This document shows positions 1 through 64,000 of a DNA stretch of 64,000 nucleotides, piece by piece (the stretch's first letter is position 1; each line of letters begins with the position of its first letter). Origin of the DNA: Actinomycetota bacterium. Lineage in GTDB: Bacteria > Actinomycetota > Acidimicrobiia > IMCC26256 > VFJJ01. The notes below the pieces were generated by a model. It saw only the letters and a program-made list of their open reading frames with translations, was not told the origin of the DNA and searched no databases. The translations under genes and the position numbers were made by a program. The stretch lies in the NCBI GenBank assembly GCA_009886115.1, contig VFJJ01000036.1, positions 10,800 to 74,799 of the forward strand. The letters are read 5' to 3'.

Positions 1-289
1 ACGGCAGCGGTTGCCAGGCGTTCGACATCCATGAGGGCCATTTCTGGTTCGCCCAGGTGTCGACGTCCTGGAAGTCGAGCGCATAGTCGACACGTCGCCC
101 GAGGAAGGCTTCGTAGGAATCCAACTGCGCTACACCCCACGGCCCCGGTCCCCTGTACACCCCGATGGCCACCGGCGGTGGTGCTGCGGCAGCGGCGCTT
201 CGCGCGAGCTGGTCGATCGGCAGCGCCGCGAGAGCGAAGAGCGCAGAGCGCGGTCGCGACGAGCGCGCCGATCCGACGAAAGGGAACAT
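1..289 (-). CDS. partial CDS (N-terminal part only, continues past window start): secreted protein, tentatively GH26-like glycoside hydrolase
   Basis: The minus-strand frame is open from ATG at 289 to position 1. It is absent from the ORF track because there is no stop in the window. Translation MFPFVGSARSSRPRSALFALAALPIDQLARSAAAAAPPPVAIGVYRGPGPWGVAQLDSYEAFLGRRVDYALDFQDVDTWANQKWPSWMSNAWQPLP has a signal-peptide-like start and non-shadow composition. The family call is by resemblance only. Confidence 0.4.
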   Translation of the reverse strand, partial: MFPFVGSARSSRPRSALFALAALPIDQLARSAAAAAPPPVAIGVYRGPGPWGVAQLDSYEAFLGRRVDYALDFQDVDTWANQKWPSWMSNAWQPLP

Positions 290-446
290 CCATGCGACCG
301 TCCTCGGAGAGCGCACCATGGCGCCTCCCGAGCCCTGCCCCACCACACTCAACGGCATTCCGGGGTGGCGAACTTGAACGGCTTCTAGGTCGATCGGCCT
401 ACGCGTCGGTCGACGCACTGACCGGCCGTGGGATGACCGGCACGAT

Positions 447-1538
447 CTACGGCTCAGCGTCCCAGAGGCGCTGACAGCGATTCGCCGCGTCGATCACCAG
501 CCCAGCGTCGATCACTGTGCGGGTCTCCCACACGGCCTGGGCCGCCCACTCGCACACGAAGACCAGGTCGCCCCTCGGCGGCAAGGGCCAGACCCAGAAC
601 GCGGCGTCGTAACGACGATGACCGCCGCCGCCCCCCCGTACGGCGATCACCCGGTCGCCCGGTGGAACCGCCGAGAGGACGAGCGGCGCCAGGTCGGTCG
701 ACGACACCGACGTCCCGTCGGCGAACTCGATCCGCAGACGAAAGCGATCGGCCGGACCCGTTGGCATCTCTCCCGGGCGCAGCGGTTGGGGCAGGAAGGA
801 TCGGCCGATGGTCCCGTCGTCGGGAACCCGGAGGTGCAGCGCCAGACCAACCACGAACCCCGTGGGATACGCCGACAGTCCCCTGACAACCAGGGCCACG
901 TCGGGGGTGGTGATGAGCGCGTCGTCGAAGGGGACGATCCGCCCGCCCCAGTCGTCGGGCGGCCCCAACCACTCGGGCATCGAGGGCATCTGGCGGCGCG
1001 GGGTCGATGCCCCACCGGCAGCCGTCCGACGAGCGCGTCCGGTGGGCGAGCCGACGTCGGAAGCGGCATTGGGATCGGCGTCGGGATCTGGACGGCCGCC
1101 GGCGGGGTGCCCGGCAGCTCGTGTGACGAGCGCACCGGCGTCGACGCCGAGCCCACGAGTCAAGGCCTCGACAGCGCCCGATGCGGGATCGAACAGCAGA
1201 CCCACGAGCAGGTGCCGGGGCTGGATCTCCTGGCCCCCGCCGCGCATCGAGACCCGGAGTGCCTCGCCCAGGGCGGCCTTGGCGCGATCGGTGAACAGCC
1301 GAGCGCCCTCGGGGACCGGCCCGGCGCGCGGTGCTCGCTCGGAGACCTGCCTGCGGACGGCCATCCGGGCCCGCTCCAGGGTCACCGCCGACTGGTTGAA
1401 CAGGCCCGAGAGCGATCCCTCCTTGATGACTCCCAGCAGGAGATGCTCGGTGCCGAGGCGCTCGTGTCCCAGGTTCGAGGCCTCCTCCTGGGCGAGCACG
1501 ATCGATCGACGAGCTTCCTCGGTGAATCGCTCGAACAT
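447..1538 (-). CDS. Clp N-terminal (Clp_N repeat) domain protein with uncharacterised C-terminal domain
   Basis: ORF 447..2549(-) trimmed to ATG 1538 (MFERFTEEARRSIVLAQEEASNLGHERLGTEHLLLGV...). It has two Clp_N-type repeats, a Pro/Gly/Ala linker, then about 200 aa of unknown fold. The start lies 5 nt after the pepN stop. Confidence 0.85.
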   Translation of the reverse strand: MFERFTEEARRSIVLAQEEASNLGHERLGTEHLLLGVIKEGSLSGLFNQSAVTLERARMAVRRQVSERAPRAGPVPEGARLFTDRAKAALGEALRVSMRGGGQEIQPRHLLVGLLFDPASGAVEALTRGLGVDAGALVTRAAGHPAGGRPDPDADPNAASDVGSPTGRARRTAAGGASTPRRQMPSMPEWLGPPDDWGGRIVPFDDALITTPDVALVVRGLSAYPTGFVVGLALHLRVPDDGTIGRSFLPQPLRPGEMPTGPADRFRLRIEFADGTSVSSTDLAPLVLSAVPPGDRVIAVRGGGGGHRRYDAAFWVWPLPPRGDLVFVCEWAAQAVWETRTVIDAGLVIDAANRCQRLWDAEP

Positions 1539-1543
1539 GGCCC

Positions 1544-4252
<2,709 letters not shown>

Positions 4253-4455
4253 CCCCGCAGGTTGCCACACCCCCGCACCGATCGGGCGGGTTGACGCTGC
4301 GACCGACGGCTCAGCCGGCTCGCTGTCGACGTCGGGGCCGACGCTGCGGCTCCGGAAGGCGATGAACCTCGTAGGCGCACCGAGCGCCGCCCGAGACCGG
4401 CGCCCCGCCCAAACGCTGAAATCAGCCACAACCCCACCCCCTAGCATGGCGGGCC

Positions 4456-5289
4456 ATGTTGTCGGAACCGAGCGGGGCCTTCGTCGTTGCCAACGGCGTC
4501 ACGTTGTGGTTCGACGAGCATGGCGACCGGCGTCATCCGAGCGTGCTGCTCGTGATGGGACACGGCTCGCAGGCCGTCGACTGGCCCACGGCTCTCGTCG
4601 ACGGACTCGTGCGGGCGGGCCGCCACGTCGTGCGCTTCGACAACCGCGATGCCGGACGGTCCGAGGATTTCGCCGGCCGCACCTACTCGGTGCTCGACAT
4701 GGTCGACGACCTGCACGCGCTCGTCGAGGTGCTGGAGCTGGATGAGGTCCACATCGTGGGCTGCTCGATGGGTGGCGTGGTGAGCCAGCTCGCCGTGCAC
4801 GCTCGTTCACATCGGTTCACGACCCTCACGGCGATCATGTCGAGCCCGGGTGACCGGGGCCTCCCCGGCGAGCACGAGAGCTACGCCCGAGCCCGGGTTC
4901 CCGCGCCCGGGCCGTCAGCCGAGGAGCGGGTCGAGTACGTGATGCGGTTGTGGCGAGCGATGAACGGGACCGCACTCTCGTTCGACGAGGCCCACTGGCT
5001 GCCGTTGGCCGAGCTCGTCGTCGCCCGGGGATGGACCGTCGCCCGGGTGAAGCGCCAGCTCGTGGCGGCGCTCTCGGTCCCCTACGACGAGACGGCCCAC
5101 CACCTCGTCGACATCCCGACGCTGGTGATCCACGGCACCGAGGACACCGTGCTCCCGTACCCGCATGGCCTGGCCCTGGCCCAGCGCATCGCCGGGGCCC
5201 GGCTCATCACCCTGAAGGGCATGGGCCACCTCCTGCACCCGAGCGTGGTCGAGCCCATCGTCGAGGCCATCGTCGAGCACACGGGCTGA
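4456..5289 (+). CDS. alpha/beta-fold hydrolase
   Basis: ORF 4456..5289(+), ATG start. It has the nucleophile elbow GCSMGG, HG oxyanion region LLVMGHG and a C-terminal GMGHLLH catalytic His region. Confidence 0.88.
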   Translation: MLSEPSGAFVVANGVTLWFDEHGDRRHPSVLLVMGHGSQAVDWPTALVDGLVRAGRHVVRFDNRDAGRSEDFAGRTYSVLDMVDDLHALVEVLELDEVHIVGCSMGGVVSQLAVHARSHRFTTLTAIMSSPGDRGLPGEHESYARARVPAPGPSAEERVEYVMRLWRAMNGTALSFDEAHWLPLAELVVARGWTVARVKRQLVAALSVPYDETAHHLVDIPTLVIHGTEDTVLPYPHGLALAQRIAGARLITLKGMGHLLHPSVVEPIVEAIVEHTG

Positions 5290-5360
5290 TCCGCACCACG
5301 GCAACCATCCCGGCCCCGGCCCAGCGCCCGATCGGAGCGCCCAACAGACGGCCTGCAGAC

Positions 5361-5390
5361 AGGCTCAGACGGGCTCAGACGGGCTCGGAG
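5361..5390. repeat. 10-bp tandem duplication (RGGCTCAGAC x2 plus degenerate copies) spanning the rarD stop codon
   Basis: Read directly: aggctcagac gggctcagac gggctcggag. The rarD stop (tca, 5375-5377) is in the second copy. Confidence 0.8.
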
Positions 5391-6313
5391 ACCGGTATGG
5401 GGACGGGTGGCGTGGCGGGAGCGACCGGGCGCGTGCGGATGGCCTGCACGGCGTCGCTCGCCAGCACGATCAGCGCCAGCCACACCAGCACGAAACCGGC
5501 GATGCGCTCGGGGGGGAGCGACTCCCCGAACACCAGGATGCCGCACAGGAACTGACCCGTCGGGGTGAGGTACTGGAGCAACCCGAGCATCGACAAGGGG
5601 ATCCGCCGGGCCGCCGTAGCGAACAACAGCAACGGGACGGCGGTCACGATGCCGAGCGCGACGAGACCGAGATCGCGAACGACCGAGCCGTGGAGGAACG
5701 CGGCGTCGCCCCGGGCCTCGGCCACGGCGAGCCACACCAACGCCACCGGAAGCAGGATGGCCGTCTCGACCGCGAGCGAGGGCGTGGGCCCGATGGTGAT
5801 GGCCTTCTTCTGGAAGCCGTATCCGGCGAAGCTCGCCGCGAGCACCAGGGCGATCCACGGGGGACGGCCGTAACCCACGGTCAGCACGACCACGGCCGCC
5901 GCCCCCAGCCCCAGCGCAGCCACCTGGGTCCGCCGGAGCCGCTCGCCGAGCACCACGACGCCCAACGCCACGGTGAGCAGCGGGTTGATGTAGTAGCCCA
6001 GCGCGGCGTCGACCACGTGGCCGGCGTTGACGGCCCAGATGTAGACGAGCCAGTTCGTGGCCACCAGCAGGCTGGCGCTCACCAGGCGCGCCAGCTCACC
6101 AGGCCGGCTCAGCAGCGGACGAACCCAACCCTTCGGGCCCCGCCAGACCAGCAGCACCAGCACCACCACGAACGACCAGAGGATCCGGTGCACGAAGACC
6201 TCGAAGGCCCCGACCGAGTCGAACTGGCGCAACACGAGGGGGAATGCGCCCCACAGCGTGTACGCACCGACGCCGGAGATGACACCCGACCGCTGGGTCC
6301 GTTGCGTGGTCAT
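5375..6313 (-). CDS. rarD: RarD/EamA-family (DMT superfamily) membrane transporter
   Basis: ORF 5375..6613(-) trimmed to ATG 6313 (MTTQRTQRSGVISGVGAYTLWGAFPLV...). It has about 10 hydrophobic helices and the RarD-like N-terminal YxLWGxxP pattern. Confidence 0.85.
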   Translation of the reverse strand: MTTQRTQRSGVISGVGAYTLWGAFPLVLRQFDSVGAFEVFVHRILWSFVVVLVLLVWRGPKGWVRPLLSRPGELARLVSASLLVATNWLVYIWAVNAGHVVDAALGYYINPLLTVALGVVVLGERLRRTQVAALGLGAAAVVVLTVGYGRPPWIALVLAASFAGYGFQKKAITIGPTPSLAVETAILLPVALVWLAVAEARGDAAFLHGSVVRDLGLVALGIVTAVPLLLFATAARRIPLSMLGLLQYLTPTGQFLCGILVFGESLPPERIAGFVLVWLALIVLASDAVQAIRTRPVAPATPPVPIPVSEPV

Positions 6314-6419
6314 CTCGTCGGGACGGGCGGCGGTCACCTGCGCCACGCTACCGGGTGAGGGTCGCAGGCCGGCTCGGGATTCCGGGCGCTCCCGGGAGCC
6401 CGGCCCTAGCTTGGAGGTC

Positions 6420-8663
6420 ATGCCACAGCGCGATGTCGCCAGCTTCTGCCGGATCTGCATCGCCATGTGCGGCATCGTGGTGACGGTCGACGACGACCGT
6501 CCGGCCGGCGTCGACGCCGACGCCGACGCCAGCCTCGGCCCCCGTCGTGGCGAACCGACGAGCGCCCACCGAGCCGGCCCGATCCGGGTGCTCCAGGTAC
6601 GAGGCGATCCCAACCATCCGCTGTCGCGTGGCTACACCTGCCCCAAGGGACGAGCGCTGCCCCAGTACCACCATCACCCGCACCGGCTCGATCATCCCCG
6701 GCAGCGCCAGACCAACTGCGCCGGCGGCGACCTCGACACCGAGACGTCGTGGGACGGGCTCCTCGGCGACCTGGCCACCCGCGTCGGTGCTGCCGTCGAC
6801 CGGCACGGCCCGTCGACCGTCGCCATGTACCTGGCCAGCGGCTCGGCGTTCGACACCAACGGACGCCGGGCGGCGGAGCGGTTCCTCAGGGTGCTGGGAA
6901 GCCCCCAGAGGTACACGGCCACGACCCTCGACACGCCGAGCAAGCCGCTCGTGGCCGAGTTGGTGGGCGGCTGGTCGGGCCTGACGCCGATGCTCGACCC
7001 CGACGGGTGCCGGCTCGTGCTGTTCTTCGGCAGCAACCCGGTCGTCTCGCACGGCCACAGCAGCGGGCTCCCCGATCCGATCGTGCGGCTGCGCGCGATC
7101 CAGGCCCGGGGCGGCGAGGTCTGGGTCGCCGACCCCCGCCGCACCGAGACCGCGGCGCTGGCCACCCGGCACCTGCCCCTGCGGCCCGGTACCGATTGGC
7201 TCGTGCTCGGGTACCTCGTCCGGGAGCTGCTCGCCGGCCCCGGCCCCGGCACGCGCCCTGTGCCGGGCATGGGCCCCGGCCATGGCGCCACGACGGGCTC
7301 GGGTCTCGATCATGCCTACCTCGACGCCCACACCGACCCTGGCGACCTCGACACGGTGGCCGAGGCGGTCGCCCCGTTCACGCTCGACCTCGTGACCGAG
7401 CACACCGGCCTGGCCGCGACCGACCTGGTCGAGTTGCTCGCGGCGGTTCGCCGGCACGGGAAGGTGAGCGCGCTCACGGGGACCGGCGTGTCGATGTCGC
7501 GTACCGCCAACGTGACCGAGTGGCTGCTATGGCTGCTCCACATCGTCACCGGCTCATACGACACGCCGGGCGGGATGTGGTTCAACCCGGGCTTCTTCTT
7601 CCAGATGGACCAGCGCCGGGTGACCCCGTCCGACGGCGTTCCCGGCGCCGGCCCGGCGTCGCGCCCCGAGCTTCCGCGCCGCTTCGACGAGTACCCGTGT
7701 GCCGGGCTGGTCTCGGAGATCGAGGCTGGGAACATCACGGCGCTGTTCGTGGTCGGTGGCAACCCGCTCATGGTGTTCCCCGAGCCCGACCGCCTCGCAG
7801 CGGCCTTCGAGCGCCTCGACGTGCTCGCCGTGGTCGACATCGTCGAGACCGAGACCGTGGCCGCAGCCACCCACGTGCTGCCGGCCACCGATCAGCTCGA
7901 GCGGGCCGATCTGCCCTGGGCGCTCGACGCCTACCAGCCGGCGGTCGTGGCGCAGTACACGCCAGCCGTCGTGTCGCCGCCGGCCGCCGAGCACCGGCCG
8001 GTGTGGTGGATGTTCGCCGATCTGGCCCGCCGTATGGGGATGCCGTCGGTGTTGCCCGGCGACCTCGACCCCGACACGGCCACCGACGACGACCTTCTCT
8101 CCCTCCTCGCCGCCAACGGACGGCTACCCCTCGACGACCTCCGCGCGGCGCCGAGCGCGGTCGTGGTCGAGCGCGCCGTGCATGGATGGGTGCTCGCCGG
8201 CGTGCTGCCCGATGGGCGGTTCCGGGTCGCGCCCGAACCGCTCCTGGCACAGCTCCGCGACGCGCTGGACGCGCTCGACGCGGTGGCGACCACGGTCGCG
8301 CCGGGTGCCGCGCCCACGTCGCCCGTGACCCTCCAACTCATCCCGCGGCGGATCGTGCGTACCATGAACTCGCAGATGCGCGACGTCTCGGCCAACGGCG
8401 ACAACGGCGGGGTCAGGCTGCATCCCCTCGACGCCGCCGAGCACGGCATCGGCCACGGCGATCCGGTCAGGCTCACGAACGAGTCCGGCACCGGCTGCGG
8501 GACGGCCGTGGTCGACGAGAACATGAGCCGCGGGGTGATCTCGGTCACCCACGGCTGGGCCGTCCCCAACGCGGGATCGCTCGCCAGCTCCGACCGCGAC
8601 GTCGATCCGTTGACGGGCATGGTGATGCTGAGCGGGATCCCCGTCACCGTCACGCGGGGCTGA
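6420..8663 (+). CDS. molybdopterin (bis-MGD) oxidoreductase family protein
   Basis: ORF 6057..8663(+) trimmed to ATG 6420 (MPQRDVASFCRICIAMCG...TCPKG). The N-terminal CxxCxxxC...C 4Fe-4S motif and the overall length and motifs fit formate/nitrate-reductase-like MopB enzymes. It is divergent from rarD, 106 bp apart. Confidence 0.88.
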   Translation: MPQRDVASFCRICIAMCGIVVTVDDDRPAGVDADADASLGPRRGEPTSAHRAGPIRVLQVRGDPNHPLSRGYTCPKGRALPQYHHHPHRLDHPRQRQTNCAGGDLDTETSWDGLLGDLATRVGAAVDRHGPSTVAMYLASGSAFDTNGRRAAERFLRVLGSPQRYTATTLDTPSKPLVAELVGGWSGLTPMLDPDGCRLVLFFGSNPVVSHGHSSGLPDPIVRLRAIQARGGEVWVADPRRTETAALATRHLPLRPGTDWLVLGYLVRELLAGPGPGTRPVPGMGPGHGATTGSGLDHAYLDAHTDPGDLDTVAEAVAPFTLDLVTEHTGLAATDLVELLAAVRRHGKVSALTGTGVSMSRTANVTEWLLWLLHIVTGSYDTPGGMWFNPGFFFQMDQRRVTPSDGVPGAGPASRPELPRRFDEYPCAGLVSEIEAGNITALFVVGGNPLMVFPEPDRLAAAFERLDVLAVVDIVETETVAAATHVLPATDQLERADLPWALDAYQPAVVAQYTPAVVSPPAAEHRPVWWMFADLARRMGMPSVLPGDLDPDTATDDDLLSLLAANGRLPLDDLRAAPSAVVVERAVHGWVLAGVLPDGRFRVAPEPLLAQLRDALDALDAVATTVAPGAAPTSPVTLQLIPRRIVRTMNSQMRDVSANGDNGGVRLHPLDAAEHGIGHGDPVRLTNESGTGCGTAVVDENMSRGVISVTHGWAVPNAGSLASSDRDVDPLTGMVMLSGIPVTVTRG

Positions 8664-8820
8664 ACGCGCCCGGGCGGAGCGCGACGGCACCCTCCCCGGT
8701 GGAGTGTGCAATGACGTTCACGTCGCATCGCTTGTCGGGCGCGCTTCGTCGCACCCGGCCCCGGCGGATCACCACCAGTCTCGAGCCCGCTCACCGGTGA
8801 TCGACGCGGGTGAGCACAGT

Positions 8821-10026
8821 TCAGCGGCGAGGGAGCCCCAGCACCCGCTCGGCGATGATGTTGCGTTGGATGTCGCTGGTGCCACCGGGGATCGTCAACG
8901 CGAACGTCACCAGGTACTGGGCCAACCAGCTCGGACCCGAGCCGATCCCCTGGCCGAGATCGGGGGCCGGGTGGTCGCCGGCGTGCAGACCCGCGGGTCC
9001 GAGCAGCTCGCCGCCGGCGAGCGTGACCCGCTGGATCAGCTCGCTCGAGTAGAGCTTCATGAGCGATTGCTGTGGCGCCGACCGTCCGCGCTCCTGTGCG
9101 TGGAAGCCTCGGTACCCGAGGAGCTCGCCGGCCCTGGCATCGATGGCGAGACCGGCCACGATGTCGCGCACCCGCTCGTCGCAGCGGCCGAGCTCCGACG
9201 TCGCTCCGAGACCCCGGGCCAGCTCCACGAGGGCGTCGACCGCTCTCTTGCCCGATTGCACCTGGTCGATCCACAGGGTGGCCCGTTCTTCGGCGAGCGA
9301 CGCCTGGGTGAGCGCCCAGCCCCCGTTGAGCTGCCCCACGAGGTTCTCGGCCGGGACCTCGACGTCGGTGAGGAACACCTCGCACAGATCGGGATGGCCG
9401 TGGAGGTCGTCGATCGGGCGCACCTCGACCCCCGGCAACGTGAGGTCGAGCAACAGGCAGCTGATCCCCTTGTGCTTGGGGGCGTCGGGATCGGTGCGGC
9501 AAAAGAGCACGCACCAGTCGGAGTCGAGCGCGCCGCTCGTCCAGATCTTCTGGCCGTTCACGAGGAAGCGGTCGCCATCGAGGACGGCCCGGGTGCGCAG
9601 ACCACCGAGGTCGCTGCCGGCGCTGGGCTCGCTCATCCCGAGGCACCACGAGATCTCGGCCCGCATGGTGGGCATGAGGAAACGGTCGCGCTGTTCGTCG
9701 GTGGCGTAGCCGACGAGGAGCGGCGCCACGACGGGGATGGCGCACCAGTTCGTCGAGCGGGGCAGGCGATGGGCGCACAGCTCCTCGAAGTACACGAGCT
9801 GCTGGCGAGCTGTGGCGTTGCGGCCTCCGAGCTCCGGCGGCCAGCCGGGCACGAGCCAGCCACCGTCGAACAGCCGGTTCACCCACTGCCGACCCCACGA
9901 CGGGTAGTACCCCGACGACCGTGGGGGGTCGGCGGCGATCTCCTCGGGTGCGGGCGCGTTGGCGTCGAGCCAGGCGACCCACTCCGTCCGGAATTGCTCG
10001 TCGGCATCGGTGTGCTGGAGCCTCAT
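8821..10026 (-). CDS. acyl-CoA dehydrogenase
   Basis: ORF 8821..10026(-). Motifs seen: CLGMSEPSAGSDLGGLRTRA, VNGQKIWTSG and the C-terminal IPGGTSDIQRNIIAERVLGLP. Confidence 0.92.
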   Translation of the reverse strand: MRLQHTDADEQFRTEWVAWLDANAPAPEEIAADPPRSSGYYPSWGRQWVNRLFDGGWLVPGWPPELGGRNATARQQLVYFEELCAHRLPRSTNWCAIPVVAPLLVGYATDEQRDRFLMPTMRAEISWCLGMSEPSAGSDLGGLRTRAVLDGDRFLVNGQKIWTSGALDSDWCVLFCRTDPDAPKHKGISCLLLDLTLPGVEVRPIDDLHGHPDLCEVFLTDVEVPAENLVGQLNGGWALTQASLAEERATLWIDQVQSGKRAVDALVELARGLGATSELGRCDERVRDIVAGLAIDARAGELLGYRGFHAQERGRSAPQQSLMKLYSSELIQRVTLAGGELLGPAGLHAGDHPAPDLGQGIGSGPSWLAQYLVTFALTIPGGTSDIQRNIIAERVLGLPRR

Positions 10027-10106
10027 CGCTTCGGGACGCTAGACCGGGCGCACATTCGCTGCACCTGTTTGAGACCGGGACCGTTCGAGCACGGGAGAAC
10101 ACCGCC

Positions 10107-10934
10107 ATGAGCGACTTCGAGACCATCACCTACGAGGAGCGCAACCGCGTCGCCTGGATCACCCTGAACCGGCCCGAGGTGCTCAACGCCTTCAACCAGC
10201 AGATGCTCGAGGAGATCCACCAAGTGTGGCGATCGTGTCGCAAGAACCCCGACGTGCGGGCCATCGTCCTCACCGGCTCGGGCGAGAAGGCGTTCTGCAC
10301 CGGTGTCGACCGGCTCGCCACCTCGGTGGGTGTGGGCCCCGGAGGCGAGCGGCGGATGGACATCGGCAAGGTCGGCGACACGGCCCTGCACTTCAACGAT
10401 CCCGGCGATTGGCTGAGCCCGAAGGCCGCCGACCTGTGGAAGCCGGTGATCGCGGCCGTCAACGGGATGGCCTGCGGCGGCGCGTTCTACATGCTCGGCG
10501 ACGTCGACATCATCATCGCCGCCGAGCACGCCACGTTCTTCGACCCGCACACCACCTACGGGATGGCCGCGGTGTTCGAGCCCATCCACATGCTCCAGCG
10601 CATGCCCCTGGGCGAGATCATGCGCATCTCGCTGCTCGGCGCCTACGAGCGGATGTCGGCCCGGCGAGCCTGCGAGATCGGTCTCGTCCAGGAAGTCGTG
10701 CCGATCGAGAAGCTGGCCGAGACCGCAGCCTGGGTGGCCGAGTCGATCGCATCGCAGCCCGCGACGGCCGTCCAGACCACAGTTCGAGCCATCTGGTACG
10801 CCAAGCGGATGGGCGAACGCCACGCGCTCGACGTCGGACGCACCCTGATCGACACGGGCTCGCGCCCCGAGGACCTGGCCGAGGGCCAAAAGGTGTTCAC
10901 GTCCGGTCAGCGGGCGGAGTGGCGTCTGCGCTAG
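10107..10934 (+). CDS. enoyl-CoA hydratase/isomerase (crotonase) family protein
   Basis: ORF 9921..10934(+) trimmed to ATG 10107 (MSDFETITYEERNRVAWITLNRPEVLNAF), with GGGAGAA RBS upstream. It has the crotonase motif LTGSGEKAFCTGVD. Confidence 0.9.
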   Translation: MSDFETITYEERNRVAWITLNRPEVLNAFNQQMLEEIHQVWRSCRKNPDVRAIVLTGSGEKAFCTGVDRLATSVGVGPGGERRMDIGKVGDTALHFNDPGDWLSPKAADLWKPVIAAVNGMACGGAFYMLGDVDIIIAAEHATFFDPHTTYGMAAVFEPIHMLQRMPLGEIMRISLLGAYERMSARRACEIGLVQEVVPIEKLAETAAWVAESIASQPATAVQTTVRAIWYAKRMGERHALDVGRTLIDTGSRPEDLAEGQKVFTSGQRAEWRLR

Positions 10935-11016
10935 AACGCACGCCAACGATCGGACGGGGCCGTCGACCGTCGCCGAGCGCGCCGTCGCCGTCGCCGTCGC
11001 ACGACCTGGAGCCCCG

Positions 11017-12174
11017 ATGCCCCGCTGGCAACCACGACGCCGAGTCGCCATCGTGGGAGCCGCGCTCTCCGACTGCGGACGGGTCGACGACAAGAGCGCG
11101 TTCCAGCTCCACCACCAGGCGTCCAAACGCGCCCTGGCCGATGCCGGGCTGACCAAGGACGACGTCGACGGCTTCATGTCGGCCTCGGCGGGGATCATGG
11201 CCCCTGTCGAGCTGGCCGAGTACCTGGGCCTGCGTCCCACGTACGTCGACGGCACCCAGGTGGGTGGCAGCATCTGGGAGTTCTACGTCGAGCACGCCGC
11301 CGCGGCCATCGCCGAGGGGTTGGCCGAGACGGTGCTGCTGGTGTACGGATCGACGGCCCGGGCCGACCTCAAGCGCAAGCGCCGCACGGCCAACATCGGC
11401 ATGGGCGCAGCCGGGCCGACCCAGTTCGACGCCCCGTTCGGGCACTCGCTGATCTCCAAGTACGCCATGGCCGCCCGGCGGCACATGTTCGAGTTCGGGA
11501 CCACCATCGAGCAGCTGGCCGAGATCTCGGCGTCGGCCTACTACAACGCGTCATTCAACCCGGAGGCGTACTACCAGGAGCAGCTCACGATCGAGCAGAT
11601 CAACGCCACCCGGATGATGGCCGATCCGCTGACGGCGAAGCATTGCTGCATCCGGTCCGACGGGGGCGGCGCGGTGGTCATCACGTCCGAGGAACGGGCC
11701 CGCGACTGCGCCAAGACGCCGATCTGGGTTCTCGGCACGGGTGAAGCGGTCTCGCACACGACCATGAGCGAGTGGATCGACTTCACCGAGTCACCGGCCA
11801 AGCAGTCGGGCACTCTGGCGTTCGAGCGGGCCGGCGTGACCCCGTCCGACATCGACGTGCTCCAGCTCTACGACTCGTACACGATCACGGTGTTGCTCAC
11901 CCTCGAGGCCCTCGGATTCTGCGAGAAGGGCGAGGGCGGCCCGTTCGTCGCCGACGGCAAGCTGCGCTTCGACGGAGTGCTTCCCACCAACACCGACGGC
12001 GGCGGATTGGCGGCATGCCACCCGGGGATGCGGGGCATCTTCCTGCTCGTCGAGGCCGTCCGACAGCTCCGCGGGGAATGCGGCCCCCGCCAGGTGCCCG
12101 GGGCCGAGCTGGCCTGCGTGAACGGCACCGGCGGCTGGTTCACCTCGGCCGGAACGACGATCCTCGGCCGCTGA
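11017..12174 (+). CDS. thiolase-like protein (SCP-x / lipid-transfer-protein type)
   Basis: ORF 11017..12174(+). Motifs VAIVGAALSDCGR, CIRSDGGGAVVITSEE and NTDGGGLAACHPGMRG are typical of Ltp-type thiolases. Confidence 0.88.
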   Translation: MPRWQPRRRVAIVGAALSDCGRVDDKSAFQLHHQASKRALADAGLTKDDVDGFMSASAGIMAPVELAEYLGLRPTYVDGTQVGGSIWEFYVEHAAAAIAEGLAETVLLVYGSTARADLKRKRRTANIGMGAAGPTQFDAPFGHSLISKYAMAARRHMFEFGTTIEQLAEISASAYYNASFNPEAYYQEQLTIEQINATRMMADPLTAKHCCIRSDGGGAVVITSEERARDCAKTPIWVLGTGEAVSHTTMSEWIDFTESPAKQSGTLAFERAGVTPSDIDVLQLYDSYTITVLLTLEALGFCEKGEGGPFVADGKLRFDGVLPTNTDGGGLAACHPGMRGIFLLVEAVRQLRGECGPRQVPGAELACVNGTGGWFTSAGTTILGR

Positions 12175-12200
12175 GATTCCCCGAGCGCGAAGCATCGCTC

Positions 12201-12220
12201 GAGCGGCGGCTCGGCCGCTC
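12201..12220. terminator. GC-rich hairpin between convergent genes (possible bidirectional terminator)
   Basis: GAGCGGC-ggctcg-GCCGCTC: 7-bp perfect stem, 6-nt loop. It lies between the thiolase stop (12174) and the PAP2 stop (12230). There is no U-tract. Confidence 0.3.
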
Positions 12221-12229
12221 GTGGGAACC

Positions 12230-13057
12230 TCAGACGGCGGCGCGTTCCATCCCGTGCGAACGCGAGGGCATGGTGTGGCGCCCGATCCGACGGAACCGGA
12301 GGCGCGAGACCCACGGATCGATGCGGAAGGCCACCACGAGCAAAACGGCGGCGACGACGGCATCGAGCCAGTAGTGATTGGCCGTGAGCACGATGGCTGC
12401 GAGCGTCAGCACAGGGTGGAGCACCACGAGTGCCCGGAACCGACTTCGCGAGTAGCGGACCGCACCCCAGGCGATCAGCACCGCCCATCCGAAGTGCATC
12501 GACGGCATGGCTGCGAACTGGTTGGCGAGGGCCCGGAACGAGCTGTTCTCGCCGTAGGTGTCGGGGCCGAACACCTTGGCCGTGTCGACGAAGCCGATGT
12601 CGGTCAACATCCGGGGCGGCGCGAGCGGGTAGGCGATGTGGACGGCGAGGCCCAGCAACGTGAGCGTGATGAGCACGCGCCGAATTTTCGCGTACCCCGC
12701 GGGATGGCGGGTGTACATCCAGAGGAAGGTGATCATCGCAGCGCTGAAGTGTCCGAGCAGGTAGTACTGGTTGAGGAACTTCACGAATCCCTGGCTGCTC
12801 AGCGCCAGCCGCTGGAGCTCGACCTCGGTGAAGATTCCCAGCACCTGCTCGAGGTGCACGATCTCCTTGCCGTTCTCGAACGCCGAGCTCACGCGGCTCC
12901 CGGCGGAGTGGCGCACGAGCTTGTACACGAAGAACAGCCCGTACAGGAGACCGATCTCGAAGAACAACCGATAGCCGATGCGCGACTCCCACCAGCGCCG
13001 AAGGCGCGTGGGCACCACCAGGGACTCGTTCTCGAGAGTGGCGGTTGCGCTGTTCAC
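12230..13057 (-). CDS. PAP2-superfamily membrane protein (phosphatidic acid phosphatase / inositolphosphotransferase-like)
   Basis: ORF 12230..13057(-), GTG start with GGAGAA RBS 6 nt upstream. It is multi-TM, with PSMHFGW and TANHYWLD motifs. Confidence 0.85.
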   Translation of the reverse strand: MNSATATLENESLVVPTRLRRWWESRIGYRLFFEIGLLYGLFFVYKLVRHSAGSRVSSAFENGKEIVHLEQVLGIFTEVELQRLALSSQGFVKFLNQYYLLGHFSAAMITFLWMYTRHPAGYAKIRRVLITLTLLGLAVHIAYPLAPPRMLTDIGFVDTAKVFGPDTYGENSSFRALANQFAAMPSMHFGWAVLIAWGAVRYSRSRFRALVVLHPVLTLAAIVLTANHYWLDAVVAAVLLVVAFRIDPWVSRLRFRRIGRHTMPSRSHGMERAAV

Positions 13058-13124
13058 CGGGCGTTCTCCGACGTGTGCTCGATCCTGCCCACGGGATCGG
13101 CGATCGATGATCGGTCGACTCGAC

Positions 13125-13151
13125 GTGTCACCGGCGATCCGCCGGTGACAC
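13125..13151. promoter_or_regulatory. perfect 12-bp-stem hairpin in the leader of the PAP2 gene, also downstream of tetR
   Basis: GTGTCACCGGCG-atc-CGCCGGTGACAC read directly. It lies 68-94 nt upstream of the PAP2 start. It may be a terminator for the upstream TetR gene or an attenuator. Confidence 0.4.
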
Positions 13152-13168
13152 GAACCTGAACCCGACCA

Positions 13169-13196
13169 TGATTATTCCTTGAACGGCCCAATGCAA
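13169..13196 (-). promoter_or_regulatory. candidate sigma70-type promoter for the PAP2 gene
   Basis: Minus strand reads TTGCAT-N16-TAATCA, in one of the few AT-richer patches of the 320-bp intergenic region. Confidence 0.3.
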
Positions 13197-13377
13197 GCAC
13201 GATCTCATCTTGACCTCGCTCGGTGGAGCGGGGCTCACGATGGTCCGTGCGCAGCACCCCAGGAGGGCGAATCGTTCTGAATGCCCACGACGGGCCGGCC
13301 GGAAGGAGCCGCTCGGTGCGGACCCCCGTCACGGCGGGATGGGTACTGAACGAGGAAGGGGATCGACCGAGGCAGGC

Positions 13378-14019
13378 TCAGGCGTTCTCACCCGCGAAGA
13401 AGCCCCGGTGCACGACCCGAGCGACCGTCGTGTAGCCCGTCTCGTCGTCGGTTCCGAAACCGCGCGACACACGGAAGTACGCAAGGCGCTCGAGCATGGC
13501 GATGAGCGCGACCGCGCCGGCGGCGGCGTCGACCTGGTCAGTGCGGGCCTGACTGATCCGTTCGTCGATTCGCGAAGACATGTGGCGCCACGTGCGGGCC
13601 CCCAATCGGCGGAGCTCGAGATGGTCACTCGCCCCCTCGGCCCACGCCCGGAGGACGGCGCCATGACGATGCGACAGGCGAACGAAATCCCGAAGGAAAC
13701 GCGAGAGCTCGGCCAGCCCATCGGCTCCAGGCCCGATCTCGCCCAACGACTCGACAACCTCGGTCATGTCCTGCGCGCATTCCTCGGCCAGGACGCGCAG
13801 GAGGTCGTCCATGTTCGTGAAGTACAGGTAGAAGGTACCGTGCGACGTCCGAGCAGCGCGGACGATGTCGTCGACCCGGGCCGCGTGGTACCCGCGGTCG
13901 GCGAACACCAGCTTGGCTGCCCCGAGCAGGCGGCGCATGGTCCGTCGGCCCTGGACGCGCTGGTCCCTGACGGCCTTGGGTGCACGATGGGGACCCTGCG
14001 GCCCGGGCTCGCCGCTCAC
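13378..14019 (-). CDS. TetR/AcrR-family transcriptional regulator
   Basis: ORF 13378..14184(-). HTH: FADRGYHAARVDDIVRAARTSHGTFYLYF. The start is uncertain: GTG 14019 (VSGEPGPQ...) is preferred, and ATG 13938 is the alternative. Confidence 0.85.
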   Translation of the reverse strand: MSGEPGPQGPHRAPKAVRDQRVQGRRTMRRLLGAAKLVFADRGYHAARVDDIVRAARTSHGTFYLYFTNMDDLLRVLAEECAQDMTEVVESLGEIGPGADGLAELSRFLRDFVRLSHRHGAVLRAWAEGASDHLELRRLGARTWRHMSSRIDERISQARTDQVDAAAGAVALIAMLERLAYFRVSRGFGTDDETGYTTVARVVHRGFFAGENA

Positions 14020-14040
14020 GAGCGCGGAATCTACCTGGCA

Positions 14041-14080
14041 GAACCTTCCCCGCGAGGTTCCGCGACATTGCCGCGTCGCG
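14041..14080. promoter_or_regulatory. two adjacent 6-N8-6 inverted repeats, candidate TetR operator
   Basis: GAACCT-tccccgcg-AGGTTC (14041-14060) is directly followed by CGCGAC-attgccgc-GTCGCG (14061-14080). Both lie in the divergent tetR / acyl-CoA dehydrogenase intergenic region. Confidence 0.4.
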
Positions 14081-14167
14081 GAGCCCGGCGATACGGTGCC
14101 GCCCGGGGGCCGGCGACAGGCCGCGTCCCGCGCTGCGCGTTCGTCACGCCACCCGAGGAGCCCATCC

Positions 14168-15301
14168 ATGCAGCTCGAGTTCACCCCCGATCAGGACGAG
14201 CTCCGCGACTCGGTGCGGGCGGTGCTCGCCAACGAGGTGCCGGCCACGTTCGTGCGGTCGATCGTCGAGCAGGGCGTCGGCACCGACGAGCTGTGGCTGA
14301 CCTTCTGCGGGCTCGACTGGCCAGCGCTCACCATCGCCGAGGAGCACGGCGGCGTGGGCCTGGGCTTCGTCGAGCTGGCGGTCGTGGTCGAGGAGCTGGG
14401 CAAGGTGATGGCGCCCGGGGCGTTCCTGGCCACCGTGACCCAGTTCCTGCCCATGGTGCGCGAGTGCGGCTCCGCCACCCAGCAGCACGAGCTGCTCGGG
14501 CGCGTCGCCGCCGGATCGGCCACGGGGACGATCGCCGTCGCCGAAGCTTCCGGGAGCTGGGACCCCGCCGACGTCACCTGCACGGCCCGGGCCGACGCCG
14601 ACGGCGACGGCTGGACGCTGTCCGGGACCAAGCGCTACGTCAACGACGGCGCCTCGGCCGACGAGATCGCGGTGGTCGTCCGCCTCGAAGGGACCACGGG
14701 CGACGACGGGATCGCCGTGTTCGTCGTCCCGCAGTCAGCCGTGCGTTCGGAGGCGATCACGGCGCTCGACGGGTCCCGTCAGCACGCGACGGTGGTGCTC
14801 GACGGCGTGCACGTCGGATCCGAGCGGGCCCTGGGGACCCCGGGAGCCCTGGCGGCGGCGGCCCGGCGGGCCGTCGAGGAGGCCACCGCCGCGCTGGCGC
14901 TGGAGATGGTCGGCACCTGCCAGACGATCTTCGACATCACCCTCGACTACGCCAAGAACCGCATCCAGTTCGACGTGCCCATCGGTTCCTTCCAGGCCAT
15001 CAAGCACAAGTTCGCCGACATGTTCGTGGCCCTCGAACGGGCCCGGGCCACCGCCTACTTCGCCGCGGCCACCATTGCCGAGGACGACCCTCGCCGAGCC
15101 CTCGCCGTGGCCATGGCCAAGGCCGCGGCCGGTGACTGCCAGAAGCTGATGGCCAAGGAGGGCATCCAGATCCACGGCGGGATCGGCTTCACGTGGGAGC
15201 ACGACATGCACCTGTACGTGAAGCGGGTGAAGTCGGGCGAGGCCGTGTTCGGAACCGCTGCCACCCAGCGTCAGCGAGTCGCCGACCTCATCGGCCTGTG
15301 A
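14168..15301 (+). CDS. acyl-CoA dehydrogenase
   Basis: ORF 13865..15301(+) trimmed to ATG 14168 (MQLEFTPDQDELRDSV...), with GAGGAG RBS. The C-terminal IQIHGGIGFTWEHDMHLYVKR is typical of the family. Confidence 0.9.
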   Translation: MQLEFTPDQDELRDSVRAVLANEVPATFVRSIVEQGVGTDELWLTFCGLDWPALTIAEEHGGVGLGFVELAVVVEELGKVMAPGAFLATVTQFLPMVRECGSATQQHELLGRVAAGSATGTIAVAEASGSWDPADVTCTARADADGDGWTLSGTKRYVNDGASADEIAVVVRLEGTTGDDGIAVFVVPQSAVRSEAITALDGSRQHATVVLDGVHVGSERALGTPGALAAAARRAVEEATAALALEMVGTCQTIFDITLDYAKNRIQFDVPIGSFQAIKHKFADMFVALERARATAYFAAATIAEDDPRRALAVAMAKAAAGDCQKLMAKEGIQIHGGIGFTWEHDMHLYVKRVKSGEAVFGTAATQRQRVADLIGL

Positions 15302-15741
15302 CCATCGGCGAGCCCGCATCCGAGCCCGATCCGCGGGGGCTCCTGCGGGTCTCGAGCTCGTTGCGGATCCCGCTCGACGAGCTCGAGTGGCGCTTCAGCG
15401 CCTCGGGCGGCCCCGGCGGGCAGCACGCCAACACCTCGAACACCAAGGTGGAGGTGCGTTTCGACGTCGAGGCCTCACCGTCGCTCGGCCCTCGGCAGCG
15501 GGCTCGACTGCTCGAGCGCCTCGGGCCCCTCGTACGGGTGGTGGCCTCCGACGAGCGGTCGCAGGCCCGGAATCGGGAGCTGGCGCTGGGCCGTCTGGCG
15601 GAGCGGATCAACGAGGCCCTGAAGGTCGAGACGCCCCGACACCCGACCCGCCCGTCCAAGCGGGCCAAGGCCCGGCGCGTCGACGAGAAACGCAAGCGCT
15701 CGGTGACCAAGCAGACCCGCCGTCGCCCCGAACCCGAATGA
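15298..15741 (+). CDS. arfB: alternative ribosome-rescue factor ArfB (peptidyl-tRNA hydrolase, GGQ class)
   Basis: ORF 15193..15741(+). GTG 15298 overlaps the upstream stop (GTGA). It has the GGQ motif SGGPGGQHANTSNTKVEV and a basic C-terminal tail KRAKARRVDEKRKRSVTKQTRRRP. Confidence 0.85.
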   Translation: MTIGEPASEPDPRGLLRVSSSLRIPLDELEWRFSASGGPGGQHANTSNTKVEVRFDVEASPSLGPRQRARLLERLGPLVRVVASDERSQARNRELALGRLAERINEALKVETPRHPTRPSKRAKARRVDEKRKRSVTKQTRRRPEPE

Positions 15742-15773
15742 CCGAGCTCCCGGCCTCCCTCCCCCCTCCGACG

Positions 15774-15793
15774 GGGTCAGCGGCGGGTCAGCG
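15774..15793. repeat. 11-bp-period duplication (GGGTCAGCG x2) spanning a stop codon
   Basis: gggtcagcg gc gggtcagcg read directly. The stop of the 15788..16249 gene (tca, 15788-15790) lies in the second copy. Confidence 0.75.
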
Positions 15794-16249
15794 CTTGGGG
15801 GTGAGGTCGAGGTCGGGCGGAGGGGTGTCGGGCAGCTTCCACTGGATGTAGGGCTTGTCCTTCAGGTCGTGATAGGCGTTGGCCGACCGGATCGACTCGT
15901 GGAAGAGCTCCTCGAACGCCGCGAAGTCCTGGTCCTTGATGGGCTTCTCGAGCTTCTTCCAGTCGTTCTCGAGGTACTCGTAGAGCGCCTCTTCGTGCTT
16001 GGCCCGGAGGAAGGCGCCCTTCTCGAACAGCCCGCGGATCTCCTTCCACTGGAACTTGGCGTGGTCCCAGTTCCCGGCCTGGGCCGCGTAGTACAGCTTC
16101 CAGGTGCGGGCCCCCACGTCGGGCATGACGTCGGCGAGCCCGGGCTGGACCATGGCCAGGCCGTCGAAGGTGAAGTCCTTCTTCTCGCCCTTGATCGTGT
16201 ATTCCTCGAGAATCTCGAGAACCTTCGCCCTGAGGGTGGCGTCGTCCAT
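15788..16249 (-). CDS. conserved hypothetical protein (helical, Lys/Glu-rich, 153 aa)
   Basis: ORF 15788..16300(-) trimmed to ATG 16249 (MDDATLRAKVLEILEEYTIKGEKKDF...), with GAAGGA RBS about 9 nt upstream. Composition is clearly protein-like and unlike shadow ORFs. I recognise no family. Confidence 0.75.
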   Translation of the reverse strand: MDDATLRAKVLEILEEYTIKGEKKDFTFDGLAMVQPGLADVMPDVGARTWKLYYAAQAGNWDHAKFQWKEIRGLFEKGAFLRAKHEEALYEYLENDWKKLEKPIKDQDFAAFEELFHESIRSANAYHDLKDKPYIQWKLPDTPPPDLDLTPKR

Positions 16250-16298
16250 GGGTGGATCCTTCTCGTCGGTTGCTCCGGCGCGGCATCCTACCGAGACC

Positions 16299-16319
16299 AC
16301 AAAGCTGACGCTGACGTCA
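16299..16319. promoter_or_regulatory. shared 21-bp motif, site 1 (ACAAAGCTGACGCTGACGTCA), containing the TGACGTCA palindrome
   Basis: It lies in the divergent intergenic region between the hypothetical gene (start 16249) and the 2-hydroxyacid dehydrogenase (start 16341). It matches 57308-57328 at 18/21 positions and 51123-51143 at 14/21. Confidence 0.45.
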
Positions 16320-16340
16320 TCGTTGGGTCAAGATGAGGCC

Positions 16341-17327
16341 GTGACCGACACCACCCGACGACCGATCGCGTACGTGACCGCGCCACTGCGGGGCGAGGGC
16401 CTGGCCCGACTCCACGAGCTGTGCGAGATCGTCCACGAACCCTGGATCGAGCAGCAGCCGCTGCGGATCATGAACAGCGATCAGCTCGCGGCTCGAGCCG
16501 CCGAGGTGGGGGCGACCGTCCTCATCGTCGAGAGCGACTCGGTCAAGGGCCCGGTGCTCGACCTGCCGCTGCGGCTCATCGGATCGACGCGGGGCGATCC
16601 GAACAACGTCGATCTCGCGGCCGCGACCGCCAAGGGGATACCGGTGCTGCGCTGCCCCGGGCGCAACGCCGACGCCGTGGCCGAGATGACCGTGGCACTG
16701 CTCTTCGCTGCCGTACGCGGTGTGGTGCAAGGCGATCGCGATGTCCGTGAAGGCCAGACCTACCGCGGAGGGACGATCCCGTACCAGCGGTACCGGGCGT
16801 GGCAGCTCGCCGGTCGCACTGCGGGCATCGTCGGGCTCGGCGCTGTCGGACGGGCGACGCGCTGGCGGCTCCAGGGGCTGGGGATGACCGTCATCGCCGC
16901 CGACCCGTTCCACCCCGAGGCCACGCACAGCCTCGACGACCTGTGCGCCGCCGCCGACGTCGTGTCGATGCATGCCGTCGTCACGCCAGAGACCAAGGGC
17001 CTCATGGGCCGGGCCCAGTTCGCGGCGATGAGGGACGGCTCGATCTACGTCAACACCGCCCGGGCGGCTCTCCACGACATCGACGCTCTGGTCGATGCGC
17101 TGCAGACCGGCAAGCTCGCCGCTGCCGGCCTCGACCACTTCGAGGGTGAGAAGCTGGCCGCCGACCATCCGCTCATCGGCATGGGCAACGTGGTGCTCAC
17201 GCCTCATATCGGCGGCGCCACCTACGACGTCGAGGTCGTCCAGGCGACGATGATCGCCGACGACGTCGAACGCATCCTGAGCGGGCAACGAGCAGTCAAT
17301 CTCGCCAACCCGGACGTCTCCCCATGA
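16341..17327 (+). CDS. D-isomer-specific 2-hydroxyacid dehydrogenase (PGDH-like)
   Basis: ORF 16104..17327(+) trimmed to GTG 16341 (VTDTTRRPIAYV...). It has the NAD-binding GIVGLGAVGRATRWRL motif and the catalytic-region LTPHIGGAT. Confidence 0.88.
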   Translation: MTDTTRRPIAYVTAPLRGEGLARLHELCEIVHEPWIEQQPLRIMNSDQLAARAAEVGATVLIVESDSVKGPVLDLPLRLIGSTRGDPNNVDLAAATAKGIPVLRCPGRNADAVAEMTVALLFAAVRGVVQGDRDVREGQTYRGGTIPYQRYRAWQLAGRTAGIVGLGAVGRATRWRLQGLGMTVIAADPFHPEATHSLDDLCAAADVVSMHAVVTPETKGLMGRAQFAAMRDGSIYVNTARAALHDIDALVDALQTGKLAAAGLDHFEGEKLAADHPLIGMGNVVLTPHIGGATYDVEVVQATMIADDVERILSGQRAVNLANPDVSP

Positions 17328-18162
17328 GCACCACCGCCCCGGCTGTGAAGGCACCGGTGAGCGCCGTGGCCGAATCCCGACACGACCCCGCGAGACCTCG
17401 TTGCCACCTTCGCGGTGCCTCCGCCACACTCCTCCGCTGAGCTGCCGAGCCCACAAGCCTTCGCTGAGCCGGTGAGCCGCTGAGCCGGTGAGCCGCTGAG
17501 CCGATGAGGAGCCTGTTGCCGGTCGCCTCGAGATAGCCGGTGGCCACACGGCCGGAGGGCTCGTCGGATCGCAGGAACGCGGTGTCGAGCATCCCTGCTG
17601 GCTCGCAGACCCGTTCGACGACCAGCTCGGCGAACGCGCGCTGGGTGACGCGCTCGGCGATCAGCGCGAGGATCACATAGCCGCTGTTGCAGTAGCAGAA
17701 CCGCTCGCCGGGCCGGAACTTCGCCGGGTGGCCATCGAGCACCCGGAGATAGTCATCGGCGTCGGCCAGCAGGTGAACCGGGACGGGCATGAGGTAGGCG
17801 GCGCCGTCGTAGCCGACATCCTCGTCGACGTAGTCGCCGATCCCCGACCGGTGCGCGAGCAGGTGCTCGACGGTCACGTCGTCGTCGATCAGGGGAAGGT
17901 CATCACCCAGCACCGACCGGGCCGTGGTCGCCAGGTCGAGCCGGCCCTCGACGACCAGACTCACCACCGTCAGCGCCGTCAGGCCCTTGGTGCCACTGGC
18001 GATCCCGAAACGGGTGTCGATCGTGTTGGGAATGCCGTAGCCGCGATGCGCCGTCCCGTACGCCGCCGTCAGCTCGACACCGGCTCCCCGATCGACTCGC
18101 ACGACACCTGAGAACCCCGTCTCGGCCGCCAGCCGATCGATCGACGCCGACACGCTCGCCAT
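17296..18162 (-). pseudogene. beta-lactamase-family serine hydrolase, C-terminally truncated (probable pseudogene)
   Basis: ORF 17296..18162(-). The authentic N-terminal ~215 aa carry SxxK (ASGTK) and YxN (YCNSGY). After ...GYLEATGN (about 17520) the frame runs through a 16-bp tandem repeat and overlaps the dehydrogenase 3' end. The third conserved box (KTG/HxG) and about 150 aa are missing. Confidence 0.55.
17435..17509. repeat. 16-bp tandem repeat (CGCTGAGCCGGTGAGC), 2 perfect plus 2 degenerate copies
   Basis: cgctgagctgccgagc ... cgctgagccggtgagc cgctgagccggtgagc cgctgagccgatgagg read directly. The unit length is not a multiple of 3. Confidence 0.85.
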
Positions 18163-18210
18163 GACGGCAACCTATCCCGGCCCCGGAGCCCCACGATAGG
18201 GTCGGCGCCC

Positions 18211-19005
18211 ATGAACCTGTTGGTCGACGTCGTCGAAGGGGTCGGGTCGATCACCCTCGACCGGCCCGAGGCCAAGAACGCCTTGACGATCGAGATGCGC
18301 GACGGCATCGTCGAGGCCATCCGCCGCTTCCGCATCGATCCCGCCGTGCGAGCCGTGCTCATCACCGGTTCGGGCGATGCGTTCTGCGCCGGCATGGACC
18401 TTTCCGCCTCGACGGTCGCCAAGGCGGCCCTGCCCGACTTCGAGACCCGATCCACCGTCGAGGCACTCCGGGCCGGTGTGCACACGCTCATCAGAGAGCT
18501 CTGGGAGCTCGACAAGCCGACGGTCGCCGCGGTCAACGGTGCAGCGGTCGGTCCCGGCGCCCACCTGGCCCTGGCGTGCGACTTCGTGCTCGTGCACGAG
18601 CGCACCCGGTTCCTCTGGACGTTCGCTCGCAACGCGCTCGTCGTCGATGCCGGCGGAGCGTACCTCCTGCCTCGCCTCGTCGGGCTCCCCCGGGCCAAAG
18701 CCATGGTGCTGCTGGGCGAGGGGGCCGTCGGGAGGGAGGCCGTCGAGCTCGGCCTGGCCTACCGCTGCGTCGAGCAGACCGATCTCCTCCCCGAGGCCCG
18801 GGCGCTCGTCACCCGGCTGGCGGCCGGTCCCACGAAGATGCTCGGGATGTCGAAGCGGTTGCTCAACAAGAGCTTCGAGACTGCCCTCCCGGAGTCGCTC
18901 GAGATGGAGGGACTCCTGCAGGCCCTGGCCACCACGACCGACGACCTGAAGGAAGGGATGGCGGCGTTCAAAGAGCGGCGCGACCCCGGATACACCGGCC
19001 GATGA
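18211..19005 (+). CDS. enoyl-CoA hydratase/isomerase family protein
   Basis: ORF 18211..19005(+). Motifs: ITLDRPEAKNAL and ITGSGDAFCAGMDL. Confidence 0.9.
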   Translation: MNLLVDVVEGVGSITLDRPEAKNALTIEMRDGIVEAIRRFRIDPAVRAVLITGSGDAFCAGMDLSASTVAKAALPDFETRSTVEALRAGVHTLIRELWELDKPTVAAVNGAAVGPGAHLALACDFVLVHERTRFLWTFARNALVVDAGGAYLLPRLVGLPRAKAMVLLGEGAVGREAVELGLAYRCVEQTDLLPEARALVTRLAAGPTKMLGMSKRLLNKSFETALPESLEMEGLLQALATTTDDLKEGMAAFKERRDPGYTGR

Positions 19006-19069
19006 CCGACCCCACACGGTCCGACGCCCACCGTTTGGCGCGTCTGCCGGGCGGGGTAGGCACACCGCC

Positions 19070-19597
19070 ATGGGCTCTGGCGACGAGGTGCAACGGATCG
19101 GCATCTACATCAACGACCACCGCGCCGCTGGTGCTGCGAGCATCGCGCTGGCCAAGCGATGCCGAGACAACAACGCCGGGACGACGCTGGCGCAGGAGCT
19201 CGACCGGATCATCGGCGAGATCGAAGAGGACGCCGAAACGCTCGCCCGTATCTCCTCCACGCTGGGTGTGCGCCCGAACTCCGTGAAGACAGCCCTGGCC
19301 CGGCTCGGTGAGGTCGCGGCCCGGCTCAAGCTGAACGGGCAGATTCTCGGCTACTCGCCCCTCAGCCGGTTGATCGAGCTGGAGGCCCTCATCACCGGCA
19401 TCGACGCCCGACGGAGTCTGCTGACCTCATTGCTGGTCGCCGAGCTCCCCGAGCTCGAGTCGTACGACTTCGCCGAGCTCGCCTCACGAGCCGTCGCCCA
19501 ACGCGAGCGGCTCATCCCGTTCCACCGCAACGCCGCGATCCTGGCGTTCACCGCCGCTACGAGCGGCATGGCCACCAGGTCGAACCCGTCGCCGTGA
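19070..19597 (+). CDS. hypothetical protein (all-helical, 175 aa)
   Basis: ORF 19070..19597(+). Composition is balanced (IYINDHRAAGAASIALAKRCRDNN...LIELEALITGIDARRSLL). No recognised motif. Confidence 0.65.
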   Translation: MGSGDEVQRIGIYINDHRAAGAASIALAKRCRDNNAGTTLAQELDRIIGEIEEDAETLARISSTLGVRPNSVKTALARLGEVAARLKLNGQILGYSPLSRLIELEALITGIDARRSLLTSLLVAELPELESYDFAELASRAVAQRERLIPFHRNAAILAFTAATSGMATRSNPSP

Positions 19598-19603
19598 CGA
19601 CAC

Positions 19604-19621
19604 CGCTCGCCGCTGCGAGCG
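19604..19621 (+). terminator. hairpin after the hypothetical gene (possible intrinsic terminator)
   Basis: CGCTCGC-cgct-GCGAGCG lies 7 nt after the stop and is followed by ...gcgTTTcg. The stem is short and the U-tract weak. Confidence 0.3.
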
Positions 19622-19681
19622 CGGCGCGCGTTTCGTGCCTCGAGTCTCTGCCGCGCAGTCAGGCAGCGGTTCGAGCGAGCC

Positions 19682-20209
19682 TCAGACCGTTCCCCAGGTG
19701 TAGGTCTGCTTCACCATCTGCAGGTACACCATCGTGTCCGTGCTGCGGACGCCCGGGATGGCCCGGATCTTGTCGTTCAAGATCTCCAGCAGGTCGTGGT
19801 CGTCGATGCAGGTGACCTCGAGGATGATGTCGTAGGCCCCCGACGCGATGACCACGTAGTCGATCTGCGGGATCGCCGCGAGCTCCTGGGCCACGCCTCG
19901 CAGGTCGCCCTCGACCTTCAGCCCGATCATGGCCATCCGGTGCATGCCCACGGTGAGGGGGTCGGTGACGGCCACGATCTGCATGACCCCGTGGTCGAGC
20001 AGGCGCTGGACCCGCTGGCGGACGGCGGCCTCGGACAGCCCGGTGTCGAGCGCCAGGCCCGTGTAGGTACGGCGCCCGTCGGACTGCAGCCGGTCGATGA
20101 GGACCTTGTCGATCTCGTCGAGGTTGACGCCGCCCGGCCGGGCTCGCTCGCCGTCGCGGCCGCGCGTCGTCGAGCCGTTGCGTGTCGTGCGACGCGCCGG
20201 GGCGCTCAC
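19682..20209 (-). CDS. Lrp/AsnC-family transcriptional regulator
   Basis: ORF 19682..20209(-), GTG start. HTH: IDKVLIDRLQSDGRRTYTGLALDTGLSEAAVRQRVQRL. The AsnC-type ligand domain follows. Confidence 0.88.
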   Translation of the reverse strand: MSAPARRTTRNGSTTRGRDGERARPGGVNLDEIDKVLIDRLQSDGRRTYTGLALDTGLSEAAVRQRVQRLLDHGVMQIVAVTDPLTVGMHRMAMIGLKVEGDLRGVAQELAAIPQIDYVVIASGAYDIILEVTCIDDHDLLEILNDKIRAIPGVRSTDTMVYLQMVKQTYTWGTV

Positions 20210-20398
20210 CGATCGGGACGCCTGACGGGTCGCTTCTTCAGCACTCTGCGGACGATAGTCCCCAACCCCCCGATCACCCCATCATCTGCGAATCGCGGGA
20301 CTCGACGCACAGCGAAGAATGGATTCCCTCGCGAGGTAGCGGTGAGGCGAGGGATTCGGTTGCACGCGCCGAGGCTGGTTCGGCAGGATTCGCGGCGC

Positions 20399-21778
20399 AT
20401 GTCGAGATTGCCTGTCGCCCGTCTGAGCCCCGATCATCGGGAGCGGCCGTATTGGCTCGACGGACTCGCGCCGGTTGCGGGGGCCGCCGCCGAGAGCGCC
20501 GCCCCACCCGGCGGCGCCGACGTCGTCGTGATCGGGTCGGGGTACACCGGCGTGACGACGGCGTTGGAGCTCGCTCGACGGGGACGCGAGGTGGTGATCG
20601 TCGAGGAGCACACGGCGGGCTGGGGCGCCAGCACGCGCAACGGCGGCATGGTGCTCCCGGAGCTGAAGGCCGGCTTCGAGGAGCTCGTCGCCGAGCACGG
20701 ACCGACCGAGGCCCACGCGCTCCTCCAGACCGCCGTCGACGCCGTCGAGCTCGTCGACCGGCTCGTGATTCGGGAGCGCATCGAGTGCGGCTGGCGCAAC
20801 TCCGGGCACCTGTACCTCGCGCACCGGGCCGATCGGGTGCCCGGGCTCAAGAGCGAGATCTCGACCTGGACCGACGAGCTGGGCATCGACGCCCGGTTCG
20901 TGGAGCGTGACGAGCTGGCGAGCGAGATCGGCACGCCGGCCTACCACGGAGGACTCCTCGTCAGCCGTGGCGGCGGGATCCACCCCGCCCGCTACCACCA
21001 CGGGCTGCTGCGCGCCGCGCTCGCCGCCGGCGCCCGACTCTGCGAGGGCTTCAAGGTCACCGCGGTCGACCGTCGCGGCTCGCACTTGACGGTGTCGGGT
21101 ACCGCGATGGCCGCCACGGCGGCCGAGCGCAGCAGCGGCAGCGCTGCTGGCACCACCCGTCCCCGATCGGAGATCACCGCTAGCGAGGTCGTCGTCGCGA
21201 CCAACGCCTACACGGGGCGGTTCCTCCCCGAGCTGCACCGGCGCATCATGCCCGTCGGGTCGTTCATGATCGCCACGGAACCGATCGCTCCCGAGCAGGC
21301 CCGCGAGATCAGCCCCAACGACCGCATGTTCTACGACACCAAGAACTTCCTGAACTACTGGAGGCTGTCGCCCGATGGCACTCGTGTGCTCTTCGGCGGC
21401 CGGACGAGCTTCGCTCCCACGACCCTGGCCCGGGCCCGCAACCGGCTCGTCGCCACCATGGTCGCCATCCACCCCCAACTGTCGACGACGTCCGTCACGC
21501 ACTCGTGGGGCGGACAGGTCGCACTCACCCGCGACCGCTTCCCCCACTTCGGCAGAACCAGTGACGGCGTGCGGTACGCGCTCGGCTACAACGGCAGCGG
21601 GATCGCCATGGGGACACTGTTCGGCCACCGCATGGCCGGCTGGATCTGTGGCGACGATCCCCCGCCCTTCGAGGGCTTGGCGTTCCCGGGCCTTCCCGTG
21701 CGTCGAGCGCTTCCCGTCACCCTCCCCGTCGCCGGCGCCTGGTTCTGGCTCCAGGACCACCGAGCGGGCCGTTCATGA
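20399..21778 (+). CDS. FAD-dependent oxidoreductase (DAO family, gamma-glutamylputrescine oxidase-like)
   Basis: ORF 19796..21778(+) trimmed to ATG 20399 ([22 protein letters not shown]...). It has the dinucleotide fold [28 protein letters not shown]. Confidence 0.88.
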
Positions 21779-21857
21779 CGTTCACCATTCGCGAACGCCC
21801 GGTGGCCAGACCTGGCCCGGTCGTCCCGGTGGCGGTACCGTGACGACGGGGGCCGAG

Positions 21858-23030
21858 ATGCCGGACGAGCGTCACGCGGGGGCGATGAGCGACGACGTCA
21901 TTCAGCTCGAACGCGTCGTCAAGCGCTTCGGGGCGTTCGTCGCCGTCGAGAACGCCGACTTCGCCATCGAGCGGGGCGAGTTCTTCTCGCTGCTCGGTCC
22001 GTCAGGCTGCGGCAAGACCACCACGCTGCGGATGATCGCCGGGTTCGAGCAACCGTCCGCGGGCCGCGTGTTGCTCGACGGCGTCGACGTCTCCAACGTG
22101 CCCCCGCACAAGCGCAACGTGAACACGGTCTTCCAGCAGTACGCCCTGTTCCCGCACATGACGGTGTTCGACAACATCGCCTTCGGCCCCCGATCGGCCA
22201 AGGTGCCCAAGGCCGAGATCGATCGTCGGGTAGGCGAGATCCTCGAGGTCGTCCGCCTCGGAGAGTTCTGGCGGCGCAGCCCGAGCCAGCTCTCCGGTGG
22301 CCAGCAACAACGGGTGGCGCTGGCCCGGGCACTGGTCAACTATCCGAGCGCGTTGCTCCTCGACGAGCCCCTCGGCGCGCTCGACCTGAAGCTGCGCCAG
22401 GCCCTCCAGATCGAGCTCAAACGCATCCAACGGGAGGTGGGCATCACGTTCGTCTACGTGACCCACGACCAGGAGGAGGCGCTCACGATGTCCGACCGCA
22501 TCGCGGTCATGAACAAGGGACGGGTCGAGCAGATCGCGACGCCTCGCGACATCTACGACAACCCGGCGACGCTGTTCGTCGCGGGCTTCATCGGCGCTGC
22601 GAACCTCCTGGGCGGCACCGTCGTTCGCGCCGACGGGCACGGCGGCTCGATCGCGCTCAGCGCCGGCCCGACCGTCGAGGCGGTGCTGGAGCCCAGCTTG
22701 GCGCTCAAGAGCGGCGACACCGTGACGGTGATGGTGCGGCCCGACCGGATCCGCCTGGCCGGACCCGCCCTCGGCGATGCCCAGGCGCCGCGAATCGCTG
22801 GCCGGGTCGAGACCCTCGTGTTCCACGGGCCGCTGCTCCGCGTCGACATCCGCACCGCGAGCGGCTCAATCGTCAGCGCCCATCTGGGGACCGACGTCGC
22901 CATCGCCGACCTCCGCCCTGGCGACGACGCGGCGCTCACCTGGGATCCCACCCACAGTGTCGTCATCCCCGACTACAAAGCTGATCCCGTCAGTGGAATC
23001 GGCGCCACGGAAGGAATCGAGAGCACATGA
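21858..23030 (+). CDS. potA: spermidine/putrescine-type ABC transporter ATP-binding protein
   Basis: ORF 21375..23030(+) trimmed to ATG 21858 (alternative ATG 21885, [11 protein letters not shown]). It has Walker [10 protein letters not shown], signature [15 protein letters not shown], Walker [12 protein letters not shown] and a C-terminal TOBE-like region. Confidence 0.9.
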
Positions 23031-24232
23031 CCAAGCACCCGTTCCACGCCCCCGTCCCCCGCATGACGCCCGAGCGGCTCGCCCGGCGTGCATTCCTCCG
23101 CCGGTCGGGGCTCGTCGTCGGTGGACTCGCCGCAGCGCCATGGCTCCTCGCGGCCTGCGGGGGCGACGACGACGACACCGGCGGCGCCACAGGTGGTGGC
23201 GGCGGTGGTGGGACCGTCAGGATCTCCAACTGGCCCTTCTACATCGATGCCGACGACGCGGGCGATCCGAGCAAGGGCCAAACCATTCCCGGCTTCGAGG
23301 CACTCAGCGGATATGACGTCGTCTACGACGAGCTGGTCAACGACAACGACGAGTGGTTCGCCAAGTTCTCGCCCGACCTCGCCGCGGGCAATCCCATCGG
23401 CCTCGACATCGCGGTGCTCACCACGTGGATGGTCGAACGCCTCATCGGGCTCGGCTATCTCGAGGAACTCGACATGGCAAACCTCCCCAACGTCGCCAAC
23501 CTCGATCCGGTCCATGCCGCGGTGGCCTGGGACCCGGGACGGCGCTTCAGCCTGCCGTGGGCATCGGGCCTGGGAGGCATCGCCTACAACCCCACCAGGA
23601 CCGGCCGCGCCATCACCAGCGTCAGCGACCTCTTCGACCCCGAGTTCGCCGGCCACGTCACGGTCCTGACGGAGATGCGCGACACCCTGGGCCTCACGAT
23701 GCTCAGCATGGGCATCGACGTGACGGCGTGCACGCCGGCCGACGCACAAGCTGCGGCGGCCAAGCTCAAGGCCGCCACCGAGGCCGGGCAGTTCCGCCGA
23801 GCCACCGGCAACGACTACGTGGCCGATCTCCTCACCGGCGACACCTGGCTCGCCGTCGCCTGGTCGGGCGACATCATCTCGGCCCAGCTCGAGGATCCCG
23901 ACCTGATATGGATCGCCCCCGACGAGGGAACGATGCTGTTCACCGACACGATGATCATCCCCCGGGGCGCGGCGAACAAGGCCGGCGCCGAGGCCTGGAT
24001 GAACCACGTCTACGACCCGGCCATCTCGGCGCAGATCTTCGCGTACACGCAGTACCAGTCGCCCGTGGTCGGTACCAAGGAGAAGATCACCGAGCTCGAC
24101 CCGGCGTTGGCCGAGAACCCGTTGATCTTCCCGCCGGCCGATGTCCAGGCACGCACCTTCACGTTCAAGACACTCAGCGACGAGGAGCAGATCGAGTTCA
24201 CGACACTGTTCCAAGACTCGATCCAGGCCTGA
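23027..24232 (+). CDS. potD: polyamine-type ABC transporter substrate-binding lipoprotein
   Basis: ORF 23027..24232(+). The ATGA overlaps the potA stop. It has the Tat-like RRAFLRRSG motif and lipobox LLAAC, with PotD/PotF-like length. Confidence 0.88.
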
Positions 24233-24238
24233 GCCGTC

Positions 24239-25207
24239 GTGGTGCGCCCAGCCACCCGGGCCGGCCGGATCGAGCGTCGCATCGCCCGGGCCGAGAGGGG
24301 CCCCGCCGACGCGGTCGACGCCGGGCCGTCCCGGCGTGGTCGGCGGTCGACTCCCTATCTGCTCGTCGGGCCCGGCGTCGCCTGGCTGGTGCTGCTGTTC
24401 GTCGTGCCCTTGGGCTCGTTGCTCGTGACGTCGCTCAAGACCGGGAGCTTCGCCGAGGGCTTCGAGACGGCCGTCCGACTGCGGAACTACAGCGACGCCC
24501 TGAGCGAGTCGTGGGAGGCGATCAAGCGATCGTTCGTCTTCGCCCTCGTGGCCACGCTCGCCGCAGCAGCCATCGGCTATCCCCTCGCCTACGTGATCGC
24601 CTTCCGCGGCGGTCGGTACAAGGGTCTGCTGCTCGGCTTGGTGGTACTGCCGTTCTTCACGTCGTTCCTGATGCGGACGCTGGCGTGGAAGACGATCCTG
24701 TCCGACAGCGGAACGCTCAACACGACCGTTGACCGCCTGCACCTGTTCGGCGCGCTCGAGTTCCTGCGCCTCGTCCCCGAAGGCTCAGATCGTCTGCTCC
24801 AGACCAACATCGCGGTCATCGGCGGGCTCACCTACAACTTCTTGCCGTTCATGGTGCTGCCGATCTACGTGAGCTTGGAGAAGATCGACCGTCGGCTCGT
24901 GGAAGCGGCCCGCGACCTGTACTCGAACGCCTTCCGGGCCTTCCGCAAGGTCGTGCTACCCCTGTCGATCCCGGGTGTGATGGCGGGGAGCCTGCTCACG
25001 TTCATCCCCGCGGCCGGCGATTTCGTCAACGCCGAGCTCCTCGGTGGGCCCCAGCAGACGATGGTCGGCAATCGCATCCAGTCACGGTTCTTCGAGCAGG
25101 TCGACTATCCGGCTGCAGCCTCGTTGTCGTTCGTGCTGATGGCGCTGATCCTCATCGGGGTGTTGTTGTACGCCCGCTTGCTCGGCACCGAAGAGCTGAC
25201 GGGGTGA
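24239..25207 (+). CDS. potB: ABC transporter permease (PotB-like)
   Basis: ORF 24239..25207(+), GTG start. It has 6 TM helices and the EAA-type loop (LVEAARDLYSNAFRAFRKVVLPL). Confidence 0.88.
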   Translation: MVRPATRAGRIERRIARAERGPADAVDAGPSRRGRRSTPYLLVGPGVAWLVLLFVVPLGSLLVTSLKTGSFAEGFETAVRLRNYSDALSESWEAIKRSFVFALVATLAAAAIGYPLAYVIAFRGGRYKGLLLGLVVLPFFTSFLMRTLAWKTILSDSGTLNTTVDRLHLFGALEFLRLVPEGSDRLLQTNIAVIGGLTYNFLPFMVLPIYVSLEKIDRRLVEAARDLYSNAFRAFRKVVLPLSIPGVMAGSLLTFIPAAGDFVNAELLGGPQQTMVGNRIQSRFFEQVDYPAAASLSFVLMALILIGVLLYARLLGTEELTG

Positions 25208-25222
25208 CGGGGTGAGCGGCCG

Positions 25223-26017
25223 ATGACCGTCCTGCGCCGCCTCGCCCCCCGCCTGCTCGACGCCTGGGCCGGCGTCGCGCTGCTCTACCTGTTCACGCCG
25301 ATCTTCGTGATCGTGGCGTTCAGCTTCAACGACACCGGCCGCTTCAACCTGATCTGGCAAGGGTTTTCTCTCGACGCGTGGAAGCAGTGGACCGACAGTG
25401 AACCGCTCACCGACGCGCTCACCCTGAGCATCAAGGTCGCCGCCGTGTCGACGCTCGCCGCGACCGTGCTCGGCTCGCTCATCGCGCTCGCGCTCGTCCG
25501 GCACCGCTTCACCGGCAGCGGCGTCACCAACCTCCTGCTCGTGCTCCCGCTCACGACGCCCGAGGTCGTGCTGGGCTCGTCGCTGCTCAGCCTGTTCATC
25601 GACCTCGGCGTGTCACGGGGCTTCTGGACGATCGTCGTGGCCCACACGCTGTTCTGCGTGAGCTACGTCGCGGTCACGGTCAAGGCCCGCATCCGGGGCT
25701 TCGACTGGACCCTCGAGGATGCCGCCATGGATCTGGGCGCCGCGCCCCTGCGGACCTTCCGGCTGGTCACGTTCCCGTTGATCCTCCCCGGGATCGTCGC
25801 CGCCGCCCTGTTGTCGTTCGCCCTGTCGATCGACGACTTCATCATCACGTTCTTCAACTCCGGCAACGAGCAGACGTTCCCGCTCTACATCTACGCGCAA
25901 CAACGCCGCGGGCTCGGCCCCGAGGTGAACGTCGTGGCCACGCTGGTCCTCGTCGTCAGCTTCGGCCTGTCGATCGCCTCGGTTGTCGTGCAACGTCTCC
26001 GTGCCCGCCCGGCGTGA
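25223..26017 (+). CDS. potC: ABC transporter permease (PotC-like)
   Basis: ORF 25223..26017(+). It has 6 TM helices and the EAA loop (LEDAAMDLGAAPLRTFRLVTFPL). Confidence 0.88.
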   Translation: MTVLRRLAPRLLDAWAGVALLYLFTPIFVIVAFSFNDTGRFNLIWQGFSLDAWKQWTDSEPLTDALTLSIKVAAVSTLAATVLGSLIALALVRHRFTGSGVTNLLLVLPLTTPEVVLGSSLLSLFIDLGVSRGFWTIVVAHTLFCVSYVAVTVKARIRGFDWTLEDAAMDLGAAPLRTFRLVTFPLILPGIVAAALLSFALSIDDFIITFFNSGNEQTFPLYIYAQQRRGLGPEVNVVATLVLVVSFGLSIASVVVQRLRARPA

Positions 26018-26037
26018 GGGCGCGACGACGCGTCACG

Positions 26038-27453
26038 CTACCGAGAGCGACCGGCTGCGACGACGACCTCGCCACACCGGCGCCCCGAGTGCATCGCACC
26101 CTGGATCGACGGTGTGTCGCGGTGATCGCCGCACACGAACACGTCGGGCCTCAGCGCGACAGGCTGCTTGGGGTGCAGGGGCGGGCTGCTGTCGGGCTGG
26201 GCATGGGCGATGTAGTCGGTGCGCAGGTGTCGCCAACTCGCCACCTGCGGACCCCACCACCCGCTCAGCTGGCGCCTCACCGCCCGTTCCAGGTCATCGG
26301 TGGCGATCGCTTCGGTGCGCAGATCGTCCCCCACCGGCTGCGGACATGCTGCTGCGATCAACGCCCGACCGCCGTGCCCGTCGCTCCCGTCGCTCCCGTC
26401 GCTCCCTCGACGCCCGCCGCTGCGGTCACTGCCGTCACTGCCGTCACTGCCGCGCAGGTCGTACTCGGGCGCCACGTTGGTCATGACGGCCACGTTCAAG
26501 GCCGGTCCTCGCCCCGTGCCGTCGAGAACGATGAGCTTGTCGGCGATCGGCCGTTTCGGCGCAGCGAACCAGACGCATTCCACGGCCCGGGAGGTCACCA
26601 TGGGGAGCCCGAGAAGCCGGGATGCCGTCGGACCGTCGGTCGCGACGACCACGCTCGCGGCGCAGATCACCTGCCCGCCAGCAGTGGTGACCGACCCGGG
26701 CTCGATCCGCTCGACCCGGGTCTCGATGTGGACGGCCCCCGGCGCCAGACCTGCCTCAAGCTGATCGGGGATCGCCTGCATCCCTGCCGCGGGCACGGCG
26801 ACGTGCCCGACCGTCAAGCAGCGGAGGATCACGTCGAACATGCGCCGGCTGGTGGTGAGCCGAGGGTCCAGCTGGATTCCCCCGAACAGTGGACGGAAGA
26901 ACCGGTCGATCATGGTCTCGCTGAACCCCAACTCCCGCAAGGCCTCGAGGGTCGAGATGTCAGGGCCCCGGAGCAGCCGTACAGGGTCGGCGAGGCGTAG
27001 CCGACGCTGGAGCTGGGCCAGGCGCCACTTGTCGACGATGCTGCCGATGGGAGCTCGGGCCGAGCTCACGACACTGGTGGGCATGCGTCTCGGATCGCCG
27101 ACCAGGTGGGTCCGCCGCCCGAGCCAGACCAGTGCGCCGGGGTCGAACCGGCGGAGTCGCAGTGATGAGACGTCGAGCTGCCGCTCGAGCTCGGGGTAGG
27201 CGGTGAGGACCACCTGAAATCCCCGGTCGAGCCGGAACCCGTCGACGATGTCGGTTCGTACCCGCCCACCGACGGCGTCGGCGGCCTCGAGAACCACGAC
27301 GTCTCGCCCCGCCTCGTGGAGCACCCGGGCAGCGGCCAAGCCGGCCAGGCCAGCGCCGATGACCACCACATCGGCCCGCTCGGGCAAGGGTCGGTTCATC
27401 GCTTGGACGTGTTCCTCGCACTGGTGCAGGTTGGCCGGAGCATCCTCGCTCAT
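26038..27453 (-). CDS. NAD(P)/FAD-dependent amine-oxidase/desaturase-family oxidoreductase
   Basis: ORF 26038..27453(-). It has VVVIGAGLAGLAAARVLHEAGRDVVVLEAADAVGGR. Alternative start ATG 27399 (MNRPLPER...) has GAGGAA 12 nt upstream. Confidence 0.85.
   Translation of the reverse strand: MSEDAPANLHQCEEHVQAMNRPLPERADVVVIGAGLAGLAAARVLHEAGRDVVVLEAADAVGGRVRTDIVDGFRLDRGFQVVLTAYPELERQLDVSSLRLRRFDPGALVWLGRRTHLVGDPRRMPTSVVSSARAPIGSIVDKWRLAQLQRRLRLADPVRLLRGPDISTLEALRELGFSETMIDRFFRPLFGGIQLDPRLTTSRRMFDVILRCLTVGHVAVPAAGMQAIPDQLEAGLAPGAVHIETRVERIEPGSVTTAGGQVICAASVVVATDGPTASRLLGLPMVTSRAVECVWFAAPKRPIADKLIVLDGTGRGPALNVAVMTNVAPEYDLRGSDGSDGSDRSGGRRGSDGSDGSDGHGGRALIAAACPQPVGDDLRTEAIATDDLERAVRRQLSGWWGPQVASWRHLRTDYIAHAQPDSSPPLHPKQPVALRPDVFVCGDHRDTPSIQGAMHSGRRCGEVVVAAGRSR
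26377..26448. repeat. two in-frame 9-bp tandem arrays (CCCGTCGCT x3 and GCCGTCACT x3)
   Basis: Read directly at 26377-26403 and 26422-26448. Together they encode GSDGSDGSDRSGGRRGSDGSDGSDG inside the amine-oxidase-family protein. Confidence 0.9.
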
Positions 27454-27555
27454 CGGGCACCGCCGCGCCTGCTCGGCCCGTCGCGCGCTCGACGTGGGAC
27501 GTCCCTCCAGACGCAGCCGATGTCGATCGCGCGCCCGACTGCGTAGAGTCGTCTC

Positions 27556-28893
27556 GTGGTGTCGGTGATGGTCTTCACGAGAGATCTCCGCGTCAGGGAC
27601 AATCAGGCGCTCGTCGCTGCGGCATCGGGCGGCCCGGTGATACCGCTGTTCGTCGTCGACGAGTCGCTCGGAGCCGCCGCTGCGTCTCCCAACCGTGTCA
27701 CGTTCTTGCGCCAGTCGCTGTCCGACCTCGACGAGTCAGTGCGCTCAGCCGGCGCTGGCCTCGTGCTCCGAAGGGGCCGGTGGGTCGACGAGGTGCTCAC
27801 CATGGCGCGTCTCGGTGCCGCGACGTCGATCCACGTCGCTGACGACGTGAGCAGCTTCGCGACCACGAGGCTGGCCCGTCTCGAGCACGAGGCACGGTCG
27901 ATGGGCGTCGTCGTCGTTCGCCATCCGGGCACGGTGGTCGTTCCCCCGGGGTCGATCTCTCCGTCGAGCGGTGGAGAGTACAAGGTGTTCAGCCCCTATC
28001 ACCGGCGGTGGCTCGGCACACCTTGGCGCCCCGTCGTCGCCCGGCCAGAGCGTCTCGAGCACGTCCCGGGAGTCGACGTCGGGTCGCTCGACGAGCTCCT
28101 CCCGGCACGCACCGGCGCCCCGGGCCTCATCCACGGGGGAGAGGGTGCAGCGCTGGCCCGGTTGGACACGTGGGCTTCATCGAGTCTGCACGCGTACGCG
28201 GACCTCCATGATGATCTCGCCCGCGCTGCGACCTCTCAGCTCTCGCCGTATCTCCACTTCGGTTGTCTCTCCCCGTTGGAGGTGGCGGTACGCCTGCGCG
28301 ATCGCGTCGGTGGGAGCCAGTTCGTGCGGCAGATCTGCTGGCGGGACTTCTTCCACCAGATCCTGGCGGTCCGTCCCGACGCGGCCCGGGCCGACTATCG
28401 CCATCGAGGTGACCGTTGGCTCGACGACGACGAATCCCTCGCGGCGTGGAAGGACGGTCGCACCGGGTATCCGGTCGTCGACGCCGGAATGCGCCAGCTC
28501 GCCACCGAAGGCTTCATGCACAACCGGGCGCGCATGATCGTGGCGTCGTTCCTGACCAAGGACCTCGCGCTCGATTGGAGACACGGGGCTCGCCACTTCA
28601 TGGAGCATCTCGTGGACGCCGACGTGGCCAACAACCAGCTGAACTGGCAGTGGGTCGCCGGCACGGGAACCGACTCCAACCCCCACAGGATCTTCAACCC
28701 GACCACCCAGGGCCGGCGTTTCGATCCCGGGGGCGCGTACATCCGTCGCCACGTGCCCGAGTTGGCTGCGGTGAGCGGCTCGATGATCCACGATCCCACG
28801 CTCGACGTCCGCCGGGCCCACGGTTACGTGGCCCCGCTCGTCGACCATCACGAGGCCATCGCCGCGTACCGCGCTCGGAAGCGCACATCCTGA
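27556..28893 (+). CDS. phr: deoxyribodipyrimidine photolyase (cryptochrome/photolyase family)
   Basis: ORF 27556..28893(+), alternative ATG 27568. N-terminal FTRDLRVRDNQAL; the FAD-binding signature WQWVAGTGTDSNPHRIFNPTTQGRRFDPGGAYIRRHVPEL. Confidence 0.92.
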   Translation: MVSVMVFTRDLRVRDNQALVAAASGGPVIPLFVVDESLGAAAASPNRVTFLRQSLSDLDESVRSAGAGLVLRRGRWVDEVLTMARLGAATSIHVADDVSSFATTRLARLEHEARSMGVVVVRHPGTVVVPPGSISPSSGGEYKVFSPYHRRWLGTPWRPVVARPERLEHVPGVDVGSLDELLPARTGAPGLIHGGEGAALARLDTWASSSLHAYADLHDDLARAATSQLSPYLHFGCLSPLEVAVRLRDRVGGSQFVRQICWRDFFHQILAVRPDAARADYRHRGDRWLDDDESLAAWKDGRTGYPVVDAGMRQLATEGFMHNRARMIVASFLTKDLALDWRHGARHFMEHLVDADVANNQLNWQWVAGTGTDSNPHRIFNPTTQGRRFDPGGAYIRRHVPELAAVSGSMIHDPTLDVRRAHGYVAPLVDHHEAIAAYRARKRTS

Positions 28894-28916
28894 TCTGTTC
28901 TGGGCGTGCGCTTCCG
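28876..28916. terminator. 11-bp perfect-stem hairpin between convergent phr and aminotransferase genes
   Basis: CGGAAGCGCAC-N19-GTGCGCTTCCG. The left arm overlaps the last phr codons (stop 28891-28893). There is no U-tract. Confidence 0.45.
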
Positions 28917-28941
28917 GCGACCTACGAAGCGAGGGGAAGGC

Positions 28942-30309
28942 TCAGACGGTGAGGGCCTCGGCGAAGTCGGCGAAGGCCTCGATGTAGCGGTCGACATCTT
29001 CGGTCGTGTGCTGCACCGAAACCGTCCACTGCTCCTCGTCGCCTGGGGTCATGAAGATCCCGCGGTTCACGAGCCACGGCCAGGACGCCGCGAACAGCTC
29101 GACGTGGCACTCGAGGAAGTCGCGGTAGTTCGTGAGGGGCTCGCGCCGGTACGACACGCAGCCCTTGGCGCCGAGGTCGACGACGTGCGCCGGGAGGTCG
29201 TAGTGCTCGATGACCTGACGACAGCCGGCGTCGAGCCGGTCGCCCAACAGCTCGAGGTAGAGGTAAGCGTCGGGTGTCAACACCTCGGTGAGGGTGGCGA
29301 CACCGGCGGCCGAGACCAGCGGATTCCCGTTGTAGGTGCCGAGCTGGGCGACGCCGTTGCCGATCATCTCCATGAGATCGGCCCGTCCGCCGAAGGCCGC
29401 AGTGGGCACCCCTCCGGCGATGGCCTTGGCCACACACACGAGATCGGGCTGGACGCCGTAGAGCTCGGTGGCTCCGCCGGCGGCGATCGTGACGCCCGAC
29501 TTCACCTCGTCGAAGATGAGGACGATGCCGAAACGCGTGCACAGCTCGCGGACCTTCTCGAGGTACCCGGGCAGGGGCGGGATCAGCCCGATGTTCATCA
29601 TCACCGGTTCCATGATGAGACAGGCGATCTCGGGCGCGTGGTCGACGAACATCGACTCGAGCGCGGCGGCGTCGTTGAACGGCACCACGCGCACATGGTC
29701 GGCGGCGTCGGCCGGGATGCCCATCGACATCGGGGTCCGCGCCGGTCGCTCACGCCCGCCCATGCTGTCGGAGTTGGGAACGACCGAGAACATCACGGCG
29801 TCGTGGTGGCCGTGGTACGAGCCCTCGATCTTGCACACCGTGTCGCGACCGGTGGCCGCACGGGCGAGGCGGATGGCGTCGGCAGTGGCTTCGGTGCCGG
29901 AGTTGGCGAAGCGCACGAGATCGAGGCGGAATCGACGGCACAGCTCCTCGGCGAAGCGCACGGTGATCTCGGTGGGAGCCGCGAAATGGGTCCCCGTGGC
30001 CGCGGCCCGGGTGATGGCCTCGACGACCTTCGGGTGAGCATGGCCCACGACGTTGGCGCCGAAGCCGCCGTGCATGTCGACGTACTCGGTACCGTCGACG
30101 TCCCACACGTGGCTGCCCTGACCCCGGGCGACGTAGAGGGGGTACGGCTTCCAGGCCTGAAATGAAGAAGCCACCCCCAACGGGAGTGACTGGACGGCCC
30201 GCTCGTAGAGCAAGGCGGAGGCGGGGGTTCGTGCGAGCAGGGCTTCGGTCTCGTGCTCGCAGATCTGTTTGGCACGTTCGCTGGTGCTTCGGACCAACAT
30301 GGTCGACAT
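28942..30309 (-). CDS. class-III (omega) aminotransferase, PLP-dependent
   Basis: ORF 28942..30426(-) trimmed to ATG 30309 (MSTMLVRSTSERAK...), with AGGAG RBS 7 nt upstream. Motifs: ANSGTEATADAIRLAR and FDEVKSG (PLP lysine). Confidence 0.9.
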   Translation of the reverse strand: MSTMLVRSTSERAKQICEHETEALLARTPASALLYERAVQSLPLGVASSFQAWKPYPLYVARGQGSHVWDVDGTEYVDMHGGFGANVVGHAHPKVVEAITRAAATGTHFAAPTEITVRFAEELCRRFRLDLVRFANSGTEATADAIRLARAATGRDTVCKIEGSYHGHHDAVMFSVVPNSDSMGGRERPARTPMSMGIPADAADHVRVVPFNDAAALESMFVDHAPEIACLIMEPVMMNIGLIPPLPGYLEKVRELCTRFGIVLIFDEVKSGVTIAAGGATELYGVQPDLVCVAKAIAGGVPTAAFGGRADLMEMIGNGVAQLGTYNGNPLVSAAGVATLTEVLTPDAYLYLELLGDRLDAGCRQVIEHYDLPAHVVDLGAKGCVSYRREPLTNYRDFLECHVELFAASWPWLVNRGIFMTPGDEEQWTVSVQHTTEDVDRYIEAFADFAEALTV

Positions 30310-30485
30310 CACGAGGCTCCTGGCCGTCGATGGCTGCCGGCCCGGAAGATCGTGGACACGACCGGCATTCGGAACCGACCACCCGGCGTGATGCCGGGAG
30401 TCGGCGGGCGGGTGAACGCCGCCCATGCATCCGTCGTCTCGATGGCCCCGACGTCTGTCGGATACATCGACACGACGGATTCCAC

Positions 30486-30515
30486 ACTATAGCTGGACTT
30501 CTTCGATGGAATCAA
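30486..30515 (-). promoter_or_regulatory. near-consensus sigma70-type promoter upstream of the aminotransferase gene
   Basis: Minus strand reads TTGATT-N18-TATAGT, in an AT-richer patch. It would give a leader of about 170 nt to the ATG at 30309. Confidence 0.4.
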
Positions 30516-30549
30516 TCGCCTTGACCACGAAATCGTGCGATTCGTCGGC

Positions 30550-30978
30550 TCAGCGAAGCCCGAGTTGGCGCGAGCAGGAGCTCCACTGACGCCATCCGCC
30601 ACTGTCGAGGATCCGGCGGGCGACGACGATCTGCTGCTCACGCGTGGCCCGGCTCGGGAGCGCCGCGAACTCGGTTCCGCGATGTCTGCGCCAGGTGCCA
30701 CGCATGATCTGGAGCCCTCCGCCGAAGCGCGAGCCCTGGATGTGCCAGCGCTGCCCCGACTCGCACTGGGCCATGGCGTCCCACACCGGCCAGTCGAGTG
30801 CGGGGGCGAGGCGCTCGTCGAACAACGCCGCGGCCACCTCGACGGACTCGGGCACGACAGGGATCGGTGACGGGGCTGGCGGCGCCTCTTGGGCACCGGC
30901 CAGGGAGGCCGATCCGATCACCGCGAGCAGGGTCGAGACCGACAACAGCAGGGCAGACACAGCAGAACGAACGCGCAC
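30550..30978 (-). CDS. Rpf-like secreted transglycosylase-like domain protein
   Basis: ORF 30550..31194(-) trimmed to GTG 30978 (VRVRSAVSALLLSVSTLLAVIGSASLAGA..., a signal peptide), with GAGGAG RBS 7 nt upstream. It has the transglycosylase-like core WDAMAQCESGQRWHI...GGLQI...TW...ATREQQI. Confidence 0.85.
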   Translation of the reverse strand: MRVRSAVSALLLSVSTLLAVIGSASLAGAQEAPPAPSPIPVVPESVEVAAALFDERLAPALDWPVWDAMAQCESGQRWHIQGSRFGGGLQIMRGTWRRHRGTEFAALPSRATREQQIVVARRILDSGGWRQWSSCSRQLGLR

Positions 30979-31171
30979 AGGCGAGCTCCTCGACTTGAGA
31001 GACAGGTGACCGCCACCGGAACAAGCTCGGCTGCCGTCGCATCGAATCGACGCGAGAGCTGCTCGGAGCGTTCGGCACGAGCGAACGGCCGCTCCACTCG
31101 CCGACGTTCGGGCCAGGCACAAGGGGAACGCCTCGACCGTAGTCGGGACGATGTCGCATTGGGCGGGATTG

Positions 31172-31186
31172 CCGATGTGACATCGG
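31172..31186. promoter_or_regulatory. perfect 7-1-7 palindrome in the rpf / dehydrogenase divergent region
   Basis: CCGATGTgACATCGG read directly. It lies about 195 nt upstream of the rpf-like start and about 155 nt upstream of the 31339 start. Confidence 0.3.
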
Positions 31187-31338
31187 TCATGCACCGGACC
31201 GACCCCACGCGACGTTCAGGCGACCGCGCCGCCGCAGCACCGACCCGAGCGGAACGCTGCACCACCGAAAGCGCCAGGGGCGCATGGTGATCATGGGGTC
31301 ACCGCACCCGGGAGCGCCGCGGTGCTAGACCTCCGGGT

Positions 31339-31908
31339 ATGCCGGTGTGGTTCGATGTTGCCCAGTACGCCGCAGTCGAGGCGGCCGCCGAGCGACTCAT
31401 CCCGCACGTCGAGGGGCGCGGCCCAGGCGCCCGCCGCGCCGGCGTCGTCGACTACATCGACTCGACGCTCGGCGCGTTCTGCTTCGAACCGCCACGGATC
31501 TGGGCCGGTGGCCCCTACTCGGGTCGGTTCGGGGGCGACGCGAGCTTCAACGACTGGGAGCCCTTGTCGCGCTTGGCCGAGCTGGCCTGGCGCATCCGCA
31601 TCGAGGGGTCGCAGGGGAGGCCCGAGCGGGAGGTCAACGGACCGGTCAGAGGTTGGCAGGACGAGTACCGCGACGGCATCGTCGCGCTCGGCGCCGACTT
31701 CGCGTCGATCGACGACGACGAGCAGGACGTCCGTCTCGCGGCCGCGCCCGAGGCCTTCCGCACACTCCTGCACCAGCACGCCTGCGAAGGGATGTACGGC
31801 GCGCCCGAGTACGGCGGCAATCGCGACGGCATCGCATGGCTGGCGGTCGACTATCTCGGCGACGTGCAACCCCGGGGCTTCACCGACGACGAGGTGAGCG
31901 CGCCATGA
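31339..31908 (+). CDS. gluconate 2-dehydrogenase subunit-3-family small subunit
   Basis: ORF 31339..31908(+). Pattern FDVAQYAAVEAAAERLIPHVEGRGPGARRAGVVDYIDSTL plus C-terminal EGMYGAPEYGGN. The stop overlaps the start of the GMC gene (ATGA). Confidence 0.8.
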   Translation: MPVWFDVAQYAAVEAAAERLIPHVEGRGPGARRAGVVDYIDSTLGAFCFEPPRIWAGGPYSGRFGGDASFNDWEPLSRLAELAWRIRIEGSQGRPEREVNGPVRGWQDEYRDGIVALGADFASIDDDEQDVRLAAAPEAFRTLLHQHACEGMYGAPEYGGNRDGIAWLAVDYLGDVQPRGFTDDEVSAP

Positions 31909-33671
31909 GCGGGCCCGATCGCAGCCGCAGCACCGAGTGCGACGTCGTGGTCGTGGGCTCGGGCCCCGGGGGTGCCACCGCGGCCGATGTTCTCGCGATT
32001 GCGGGATGGAACGTGGTCGTGCTCGAGAAGGGTCGCAACCTCCTCATCGACACCGATCCGCCATACGCCCCAAGGGCTCGCTTCGCGAACGACGAGATCA
32101 AGAACCTGTTTCGGCACTACTACGGTCCCGATCCGCTCCTGGAGCCGAAGACCTTCCGCCGCAATGCATCCGATGGAGCCCGCCTCTTCAGCGGCGAGGT
32201 CAACACGATGCCGTCGATGGTGGGCGGGGCCGGGCCCCACGCCGACGCCAAGCTTCCCCGCTTTCGTGAGATCGACTTCCGGCTCCGTTCGGAGATGGGA
32301 CCCGTCGACGGCGCCGACGTGGAGGACTGGCCCGTCGACTACGCCGACCTCGAGGCCTGGTACGCGCGAGCCGAGCGCGACATCGGAACTGCCGGCGACC
32401 ACAACGCGAACCCATACGCTGCTTGGCGATCGGGTCCGTACCCCATGCCGCCCGGGCCCGACATGTATGGCGCGGTGCTCTCGTCGGAAGCCGCGGCCCG
32501 CCACGGCTTCCATCCCTATCGGGCCCCCTCGGGCGTCAACAGCGTTCCCTACGGCGGACGACCGGCCTGCAACAACTGCGGTTTCTGCATGATGGGCTGC
32601 CCGATCCATGCCAAGGGCGATCCCATCGCCATGCTCCAGCGGGCGCTGCTCACGGGCCGCTGCGAGATCCGCTCCGAATGCGTCGTCACAGAGATCGTCA
32701 CCGATCCCCTGCGGCGCAAGGCTCTCGGTGTCCGTTACCTCGATGCCGACGGTCGTGCCTGCGAGCTGTCGGCGGGTCATGTCGTCGTGGCCGGCGGGGC
32801 GTTCGAGACCCCTCGCCTCATGTTGCGCAGCGGCGACATCGCAACCGGGGGGCTGGGGAACTCGTCGGGCCTGCTCGGGCGCTTCTTGATGTTCCACTTC
32901 CAGACGTATGCCATCGGCACGTTCCCGTTCCGGCTGCACGGTCATCGCGGGCGCGCCGTCACCCATCTGATGGACGACCTGATGGTGCCATCGGCGAGCG
33001 ATCTCGAAGCAGCCCGTTCCGTCGACCTCCCCTGGTTTCGCGGCGGGGTCGTCGAGCACGGCGCGGCAGCTGGGCCGATCCAGGAGGCGATCCACTACCC
33101 GAGTGGAGACCCTCACACGGCGCTGATGGCCGACTCGCCGATGCGCGACCGGGCGTGGGTCTTCACGGTGCAGGGCGAGGATCTTCCCCAGTGGGCCAAC
33201 ACCGTCGACCTCGACCCGGCGGTTCGCGATGTCCACGGCCTCGCGGCCGGACGGGTCACCTACGAACCGCACCGCCACGAGATCGAAGCCGCGCGGCACT
33301 GGGCACCCAAGCTCGAAGCCGTGCTGCGCGAGATGGGAGCCGTCCACACGTTCTGGACCACCTCGCCCAGCGCCGGGGTCGGGTCGTTCGCCGAGCGGAC
33401 CCCTCCCGTCGAGCGCTACGCCCCCACGTCGAGGCACTGGATGGGCACGTGCCGCATGGGCGACGATCCCCGCACGAGCGTCGTCGACCGGCACGGGCGC
33501 TTTCACGACCTCGACAACGTGATCTGTGCCGACTCGTCGGTGTTCACGACCTCGGCCGGCTACAACCCCACCCTGACCCTGGTGGCCCTCGCCGCTCGTG
33601 CGGCGTCGGCGATGGCTGGCCTCCCGGTCACGGTCCCAGTCCCAGTCCCAGTCCCGGCACCGTCAGCGTGA
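31905..33671 (+). CDS. GMC-family FAD oxidoreductase (large subunit)
   Basis: ORF 31347..33671(+) trimmed to ATG 31905 (MSGPDRSRSTECDVVVVGSGPGGATAADVLA...). The C-terminal region has HWMGTCRMGDDP...DSSVFTTSAGYNPTLT. Confidence 0.9.
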   Translation: MSGPDRSRSTECDVVVVGSGPGGATAADVLAIAGWNVVVLEKGRNLLIDTDPPYAPRARFANDEIKNLFRHYYGPDPLLEPKTFRRNASDGARLFSGEVNTMPSMVGGAGPHADAKLPRFREIDFRLRSEMGPVDGADVEDWPVDYADLEAWYARAERDIGTAGDHNANPYAAWRSGPYPMPPGPDMYGAVLSSEAAARHGFHPYRAPSGVNSVPYGGRPACNNCGFCMMGCPIHAKGDPIAMLQRALLTGRCEIRSECVVTEIVTDPLRRKALGVRYLDADGRACELSAGHVVVAGGAFETPRLMLRSGDIATGGLGNSSGLLGRFLMFHFQTYAIGTFPFRLHGHRGRAVTHLMDDLMVPSASDLEAARSVDLPWFRGGVVEHGAAAGPIQEAIHYPSGDPHTALMADSPMRDRAWVFTVQGEDLPQWANTVDLDPAVRDVHGLAAGRVTYEPHRHEIEAARHWAPKLEAVLREMGAVHTFWTTSPSAGVGSFAERTPPVERYAPTSRHWMGTCRMGDDPRTSVVDRHGRFHDLDNVICADSSVFTTSAGYNPTLTLVALAARAASAMAGLPVTVPVPVPVPAPSA

Positions 33672-33701
33672 GGGCACCGGCACCGTCAGCGTGAGGGCAC
33701 C
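33637..33701. repeat. hexamer repeat (CCCAGT x3) followed by a perfect 23-bp tandem duplication spanning two convergent stop codons
   Basis: GGCACCGTCAGCGTGAGGGCACC occurs twice (33656-33678 and 33679-33701). The GMC stop tga (33669-33671) is in copy 1 and the SDR stop tca (33686-33688) is in copy 2. Confidence 0.9.
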
Positions 33702-34549
33702 GGCCAGCCCGGAACGAGGCCGAGCTTCTTGCACAGACGTTGCGCGTAGACGATCGTCCCGGCGTGCTCGTCGGCCTCGGGGGCTGAGGCCAGCCACCCG
33801 ACGATCTCGCCCGGAACCTCCGGCGGAGCACCGTGGTAACCGGCGTCGGTGAACTGCTGAGCGCTGCCCGTGGCCTTGGCCTTCTCGGTGATCACGAACC
33901 CGGGGTCGACGTTGAACGCCCGCACGCCACGGGCGAAGAACTCGACGTGGAGGATCCCGACCAGGCGGCTGAAGGCGGCTTTCGACGCCGAGTACCCGAC
34001 TCCCCATCCGCCGGCGCCGGCCGGGGCCACCGGGTCGTCCGCCGCCGAGGCCGAGGTCATGTTGATGACGTGACCACGGCCGCGCTCGAGCATCTGCGGG
34101 ATCACCAGCTGGGTCAGCAGGAGCTGGTTGAGGTAGTTCCCGGCGATGATCTTCTCGGCTAGGTCGAGCTGCAGGTCGAGGAAGCGGTCGAGCGTCCCCG
34201 GGCCTTGGTAGATCCCGTTGTTGAACAACACGTCGATCCGGCCCCAGGTGTCGATCGCCTGCTGGTAGCCCATCCCGATCGAGACCCGATCGGTGATGTC
34301 GAGCCTGATCGCCAAGGCCTGGCGGCCCAGCGCCTCGATCTCAGCGACGGTCGTCTCGAGGCTGCCCGGGATCGCCAGATCGAGCGCGGCATCCCTGACC
34401 GAGCTGGGCGCGGCTCGACCCTCGCCCTCACGCACCGTTCGAGCCGTGCAGACGACGTCGTAGCCCGCCCGGGCCAGCGCGAGAGCGCCGCAACGGCCGA
34501 TGCCGCGGCTGGCTCCGGTGACGAATGCGACCGGCGTTGATCGAAGCAT
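33686..34549 (-). CDS. short-chain dehydrogenase/reductase (SDR)
   Basis: ORF 33686..34549(-). Motifs: TGASRGIGR, NNG and YSASKAA. Confidence 0.9.
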   Translation of the reverse strand: MLRSTPVAFVTGASRGIGRCGALALARAGYDVVCTARTVREGEGRAAPSSVRDAALDLAIPGSLETTVAEIEALGRQALAIRLDITDRVSIGMGYQQAIDTWGRIDVLFNNGIYQGPGTLDRFLDLQLDLAEKIIAGNYLNQLLLTQLVIPQMLERGRGHVINMTSASAADDPVAPAGAGGWGVGYSASKAAFSRLVGILHVEFFARGVRAFNVDPGFVITEKAKATGSAQQFTDAGYHGAPPEVPGEIVGWLASAPEADEHAGTIVYAQRLCKKLGLVPGWPVPSR

Positions 34550-34582
34550 GGCTCTCCTCGAGACGGTGGGAGACGGTACTCG

Positions 34583-34629
34583 TTCTTTGCGTCTGCGGTC
34601 AGCGTCAGCGCGGTCCTGGACACAAAGAA
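34583..34629. repeat. 47-bp palindromic intergenic element (TTCTTTG...CAAAGAA), copy C
   Basis: TTCTTTGCGTCTGCGGTCAGCGTCAGCGCGGTCCTGGACACAAAGAA. It matches copy B at 38/47 positions. It lies between the acyl-CoA dehydrogenase stop (34646) and the SDR start (34549). Confidence 0.8.
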
Positions 34630-34645
34630 AGCAGGGGGTGGGTGC

Positions 34646-35833
34646 TCAGCCCCGGGGGAGCCCGAGCAAGCGCTCGCCGATGATCGTGCGCTGGATCTCG
34701 TCGGTGCCGCCGGCGATGCTGGCGACCTTCGACCAGAGCCATTGCCGTTGCCAGCGGCCGTCGCCGGGGTTGCCCACCGCGCCAGCCCACAGCGGGCCGG
34801 CCTCGGCGACGACCCGCAGGCCGGTCTCCGAGAGGTGCTGGGTCATGTGGGCCCAGTGCAGCTTGACCCAGCTCGACTCGGCTCCGGGTTCACGCCCACG
34901 GCCCAGGCTCGACAGCGTCCGCAGGTTGTGCATGCGCAGCACCCGCAGGGCCACGAAGTCGTCGGCCAGGGCGTCGGCCACCGCCACGTCGTCGAGGCGC
35001 CCGTTGGCTCCGGCGAGCCGATACAGGTCGTCGAGGAAGATCTCGTGGACGGCCTGCTCCTTGAACGGGAAGGCCGTTCCTCGCTCGTGGGCCAGCGTGG
35101 TCGTCGAAACCCGCCAGCCGTCGTGCAGCTCGCCGATGAGCGACGAGTCGGGCACGAACACCTCGTCGAGGAACACCTCGCAGAACTCGGCTTCGCCGGT
35201 CGCCTGCACGAGTGGGCGCACGTCGATCCCGGGGGCCGACATGTCGATCGCAAGGCAGCTGATCCCGCGGTGCTTACCCGCGTCGGGGTCGGTACGGAAC
35301 AGGCCGAAGCCCCACGCCGCGAACTGGGCGTACGACGTCCAGACCTTCTGGCCCGTCACCAGCCAACCGCCGTCGACGCGATCGGCCCGCGTTGACAGCG
35401 CGGCCAGATCGCTGCCGGCGCCCGGCTCGGAGTAGAGCTGGCACCAGATCTCGCTGGCGTCGAGGATGCGCGGCAGCCATCGGCGCTTCTGCTCGTCGGT
35501 GCCGTGCGCCAGGATGGTCGGGCCGACGTTGTTGACGCCGACCCGGTTGACGGGCTGCACGGCGCGGGCCCGCGCGTACTCCACGTTGAAGGTGGCCACC
35601 TGCACGGGCGCGGCGCCGCGGCCGCCGTACTCACTGGGCCAGTGGATGCCCACCCAGCGGTCACGAGCCATCGTCGACTGCCACTCGCGACCCCACGCCA
35701 CCTCCGCCGCTGTGCGCTCGTGCGGCGGGAGCAGGGCCCACTCGGCCAGCGGCGGCCGGCGCACGTTTGCCGCCAGCCAGGCTCGGACCTCGTCGGCGAA
35801 CGCCGCTTCCTCGGGCGAATACGAGAGATCCAC
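34646..35833 (-). CDS. acyl-CoA dehydrogenase
   Basis: ORF 34646..35965(-) trimmed to GTG 35833 (VDLSYSPEEAAFADEV...), 2 nt after the upstream stop. Motifs: LYSEPGAGSDLAALSTRA, VTGQKVWTS and GGTDEIQRTIIGERLLGLP. Confidence 0.9.
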   Translation of the reverse strand: MDLSYSPEEAAFADEVRAWLAANVRRPPLAEWALLPPHERTAAEVAWGREWQSTMARDRWVGIHWPSEYGGRGAAPVQVATFNVEYARARAVQPVNRVGVNNVGPTILAHGTDEQKRRWLPRILDASEIWCQLYSEPGAGSDLAALSTRADRVDGGWLVTGQKVWTSYAQFAAWGFGLFRTDPDAGKHRGISCLAIDMSAPGIDVRPLVQATGEAEFCEVFLDEVFVPDSSLIGELHDGWRVSTTTLAHERGTAFPFKEQAVHEIFLDDLYRLAGANGRLDDVAVADALADDFVALRVLRMHNLRTLSSLGRGREPGAESSWVKLHWAHMTQHLSETGLRVVAEAGPLWAGAVGNPGDGRWQRQWLWSKVASIAGGTDEIQRTIIGERLLGLPRG

Positions 35834-35835
35834 GG

Positions 35836-37689
35836 TCAGAGCTCCCAGAAGCGTTCGCGTCCGGTGGCCGTGAACGCTTTGCGGAGTCGGGTCTCGTCGG
35901 CGGTCGTGAAGGGGCGAAAGACGGACTCGCCCCGCAGTCGCACGAACACGGGATCGCCCCCACACCGATCAGCCCGGAACTTCTGATGCTGCAAGGCCCG
36001 CACGACGACCTTGTTCGTACCCGTCGACGGGAAGCTCGTCGTGATGCGCACGTACCGGGGCCGCCATTTCGGCCCGAGCGACGGCTGGGAGTCGAGCCAG
36101 GCCGAGAAGGCGACCGGATCGAACGGTGGGGCGTCGGAGCGCAGCAGAAGGCACGCCATCACCTGATCGCCGGCGGCGTCGTCGGGCACGCCGTAGACCG
36201 CAGCCAGCGCGACGTCGGGGTGGAGGCGGACGACCGCCTCGATCGGGCCGGCGGGGAAGTTCTCGCCGTCGACCCGGATCCATTCGGCCGAGCGCCCGGC
36301 GAAATAGAGGAAACCCGCCTCGTCGACATACCCCAGATCGCTGCTCCAGTACCACCCCATGCGGGTGAGGCGCTCGGTGGCTTCACGGTTGTTGTAATAG
36401 CCCTCAAAGGCCCCGGTGCCGCTGGTGTTCACGATCTCGCCCACGCATTCGTCAGCGTTCAGGAGACGGCCTGCGCCGTCGATGCGGGCGCGGGGCAGCT
36501 CGGTCCCGTCGTCGGCGACCACCCGTACGCCCGGACCCGGCACGCCCAACGCGCCCGACGGCACATCGCCATCGCGGTTGACGGCGATGCCGCCCTCGGT
36601 CGCGCCGTAGGTGTCGATGATGTCGACCCCGAACCGGCGAGCCGCAGCTTCGACGACTTCGGATGCGCCCTCGTTCCCGAACGCCACGCGCAACGGGTTC
36701 TCGGCGTCGTCAGGCCGTTCCGGCGTGCCCAGCACGTACGACAGTGGCTTTCCCACGTAGTTGAAGTAGGTCGAGCCGTAGTGCCGGATGTCGGACAGCC
36801 AGCGCGAGGCGCTGAAGCGACGGGCCAGTCCGACGCCGGCTCCGTTGACCAGAGCCGGGGCCCATCCCACCATCAGCGCATTGGAGTGGAACAGCGGCAT
36901 GCACAGGTAGCCGATGTCGTCGCCCGTGAGGTCCATGATCATCCCCATGCGATTCCCGGTGACGAGGAACCTCCGCTGGGTGCAGATCACGGCCTTGGGT
37001 GCGTCGCTCGTTCCCGAGGTGAAGATCAGCGCCCAGATCGTGTCGGGGGCCGGATCGAGCCCGGGATCTGTGGCCGGCTGCCGGGTCAGTGCGCCGGCGA
37101 GCGACTGGTGCCCCACGCCGGGCGTGCTCGCATGCATGCCGTCACCGCCAACGCCGTCGGCCTCGTCGGGGAAGCGATCGAGCAGGTACACGCCGCCGGT
37201 GAGCGCCCCGAGATCGGCGCCGTCGAGCAGGGCCAGGTGCTGGCGCTCGACGAGCAGCGCCAGGCAGTCGGTGTGGGCCAGGTCGCGAGCGAGGTGCTCG
37301 CCGCGACGGGTGGGGTTCAGCCCGACGATCGCCGCGCCCGCCAATGCCGCCCCGCCGAAGGCGAACAGGTAGTCGGGGGTGTTGTCGGAGAGGATGGCCA
37401 CGTGGAACGGCCTCGCCCCTGAAGGGTCGGCGGCGTCTCGACAGGCCAGGAAGAGCTGAGCGAACCGGCACGACTCCTCGAAGAACTCGGCATGGGTCCA
37501 CGCACGAGAGTCGAAGCGCAGGTGCACCCGGGAGGCAATGCCAGGATCACCAGGCGGCCCTTGGGTCAGCGGGCCGCGCCCGGCGTTTCGCCTCAAGAGC
37601 GCAGCCCCGTTGGGCGCAACCATCGGAGCCTGCCCGGGCAGCGGTATCTCGCGCGCGGGCGCCGGGCCGATTCCTGACATCGGCGTCAT
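35836..37689 (-). CDS. acyl-CoA synthetase (AMP-forming, FadD-like)
   Basis: ORF 35836..37749(-). It has the AMP-binding motif IFTSGTSDAPKAV and TYGATEGG. The start is uncertain: ATG 37689 is chosen, ATG 37623 is possible. The track's TTG 37749 lies inside a 15-bp-stem hairpin. Confidence 0.85.
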   Translation of the reverse strand: MTPMSGIGPAPAREIPLPGQAPMVAPNGAALLRRNAGRGPLTQGPPGDPGIASRVHLRFDSRAWTHAEFFEESCRFAQLFLACRDAADPSGARPFHVAILSDNTPDYLFAFGGAALAGAAIVGLNPTRRGEHLARDLAHTDCLALLVERQHLALLDGADLGALTGGVYLLDRFPDEADGVGGDGMHASTPGVGHQSLAGALTRQPATDPGLDPAPDTIWALIFTSGTSDAPKAVICTQRRFLVTGNRMGMIMDLTGDDIGYLCMPLFHSNALMVGWAPALVNGAGVGLARRFSASRWLSDIRHYGSTYFNYVGKPLSYVLGTPERPDDAENPLRVAFGNEGASEVVEAAARRFGVDIIDTYGATEGGIAVNRDGDVPSGALGVPGPGVRVVADDGTELPRARIDGAGRLLNADECVGEIVNTSGTGAFEGYYNNREATERLTRMGWYWSSDLGYVDEAGFLYFAGRSAEWIRVDGENFPAGPIEAVVRLHPDVALAAVYGVPDDAAGDQVMACLLLRSDAPPFDPVAFSAWLDSQPSLGPKWRPRYVRITTSFPSTGTNKVVVRALQHQKFRADRCGGDPVFVRLRGESVFRPFTTADETRLRKAFTATGRERFWEL

Positions 37690-37714
37690 CGTACGCCGAA
37701 CCCCGCATCGCCGA

Positions 37715-37760
37715 CCAGGAGTGAGTTGTGCCCCCCATGAGCCGGACAACTCACTCCTGG
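37715..37760. terminator. perfect 15-bp-stem hairpin between the SDR and acyl-CoA synthetase genes
   Basis: CCAGGAGTGAGTTGT-N16-ACAACTCACTCCTGG read directly. There is no U-tract. Confidence 0.5.
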
Positions 37761-37800
37761 TGGGGCGCTGGGGGGTGGGGCGCTGGGGGGTGGCGGGTGG
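37761..37800. repeat. 15-bp G-rich tandem repeat (TGGGGCGCTGGGGGG x2.6), G-quadruplex-forming pattern
   Basis: tggggcgctgggggg tggggcgctgggggg tggcgggtgg read directly. It contains four or more G4-G6 runs separated by 1-4 nt on the plus strand. Confidence 0.85.
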
Positions 37801-37812
37801 ATCCGACGGGGC

Positions 37813-38715
37813 TCAGGAGCGGGCCGTCGACTGCGCCAGCCCGCCAGGCATGACCATGCCCACCGGCTGCAGATGCTGGCCCAGGGTGGCATCGAAGGCG
37901 TCAGCCACCTGGGACGGCGTCCAGCCACCGTCGCGATACATCCACGAGATCTGGCGCGGGGTCTGGAAGAGCGTGAACGAGTACTCGGTGCGCCCGAAGA
38001 TCTGTCCGTTGACGTGCCCCGCACGATCGGACGACAAGAAGGCGACGAGCGGGGCGTTGAGCGAGGGGTCGAGGTGTGCCGGCGGTTCCGCGTCGCCCAT
38101 GAGCCCCATCGTCATCCGGGTCGCGCCGGCCGGAGCCATGGCGTTCACGGTCACGCCGTAGCGACCCAGCTCGAGCGCCCACACGAAGGTCATGCCCATC
38201 AGGCCGGCCTTGGCTGCGCCGTAGTTCGTCTGGCCGAAGTTGCCTCGGAGGCCCGCCGATGAGGTGATGTTGATGATGCGCCCGTACCCGGCGTCCTTCA
38301 TCAGCGGTGCGGCGTGACGGGAGCAGTTGAACGCGCCCTTCAGGTGGACGCCGATCACGGCGTCGAAATCGGCCTCGTCCATCTTCACGAGGCTCTTGTC
38401 GCGCACGATCCCGGCGTTGTTGACGAGGATGTCGACCTTGCCGAAGGCGTCGACCGCGGTCTGCACGATGCGCCCGGCTCCGGCGAAGTCGGCGACCGAG
38501 TCGTGGTTGGCCACGGCCTGTCCGCCAGCAGCCTCGATCTCGGCCACGACCTGCGCGGCCGGATCGTCGGCTTGGTCGGTCGTGCCGTCGAGGCGGGCCC
38601 CGAGGTCGTTGACGACCACGGCGGCTCCCTCACTCGCCAGGCACACGGCGAACCCTCGGCCGATCCCTCGTCCGGCTCCGGTGACGATGGCGACGCGTCC
38701 GTCGAGCAGTCCCAT
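37813..38715 (-). CDS. SDR-family oxidoreductase (3-hydroxyacyl-CoA dehydrogenase-like)
   Basis: ORF 37813..38715(-). Motifs: TGAGRGIGRG, NNAGI and YGAAKAG. Its partner is a MaoC dehydratase, as in type-2 multifunctional enzymes. Confidence 0.9.
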   Translation of the reverse strand: MGLLDGRVAIVTGAGRGIGRGFAVCLASEGAAVVVNDLGARLDGTTDQADDPAAQVVAEIEAAGGQAVANHDSVADFAGAGRIVQTAVDAFGKVDILVNNAGIVRDKSLVKMDEADFDAVIGVHLKGAFNCSRHAAPLMKDAGYGRIINITSSAGLRGNFGQTNYGAAKAGLMGMTFVWALELGRYGVTVNAMAPAGATRMTMGLMGDAEPPAHLDPSLNAPLVAFLSSDRAGHVNGQIFGRTEYSFTLFQTPRQISWMYRDGGWTPSQVADAFDATLGQHLQPVGMVMPGGLAQSTARS

Positions 38716-38748
38716 GGTGTTCCTCTCCTTGCGACGAGCTCGGCGGGG

Positions 38749-39162
38749 TCAGGCCGCTGCGGCGGCGGTCGCGGTACCGGTCATCACGACCGAGCCGTCC
38801 TGGCGGGTGGCCGTGAGGGCGAGGTCGACCGTGCCGGACGCGGCGTCGATGGCCGTGATGGCGGCGCTGAACGTGAGCGTGTCGCCCGGCCAGACCTGCT
38901 TCGAGAACCGCACCCAGTACGAGCGCATCGCCGTGGGCCCGAACCAGTCCTTGACGACCCGGGCCATGAGCCCGGCGGTGAGCATCCCGTGGCCGAAGAC
39001 CGAAGGGTTGCCGGCCTTGGTGGCGATGGTGTCGTCGTGGTGCATGGGGTTGAAGTCGCCCGAAGCCCCGGCGTAGCGGACGAAGTGCGTTCGGGTCAGG
39101 TTCTCGACCACGAGCTCGGGGGCGGCGTCGCCCACGTTCAGATCGGCAATTCGCGGAGCCAC
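38749..39162 (-). CDS. MaoC-like (R)-specific enoyl-CoA hydratase
   Basis: ORF 38749..39162(-). Hot-dog motif: YAGASGDFNPMHHD...GHGML. Confidence 0.9.
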   Translation of the reverse strand: MAPRIADLNVGDAAPELVVENLTRTHFVRYAGASGDFNPMHHDDTIATKAGNPSVFGHGMLTAGLMARVVKDWFGPTAMRSYWVRFSKQVWPGDTLTFSAAITAIDAASGTVDLALTATRQDGSVVMTGTATAAAAA

Positions 39163-39254
39163 GGGGCGCTCTCCTCGGGTTCGGGACGGCTTGCGGGCCG
39201 GTTCGGCCGGACGAAGTCTGACACCAACGTCGTAAAAGTTCTACCCTGCCGCCG

Positions 39255-40001
39255 ATGGCCGACCAGCATCCGATCGGAGGCGCCGACGTTGACCGACCCG
39301 CGCGTCGGTCAACCCGGGGTACCGGAGCCTCGTCTGGCGCCGCTGGCCCCATCGGCGGCGTCGATGCGGTACGCGGGGGCACACCCGCGCAGACCCGCGA
39401 GCTGCGGGCTCGGGGCCGCCGGAGCATCAGGCGACTTCTCGACGCCGGACGTGTCGTGATCGACCGACGCGGGTTCCACTCGGCCCGCGTCGAGGACATC
39501 GTCAAGGAAGCCGAGATCTCCCACGGAACGTTCTACCTGTACTTCGCGAGCAAGGACGAGCTGTTCCACGCCTTGGCCACCGAGGTCGCCGAGGAGCTCA
39601 CGGAAGTCGCCGCCTCGCTCGGCGAGGTCTCGCCCGGTCCGTCAGGACGTGCCGAGCTGCGTGGATGGCTCGACCGCTTCGCCGCCGCCTACCAGCGCAA
39701 CGGGTCGATCATCCGAGCCTGGACCGAGATCGAGGTGGGCGACAGCGAGCTCGGTCGGCTCGGCACCGACGTCCTGGCCGGGTTCTCGTCGAGTCTCGCC
39801 CAGCGGGTCAGCCCGGGCATCGCCCCCGACCTCGAGGTCGAAACAGCGTCGCTGGCCTTGATGGCGATGGTCGAGCGGGCCTTGTACTACTCGACGGCCG
39901 GCCAGACCAACGTCGAGCTCTCGCGGTTGCTCGACACGATGGTGGGGGCGATCCACGACGGCCTGTTCGGTCGCAACCCCGTCGAGGCGTGCCCGTCGTG
40001 A
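39255..40001 (+). CDS. TetR/AcrR-family transcriptional regulator
   Basis: ORF 39255..40001(+). The HTH IDRRGFHSARVEDIVKEAEISHGTFYLYF is closely similar to the TetR at 13378. The exact start is uncertain because the N-terminal ~45 aa are low complexity. Confidence 0.85.
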   Translation: MADQHPIGGADVDRPARRSTRGTGASSGAAGPIGGVDAVRGGTPAQTRELRARGRRSIRRLLDAGRVVIDRRGFHSARVEDIVKEAEISHGTFYLYFASKDELFHALATEVAEELTEVAASLGEVSPGPSGRAELRGWLDRFAAAYQRNGSIIRAWTEIEVGDSELGRLGTDVLAGFSSSLAQRVSPGIAPDLEVETASLALMAMVERALYYSTAGQTNVELSRLLDTMVGAIHDGLFGRNPVEACPS

Positions 40002-40066
40002 CACCCACCGGCTCGACACCCACCGGCTCGACACCCACCCGCTCGACACCCACCCGCTCGACACCG
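40001..40066. repeat. 15-bp tandem array (ACACCCACCSGCTCG x4.4) filling the tetR-transporter spacer
   Basis: Copies lie at 40001, 40016, 40031 and 40046, plus a partial copy at 40061. Copies 1-2 have G and copies 3-4 have C at position 10. The array starts at the last base of the tetR stop and ends 1 nt before the GGAGAG RBS. Confidence 0.9.
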
Positions 40067-40080
40067 CGGAGAGAACGACC

Positions 40081-42330
40081 GTGAGCAGCAACGACATCGG
40101 TGGTCCCGGCGCCGTCGATCCGACCGTCGATCCGACCGTCGGCTCGGCCGCGTCGCTGGCGGCAGCGGTACTCGACGAGGAAGCGGCGCGACAGGACGCT
40201 CAGGCTCTGGCCCGCGAGCAGATCCTCTTCCCCGACGAGCTGCTTCCCGGGGTGCAGTCCGAGCCGCTCACGCTCAGGCAGGGCTTGAAGATCGGCGGAT
40301 GGTCGACGTTCGTCATCCTCACCATGCTCAACTCGCTCGACGAGCTCGAGGGCGCCGCGATCAGTGTGCTGGCCCCTGACATCCAAGAGACGTTCGGGGT
40401 GAGCGAGGGGACGGTCGTCTTCATCGGCACGGCTTCGGCCACGTTCTTCGTGCTCGGCGCCGTCCCCATGGGCTACCTCGCCGACCGGATCAAGCGGGTG
40501 CCCATCGTTGGTTGGGCCAGCCTGTTGTTCAGCGGGTTCGTGGTGCTGTCGGGCTTGGCCGTCAACGCGTTCATGTTGTTCTGGACGCGATTTCTCACCG
40601 GGATCGCCAAGGCCAACAACATCTCGGTGCACATCTCTTTGATCGCCGACACCTACCCGATCGGGGTCAGAGCCCGGCTGTCGGCCAGCCGCGACCTGTT
40701 CGGGCACGGGCTTGCGCTGTGCAGCCCCGTCTTGGTGGGCGGGATCGCCGAGGCTGCCGGCGGCGACGAGGGCTGGCGCTGGGCGTGGTACGTGCTCGGG
40801 GTCCCGAGCGCAGTCATGGCCATCGTCGCGTTCATCGCCCTGCGCGAGCCCCAGCGGGGCCGCTACGAAAAGGAGGACGTGCTCGGACAGCTCATCCAGG
40901 ACGAGAACCCGGCGCCCATCTCGATGGAGGCCGCGTTCGCCCGGCTCAAGAAGATCCGATCGATCCGTTCGGTTCTCGTGGCCTTCAGCGCCTTGGGCTT
41001 TGCGCTGTTCAGCCAGGGCACGCTGGGCAGCCTGTATCTCGAGGACAACCTCGGGGTCGAGAACGCGCTCGACCGGGGGCTCTTGCTCTCGCTCTCGGGT
41101 TTCGCCGCGCTCCCCGTCCTGCCCTTCGTCGGGCGCTACTTCGACCGTCTGTACCGTCGCGATCCGTCCAAGGCCATGGCCTTGGTGGGACTCATGATCC
41201 TGCCGTCGGCCCTGTTCACTCCGTTGCAGTACTTCGTTGGCGGCAAGGCCGGCTTCGTGGTCTTCGGCATCCCCCAGGCGATCCTCACCACGTCGGCGTT
41301 CGCCATGGTGGGCCCGGTGATGCAGGCAGTCGTCCCGTATCGCTTGCGGGGTATGGGCGCGGCGCTGTCGACGTCGTACATCTTCTTCATCGGCGGGACC
41401 GGGGGCGCGCTCATCGCCGCCTTCATCACCGACACCTCAGGGCCCAGAGCGGCAGCCATCATGCTCGGGATCCCCACGAGCATCATCGGCGGGGCGATCC
41501 TGGTCAACAGCGCCCGCTACATCCGTAACGACCTGTCGCTCGTGGTGCAGGAGCTCCAGGAGGAGCTCGACGAGCACGCCAAGCGCCACGATCTCGGGCG
41601 CCCGGCCCCCGCGCTCCAGGTCGCCAACATCGACTTCTCGTACGGGCCGGTCCAGGTGCTCTTCGACGTGGGCTTCGAGGTGGAACGGGGCGAGACCTTG
41701 GCCCTGTTGGGAACCAACGGCGCCGGGAAGTCGACCATCCTCCGGGTCATCTCGGGCCTGGGCACACCAGAGCGGGGCGTGGTGCGCCTCGCCGGGCGCA
41801 ACATCACCTACGTCTCCCCCGAGGACCGGGCCCGACTGGGCATCTTGCAGCTCCCCGGCGGCAAGGGCGTGTTCCCGAGCATGTCGGTGACGAAGAACCT
41901 CGAGCTCAGCGCCCGGCTGATCGAGCGCCCCCCCGAGGAGATCGAGCGGCGCATGGGCCGGGTCTTCGAGCTCTTCCCCATGCTGGCCGAGCATCGGCGC
42001 CACCCGGCGAGCAGTCTCTCGGGAGGCCAGCAGCAGATGCTGGCGTTGGCTCGGGTGCTGCTGCACGATCCCGAGGTGCTGCTGATCGACGAGCTCTCGC
42101 TGGGCCTGTCACCGGTCGTGGTGCAGCACGTCCTCAAGGTGATCGACGAGCTCAAGGCCCAGGGCCAGACGATGATCATCGTCGAGCAGTCGCTCAACGT
42201 GGCCCTGGCGGTCTCCGACCGGGCGATCTTCCTCGAGAAGGGCCAGGTGCGCTTCCAAGGCGCCGCCAGCGAGCTTGCAGCGCGTGACGATCTGGCCCGG
42301 GCCGTGTTCTTCGGGCACGAAGGCGGTTGA
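40081..42330 (+). CDS. fusion protein: MFS-like polytopic membrane domain (N) + LivF-type ABC ATPase (C)
   Basis: ORF 40081..42330(+), GTG start with GGAGAG RBS 7 nt upstream. Residues about 65-490 are hydrophobic, with an MFS motif-A-like loop GYLADRIKRVPIVG. Residues about 510-749 carry Walker A GTNGAGKST, signature LSGGQQQMLALARVL and Walker B LLIDELSLGLSP. Confidence 0.85.
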   Translation: MSSNDIGGPGAVDPTVDPTVGSAASLAAAVLDEEAARQDAQALAREQILFPDELLPGVQSEPLTLRQGLKIGGWSTFVILTMLNSLDELEGAAISVLAPDIQETFGVSEGTVVFIGTASATFFVLGAVPMGYLADRIKRVPIVGWASLLFSGFVVLSGLAVNAFMLFWTRFLTGIAKANNISVHISLIADTYPIGVRARLSASRDLFGHGLALCSPVLVGGIAEAAGGDEGWRWAWYVLGVPSAVMAIVAFIALREPQRGRYEKEDVLGQLIQDENPAPISMEAAFARLKKIRSIRSVLVAFSALGFALFSQGTLGSLYLEDNLGVENALDRGLLLSLSGFAALPVLPFVGRYFDRLYRRDPSKAMALVGLMILPSALFTPLQYFVGGKAGFVVFGIPQAILTTSAFAMVGPVMQAVVPYRLRGMGAALSTSYIFFIGGTGGALIAAFITDTSGPRAAAIMLGIPTSIIGGAILVNSARYIRNDLSLVVQELQEELDEHAKRHDLGRPAPALQVANIDFSYGPVQVLFDVGFEVERGETLALLGTNGAGKSTILRVISGLGTPERGVVRLAGRNITYVSPEDRARLGILQLPGGKGVFPSMSVTKNLELSARLIERPPEEIERRMGRVFELFPMLAEHRRHPASSLSGGQQQMLALARVLLHDPEVLLIDELSLGLSPVVVQHVLKVIDELKAQGQTMIIVEQSLNVALAVSDRAIFLEKGQVRFQGAASELAARDDLARAVFFGHEGG

Positions 42331-42332
42331 GC

Positions 42333-45185
42333 GTGATCGCAACCTGGGTCACCTGGAACCTGCTGTTCCAGGGCTTCGTCAACGGGCTCGTGATCGCCAT
42401 GCTGGCCATGGGTGTGGTGCTCGTCTACCGGGCGACGCGCATCATCAACTTCGCTGTCGGCGACCTTGGCGTCCCAGCCGCGGCGCTCTTGGCCCTGGCC
42501 GCCAACCGCTACGGATGGCCCTACTGGCCGGCGCTCATCGCCTGCCTGGTTGTGGGCCTGCTCTCGGGGACCATCATCGAGCTCGCCGTCATCCGCCGCC
42601 TCTTCGCGGCCCCCCGGGTGATCGTGCTCGTGGCCACGATCGGCGTCGCCCAGCTCGCCCAGGCCATCACCATCGCCCTGCCCGAGCTCACCCGGGCGGA
42701 GGCCGTCAACTTCCCCACCGCGGTGACCGGGCGGTGGGAGCCCGGTGCCGGCATCGTGATCGAGGGTCCGCAGGTGATGATTCTCGTCATCGTGCCCTTG
42801 ATGGCTTTGGGATTGTGGTTCTTGTTGAGCAAGACCCGATTCGGCGACTCGGTTCGGGCGACGGCCACGAACTCCGATCTGGCCCGCCTGACGGGCATCA
42901 GCCCGAAGAAGATCTCCACGATGGTGTGGGCGGTGAGCGGTCTCATCTCGGCGACATCGGTCATCCTCATCGCCACCGACACGAACAACACGTCGAACCT
43001 CACGGCCATCGGGCCCAACACGCTGCTGCGGGCCATGGCGGCCGCGCTGATCGGCGGCATGGCATCGTTCCCACTCGCTGCGCTGGGCGCCGTCGCCATC
43101 GGTGTCGGGCAGTCGCTGCTGTTCTACAACTTCCCCGCGCAGACCGGTCTCACCGAGTTCGCGCTCTTGATCGTGGTGCTGGTGCTGGTGGCCCGGGTGA
43201 GCCGCCGAGCCGAGGGCGGTGGCGAGAGCTTCCAGTTCGCCCCTCGGGTCGAGGCCGTCCCCGAACGCCTGCGCCAGCTCCGCTCCGTGCGGATGCTGCC
43301 GTACCTGTTGCCCATGTTGGGACTGATCGTCGCCGTGCTGGCGCCCGTTCTCGTCGAGCGACCGTCGCGCCATTTCCTGTACGCCATGATCCTGGCCTTC
43401 GCGATCTGCGCGATCTCGGCCACCGTGCTCACCGGTTGGGCCGGGCAGCTCTCCTTGGGCCAGATGGCCTTCGCCGGCCTGGGCGCCTTGAGCGCAGCGG
43501 CGTTCACGCGCGGGATCTCGGTCGACATCGGGTGGGGCGATCATCGCATCCTCAAGGAGACGTTCCCCACGGTCCCGTTCGTCCTCGCGATCGTGTTGGG
43601 GGCCGTGGTGGCCTCCGTGGCCGCCGCGCTCGTCGGGGTGGGTGCGTTGCGGGTACGGGGCCTCCTGCTCGCTGTCGGGACGTCGGCGTTCGCCATCGCC
43701 TGTCAGGCGTACATCTTCCGGCGGCCCATCCTCTCGGGCGACGGCGGATCGACCGTGCGCCTCAAGCGCGGGTCGCTCGCCGGCATCGACTTCGGGGTCC
43801 GACAACGCACCTACTACTACGCCGTGCTGATCGCGCTGGTCGTGGTGCTGATCGTCGTGGCCCGTCTACGCCGCAGCGGAATCGGCCGTTCGATCATCGG
43901 CGTGCGCGAGAACGAGCAAGCAGCTGCGGCGTACACCGTGTCGCCGGCCCGGGCCAAGCTCACGGCCTTCGCCGTTGCCGGAGCGATCGCCGGCTTGGGG
44001 GGAGCGCTCTTGGGCGCGTTGGTGGAGACGATCGGCTACCAGGAACGGTTCTTTCGCACCTCCGACTCGCTGGCCCTGGTGTCCATGGTCGTCATCGGCG
44101 GTCTGGGAACCTTCGCCGGACCCGTCATCGGCGCGGTGTGGGTCGTCGGCCTCCCCGCATTCTGGCCCGGCAACGAGGTCGTGCCGCTGCTCACATCGAG
44201 CATCGGGCTGCTGATCTTGTTGCTGTACCTCCCCGGCGGCTTCGTGCAGATCGGCTACTCCATCCGCCGGTCACTGTTCCGCTGGCTCGAGCGCCGGCTC
44301 CCGAGCGCGGTGAACAAGACCTCGATCGAGCCACCAGCGGCACTCAACCGGGGGTTTGCGCGCGCGCTGCCGGGCGGCGAGCTCGCCAGTGACGGCGTGG
44401 TACTGCGGACCGTCGACGTGTCGGTGCGCTTCGGCGGGCTCGTCGCCGTCGACAGCGTCTCCTTCACCGCCCGGCGAGGCGAGGTGGTCGGGCTCATCGG
44501 CACCAACGGCGCGGGGAAGTCGACCCTCCTGAACGCCATCGGCGGCTTCGTACCCGCGACGGGCACGGTCGAGCTGCTGGGACGTGACGTCACCGAGCTC
44601 GACGCTGCCCGCAGAGCCAGACAGGGCTTGGGTCGAACGTTCCAAGCGGCATCGCTGTTTCCCGAGCTGACCGTGCGCGAAACCGTCCAGCTCGCGCTCG
44701 AAGCGCGCCAACGGACCTCGTTCACGGCCACGGCCCTGTTCCTGCCGAGCTCGATCCGCCTGGAGCGTCGCCGGCGGGTCGAGTCGGCCGAGCTCATCGA
44801 CTTCCTCGGCCTCGGTCGCTACGCCGATCGCTTCATCGCCGAGCTCTCGACGGGGACCCGACGCATCGTCGAGCTCACGGCGATGCTGGCGGTGGCCCCG
44901 GCGGTCATTTGTCTCGACGAGCCCACGGCCGGGGTCGCGCAGCGCGAAGCCGAGGCGTTCGGTCCGTTGATCAAGAGGATTCAGCGCGAGCTCGACGCCA
45001 CCCTCGTGGTCATCGAGCACGACATGCCGCTCATCCTGTCGATCAGCGACCGGGTGTACTGCATGGAGTCGGGCCAGGTGATCGCCGAGGGCACGCCGAC
45101 CGAGATCCGTAACAACCCCAAGGTGATCGCGTCGTACCTCGGCACAGACGAACGCGCCCTCAACCGAAGCGACGCCACCGTGTGA
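42333..45185 (+). CDS. triple fusion: LivH-like permease + LivM-like permease + LivG-type ABC ATPase
   Basis: ORF 42327..45185(+). GTG 42333 is preferred because GAAGG lies 9 nt upstream; TTG 42327 is the alternative. The LivH-like N-terminus is FQGFVNGLVIAMLAMGVVLVYRATRIINFAVG. The LivM-like middle is LTGWAGQLSLGQMAFAGLGA. The ATPase has GTNGAGKST, LSTGTRRIVEL and ICLDEPTAGV. It overlaps or abuts the upstream stop. Confidence 0.85.
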   Translation: MIATWVTWNLLFQGFVNGLVIAMLAMGVVLVYRATRIINFAVGDLGVPAAALLALAANRYGWPYWPALIACLVVGLLSGTIIELAVIRRLFAAPRVIVLVATIGVAQLAQAITIALPELTRAEAVNFPTAVTGRWEPGAGIVIEGPQVMILVIVPLMALGLWFLLSKTRFGDSVRATATNSDLARLTGISPKKISTMVWAVSGLISATSVILIATDTNNTSNLTAIGPNTLLRAMAAALIGGMASFPLAALGAVAIGVGQSLLFYNFPAQTGLTEFALLIVVLVLVARVSRRAEGGGESFQFAPRVEAVPERLRQLRSVRMLPYLLPMLGLIVAVLAPVLVERPSRHFLYAMILAFAICAISATVLTGWAGQLSLGQMAFAGLGALSAAAFTRGISVDIGWGDHRILKETFPTVPFVLAIVLGAVVASVAAALVGVGALRVRGLLLAVGTSAFAIACQAYIFRRPILSGDGGSTVRLKRGSLAGIDFGVRQRTYYYAVLIALVVVLIVVARLRRSGIGRSIIGVRENEQAAAAYTVSPARAKLTAFAVAGAIAGLGGALLGALVETIGYQERFFRTSDSLALVSMVVIGGLGTFAGPVIGAVWVVGLPAFWPGNEVVPLLTSSIGLLILLLYLPGGFVQIGYSIRRSLFRWLERRLPSAVNKTSIEPPAALNRGFARALPGGELASDGVVLRTVDVSVRFGGLVAVDSVSFTARRGEVVGLIGTNGAGKSTLLNAIGGFVPATGTVELLGRDVTELDAARRARQGLGRTFQAASLFPELTVRETVQLALEARQRTSFTATALFLPSSIRLERRRRVESAELIDFLGLGRYADRFIAELSTGTRRIVELTAMLAVAPAVICLDEPTAGVAQREAEAFGPLIKRIQRELDATLVVIEHDMPLILSISDRVYCMESGQVIAEGTPTEIRNNPKVIASYLGTDERALNRSDATV

Positions 45186-45193
45186 CCCCCCCG

Positions 45194-45240
45194 TTCTTTG
45201 TGGCCAGGACCGCGCCAGGAGTGACCCTGGCCGCAAAGAA
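45194..45240. repeat. 47-bp palindromic intergenic element, copy A (inverted relative to B and C)
   Basis: TTCTTTGTGGCCAGGACCGCGCCAGGAGTGACCCTGGCCGCAAAGAA. Its reverse complement matches copy B at 41/47 positions. The terminal 15 nt pair with one G-U. Confidence 0.85.
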
Positions 45241-45245
45241 CCGGA

Positions 45246-46262
45246 TCACGCGGCGAGTGCCCGGCGAACGTCGGCCGCGAACGCCCACGGGCGGCTCAAC
45301 ACCTCGTGGCGGGTGGCATAGAGGATCCGCCACCCCAGGCTCACCAGGGCGTTGTCGCGGGTCACGCCCGACTCCCACGACTGCCGATCGTGGTGCCACT
45401 GGTACCCATGGAACTCCACGCCCAGCCGATGCTCGGGCCAGGCCAGATCGAACAGGGCGACGCAACCGTCGGGCCGCACGATCTGCAACTGTGTCTCGGG
45501 GCGCGGTACACCGGCCGCCGTCAGCTCATCGAGCAGGCGACGCTCCATCCGGGAGTCGAGCGGCTTCCAGCTCGCAGGACGCGCTGCGAGGAGCCCCCGC
45601 ATCACCCCGGCGCCTCGTCGGCCCTTGCCGGCGTTGGCCGCGAGCCGCTCGACGAGCTCGTCTCGGCCCACGAGCCTGCGGCGCCAGGCGTCATCGAGCG
45701 CCACCTCGACCCGCCATCTCGGCGGGATCGCCGCGAGGTCGATGAGCGTGCGGGCCGGTGCCGTGACCCGCCACGGTCCGATCTCGACGATGTCGACCGG
45801 ATCGATCGCGGCCAATCGGTGCACGACCGCTCCGGTCGGAGCGACATGGGTCGAACGGGACACGGTGAGCTCGACCGCGGCCGATCGGAACCCGTCGAGA
45901 CCGTGCACCCATGCGGCAGCCCGGTGCGACACCACGCCGTCGCGTCCGATCTGGAGCGCGGCGGCCATGAGGTCGTGGCCCGGCACCGCCGACGGAACAC
46001 CCGCGAAGCGGAACACGTCGGGGTGCACCCGGTGGAGGCGCCCGGCTGCCAGCCTGCGGATGGCCCAATCGTCGTCAAGGCCGACGTCACGCGCCTCGCT
46101 GCGATGGAACACCCCGAAGCGCAGCGCGGCCCTGGCTGCGAGCACACGCTCCCGACCGAGCCACCGCTCCCGACCAGAGGTCTCGAGCCGATGCTCCTCG
46201 AGACCAGGCGGCGCGACGGGAGCGCTGTCGGATGTCGTCGGCGGGAACAGGTGTGGCTTCAT
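45246..46262 (-). CDS. DUF559 (Vsr-like endonuclease fold) protein with AbiEi-like N-terminal wHTH domain
   Basis: ORF 45246..46262(-). The N-terminal GVFHRSEARDVGLDDDWAIRRLAAGRLHRVHPDVFRF is AbiEi_4-like. The C-terminal LFDLAWPEHRLGVEFHGYQWH...RDNALVSLGWRILY is DUF559-like. Confidence 0.8.
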   Translation of the reverse strand: MKPHLFPPTTSDSAPVAPPGLEEHRLETSGRERWLGRERVLAARAALRFGVFHRSEARDVGLDDDWAIRRLAAGRLHRVHPDVFRFAGVPSAVPGHDLMAAALQIGRDGVVSHRAAAWVHGLDGFRSAAVELTVSRSTHVAPTGAVVHRLAAIDPVDIVEIGPWRVTAPARTLIDLAAIPPRWRVEVALDDAWRRRLVGRDELVERLAANAGKGRRGAGVMRGLLAARPASWKPLDSRMERRLLDELTAAGVPRPETQLQIVRPDGCVALFDLAWPEHRLGVEFHGYQWHHDRQSWESGVTRDNALVSLGWRILYATRHEVLSRPWAFAADVRRALAA

Positions 46263-46308
46263 GGACGCAACTTGACCATGCCCCTACGACAGGTACGCGA
46301 CTCCTTCG

Positions 46309-46355
46309 TTCTTTGCGTCCCGGGTCACTGTGGGCGTGGTCCTGGCCACAAAGAA
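46309..46355. repeat. 47-bp palindromic intergenic element, copy B
   Basis: TTCTTTGCGTCCCGGGTCACTGTGGGCGTGGTCCTGGCCACAAAGAA. It lies 46 bp upstream of the DUF559 start and 30 bp downstream of the D-aminoacylase stop. Confidence 0.85.
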
Positions 46356-46385
46356 GCGTGGATGGAGCCCGCCTCCCCGCCATGG

Positions 46386-48194
46386 CTACCGCTGCGGAGC
46401 TACCCGTGAGGGCCGGAGGCGGCGGCCGGGACGGGCACCGGTGGGAACGCCACCCCGGGTCGCGACCACACCGTTCACGCACGACAGCACGATGCCCGTG
46501 GCGTCGGTGACGAGCCTGCGCCCGCCGGCGGGCTGATCGGCGACGAAGCGCACGCCGGTGGTCGCCACGCGATCGGGATCGAAGAGCACGAGATCGGCGG
46601 CCAGACCACGGCGGAGGAAACCCCGGTCACCCAGCCCCAGGAGCGTGGCCTGATCGCCGGTGAGCTTGGCGACGGCTGCTTCCAACGAGAGCACCCTCGT
46701 CTCCCTCACCCAGTGCTGCAACGTCCAGACGGCGTAGCAGCTGTCGGTGTTGGCCAGCACGTGCGCGCCGGCATCGGAAGCTCCGATCATCGCTGCCGGA
46801 TGGGCGACGAGCCGAGCCACCCGGTCGTCGTCGCCGTTGCGCATCACCGCGGCCACCTGGGTCTCGAAGTTGTCGGCCAAGACCAGATCGAGCAACACGT
46901 CGACCGGATCGGCCCCGACCCGCGCCGCGAGATCGGCGAGCGAGCGGCCCCAGACCCCGGGCTGGTGCGTGTAGCGCACGAGGACGTGCTCCCAGCGCCC
47001 CGAGAACACCGGTGTCGACGGCATCGCTGCGCCCTCGACGCGGAGCCGGGCCCGACCCGCGGGATCAGCAGCCAAGCGGCGCACGGCATCGGCCGCGTCC
47101 GCTCCCACGTCCGCGCCCCCTCCCGCGCCCGCTGAACGCACCGCAGCGAGCAACGTGGGCAGCGAGCGCACGACCACGCCCGTTCCGTCGAGTCGGGTCC
47201 AGAGCTCGAAGGGGCGGGTGGAGATCTGCGGGACGACCATGACCCCGGGCCGGCGCCCGGCCAGCGTGCAGTCGAGGATGTGCTCACCCAGCCCGGGATC
47301 ACCGTGATCGTCGAAGACGGGACCGACCACCACGGCCCGGCCCGAGGCGGCCGCCAAGCGCTCGTGCCAGGCCAGGTCGGCCTGGCGCTCGGCCCGTCCC
47401 TGCAACAAGGCGGCGTTGGCCATGGTGAACAAGCCCGGTCCGGGCCCGGCGCCCAACACCCGAGCAAAGCCCAAGAGCTCGCCCTCGCCACAGACCTGTC
47501 CGGGCAGCGCGGTTCCGCCCGGACCGGGGTTGCCGATCACCTGGTCGGTCGAGAAACCCAACGCTCCCAAGGCCAAGCCGTCGGCGAGCAGGCGGCCCAT
47601 CTGCACGATCTCGGCATCGGTCGCAATGCGCTCGTGCACGTCGGGTAGGCCCAGGACGGCTGCCCGCAGCGGGACGTGCCCCACCAGGAAAGCGTGGTTG
47701 CACAGTGTCGAGAGCCCGTCGAGGCGGGCGGCGTACGAGGCGAGATCGTCCCAGTCGAACGGGACGCCGGCCCTGATGGCCGCCTCGGGGATCTGCTCGA
47801 CGGTGCTCATGGCCGAGACGATGTAGTCGCGCTCGGCCTCAGAACCCAACGGTGCCAAGGCGTACCCGCAGTTGGCGGTGACCACGGTCGTCACCCCGTA
47901 ACTCGAGGACGGGGTCACGTCGCCATCCCAGAACAGGTTGGCGTCGAGATGCGTGTGCGGATCGATGAACCCCGGCGCCAGCACCAGCCCCCGCCCGTCG
48001 ATCTCCTCCCGCCCACGACCCGGGCGGCGGCCACCGGCATCGGCACCGGCATCGGCATCGACATCGATCTCGCTGATGCGGCCGCCCGAGACCGCGAGAT
48101 CGCCCTCCCGGCCAGGAGCGCCGGTTCCGTCGACGAGGAGCGCCCCCCTGATGACGATGTCGTGGTCGGCCCGGCGACCGCTCCCCGGGCTCAC
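46386..48194 (-). CDS. D-aminoacylase-like amidohydrolase (Amidohydro_3 type)
   Basis: ORF 46386..48194(-). The GTG start overlaps the upstream stop (GTGA). It has IRGALLVDGTG...APGFIDPHTHLD metal-binding HxH. A low-complexity insert DVDADAGADAGGRRPGRGRE is present. Confidence 0.88.
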   Translation of the reverse strand: MSPGSGRRADHDIVIRGALLVDGTGAPGREGDLAVSGGRISEIDVDADAGADAGGRRPGRGREEIDGRGLVLAPGFIDPHTHLDANLFWDGDVTPSSSYGVTTVVTANCGYALAPLGSEAERDYIVSAMSTVEQIPEAAIRAGVPFDWDDLASYAARLDGLSTLCNHAFLVGHVPLRAAVLGLPDVHERIATDAEIVQMGRLLADGLALGALGFSTDQVIGNPGPGGTALPGQVCGEGELLGFARVLGAGPGPGLFTMANAALLQGRAERQADLAWHERLAAASGRAVVVGPVFDDHGDPGLGEHILDCTLAGRRPGVMVVPQISTRPFELWTRLDGTGVVVRSLPTLLAAVRSAGAGGGADVGADAADAVRRLAADPAGRARLRVEGAAMPSTPVFSGRWEHVLVRYTHQPGVWGRSLADLAARVGADPVDVLLDLVLADNFETQVAAVMRNGDDDRVARLVAHPAAMIGASDAGAHVLANTDSCYAVWTLQHWVRETRVLSLEAAVAKLTGDQATLLGLGDRGFLRRGLAADLVLFDPDRVATTGVRFVADQPAGGRRLVTDATGIVLSCVNGVVATRGGVPTGARPGRRLRPSRVAPQR

Positions 48195-49402
48195 GCGTCG
48201 ACGGCTCGCCTGGTGGCGGCAAGCATCCCCGGGATACCCGTGATCGGGGCATCGCGCGACCAGCCATCACCCAAACGAGCCATGATCGCCGGCATGTCGA
48301 GCCGATAGAACCGAGCCGGGCCGTCGACGAAGATGGCCCGCTTGTCGGCGTCGGAGAGGTCGGAGCGGTCGCGCAGGATCTCGATGGGGTCGGGCCAGGC
48401 GCCGTCCTGGTGGGGCCAGTCGCTGGCCCAGAGCACCCGGTCGGCTCCGACGGTCGCCGCGCTCAGCACCAGCCCGGCGTCGGCCGGCTCGCCGGAGATC
48501 ACGCACTGGTCCCGGAACTGCTCGAGCGCTGATCGCGACCTCGGCGCGGACACCAGCGCCATCTTCTCGTAGGTCTGGTCGAGCCGGCCGAGCCAGTGAG
48601 CGAGCCAGCCCACGTCGCCTTCGAAGAACCCGACGCGGGCATCGGGGAACCGGTCGAGCAGGCCGCTGTCGATCACGTGCATCACGGCGAGCTGGAGTTG
48701 GATGGGCACCCCCATCTGCCACTGGCCCCGGTTCTTCCAGTGCCGGGACAGGCCCAGCGTGGGACTGGCCGGATTCGACGCATGGACCACGGCTGGGAGG
48801 CCGGCCTCGACGAGTCGGGCCCACAGCGCGTCGGTCTCGATGTCGGCGATCGTGCGCCCGTCAGGCGTGGGGATGGGCGAGAGCATCACGGTCGTGGCGC
48901 CGGCCGCGAGGACGCGGTCGAGCTCGGCCGCTGCCCAGTCGAGATCGCCCAGTGGCAGCACCGCAGCCCACCGCAAGCGCAGGGGATCGTGCGCGCAGAA
49001 GTCGGCGATCCAGCCGTTGTACGCCGAAGCCGAGGCGTTCGCGAAGCCTTGGTCGGGCAGGTCGTCGAGCCCCAGGGTCATGGTGGGAAACAGCACCGAG
49101 ACCGCGATGCCTTGGGCATCCATGAGCTCGATGCGCCGCACCGGATCGTGAGCGCCGGGGTCGACCTCGGTGTCGAGATCGATGTCGAGACGCCCGCCGG
49201 CGCTCAAGGCCCCGGGAGTGCACAGCGATCCGATCGTCCACTCGAAGGCCGTGGCCCGGCCGAAGAACCGCACCACCTCCCTGCCGTCTTCGCCGCGGGA
49301 GCTCGTCCACGCCTGATCGCGATAGCGCGCCGGGAGCCGTTCCCCCCACAGGGAGAACGGCTCCATCACGTGACCATCGGCGTCGATGATCGGCAGCTTC
49401 AC
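48191..49402 (-). CDS. amidohydrolase-2 (ACMSD/TIM-barrel metal hydrolase) family protein
   Basis: ORF 48191..49402(-), GTG start with GAAGGGG RBS. It has N-terminal IIDADGHVMEP and C-terminal WASDWPHQDG. Confidence 0.88.
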   Translation of the reverse strand: MKLPIIDADGHVMEPFSLWGERLPARYRDQAWTSSRGEDGREVVRFFGRATAFEWTIGSLCTPGALSAGGRLDIDLDTEVDPGAHDPVRRIELMDAQGIAVSVLFPTMTLGLDDLPDQGFANASASAYNGWIADFCAHDPLRLRWAAVLPLGDLDWAAAELDRVLAAGATTVMLSPIPTPDGRTIADIETDALWARLVEAGLPAVVHASNPASPTLGLSRHWKNRGQWQMGVPIQLQLAVMHVIDSGLLDRFPDARVGFFEGDVGWLAHWLGRLDQTYEKMALVSAPRSRSALEQFRDQCVISGEPADAGLVLSAATVGADRVLWASDWPHQDGAWPDPIEILRDRSDLSDADKRAIFVDGPARFYRLDMPAIMARLGDGWSRDAPITGIPGMLAATRRAVDA

Positions 49403-49448
49403 GGGGCCCCTTCGAGTCTTGAGCGCGCCGAGAGTGCCGACCCGCCCG

Positions 49449-49493
49449 GCACCTGTCGCTCAGGTGGAGTCTCCCCGCTTCAGCGACAGGTGC
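49449..49493. terminator. perfect 12-bp-stem hairpin downstream of the binding-protein gene
   Basis: GCACCTGTCGCT-N21-AGCGACAGGTGC lies 26 nt after the stop at 49519 on the minus strand. There is no U-tract. Confidence 0.45.
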
Positions 49494-49518
49494 TCGATCG
49501 GTGCGGTCCGGCGTGGGG

Positions 49519-51045
49519 CTACTCGGCGGTGTTGAAGATGTCGGTGAGATCCTTCCAACCGCCGCTCTCGCCGATCGACGAGTCGAACGACTGGAGGCGG
49601 AACCCGTCGTTGGCGTCGTACTTGCCCTCGCCAAAGGAGCTGAAGGCGTTGGCAGGTATGTCGAGTGACGACAGCGAATGCACCGCGGCGGTCCAGCTCT
49701 CGTTGGTGAGGTCGGCTCCCGCCGCCTCGGCCACCTGCGTGAACACCGACAGCTCGTCGCACGCGTCGCGCACGGCGATGTAGGTCTCGAGGCGCTGCTC
49801 GCCCTCGGCCACGACGAGATCCTGGGGATCGATGACCGGGATGTCGGGGTTGGCAGCCTCGAAGATCGCGATGCACGCCTGCACCGCCGGCGTGCTGAAC
49901 TGCTCGCCGTTGGTGTCGTTGAGCCCGCCGACGCTGATCGCCCCCTCGTACGGGTTCGGCGAGACGCCTGCCGTGGTGAGGTCCTTGCCCTCGTTGATGA
50001 TCCCAGACGGGGCGTCGCCGATGAGCAGCAGCTCGGGGAACTCGGCCTTGATCTTCTGGACGAACTGGCGGGACCCGGCTTCCTGCCCGGCGACGATCAG
50101 CGTGTCGATGCCCTCGGTCCGCCAGCGCTCGATGAAGGCGTCGAGCTGGGCCTGGGCCTGCGTGGTGTCCTCGTCGACGATGTCGAGGATCGCCGTCGAG
50201 CCCCGTTCGATCCCGAGGTCGTCGAGCGCGGGCTCGATCACGCTCTCGGCCCGGATACCGGTCCTCGACGACGCGAGGATGCCGACGGTGCGACCTTCGA
50301 GGGTGCCGGCCTGCTCGAGCGCGCTCATGAGCACGCTGATCGTGCGCTCCGCCGTGACGTCGTTGGTGAGCAACAGCCCCGGCGGCGCCTCGTCGATCCA
50401 GGCCTGCTCGAGCTCGTGGCCGATGTGGATGGTCTCGTTGTCGCGGGTGATGCAGAGCTGGGCGTCGCCGGAGAAGTCGATGAACACGCCGAGCGTCGCG
50501 AAGACCTCTTCGTCCTGGGTCATGCTCACGCATGCCGCGAGCGCCTCCTCGTTTCCGATCGGGCAGTGCTTCTGATAGACGGGCTCGATGGTGCGGCCGA
50601 GGATGCCCCCGTCGGCGTTGATCGCGTCGATCATCGTCTGGTACACGAGCTCCTGATCGCCCCGCTCGAAGTCGATGAAGTCGGCGATGCACTCGTAGTC
50701 GACGTAGAGGACTCCGAGCTTGATCGACTCGGCGGTGACGCCACGGAACGAGTCGGTGAGCACGATCGCCTCGGTCGTCGTCGTCTCCGGAGCGGCGGTG
50801 GTTCCCGGCACGGTGTCGCCGGTGGTCGGCGCAGTGGTGGCCGCCGTCGTCGTCTCGGCTGACGGCGCGACCGTGGTGTCGCTCGGCGTCGCATCGTCGT
50901 CGTCGTCGCCGCACGCGGCTGCGAGAAGCGTCAGGGCGAACGCAACGGCCATGAGCCGCGCCGAGCGTCGCGTGGTGAACCGAGCGCTGGTCGACCGAGC
51001 CTTGGTGGACCGGGCGCTGGTGGATCGAGGTGTACCGATACCCAT
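49519..51045 (-). CDS. Liv-type (Peripla_BP_6-like) ABC substrate-binding lipoprotein
   Basis: ORF 49519..51087(-) trimmed to ATG 51045, with GAGGGGGG RBS. It has a basic repeat-containing n-region, then lipobox LLAAC followed by GDDDDD. Confidence 0.85.
   Translation of the reverse strand: MGIGTPRSTSARSTKARSTSARFTTRRSARLMAVAFALTLLAAACGDDDDDATPSDTTVAPSAETTTAATTAPTTGDTVPGTTAAPETTTTEAIVLTDSFRGVTAESIKLGVLYVDYECIADFIDFERGDQELVYQTMIDAINADGGILGRTIEPVYQKHCPIGNEEALAACVSMTQDEEVFATLGVFIDFSGDAQLCITRDNETIHIGHELEQAWIDEAPPGLLLTNDVTAERTISVLMSALEQAGTLEGRTVGILASSRTGIRAESVIEPALDDLGIERGSTAILDIVDEDTTQAQAQLDAFIERWRTEGIDTLIVAGQEAGSRQFVQKIKAEFPELLLIGDAPSGIINEGKDLTTAGVSPNPYEGAISVGGLNDTNGEQFSTPAVQACIAIFEAANPDIPVIDPQDLVVAEGEQRLETYIAVRDACDELSVFTQVAEAAGADLTNESWTAAVHSLSSLDIPANAFSSFGEGKYDANDGFRLQSFDSSIGESGGWKDLTDIFNTAE
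50966..51025. repeat. degenerate in-frame 15-bp tandem repeat (x4) in the signal-peptide n-region
   Basis: cgtcgcgtggtgaac cgagcgctggtcgac cgagccttggtggac cgggcgctggtggat. On the minus strand it encodes RSTSA/RSTKA/RSTSA/RFTTR. Confidence 0.75.
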
Positions 51046-51122
51046 GATTCCCCCCTCTAGTTCGGCCCCGGAAGGCCCGCATCGCACGGGTTCTCACTCG
51101 TGAACGGCGCCCGGCCGGGGTG

Positions 51123-51143
51123 GTGGAGCTAACACTAACGTCA
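51123..51143. promoter_or_regulatory. shared motif, site 2 (gtggAGCTAACACTAACGTCA)
   Basis: It lies in the AT-richest patch of the divergent region between the binding-protein gene (51045) and livHM (51226). The core AGCTRAC-NN-TRACGTCA is shared with sites at 16299 and 57308. Confidence 0.4.
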
Positions 51144-51225
51144 TATTTCTCGGGGGCGCCAGGATCCCCGTGCGCCCGGGGTCACCATGTCGGTACCATC
51201 GGCCGACCACAGATCGAGGGGGAGC

Positions 51226-53595
51226 GTGGAAGATCTGCTCGTGTACATCGTTCGCGGGTTCCCGGCGGGGTGCGTCTACGGGCTCGTGGCCATGGCGATC
51301 GTCCTCACCTACAAGACCTCCGGGGTGTTCAACCTCGCGTTCGGGGCGCAGGCGTACGTTGCGGCTGCGGTGTTCTACAAGCTGGGCAAGGAGCACGACT
51401 GGCCCATCGGAGTCGCGGCCGCGCTGGCCGTCCTCGTCGTGTCACCGTTGCTGGCACTGGGGCTCGAGTACTTCATCTTCCGGCACATGCGCACGCAGCC
51501 CCTCGTGGTGAAGCTCGTGGCCGCGCTCGGCCTGCTCACCGCGCTGCCCGAGATCACGAAGCTCTGGTTCGGCAAGGAGATCAAGAACCTCCCGCCCAGC
51601 GTGGCGCCGTCGCCCGATCGCCTCTACAAGATCACCGACCGCGTGACGATCACCCAGGACCGACTCGTCACGGTGATCGCGTCACTGCTCGTCTTCGCTG
51701 CGCTCACGGCGCTCTTCCGCTACACCGTGCTGGGGCTCCGGATGCGGGCCATCACCGAGAGCCCGCGCATGGTCGAGCTGGCCGGGGTGAACGCCAACAT
51801 GGTCAGCAGGGTTGCCTGGACGCTCTCGGGCTTCCTGGCCGGGCTGGCTGGTGTGCTGTTCGCGCACACCGAACCGCAGCTCCGACCCGACAACTACACC
51901 GGGCTGCTCATCGTCTCGATCGCCGCAGCCGCGTTCGGTCTGTTCAAGAGCATCCCCCGCACGTTGGCGGGTGGGATGATCATCGCCATCGTCGGCGGGC
52001 AGATGATCCCCGGATGGCTGGGCGTCGAGCGGACGATCACGAGCTACATCAGACCGTCGTTCCCGTTCCTCATGCTGTTCGCCATCCTCGTGTTCGTTCC
52101 CGGCATCCGGCAGTCACGCGAGACGACCGACCCGCTGGCCGGCGTCGACCCACCACCTCCAGCACTGGCCGCCAGCTACCGCGACGCGCAGCTCGACCGG
52201 CTCACCCGCAAGATCCTCTTCCCCGCGTTCATCGCCGCCGTGCTCTACCTCGTCCTGTTCCTGCTTCCCGGCCTGTGGGTCTCTCGCGTCACCGAAGGGG
52301 TGTGCCTCGCTGTCATCTTCTTGTCGATCACGGTGCTGACGGGCCTGTCGGGGCAGCTCTCGCTGGCCCAGTCGGTGTTCGCAGGTGCCGGCGCCTTCAC
52401 CGTCGGCCAGCTTTCCGAGCGCTACGGCTGGAACCCGTTGATCGGTCTCCTGTTCGGAGCGCTCATCGCCGCGGCGGCCGGCGCCCTCGTCGCCCTGCCG
52501 GCGATGCGCCTGGGTGGGTTGTATCTCGCCGTGGCCACGTTCGCCTTGGCGCTGCTGGCCCAGAACGCGCTCTACGGCCGCGACTGGGTCGGCGGGTTTG
52601 CCGGGCAGGTCGACATCCCACGGCCCAAGGCGTTCGGCATCGACTTCGGCGAGGACAAACCGTTCTTCGTCCTGTGCGCGGTGATCCTCACGCTCTTGTC
52701 GTACGCGGTGATCTTCGTGCGTCGAGGATCGACAGGCCGTTTCCTGTTCGCCATGCGCGGCAGCGAGACCGCGGCGGCGGCGTCGGCGATCAACCCCGTC
52801 AAGTACAAGCTCATCGTGTTCGCGTTCTCGTCGTTCATCGCCGGTGTCGGCGGCGCGCTGCTCGGCATGTACCAAGGGGTGGCGTCGACGGGCTTCGAAG
52901 GCCAGTCGATCTTCTCGCCCTTCTACGGCTTGGTCTTCGTGGTGCTCGTCGTGACCCTCGGGGTACGCACGATCCAGGGTGCCATCGTCGCCGCGATGTC
53001 GTTCGTGCTGTTCCCGCTGCTGCTCGAGTGGCTGAAGCTCCCGATCGAGTTCTCGCTGATCCTGTTCGGGTTCGGCGCGATCACCTTCGCTCGGCACCCC
53101 GAAGGGATCATGGAGGCCAACACCCGCAAGAGCGTGTTGCGGGCCGCCGAGAACAAGGCCAATCCGCGCCTCGCCCGCAAGCGGCGGCTCATCGCCTGGG
53201 CCATGATGTGCGCGATCGCCGTCCCCGTGCTGGTGCGCTCGGCCACCCGCGACGCCGGAGCAACCGAGCTGAACGTGGGCTTCACGGTGCTGCCGATCGA
53301 GTGCGGCACCGCGTGGGAGGCCTACACCGATTTCGATCCCGAAGGGGTCGACGCCGCCCAGCGGCCGGCGCTGCACTCGGCTTGCAAGACCGAGGCCCGC
53401 AAGCACTTCACCCACACATCGGGGATCAAGCTCTGGGACTACGGCGGCGCGTGGAAGGCCCTGTTCCTGTTCCTGTTCGGGTTCCTCCGGTTCTCGCCGA
53501 GCTTGATCGACGGGCGTCGACAGGGCGGGAGGCCGAGCGACGAGTCGGGCGAGCAGGTTCCAGGGCCCACCGACCGCGAGGAGGTGTCGGTGTGA
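51226..53595 (+). CDS. LivH-LivM fused branched-chain-type ABC permease with extra C-terminal 2-TM module
   Basis: ORF 51187..53595(+). GTG 51226 is preferred: GAGG lies 6 nt upstream, and the 13 codons from ATG 51187 use rare codons. LivH-like: VYGLVAMAIVLTYKTSGVFNLAFGAQ. LivM-like: LTGLSGQLSLAQSVFAGAGA. An appended ~150 aa module follows. Confidence 0.85.
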   Translation: MEDLLVYIVRGFPAGCVYGLVAMAIVLTYKTSGVFNLAFGAQAYVAAAVFYKLGKEHDWPIGVAAALAVLVVSPLLALGLEYFIFRHMRTQPLVVKLVAALGLLTALPEITKLWFGKEIKNLPPSVAPSPDRLYKITDRVTITQDRLVTVIASLLVFAALTALFRYTVLGLRMRAITESPRMVELAGVNANMVSRVAWTLSGFLAGLAGVLFAHTEPQLRPDNYTGLLIVSIAAAAFGLFKSIPRTLAGGMIIAIVGGQMIPGWLGVERTITSYIRPSFPFLMLFAILVFVPGIRQSRETTDPLAGVDPPPPALAASYRDAQLDRLTRKILFPAFIAAVLYLVLFLLPGLWVSRVTEGVCLAVIFLSITVLTGLSGQLSLAQSVFAGAGAFTVGQLSERYGWNPLIGLLFGALIAAAAGALVALPAMRLGGLYLAVATFALALLAQNALYGRDWVGGFAGQVDIPRPKAFGIDFGEDKPFFVLCAVILTLLSYAVIFVRRGSTGRFLFAMRGSETAAAASAINPVKYKLIVFAFSSFIAGVGGALLGMYQGVASTGFEGQSIFSPFYGLVFVVLVVTLGVRTIQGAIVAAMSFVLFPLLLEWLKLPIEFSLILFGFGAITFARHPEGIMEANTRKSVLRAAENKANPRLARKRRLIAWAMMCAIAVPVLVRSATRDAGATELNVGFTVLPIECGTAWEAYTDFDPEGVDAAQRPALHSACKTEARKHFTHTSGIKLWDYGGAWKALFLFLFGFLRFSPSLIDGRRQGGRPSDESGEQVPGPTDREEVSV

Positions 53596-54464
53596 GCACG
53601 GGCGAGGGCGCGGGAGCGGCGGGCACCGGCCCGATGGAATCAGGAGCGGCGGGCACCGGCCCAGTGGACACCGGCTCGGTCCTGTTGCACGCCACCGACG
53701 TGGGCAAGCGCTTCGGCGGCATCGCCGCGCTCACCGATGTCAACCTCGTCGTCAACACCCACGAGGTCGTGGGGCTGGTGGGCCCGAACGGAGCGGGCAA
53801 GACCACGTTCTTCAACTGCCTGCTGGGGATCTTGCGACCCGATAGCGGCATCGTCACCTTCCGCGGCATCGACATCAGCCGGATGCCGACCCACAAGCGA
53901 GCCCGCATGGGGATCGGGCGAACCTTCCAGCGGCTCGAGCTCTTCACCGGGATGACCGTTCGCGAGCACCTGCTCGTGACCGAGCGCTCGCGCCGGGGGA
54001 CGGGATCGCTCTGGAAGGATCTCCTCAACCAGGGTGGCCCCACCGATGACGAACACGCAGCCGCACAGGAGACGATCGATCTGGTGGGCTTGGGCGCCGA
54101 GGCCGACAAACCCGTCGAGTCGCTCTCGCTCGGCCGGAACCGGATCGTCGAGCTGGCCCGGGCTCTGCAGCTGCGCCCCTCCCTGCTCCTGCTCGACGAG
54201 CCGTCGTCGGGGCTCGACCGCAAGGAGACGCACGCCCTCGTCGACGTGCTCCACGGGATCCAGCAGTCGCAGGGAACCGCCGTGCTGCTCGTCGAGCACG
54301 ACCTCGAGATGGTGGTGCGTGCCGTGTCGCGCCTGTACGTGCTCGACCTCGGGCGCCTCCTCACGTCGGGCCCGGTCGAGGAGGTGATGGCCGATCCCAA
54401 CGTCAGGGAGGCCTATCTCGGCAGCATGGCCGAAACCCTGTCCCCGACGAGAGGCGACTCCTGA
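53592..54464 (+). CDS. livG: LivG-type ABC transporter ATP-binding protein
   Basis: C-terminal part of ORF 51120..54464(+). GTG 53592 overlaps the upstream stop (GTGA); ATG 53634 is the alternative. It has Walker A GPNGAGKTT, LSLGRNRIVELARAL and LLLDEPSSGLD. Confidence 0.88.
   Translation: MSTGEGAGAAGTGPMESGAAGTGPVDTGSVLLHATDVGKRFGGIAALTDVNLVVNTHEVVGLVGPNGAGKTTFFNCLLGILRPDSGIVTFRGIDISRMPTHKRARMGIGRTFQRLELFTGMTVREHLLVTERSRRGTGSLWKDLLNQGGPTDDEHAAAQETIDLVGLGAEADKPVESLSLGRNRIVELARALQLRPSLLLLDEPSSGLDRKETHALVDVLHGIQQSQGTAVLLVEHDLEMVVRAVSRLYVLDLGRLLTSGPVEEVMADPNVREAYLGSMAETLSPTRGDS
53613..53672. repeat. 30-bp in-frame tandem duplication at the livG 5' end
   Basis: ggagcggcgggcaccggcccgatggaatca / ggagcggcgggcaccggcccagtggacacc (24/30 identical). 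It encodes GAAGTGPMES / GAAGTGPVDT. Confidence 0.85.
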
Positions 54465-55258
54465 TGGCCACCGCGACCGGTTCGGGAACCACCGTCTCGT
54501 CGCCTGAGGCCGGGGCTACGGCCGGGGCTGGGGCCGGTGTCCGGGCAACCACTCCGCTGCTCGCCGTCGAGCACATCGACGCCGGGTACGGGCCCTTCCG
54601 CTCCCTCTTCGACGTCTCGTTCACCATCGAGGAAGGTGCCGCGACGGCCATCCTCGGACCCAACGGCTGTGGCAAGACCACGACGGCTCGTGTCGTGACC
54701 GGTCTGGTCAAGCCCACCGCGGGCCGGCTCCTGCTCGACGGTGTCGACATCACCGGCCTGCCGGCCTGGCGGATCGCCCGAGCCGGGATCATCCACGCCC
54801 CCGAAGGCCGATCGGTGTTCGCCAGCCTCACCGTGGAAGAGAACCTGGCGCTCACCTTCGTGGCCCAGCTGGGCAAGAAGGAGTCACCCCGGGCCCTGCA
54901 ACGAGCCTACGAGCTGTTCCCCCGTCTGGGCGAGCGCCGTAAGCAGCAGGCCGGAACGCTCTCGGGCGGCGAGCAGCGCATGCTGTCGCTGGCTCGCGTG
55001 ATGGTGAACCCGCCCCGACTGCTCGTGGCCGACGAGCTCTCGCTGGGCCTGGCGCCGATCATCGTCGACGAGGTGTTCCAGACACTCGAGACCGTGAAGT
55101 CGACCGGCACGTCGATCCTCATCGTCGAGCAGCACGTGCAGCGGGCCCTCGCGCTCGCCGACCACGCCGTGCTGATCTCCAAAGGCTCGGTGGTCGCCTC
55201 CGGCCCGGTCGAGGAGATCCGGGCCCACGTCGACGAGATCATCCCCTCGGGCCTGTAG
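54464..55258 (+). CDS. livF: LivF-type ABC transporter ATP-binding protein
   Basis: ORF 54464..55258(+). The ATG overlaps the livG stop (TGATG). It has Walker A GPNGCGKTT, LSGGEQRMLSLARVM and LVADELSLGLAP. Confidence 0.9.
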   Translation: MATATGSGTTVSSPEAGATAGAGAGVRATTPLLAVEHIDAGYGPFRSLFDVSFTIEEGAATAILGPNGCGKTTTARVVTGLVKPTAGRLLLDGVDITGLPAWRIARAGIIHAPEGRSVFASLTVEENLALTFVAQLGKKESPRALQRAYELFPRLGERRKQQAGTLSGGEQRMLSLARVMVNPPRLLVADELSLGLAPIIVDEVFQTLETVKSTGTSILIVEQHVQRALALADHAVLISKGSVVASGPVEEIRAHVDEIIPSGL

Positions 55259-55285
55259 ATCCGGCCCACCCCGACCCACCCAACT

Positions 55286-55339
55286 CCGAGCAGTGGGCAC
55301 GTGGACGTACGATTCGACGTCGTTGTGCCCACTGCTCGG
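55286..55339. terminator. perfect 15-bp-stem hairpin between convergent livF and binding-protein genes
   Basis: CCGAGCAGTGGGCAC-N24-GTGCCCACTGCTCGG read directly. There is no U-tract. Confidence 0.5.
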
Positions 55340-55350
55340 GGGGTGTGCGG

Positions 55351-57282
55351 CTACTCGGGGGGCTCGGCCACGCCGAGGCACTCGCGGGCCAACGCCGGGT
55401 TCTGGTTGTTCAGGAGGTCGCACGCCGCGAACGGGTGCATCAGCCAGACCCCGTCGACCTGCACCACGTACGACGTGAGGGCCACGTTCAACACGGTGCC
55501 GTTGAGCTCGGGCTTGAACTTGAGGTCGGCCGTGGTCTTGGAGGTGTAGATGATCTCGACCTCGGCCGGGAAGGCCACCGGCGGCGCGAACACCTGGGCG
55601 AGCAGCTCGCGCACCGACTCGCCGTTGGCGATGACAGCGAGGCGCTCGTCGATCGTCTCGGCCCGGAAGTACCCGAGCAGCACGGCGTTGATCTCTGCAC
55701 CCGCCGCTTCGATGTCGTCGGGCTGCTCGGCCGTACCACCATCGCCGGCCTCGACCTCGGCGGTGCCCTCGACACCCTCGGTCGAGAGCCCGAGGTCCTC
55801 GTCGCCGTAGCTCTCGAAGGTGAACACCTCAGGGTCGGGATCGACCAGGTCGAAGCAGGTCCACGGCTTGGTCGGATCCTCGGCGATCGGCACGAACGTC
55901 TTGCTCGCTCCGTCAACCTCGAGATACGCGGCGCAGTTGGTCGAGGGACCGGTGCCGTGGTCGTTGGCGAAGTCGACGCCCGGGACGATGCCACCCGCGC
56001 TGTAGGGGCCGAAGTTGTTGAGCGCGTCGATCACAGATTGCCGGTCGAACACGCCGCCGTTGCCAGCTGCAGCAGCCCGGATACCGGTCACCAACATGTC
56101 GGCGTTGATCCAGCCGGCCAGGGTGTACTCGCTGATCGGGAGGTCGTTGGCCGCCATCGAGTTCTGGTACGCGAGCCCACCGGGAGGCTGGGGAACCTCG
56201 AAGGGCCGCAGCTCGGTACCCGTCCACACCCGGTTCTTGATCTGGTCGCCGAACTCCTCGAGGGCCGCCTGGTCGTAGCCGTTGGGCCAGTACATCTGGG
56301 TGTCGAGCCCCGCGTTCTGCAGGGCCTCGAGGATGCGGACGTTGCCCCCCAGGTCCATGCAGGTGAGCAGGAGATCGACGCCATTCTCACGAACGGCGTC
56401 GATCGTCGGCCCGAGGTCTTCCGGCGTGAACCCGAAGTTGAGGCTGTTGTCTTGGAGCCCGACGGTGATGTCGGACTCGAAGTGGCCGAACGACAGACCC
56501 TGGGTCTCGCCGCACGCCTTCGACTGCGGCGACGAGCCGTACGACAGCGTGCCGACGACCGTCGCCCCCATCTGCTCGGCGATCCAGACCCAGTCCTCGG
56601 CCGGGCACCCCGGGTTGTCGTCGTCGTTGAGCCCGGCGAAGCAGATGTACGACCCGTTCTGGGCGAACAGGTTCTCGCCCAGCGTCCACTCGACCTGGAT
56701 GTTCCAACCGAAGGTGGGGATGCCGTTCTCGACGAGGTACTCGGCACTGCCGAAGTTCTGCGTCATCACCGGGAGGATCGCGAAGACGTCGTCCTCCTCG
56801 ACGAGCTGGCGGGCCGCGAGGATGTTGCGCGATGTCGACGACTGGTCGTCGATGCCGTCGACGTAGGTGATCTGACGCCCGCACACGCCCCCGGCGTCGT
56901 TGACGCCCTTGATGTAGGCGAGGACGGCATCGATCGAGTCGCCGTAGGGATTGCTGGTGGGGTTGGTCGCGCCCACGATCCCGCCAATGCGAACCTCGGT
57001 GTCGGAGACACCCGGGACGCCCTCGATCGCCACGTTCTCGCACGAGTCGCCCGATGGGATACCGGAGCTGAGCACCGTCCCCGGACCGGTCTCGATCGGC
57101 ACCGTCGTCTCGGACACCGCGCTGCTCGGCGTCGTGTCGGCGGTGGATGCCACCGTCGTCTCCCCACTGGGCGCAGCGGTCGTGTCGCCTCCCGTTGCCC
57201 CGGTGTCATCGTCGTCACCACACGCGGCAACGACCAGCATCAGGCTCACGACGAGCCCACCCCACCTGATCTTCCGAGCCAT
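55351..57282 (-). CDS. Liv-type ABC substrate-binding lipoprotein with C-terminal extension
   Basis: ORF 55351..57282(-), with AGGGGGA RBS. It has lipobox LVVAAC followed by GDDDD and a Thr/Ser-rich linker. A Peripla_BP_6-like core is followed by an acidic linker and about 110 extra residues. Confidence 0.88.
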   Translation of the reverse strand: MARKIRWGGLVVSLMLVVAACGDDDDTGATGGDTTAAPSGETTVASTADTTPSSAVSETTVPIETGPGTVLSSGIPSGDSCENVAIEGVPGVSDTEVRIGGIVGATNPTSNPYGDSIDAVLAYIKGVNDAGGVCGRQITYVDGIDDQSSTSRNILAARQLVEEDDVFAILPVMTQNFGSAEYLVENGIPTFGWNIQVEWTLGENLFAQNGSYICFAGLNDDDNPGCPAEDWVWIAEQMGATVVGTLSYGSSPQSKACGETQGLSFGHFESDITVGLQDNSLNFGFTPEDLGPTIDAVRENGVDLLLTCMDLGGNVRILEALQNAGLDTQMYWPNGYDQAALEEFGDQIKNRVWTGTELRPFEVPQPPGGLAYQNSMAANDLPISEYTLAGWINADMLVTGIRAAAAGNGGVFDRQSVIDALNNFGPYSAGGIVPGVDFANDHGTGPSTNCAAYLEVDGASKTFVPIAEDPTKPWTCFDLVDPDPEVFTFESYGDEDLGLSTEGVEGTAEVEAGDGGTAEQPDDIEAAGAEINAVLLGYFRAETIDERLAVIANGESVRELLAQVFAPPVAFPAEVEIIYTSKTTADLKFKPELNGTVLNVALTSYVVQVDGVWLMHPFAACDLLNNQNPALARECLGVAEPPE

Positions 57283-57307
57283 GTTTCCCCCTGGTTCTCG
57301 GTGTCGA

Positions 57308-57328
57308 ACAAAGCTGACTGTAACGTCA
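57308..57328. promoter_or_regulatory. shared motif, site 3 (ACAAAGCTGACTGTAACGTCA)
   Basis: It lies 26-46 bp upstream of the binding-protein start (57282, minus strand). It matches the site at 16299-16319 at 18/21 positions. Confidence 0.45.
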
Positions 57329-57356
57329 GTCGGCGACCCGTGCTCGTCGCTCGTCG

Positions 57357-57790
57357 TCAGGCCAACGCCAGCATCTCCCGGGCCTGCCTCGGCGTGGCGA
57401 CTTCGCGGCCGAGCGCTCGCACCATGGCGGCCGCAGCCGCCACGACCTCGGCGTTGCCTGGCGGACGCCCGCCGGAGCCGCTCAGCTCGAGGTACGGCCA
57501 GTCGCCCAGGCCCAGCGCGACGTGCCCGCCGGCTTCCACCGCCGCGCCCAGCAGCGACAGTGCGTTCGAGCCGTAGGTGAGCACCGACCAGTGCACGGCG
57601 CGTCCCTCGGGGAGGAACTCGAGGATCGTCCGCATTCCCGCCGAGCTCGCCGGGCCGCTCCAGCGTCGCGACAGGCTTCGGCGTCGGCGGCCAGCTCCTC
57701 GGGGCTGAAGGGAACGCCCGGGTTGCGAGCGCGCCCGGTGTACTCGTTGGCCCGGACCTCGATGATGACAGGTACCCCTCGCGTGCGCAT
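57357..57790 (-). pseudogene. remnant of a BKACE (3-keto-5-aminohexanoate cleavage enzyme, DUF849) gene: internal deletion plus frameshift
   Basis: ORF 57482..57790(-) gives the BKACE N-terminus MRTRGVPVIIEVRANEYTGRARNPGVPFSPEELAADAEACRDAGAA, then junk. ORF 57357..57635(-), in another frame, gives the BKACE C-terminus ...GGHVALGLGD...GNAEVVAAAAAMVRALGREVATPRQAREMLAL. The span is 434 nt, not a multiple of 3, versus about 850 nt expected. Confidence 0.6.
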
Positions 57791-57830
57791 GGTCAGGCGT
57801 GGTCAGGCGAGGTCAGGCGAGGTCAGGCGA
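57791..57830. repeat. 10-bp tandem repeat (GGTCAGGCGW x4) forming the entire spacer between the SDR stop and the BKACE remnant start
   Basis: ggtcaggcgt ggtcaggcga ggtcaggcga ggtcaggcga read directly. The SDR stop (tca, 57823-57825) is in the fourth copy. Confidence 0.9.
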
Positions 57831-58668
57831 AGAGGAAGTAGCCGCCGTCGACCATCAGGGTCTGGCCCGTCATGTACCGGGTGGCGTCGCTCAGCAGGAA
57901 ATGGGCCACGGGGGCGATGTCGTGTTCGGGATGGCCGTCGCGACCCATGGGGTGCAAGGGATCGTCGATCACGAACGCCTCCCGGCGGAAGCGTTCCTCG
58001 GGGGGTCTGCGGTGCGCGGCCGATGACGGGCAGATGCAGTTGACCGTGATCCCGCTGCGACCCCACTCGCGTGCCGCCGTGCGGGTGAGCGCCCTGATCG
58101 CTTCCTTGGACGCGTTGTACGGGCCGTAGCCCGACGCGCCGGTGATGCCGTTCGACGAGCCGAAGTTCACGATGCGCCCCCACCCCTGGGCCGCCATGTG
58201 CGGGTAGACGGCTTGCATGGCCCACAACGTGCCCTTCACGCCGGAGTCGAACAGCACGTCGATGTCGTCCTCGGTCACCTCGGCCAAGGGCACCACGGGC
58301 CGGAAGGTCTGGGCGTTGTTGACGATGCCGTCGACCCCTCCATATCGCTCGACGGTTTGCGCCACCATGGCGTCGATGGAGTCCTTGTCCATGATGTTGC
58401 ACTCGACGCCGAGATGGTCGACGCCGAGCTCGGTCAGCTCGGCGGTCACGGTCTCCATGCGATTGAGCTTCCACTCGGCCAGCACGACGCGAGCGCCCGA
58501 GCGGCCGAGGTGATGCACGAGGCCCCGCCCGATGCCCCGTCCGGCACCGGTGACGATGATCACCTTCCCCGCCACGCTGTGCTGATCAGCCTCGGGTGGG
58601 GGGGTGACTCCGGGTCGAGGTTGCGGTTCAGGTGTGCTCGTCATGGCGGCCACGGTACGGTGCGGCAT
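57823..58668 (-). CDS. short-chain dehydrogenase/reductase (SDR)
   Basis: ORF 57823..58668(-). Motifs: TGAGRGIGRG, NNAQ and YNASKEA. The start is uncertain (ATG 58668, ATG 58644 or GTG 58575). Confidence 0.85.
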   Translation of the reverse strand: MPHRTVAAMTSTPEPQPRPGVTPPPEADQHSVAGKVIIVTGAGRGIGRGLVHHLGRSGARVVLAEWKLNRMETVTAELTELGVDHLGVECNIMDKDSIDAMVAQTVERYGGVDGIVNNAQTFRPVVPLAEVTEDDIDVLFDSGVKGTLWAMQAVYPHMAAQGWGRIVNFGSSNGITGASGYGPYNASKEAIRALTRTAAREWGRSGITVNCICPSSAAHRRPPEERFRREAFVIDDPLHPMGRDGHPEHDIAPVAHFLLSDATRYMTGQTLMVDGGYFLFA

Positions 58669-59377
58669 GCTGCTCGTGCACGAGGTCCACTCCGTCGATG
58701 GTCGCCGTGACGACGAATTCGACGCCGCCTTTCGCGATGTCTACATCGGAGCGCTCGGGTCCGACGACGACGCCCGGCTCCTGTATCACCTCCACCACGC
58801 CCACGGAGGCGGACGGTCGTACCGGGTCGTCACCATCACCGCGGTTCGTGACGCCGCCGCCTGGGGGCGCCTCACCGAGCGCATCCACCACGGCGACCTC
58901 CGGACCTGGGCCGAGGGGATCGACACGATGCGCCACGACGTCACGGCCAAGGTGTTGATACCGGTGCCGTGGTCGCCACTGCAGGATCTCGATCTGGGAT
59001 CGGTCCCCACGGTCGGGGTCGATCACGATCCGACCCTGTTCATGGAGGACACCGTCTGGCCCTACGAGGGTCGCCTCGAGGACTACGTCGAGAAGTCGGG
59101 TTCGATCTACGGCGCCTGGATGGCCTCCGAGGAGCACTCCAAGCGGGCCATGCTCCGCATCGAGGCCGCCTTCAGGACCGCCTTCGGAACGGGCAACCGT
59201 CGCGAGATCGTGTTGTGGCAACGGGTCACGAAGCCCGACGGCCTGCTGCGTCTGCTCAGCACCGAGCTCCCGGCCGAGTACAAGGTGAAGGGGAACTGGA
59301 TGGTCGACGGCCTCGACTACCGCGATCAGTGGGAGTCACGACTCCTGCGCACGACCCGCTGGTCGCCGCTGGCCTGA
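58667..59377 (+). CDS. hypothetical protein (possibly tandem NIPSNAP / dimeric alpha-beta-barrel-like repeats)
   Basis: ORF 58604..59377(+) trimmed to ATG 58667 (MLLVHEVHSVDGRRDDEFDAAFRDVY...). Composition is protein-like. The fold assignment is tentative. Confidence 0.65.
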   Translation: MLLVHEVHSVDGRRDDEFDAAFRDVYIGALGSDDDARLLYHLHHAHGGGRSYRVVTITAVRDAAAWGRLTERIHHGDLRTWAEGIDTMRHDVTAKVLIPVPWSPLQDLDLGSVPTVGVDHDPTLFMEDTVWPYEGRLEDYVEKSGSIYGAWMASEEHSKRAMLRIEAAFRTAFGTGNRREIVLWQRVTKPDGLLRLLSTELPAEYKVKGNWMVDGLDYRDQWESRLLRTTRWSPLA

Positions 59378-59509
59378 GGCTCCGCGAGCCCGGGTGAACC
59401 TCAGGGAAACGGGTCGACGGAGGTGCGCCGGGCGGCGACTGCTGCGCACAGAACGGGGATTCGGGCCCACGGGCTCGATGACACCCACGTCAGGTATCGT
59501 TGAGGCACC

Positions 59510-61435
59510 ATGTCGTCGGCGGAGAGCCGTACGAAGCTCTCGCCCGAGGAGGTCGTCACCGTGGCGCTGACACTCGATCCCACCACCGTCGCATCGTTCG
59601 CCGTCCAACCCGGAGCGTCGGGGGCGATCGACCAGATCACGGCCGAGGTGATCCGCTCGGCCATGGAGACCGTCTGCTTCGAGATGGCGACGTTCGTCTC
59701 GCGCACGGCCACCACGCCGATCCTCAACCAGAGCAACGAGCGCAACGCCACGGTGCACGACTGGCGGGGCCGCTTGGCCGCGCTCTCGGTGGGCATCCCG
59801 CAGTTCATGCTCTCGGCCACCCTGCCCATCGACTTCGCGATCGAGTTCCTCGGCGAGGAGCTGTACCCGGGCGACGTGCTCGTGGCCAACGACCCCTACC
59901 ACGGCGGTGGCCACCTCCCCGACTTCAACGTGTTCGCACCGGTGTTCCATCCCCGCGCCGACGGCACCGACGAGCTCGTGCTCATCGCGTCGATCCAGTG
60001 TCACCACGGTGACACCGGTGGGGCCATGGCCGGCGGGTACAACGTCTTCGCCAAGGACATCTGGTCGGAAGGCACGCGCTATCCGCTGCTCAAGATCTTC
60101 GAGCGGGGCAAGGAGCGGCGAGACGTCGTCTTGACGATGCGGGCCAACAACCGCATCGGCGGTTTCGTGGGCGACCTGCGGGCCCAGGTGGGCGCAGCGC
60201 AGCTCGGCGTCGAGCGTCTGGGCCAGGTGATCGAGCGGTACGGGCCCGAGACGGTCAAGGCCGCGTGCGATCACGTCATCGAAGACACCAAGCGCCGGTT
60301 CCGGTCGGAGATCGCGGCCTGGCCCGACGGCACGTACGAAGCCGACGCCTATGTCGACGCCGATCCGATGGGCAACACCGACATCCACGTCCATGTGGCG
60401 GTCACCGTCGAGGGCGAGCGGCTGATCGTCGACTTCGACGGCTCCGATACCCGTCCGCACATCCAGGCCTGGTCGACGTTCGGCAACACGCGGGGCCAGG
60501 TGGTGGCGCAGATCGCTTCGCTCGTCGACCCGAACATCGCCAAGAACCAGGGCTTCTTCGAGTGCATCGAGCTCGCGGTGCCTCTGGGCTGTTGCCTCAA
60601 CCCCGTCGAGGGCAAGCCCGTCTCGGCCGGCACCCACCATCCCGGTGTCGAGGTGTGCGACGCCATCGCGCTCGCCTTCGCCCAACTGATCCCCGAACGG
60701 GTGTGCCCGCAGTCGTACAAGTACGGCGCGCCCCGCCAGATGTGGGGCGACGTCGATCCGCGCACGGGCCGCCCGTTCTTCGACCACGGCGGCGAGGTGA
60801 ACGCCGGCTGGGTCAACGGGGTCAAGGGTGTCGACGGGTGGGGCGCGCTGGTGGCCAGCAACGGCAACCTCATCAAGGCCTCGGCCGAGATCAACGAGAC
60901 GATCTTCCCGCACTTCCTCCGGGGCCGGAACTACATCACCGACTCGGGCGGGGCCGGGCAGTGGCGCGGCGGTTGCGGTTCGCTGTTCATGAAGGAAGCC
61001 CGCACGCCCACCTACATCAGCCAGTACGTCGTGAACCAGTACCGCACCCATCCCGGCATCGCCGGCGGCGCCAACGGCGCTCCCGACACGTGCTACCTCA
61101 AGGTCGGGGGCCCGGCCGAGGCGGTCGTGCGCGTCGACCCGTCGGTCACCGGCGTGCTGCTCGAGACGGGGGAACGGCTCGTGTACCACTTCGGCGGCGG
61201 CGGCGGTTGGGGCGACGCGCTCCTTCGCGACCCGTCGGCCGTCCTCGAGGACGTGTGGGACGAGTACGTGTCGGTGGAAGGGGCCCGGCGCGACTACGGC
61301 GTGGTCGTCACGGGCACGGTGGCCGACATGGACCTCGCGCTCGACCTGCCGGCCACCGAGGTGATGAGGGCCGAGCTTCGTGCGGCCCGGCCCAGCGGCA
61401 CGTCCAGCGGCGGTTCCCTCTCCGGAGCCTCGTGA
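59510..61435 (+). CDS. hyuB: hydantoinase B / oxoprolinase family protein
   Basis: ORF 59510..61435(+). Motifs: DQITAEVIRSAMETVCFEM, NDPYHGGGHLPD and SGGAGQWRGG. Confidence 0.9.
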   Translation: MSSAESRTKLSPEEVVTVALTLDPTTVASFAVQPGASGAIDQITAEVIRSAMETVCFEMATFVSRTATTPILNQSNERNATVHDWRGRLAALSVGIPQFMLSATLPIDFAIEFLGEELYPGDVLVANDPYHGGGHLPDFNVFAPVFHPRADGTDELVLIASIQCHHGDTGGAMAGGYNVFAKDIWSEGTRYPLLKIFERGKERRDVVLTMRANNRIGGFVGDLRAQVGAAQLGVERLGQVIERYGPETVKAACDHVIEDTKRRFRSEIAAWPDGTYEADAYVDADPMGNTDIHVHVAVTVEGERLIVDFDGSDTRPHIQAWSTFGNTRGQVVAQIASLVDPNIAKNQGFFECIELAVPLGCCLNPVEGKPVSAGTHHPGVEVCDAIALAFAQLIPERVCPQSYKYGAPRQMWGDVDPRTGRPFFDHGGEVNAGWVNGVKGVDGWGALVASNGNLIKASAEINETIFPHFLRGRNYITDSGGAGQWRGGCGSLFMKEARTPTYISQYVVNQYRTHPGIAGGANGAPDTCYLKVGGPAEAVVRVDPSVTGVLLETGERLVYHFGGGGGWGDALLRDPSAVLEDVWDEYVSVEGARRDYGVVVTGTVADMDLALDLPATEVMRAELRAARPSGTSSGGSLSGAS

Positions 61436-61932
61436 GCCCTGTCACGGGTACCGGAGCCTCGTGGTGGTCGGCATCCGAGCGTCCCCGCGACCGATCGGGC
61501 GAGTGCGATCCGGCCCGTCGGGTGGGAGCCCGCGGCGTCGATTTCATCCCCCTTTTCGCCATCTACGTCGCGACGGCCGCGGCCACGGGCCACGGCGCGC
61601 TGAAGGGCTGGGAACGGCTCCCGGTGATCGCCGGCCCGGCGATCTACGAAATCGTCCTGGTTGCATTGCGCGGTCAGACGATCGGGAAGATGGCGGTGCA
61701 CGCCAGGATCGTGGCCGCCGACGGGAGCCCGGTCACCTGGGGCCAGTCCGCGGTCCGGTGGGTCGCCCAGTCGGGACCGGGAACCCTGGCCATCGCCGTC
61801 ACCGCGCTGGCTGCGCCCAGCCTGATCTGGTTCTTCGTGACCCTGGTCATGATCTTCTTCCACGGGCTCGGACCGCACGACTACCTCGCCCGCACGAAGG
61901 TCGTCCTCGACGCCGGGGTCAACCGGTCCTAG
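61432..61932 (+). CDS. RDD-family membrane protein
   Basis: C-terminal part of ORF 60265..61932(+). GTG 61432 overlaps the hyuB stop (GTGA); GTG 61522 is the alternative. It has the RDD pattern RRVGARGVDFIPL...LRGQTIGKMAVHARIV...HDYLARTKVV and 3 hydrophobic helices. Confidence 0.75.
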   Translation: MSPVTGTGASWWSASERPRDRSGECDPARRVGARGVDFIPLFAIYVATAAATGHGALKGWERLPVIAGPAIYEIVLVALRGQTIGKMAVHARIVAADGSPVTWGQSAVRWVAQSGPGTLAIAVTALAAPSLIWFFVTLVMIFFHGLGPHDYLARTKVVLDAGVNRS

Positions 61933-61996
61933 TCCGGGAGCCGTCGCCTCCACCCACCAGGAGCACAGCGCCTCCGCCCTCAACAGGAGCACACCG

Positions 61997-64000
61997 ATGA
62001 GCGGATACAGGATCGGCATCGACGTCGGCGGGACGTTCACCGATGTCGTGGCTCGGCGCCCCGACGGCACCCTCGTGCTCGAGAAGGCGCCGACCACGCC
62101 CGACGACCAGTCGCGCGGCGTGCTCGACGCCATCACCCGCGTCGCCGAGGCCGAGGGCACCGACCTCGCAGCGCTGCTCGCGGTCACCGATGCCATCGTG
62201 CACGGCACCACCACCGGCGACAACACCATGATCCAGATGACCGGGGCCTCTGTGGGCCTGCTCGTCACCGAAGGCTTCCGCGACGAGATCGAGTTCCGGC
62301 GTTGCTACAAGGAGAGCATCTGGGACCCCACGCTTCCGGCGCCTGAGCCGATCGCCAAACGGCGGGTGCGCCTCGAGATCGCCGAGCGCATGTCGGCCGA
62401 GGGCGAGATCGTCGACCCCCTCGACGAGACGGCCGTCCGCCATGCGGTGCAACGGCTCCAGCGCTTCGGGGTGACGTCGATCGCCGTCGTGTACCTCCAC
62501 GCATATCTCAACCCGGTGCACGAGCTGCGCACGCGCGAGATCATCATCGAGGAGTACCCGCAGGTCGCCTCGATCTCGCTGTCGCACGAGGTGTTCCCCA
62601 AGCCGCCGGAGTTCGAGCGCACCTCGACCACGCTCGTCAACGCCTACGTGGGCCCACCCATCTCGCGCTACCTCGATCGGCTGGAGGCCGCGCTGCACGG
62701 GGCCGGCTACTCGAACGAGCTCCTGATCGCCACGTCTGCCGGCGGTGTCACCACCCCGATCGCCTTGCAGTCGAAGGCCGTCGCCACGATCGGCTCGGGT
62801 CCGACGGGCGGGGCCATGGCCGCCGCCCGAGCCGCGACCGCCGCCAGGCTCGGCGATGTCGTCTCGGTCGACATGGGCGGCACCTCGTACGACGTGTGCC
62901 TCATCCGCGATGGCCGTCCCGCGGTCACGACCGACTGGAACTGGCGACACCGGTACTGCATCGCCCTGCCGATGGTCGACATCCACTCGATCGGAGCCGG
63001 TGGCGGCTCGGTGGTGCAGGCGGCCAGCGGCATGCTCGAGGTCGGACCCCGGTCGGCCGGATCGCAACCCGGACCCATCTGCTACCGGCGCGGGGGCCAC
63101 GAGCCCTGCGTCACCGACGTCGACCTCGTCCTCGGACGCCTGACACCCCAAGGGTTCTACGGCGGACGGATGACCCTCGACCTCGACGGCGCTCGCGACG
63201 GCCTGGCCAAGGTGGCCGCCGACTCGGGCCTGCCCTCGGCCGACGACGCCGCCGTCGGAGCCGCGGCCATCGTCGACGCGCACATGACCGACGCCGTCCG
63301 CCGCGTGCTCTCGCTGGCCGGAGCCGACCCCCGCGACCTCGACCTCGTGGCCTTCGGGGGGATGGGCGCCGTGCACGCCACCGCCCAGGCCGCGGCGCTG
63401 GGCATGCGTCGGGTGCTCGTGCCTCGCGCCGCCCCAGCCTTCTCTGCCTTGGGCTTGCTGACCGCCGACCACGTCGTCGACTTGACCCAGGGCTACATCG
63501 TCCCGTGGCAGCAGGCCGACATCGCCCGGATCGCGGCCATGGCCGACACCCTCGAGACCCGAGCCCGGACCGAGCTGGCCATCTCGCAGATCCCCGAGGA
63601 ACGTCTGCGGTTCGAATGGTTCTGCAACCTCGTGTACCCCGGCCAGACCTTCGACGTGGCCATCCCGTGCGAGCGCCCGTCCGACGAGTCGCGCGGCGCT
63701 AGCGACGGAGGAGTCCTCGCCGCGGCCGTGGCCGAGTTCCACCGGCGTTACGAGCAAGCGCGGCTCATCGAGGCCCGGGCGCAGGAGCCGGTCTTCAGGG
63801 GATTGCGCCTCGTCGCCACCGGTCTCGTCGACCAGGCCGAGACGGTCACGCTCACATCGGCCGCAGCGCCTGAGCCGGTGGGCACGAGGCGCCTGTACGC
63901 CGGAGACGAGTGGTTCGCCGAGGCCCCCGTCTACGACGGCGAGACCTGGCGTCCGGGCTCCGATGTCACCGGCCCAGCCATCGTGCAGTTCCGCTTCACC
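61997..64000 (+). CDS. hyuA: hydantoinase A / oxoprolinase family protein (partial, continues past window end)
   Basis: It is not in the ORF track because there is no stop in the window. ATG 61997 has AGGAG 7 nt upstream. My translation is MSGYRIGIDVGGTFTDVVARRPDG...LVTEGFRDEIEF...SVDMGGTSYDVCLI, and the frame stays open to 64000. Confidence 0.88.
   Translation, partial: MSGYRIGIDVGGTFTDVVARRPDGTLVLEKAPTTPDDQSRGVLDAITRVAEAEGTDLAALLAVTDAIVHGTTTGDNTMIQMTGASVGLLVTEGFRDEIEFRRCYKESIWDPTLPAPEPIAKRRVRLEIAERMSAEGEIVDPLDETAVRHAVQRLQRFGVTSIAVVYLHAYLNPVHELRTREIIIEEYPQVASISLSHEVFPKPPEFERTSTTLVNAYVGPPISRYLDRLEAALHGAGYSNELLIATSAGGVTTPIALQSKAVATIGSGPTGGAMAAARAATAARLGDVVSVDMGGTSYDVCLIRDGRPAVTTDWNWRHRYCIALPMVDIHSIGAGGGSVVQAASGMLEVGPRSAGSQPGPICYRRGGHEPCVTDVDLVLGRLTPQGFYGGRMTLDLDGARDGLAKVAADSGLPSADDAAVGAAAIVDAHMTDAVRRVLSLAGADPRDLDLVAFGGMGAVHATAQAAALGMRRVLVPRAAPAFSALGLLTADHVVDLTQGYIVPWQQADIARIAAMADTLETRARTELAISQIPEERLRFEWFCNLVYPGQTFDVAIPCERPSDESRGASDGGVLAAAVAEFHRRYEQARLIEARAQEPVFRGLRLVATGLVDQAETVTLTSAAAPEPVGTRRLYAGDEWFAEAPVYDGETWRPGSDVTGPAIVQFRFT

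Follow-up and report, generated by a model that had tools for sequence, protein, structure and literature searches.

The ATP-binding cassette (ABC) and major facilitator (MFS) superfamilies, larger than any other group of transporters, are regarded as mechanistically distinct, the one drawing on ATP and the other on an ion gradient. Importers of the HAAT family (TC 3.A.1.4; e.g., LivJ/K-LivHMGF, Bra, Nat, and Urt) combine two BPD_transp_2 permease domains, a LivG ATPase with a BCA_ABC_TP_C tail, a LivF ATPase, and a Peripla_BP_6/LivJ lipoprotein. Within the MFS, the Spinster (SPNS1/2, HnSpns) and ACS (DgoT, sialin) proteins share a 12-helix fold with motifs A and B. Some heterodimeric ABC transporters possess one degenerate ATP site, and in the MalK and MetN importers the ATPase carries a regulatory domain.

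In the window, i.e., the whole stretch of 64,000 nucleotides analyzed here, two adjoining genes encode an HAAT-family (LivHMGF-like), probably binding-protein-dependent ABC importer made from two translationally coupled polypeptides (Table 1). The permease and ATPase components named above are all represented, with a candidate for the Peripla_BP_6/LivJ lipoprotein; unlike in LivHMGF, however, LivH, LivM, and LivG form one chain (gene 2), LivF is preceded in its chain by a 12-helix MFS domain (gene 1), and the Glu or Gln of the LivF Q-loop is replaced by Gly. The MFS domain has the fold and both motifs of the Spinster and ACS proteins, from which it differs in an identity of only 18–22% and in its C-terminal fusion to an ABC ATPase. 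The asymmetric composite ATP sites, as predicted here from motifs only, are reminiscent of heterodimeric ABC transporters. As in MalK and MetN, an accessory domain on the ATPase could modulate the cycle, but that accessory part is a whole N-terminal membrane transporter rather than a soluble C-terminal domain. No functional description of an MFS–LivF fusion was found in full-text literature searches, and no NCBIfam equivalog cutoff (LivF, UrtE, LivG, or UrtD) was reached by the ATPases of either gene, in agreement with the preliminary description of the architecture as undescribed; the hybrid is apparently unstudied so far. The reading that best accounts for the whole, to which we give about an even chance, is an importer fed by a substrate-binding protein (SBP) and equipped with a working MFS module that would be conformationally coupled to it through LivF.

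Table 1 Features of the fused transporter genes and their surroundings, in window positions.
Feature	Position	Strand	Extent or location	Basis or remark
TetR-family regulator	39255..40001	+		Pfam TetR_N, E 2.7e-15
15-bp tandem array, GACACCCACCCGCTC x 4.4	40000..40065	.	TetR–gene 1 spacer	TRF
Gene 1 (MFS domain + helical linker + LivF-type ATPase)	40081..42330	+	749 aa	GTG start
Cytoplasmic N-terminal extension	40081..40272	+	gene 1 residues 1–64	motif [IL]F[PA]D[DE]LLPGV
Complete 12-helix MFS transporter domain	40273..41511	+	gene 1 residues 65–477	Pfam, AF2, Foldseek
Motif-B arginine			R170 of gene 1, MFS domain	
Second motif-A-like loop			D355...R359 of gene 1, MFS domain	
Helical linker, TM12 to ATPase	41512..41613	+	gene 1 residues 478–511	AF2 helix 481–504
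LivF-type ABC ATPase	41614..42330	+	gene 1 residues 512–749	Pfam ABC_tran, NCBIfam, Foldseek
Gene 2 (LivH + LivM + LivG)	42327..45185	+	952 aa from TTG, or 950 aa from in-frame GTG at 42333	
LivH-like permease domain	42327..43226	+	gene 2 residues ~1–300	BPD_transp_2 stretch 13–287
LivM-like permease domain	43284..44276	+	gene 2 residues ~320–650	second BPD_transp_2 stretch, hydropathy segments
LivG-type ABC ATPase	44394..45185	+	gene 2 residues ~690–952	ABC_tran 709–868, BCA_ABC_TP_C 917–942
MTES_1575/AbiEi-like gene	45246–46262	-		Pfam
Amidohydro_3 gene	46386–48194	-		Pfam
Amidohydro_2 gene	48191–49402	-		Pfam
Candidate cognate substrate-binding lipoprotein, Peripla_BP_6/LivJ type	49519..51087	-		Pfam E 4e-8; lipobox LLAAAC

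Organization and conservation of the two fusion genes

Both giant open reading frames noted in the preliminary description are present, with the TGA of gene 1 (42328–42330) overlapping or abutting the start of gene 2, and stop–start overlaps of 0–4 nt were observed throughout the loci inspected. Pfam and NCBIfam bore out the domain layout proposed there (MFS + LivF; LivH + LivM + LivG). Gene 2 contains two BPD_transp_2 (PF02653) stretches (E 1e-51, 175.8 bits versus a cutoff of 26.8), and by tblastn the LivH domain is conserved over 80 loci and the LivM domain over 76. The two ATPases expected of an HAAT importer are divided between the genes, the LivG type with its BCA_ABC_TP_C tail in gene 2 and the LivF type in gene 1 (Pfam ABC_tran, residues 529–671; best Foldseek match 1ji0, TM 0.90). 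The best NCBIfam matches were UrtE (190.2 versus a cutoff of 285.8) and LivF (163.8 versus 441) for the gene 1 ATPase, and LivG (205.3 versus 362), followed by UrtD (188.8 versus 304.1), for that of gene 2. Since the scores lie under every equivalog cutoff, a substrate other than a branched-chain amino acid is conceivable.

No further LivF-type gene was detected in the annotated loci inspected (L001, L002, L004, L088, and L089), and in L003 and the window the only LivF besides the fused one lies inside a separate second Liv operon. For the permease and LivG of gene 2, gene 1 alone can furnish a second ATPase, of the LivF type, and each assembled ABC complex must therefore carry one MFS module beside LivH/LivM.

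Relatives of gene 1 occur in 308 species-level genomes, mostly of Acidimicrobiia and some of Streptomycetaceae. MFS and ATPase form one open reading frame in all 80 loci fetched, a LivHM(G) gene follows gene 1 in 76 of 76 informative loci, and LivH, LivM, and LivG share one reading frame in 73 of these. The probability that frameshifts or lost stops in sequencing or assembly merely mimic the fusions is negligible: although gene 2 is broken before LivG in three long-read metagenome-assembled genomes and some database entries are frameshifted, the same junctions recur in independent loci (80/80 and 73/76), some of them on complete chromosomes or in cultured strains of Yinghuangia, and more than 120 full-length protein clusters exist. 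Both fusions, as first described, are thus genuine. One of the frameshifted entries (P0204, 856 aa) was considered as an SBP–MFS triple fusion and rejected on account of its frameshifted low-complexity stretches.

The fusion has long been kept in more than 300 species, among them abundant Acidimicrobiia of soil, of wastewater (Microthrix), and of sponges, a persistence that implies a selective advantage in running MFS and ABC modules together. Even without cross-talk between the modules, the LivF subunit evidently tolerates a 500-residue membrane appendage, and the family corrects automatic annotations such as "MFS transporter" and "ATP-binding protein".

The N-terminal domain of gene 1 as an MFS domain

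The N-terminal domain had been called MFS-like from hydrophobicity and a motif A-like loop, and three lines of evidence now agree with that assignment. Pfam MFS_1 (PF07690) matched residues 92–428 well above its gathering cutoff (E 4e-34, 118.4 bits versus 33.4). The AlphaFold2 (AF2) model of the domain is confident (pLDDT 87.6, pTM 0.86) and displays 12 transmembrane helices arranged as two six-helix bundles with both termini cytoplasmic, a topology compatible with C-terminal fusion to a cytoplasmic ATPase; pLDDT was 81 and 88 in the models covering the domain, and pTM was 0.77 for full-length gene 1. Foldseek searches with the full-length model were swamped by ATPase matches, and the MFS domain alone was run separately; it matched SPNS2 (E 4e-13, TM 0.74–0.82) and DgoT (E 4e-12), with full-length alignments also to NorA and sialin. 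These similarities do not amount to membership in either subfamily, PDB sequence matches to SPNS1/2 being at E 1e-9 to 1e-7 and the score against TIGR00893 (ACS) 79.8 versus a cutoff of 395.

Motif A (G131-YLA-D135-R136-IK-R139) is invariant in 54 sequences and reads GWLADRxxR across 91 members, with the inner Gly of the MFS consensus absent. Over 77 loci, mean identity was 56% for the MFS domain, 49% for LivH, and 55% for LivM. Conservation by helix was highest in TM2 and TM4 and lowest in TM10 and TM12, and the C-domain is less conserved than the N-domain; helix by helix, no clear patch indicative of a docking surface was seen on the lipid-facing MFS helices.

Free-standing MFS relatives (the P0269 clade of Acidimicrobiia) belong to the same family and share an N-terminal LLSPG...LRE motif and a helix after TM12; unlike the fused form, they are proteins of 430–500 aa that lack both an ATPase domain and neighboring Liv genes. 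They are ~31% identical to the MFS domain of the window and 48–68% identical to fused forms of the sister clade, and they are interleaved, at identities of 48–62%, with fused forms located in SBP–LivHM(G) operons. A Rosetta-stone test on three long contigs revealed no ABC genes near the free-standing relatives. Taken together, conservation at the level of LivH and LivM, retention of motifs A and B, the confident model, and the existence of free-standing relatives without ABC genes indicate that the MFS module is probably itself a working secondary transporter and not a dead anchor.

Substrate-binding proteins of the family

The initial observation that no binding-protein gene adjoins the pair is literally true of the window but misleading for the family. 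A LivJ-type SBP gene lies in the flanks of 54–55 of 71 informative loci and directly adjoins the pair in 33–34 of them (29 loci with an SBP as immediate neighbor when counted independently by Pfam), and the sister-clade operon (L088/L089) has the order SBP – MFS.LivF – LivHM(G). No second LivH/M permease was found near the convergent SBP in any of 16 such loci. In the window, the candidate SBP gene converges on gene 2 and starts 4.3 kb beyond it, separated by three minus-strand genes that relatives lack (in a 94% relative, only the MTES-like gene stands between gene 2 and the SBP). Its product is 47–50% identical (~410 bits) to the SBPs adjoining the fused pair in L002 and L004, as compared to 28% identity to the other SBP of the window; L005 has an 88%-identical orthologue, and profile searches linked it remotely to LIV-binding proteins of the PDB (best E 2e-6). 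The protein encoded at 49519–51087 is likely the orthologue of the adjacent SBPs of relatives and the one that delivers substrate to the fused importer, an assignment that is not certain because the gene also adjoins the second Liv operon, divergently.

Replacement of the binding protein by the MFS module, one of the roles first suggested for it, would yield a binding-protein-independent Liv-type transporter. This is very improbable, given that an SBP adjoins or lies near the pair in about three-fourths of the loci and is part of the operon in the sister clade, that a likely orthologue lies 4.3 kb away in the window, where no SBP gene touches the pair, and that the model contains no extracytoplasmic MFS domain able to dock on LivH/M in the manner of an SBP; the observations in its favor are this separation in the window and the 16–17 of 71 loci (Aldehydirespiratoraceae and Microthrix) with no SBP within 7–10 kb.

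A length-invariant linker and predicted asymmetric ATP sites

The linker between TM12 and LivF begins with DLSLVVxELxEE and continues as a segment variable in sequence but of fixed length, the distance from D484 to D518 being 34–36 residues in 89 of 91 members. The N-terminal extension ranges from 17 to 87 aa across the 91 members, with a conservation of 0.86 in its motif; in the window, it includes DPTVDPTV, encoded by a 12-bp repeat at 40112–40141 (TRF). Neither the FPDDLLPGV motif nor the initial part of the linker helix was retained as a coupling element specific to the fusion, as equivalent motifs occur in the free-standing relatives, which bear a related N-terminal LLSPGDGPPLRE motif and, at the C terminus, the first half of the linker helix.

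In the fused LivF, Walker A (GTNGAGKST), the signature (LSGGQQQ), and Walker B (IDE) are all intact, and the Q-loop position is Gly (LPGG) in 91 of 91 members instead of the canonical Gln or Glu; the corresponding residue is Glu in the ordinary LivF of the window and Gln in both LivG modules. LivG of gene 2 has a canonical Q-loop Gln and H-loop His, a degenerate signature (LSTGTRR), and the LivG C-terminal motif at its end. The Walker A of LivF, with its Q-loop Gly, and the degenerate LivG signature would form a site that is probably slow and regulatory, and the LivG Walker A with the LSGGQQQ of LivF would form the probable catalytic site. The LivG signature of the second Liv locus in the window is also degenerate, and the term "degenerate site" is an extrapolation here since some asymmetry is already present in ordinary LivG/LivF pairs.

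Fixed linker length and the family-wide Q-loop Gly suggest coupling rather than a loose tether; packing geometry alone, without allostery, could also fix the length. A fairly unlikely alternative is that two independent transporters are fused simply for 1:1 synthesis and co-localization, with no conformational cross-talk. The poor conservation of the distal linker sequence fits such an arrangement, as do the free-standing MFS relatives, which work without an ABC partner nearby, and the full set of autonomous-carrier hallmarks retained by the MFS domain. It accounts less readily for a linker that stays constant in length to ~1 residue down to ~31% identity, for a Q-loop change specific to the fused ATPase throughout the family, or for retention of the fusion across 308 species; moreover, with the fused LivF as the sole second ATPase encoded with the pair, the MFS module is indispensable in assembly.

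Alternatively, by analogy with the regulatory domains of MalK and MetN, the MFS module might no longer transport but, embedded in the membrane, sense a solute, a lipid, or the proton gradient and switch the LivF/LivG ATPase on or off. Its position on a nucleotide-binding domain whose atypical Q-loop faces the degenerate LivG signature, the fixed linker length, and the lower conservation of the MFS C-domain are consistent with a regulatory module. We nevertheless regard this as distinctly unlikely, as the elements that drive the rocker-switch (motifs A and B and the second motif-A-like loop) are all kept, the free-standing relatives close to it are presumably transporters of the ordinary kind, and no loss of cavity-lining helices was seen in the AF2 model of the MFS domain.

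The probably working MFS, the fixed linker, and the predicted asymmetric ATP sites together point to two translocation routes in one complex. In the coupled importer that we favor, the LivJ-type lipoprotein would hand substrate to LivH/LivM, and the length-invariant helical linker would keep the MFS module, inherited from free-standing ancestors or relatives, at a constant distance from the ATPase; contact between the MFS module and LivH/M is an assumption of this model. The complex would offer two routes to a single solute or to solutes linked in metabolism, one of high affinity that is driven by ATP and fed by the SBP, the other gradient-driven via the MFS module, and the conformational state of one route may be passed to the other via the LivF domain. 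If the modules do communicate, the family would be a naturally occurring case in which primary and secondary transport regulate each other, and a tractable one, since cultured Yinghuangia strains carry the pair. An obligate primary/secondary hybrid, in which ATP-driven closure of the LivG/LivF dimer is mechanically linked through the linker to the MFS rocker-switch or the reverse, appears unlikely; it would amount to an ATP-gated MFS pathway or to gating of an ABC importer's ATPase, either by proton-motive force or by MFS flux. To our knowledge, such energy coupling has not been described for either the ABC or the MFS superfamily.

Genomic neighborhood and substrate

The Liv locus at 49.5–57.3 kb, described at first as canonical-looking, does not consist of four separate chains, its LivH and LivM being fused in one 802-aa open reading frame. 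An Rfam scan of the window returned zero hits. Whether the three intervening minus-strand genes (45246..49402), which are co-directional with the SBP gene, are part of the transporter system is uncertain. Of 72 loci, 5+3 have an amidohydrolase gene downstream of gene 2, and such genes also lie beside free-standing MFS relatives. Neighborhood statistics yielded no conserved enzyme partner, the neighbors being a variable set of SDR, O-methyltransferase, sulfatase, PhyH, FMN dehydrogenase, and amidohydrolase genes. From these variable, non-conserved catabolic neighbors and the sub-threshold similarity of the MFS domain to organic-anion carriers, an organic acid or amide-type nutrient is weakly favored as substrate over branched-chain amino acids.

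Upstream of gene 1, the TetR gene and the 15-bp array mentioned in the preliminary description are both real (Pfam and TRF, respectively). The TetR gene lies on the same strand, 79 nt upstream, and is probably co-transcribed with gene 1. The same arrangement is found in the 94% relative (L003/L005), and TetR genes flank the sister-clade operons L088 and L089; out of 76 loci, only 2 have a TetR gene directly in front of gene 1. The region upstream of the TetR gene contained no convincing operator palindrome. The array was considered as a conserved regulatory element and rejected; alignment showed it to be missing from the 94%-identical relative, and it therefore represents a strain-specific expansion.

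Domain architecture and age of the fusions

Gene 1, as proposed in the preliminary description, encodes an MFS-like domain and a LivF-type ATPase in one chain: residues 92–428 match Pfam MFS_1 at 118 bits, well above the cutoff of 33, and residues 529–671 match ABC_tran. Gene 2, whose start overlaps or abuts the TGA stop of gene 1, likewise carries LivH, LivM and LivG in one chain, with two BPD_transp_2 stretches, ABC_tran at residues 709–868 and the LivG-specific C-terminal motif. UrtE/LivF models ranked first in NCBIfam for the gene 1 ATPase and LivG/UrtD models for that of gene 2, and no NCBIfam model describes the fusion architecture. Structurally, the system is organized as a HAAT (LivHMGF-like ABC) importer and the gene 1 N-terminal domain as an MFS transporter; all equivalog scores fall under their cutoffs.

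Both fusions are real and old. Protein searches recovered >120 full-length clusters of 700–760 aa with both MFS and ATPase domains, and the MFS part alone, queried against 1.8 billion cluster representatives, retrieved full-length fusions down to ∼31% identity. With each species represented by one genome, a scan placed gene 1 relatives in 308 species, mostly Acidimicrobiia (Aldehydirespiratoraceae, Ilumatobacteraceae, Ca. Microthrix, and sponge-associated Ca. Poriferisocius) and including cultured Streptomycetaceae (Yinghuangia spp.). MFS and ATPase formed a single ORF in 80/80 loci fetched, directly followed by LivH-, LivM-, and LivG-like segments in 76/76 loci long enough to show them; these segments were joined as one ORF in 73 of the 76. 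Such co-occurrence across genomes confirms the fusions as genuine and leaves a negligible chance that they are artefacts. In a sister clade, LivG can stand apart as its own gene (L088) with the MFS-LivF fusion kept, so the MFS-LivF join defines the system and the H-M-G join is optional. The full-text literature yielded no paper on an MFS-LivF fusion, in line with the earlier remark that no functional description of the architecture was known; a bare TCDB entry may exist. This widespread, conserved ABC-MFS hybrid is worth experimental work.

Features of the fused locus and its surroundings
Feature	Position	Strand	Details
Divergent operon from TetR	34646–39162	−	MaoC dehydratase, SDR, acyl-CoA synthetase, PimC-like acyl-CoA dehydrogenase
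TetR gene	39255–40001	+	Upstream of gene 1
15-bp tandem array	40000–40065		TetR–gene 1 spacer
Gene 1	40081–42330	+	ORF, 749 aa
12-bp repeat	40112–40141		Within first codons of gene 1; encodes DPTVDPTV
Fused LivF Q-loop, LPGGKGVF	41850–41882		Gene 1 residues 591–598; Gly in place of usual Gln/Glu
Gene 2	42327–45185	+	ORF, 952 aa from TTG, or 950 aa from in-frame GTG at 42333
Genes between gene 2 and SBP	45246–49402	−	MTES_1575/AbiEi-like gene, two amidohydrolases (Amidohydro_3, Amidohydro_2)
Candidate cognate SBP	49519–51087	−	47–50% identity, ∼410 bits to convergent SBPs of L002/L004
Second Liv operon, LivH-LivM fused	51187–53595		ORF, 802 aa
Second Liv operon, LivG	ends 54464		After LivH-LivM
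Second Liv operon, LivF	54464–55258		After LivG
Second Liv operon, own SBP gene	55351–57282	−	Converges on operon

Binding proteins of the fused pair

The preliminary description centered on a Liv-type transporter without a binding-protein gene, a claim that fails against the relatives. In two annotated relatives (L002 and L004), a Peripla_BP_6 gene lies directly past gene 2 on the opposite strand. An iterated profile built from annotated relatives' substrate-binding proteins (SBPs) placed an SBP in the flanks of 54–55 of the 71 informative loci, no more than 700 nt away in 33–34 (16 downstream convergent; 10 upstream, same strand; 4–5 downstream, same strand; 3 upstream, divergent), and Pfam, independent of this profile, identified Peripla_BP_6 as the immediate neighbor in 29 cases. 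No second LivH/M permease was found near the convergent SBP in any of those 16 loci, so these SBPs belong to the fused pair, and the sister-clade operon itself includes one (esterase–SBP–MFS.LivF–LivHM(G)). The missing binding protein, the trait that made the system look most exotic, is probably not real, and with SBP genes near the fused pair in most relatives, replacement of the SBP by the MFS domain is very improbable. No SBP was detected within 7–10 kb in 16–17 loci (Aldehydirespiratoraceae, Microthrix). At L038 (12181–15489) and similar Aldehydirespiratoraceae loci with no binding-protein gene in that range, gene 2 encodes ∼1100 aa, with ∼150 extra residues ahead of the LivG ATPase, and neighbors include an SDR, a luciferase-like monooxygenase, a Schlafen/AlbA_2 protein, and an FMN-dependent dehydrogenase. 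An apparent Peripla_BP_6-MFS chimera (P0204, 856 aa) proved to be a frameshifted gene call that covers an SBP gene together with the beginning of a gene 1 homologue.

The candidate SBP in the window carries a lipoprotein signal (LLAAAC). Being nearer to the convergent SBPs of L002/L004 than to the window's other SBP (28% identity only), it is likely the cognate SBP of the fused pair, though it also lies divergent beside the second Liv operon. The intervening genes are in series with it; a 94%-identical relative has the MTES_1575/AbiEi-like gene and lacks both amidohydrolases. The second Liv locus, earlier called canonical-looking, departs from four chains through its LivH-LivM fusion; its convergent operon-SBP layout is that of the fused pair in relatives.

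The MFS domain

Mean identity to the window across 77 loci was 56% for MFS, 49% for LivH, 55% for LivM, and 68–69% for the two ATPases. There is little or no variation in motif A (G131...D135-R136...R139), in the TM4 motif-B R170, or in a second motif-A-like loop (D355...R359). AlphaFold models were confident for full-length gene 1 (pLDDT 81.4, pTM 0.77) and the MFS domain alone (pLDDT 87.6, pTM 0.86), the latter matching SPNS2 (E 4e-13, TM 0.74–0.82), DgoT (E 4e-12), SPNS1, HnSpns, NorA, and sialin over the whole length, in agreement with the sequence matches; scores against ACS and aromatic-acid symporter subfamily models were far under cutoffs. Free-standing MFS relatives of 430–500 aa (examples on L085–L087, the contigs carrying P0300, P0274, and P0351) group in one clade, with fused forms interspersed among them at 48–68% identity, which implies that the ATPase domain was gained or lost recently within Acidimicrobiia. 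No ABC genes were found near three of them on long contigs. The lineage is thus evidently able to work alone, which argues that the MFS module is probably a real transporter rather than a membrane anchor; a non-transporting sensor domain is unlikely.

Linker, ATP sites, and possible coupling

Among the annotated loci inspected (L001, L002, L004, L088, and L089), no other LivF-type gene accompanies the fused pair, so every complex must include MFS; in L003 and the window, an extra LivF occurs only inside the separate second Liv operon. There is good support for a HAAT importer that probably depends on an SBP and in which the MFS module is obligatory and probably functional. Between D484 (start of the post-TM12 helix) and D518 (first ATPase strand), 34–36 residues are present in 89/91 family members despite poor conservation of linker residues 499–509; the N-terminal extension, in contrast, is anywhere from 17 to 87 residues long.

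The fused LivF keeps Walker A, LSGGQQQ, and the Walker B-Glu but lacks the canonical Q-loop residue, having Gly (LPGG) in 91/91 members; elsewhere in the window this residue is Glu in ordinary LivF and Gln in both LivG modules. A Gln is often present two or three positions earlier and could compensate. The LivG signature completing this site is degenerate (LSTGTRR); all motifs of the other composite site are canonical. From these motifs, one ATP site would be catalytic and the other, to which MFS is attached, slow or regulatory. The near-constant linker length, the Q-loop Gly, the asymmetry of the ATP sites, and the lack of another LivF with the pair all hint that the modules are coupled. The favored mechanism, at about even odds, would give the complex two routes for translocating the same or linked solutes, with LivF relaying conformational changes between them; fusion for co-expression, leaving MFS and ABC uncoupled, is a less probable alternative.

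Upstream region and neighboring genes

The TetR gene and 15-bp array noted immediately upstream are both real. Neither the array nor the 12-bp repeat is found unchanged in the 94% relative; the array, which that relative lacks, is a strain-specific expansion, and the 5' region is locally repeat-prone and fast-changing. TetR may co-regulate the divergent beta-oxidation-like set, which the window shares with its closest relative only; the CasI/FadD-like acyl-CoA synthetase best matches steroid-22-oyl-CoA synthetase/FadD1, below cutoff. The genes around the fused pair differ from locus to locus and include SDR, O-methyltransferase, sulfatase, PhyH, FMN dehydrogenase, and amidohydrolases. Amidohydrolase genes turn up downstream of gene 2 in 8/72 loci, and Amidohydro_2 immediately follows the MFS gene in free-standing relatives (L085, L086); they may be a substrate clue. 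Rfam returned no family at gathering score anywhere in the window. The window overall is rich in genes for uptake and amide/acyl catabolism; an unrelated ABC importer (SBP_bac_8 and two BPD_transp_1) occupies 23027–26017, and a hydantoinase B/oxoprolinase gene lies at 59510–61435.
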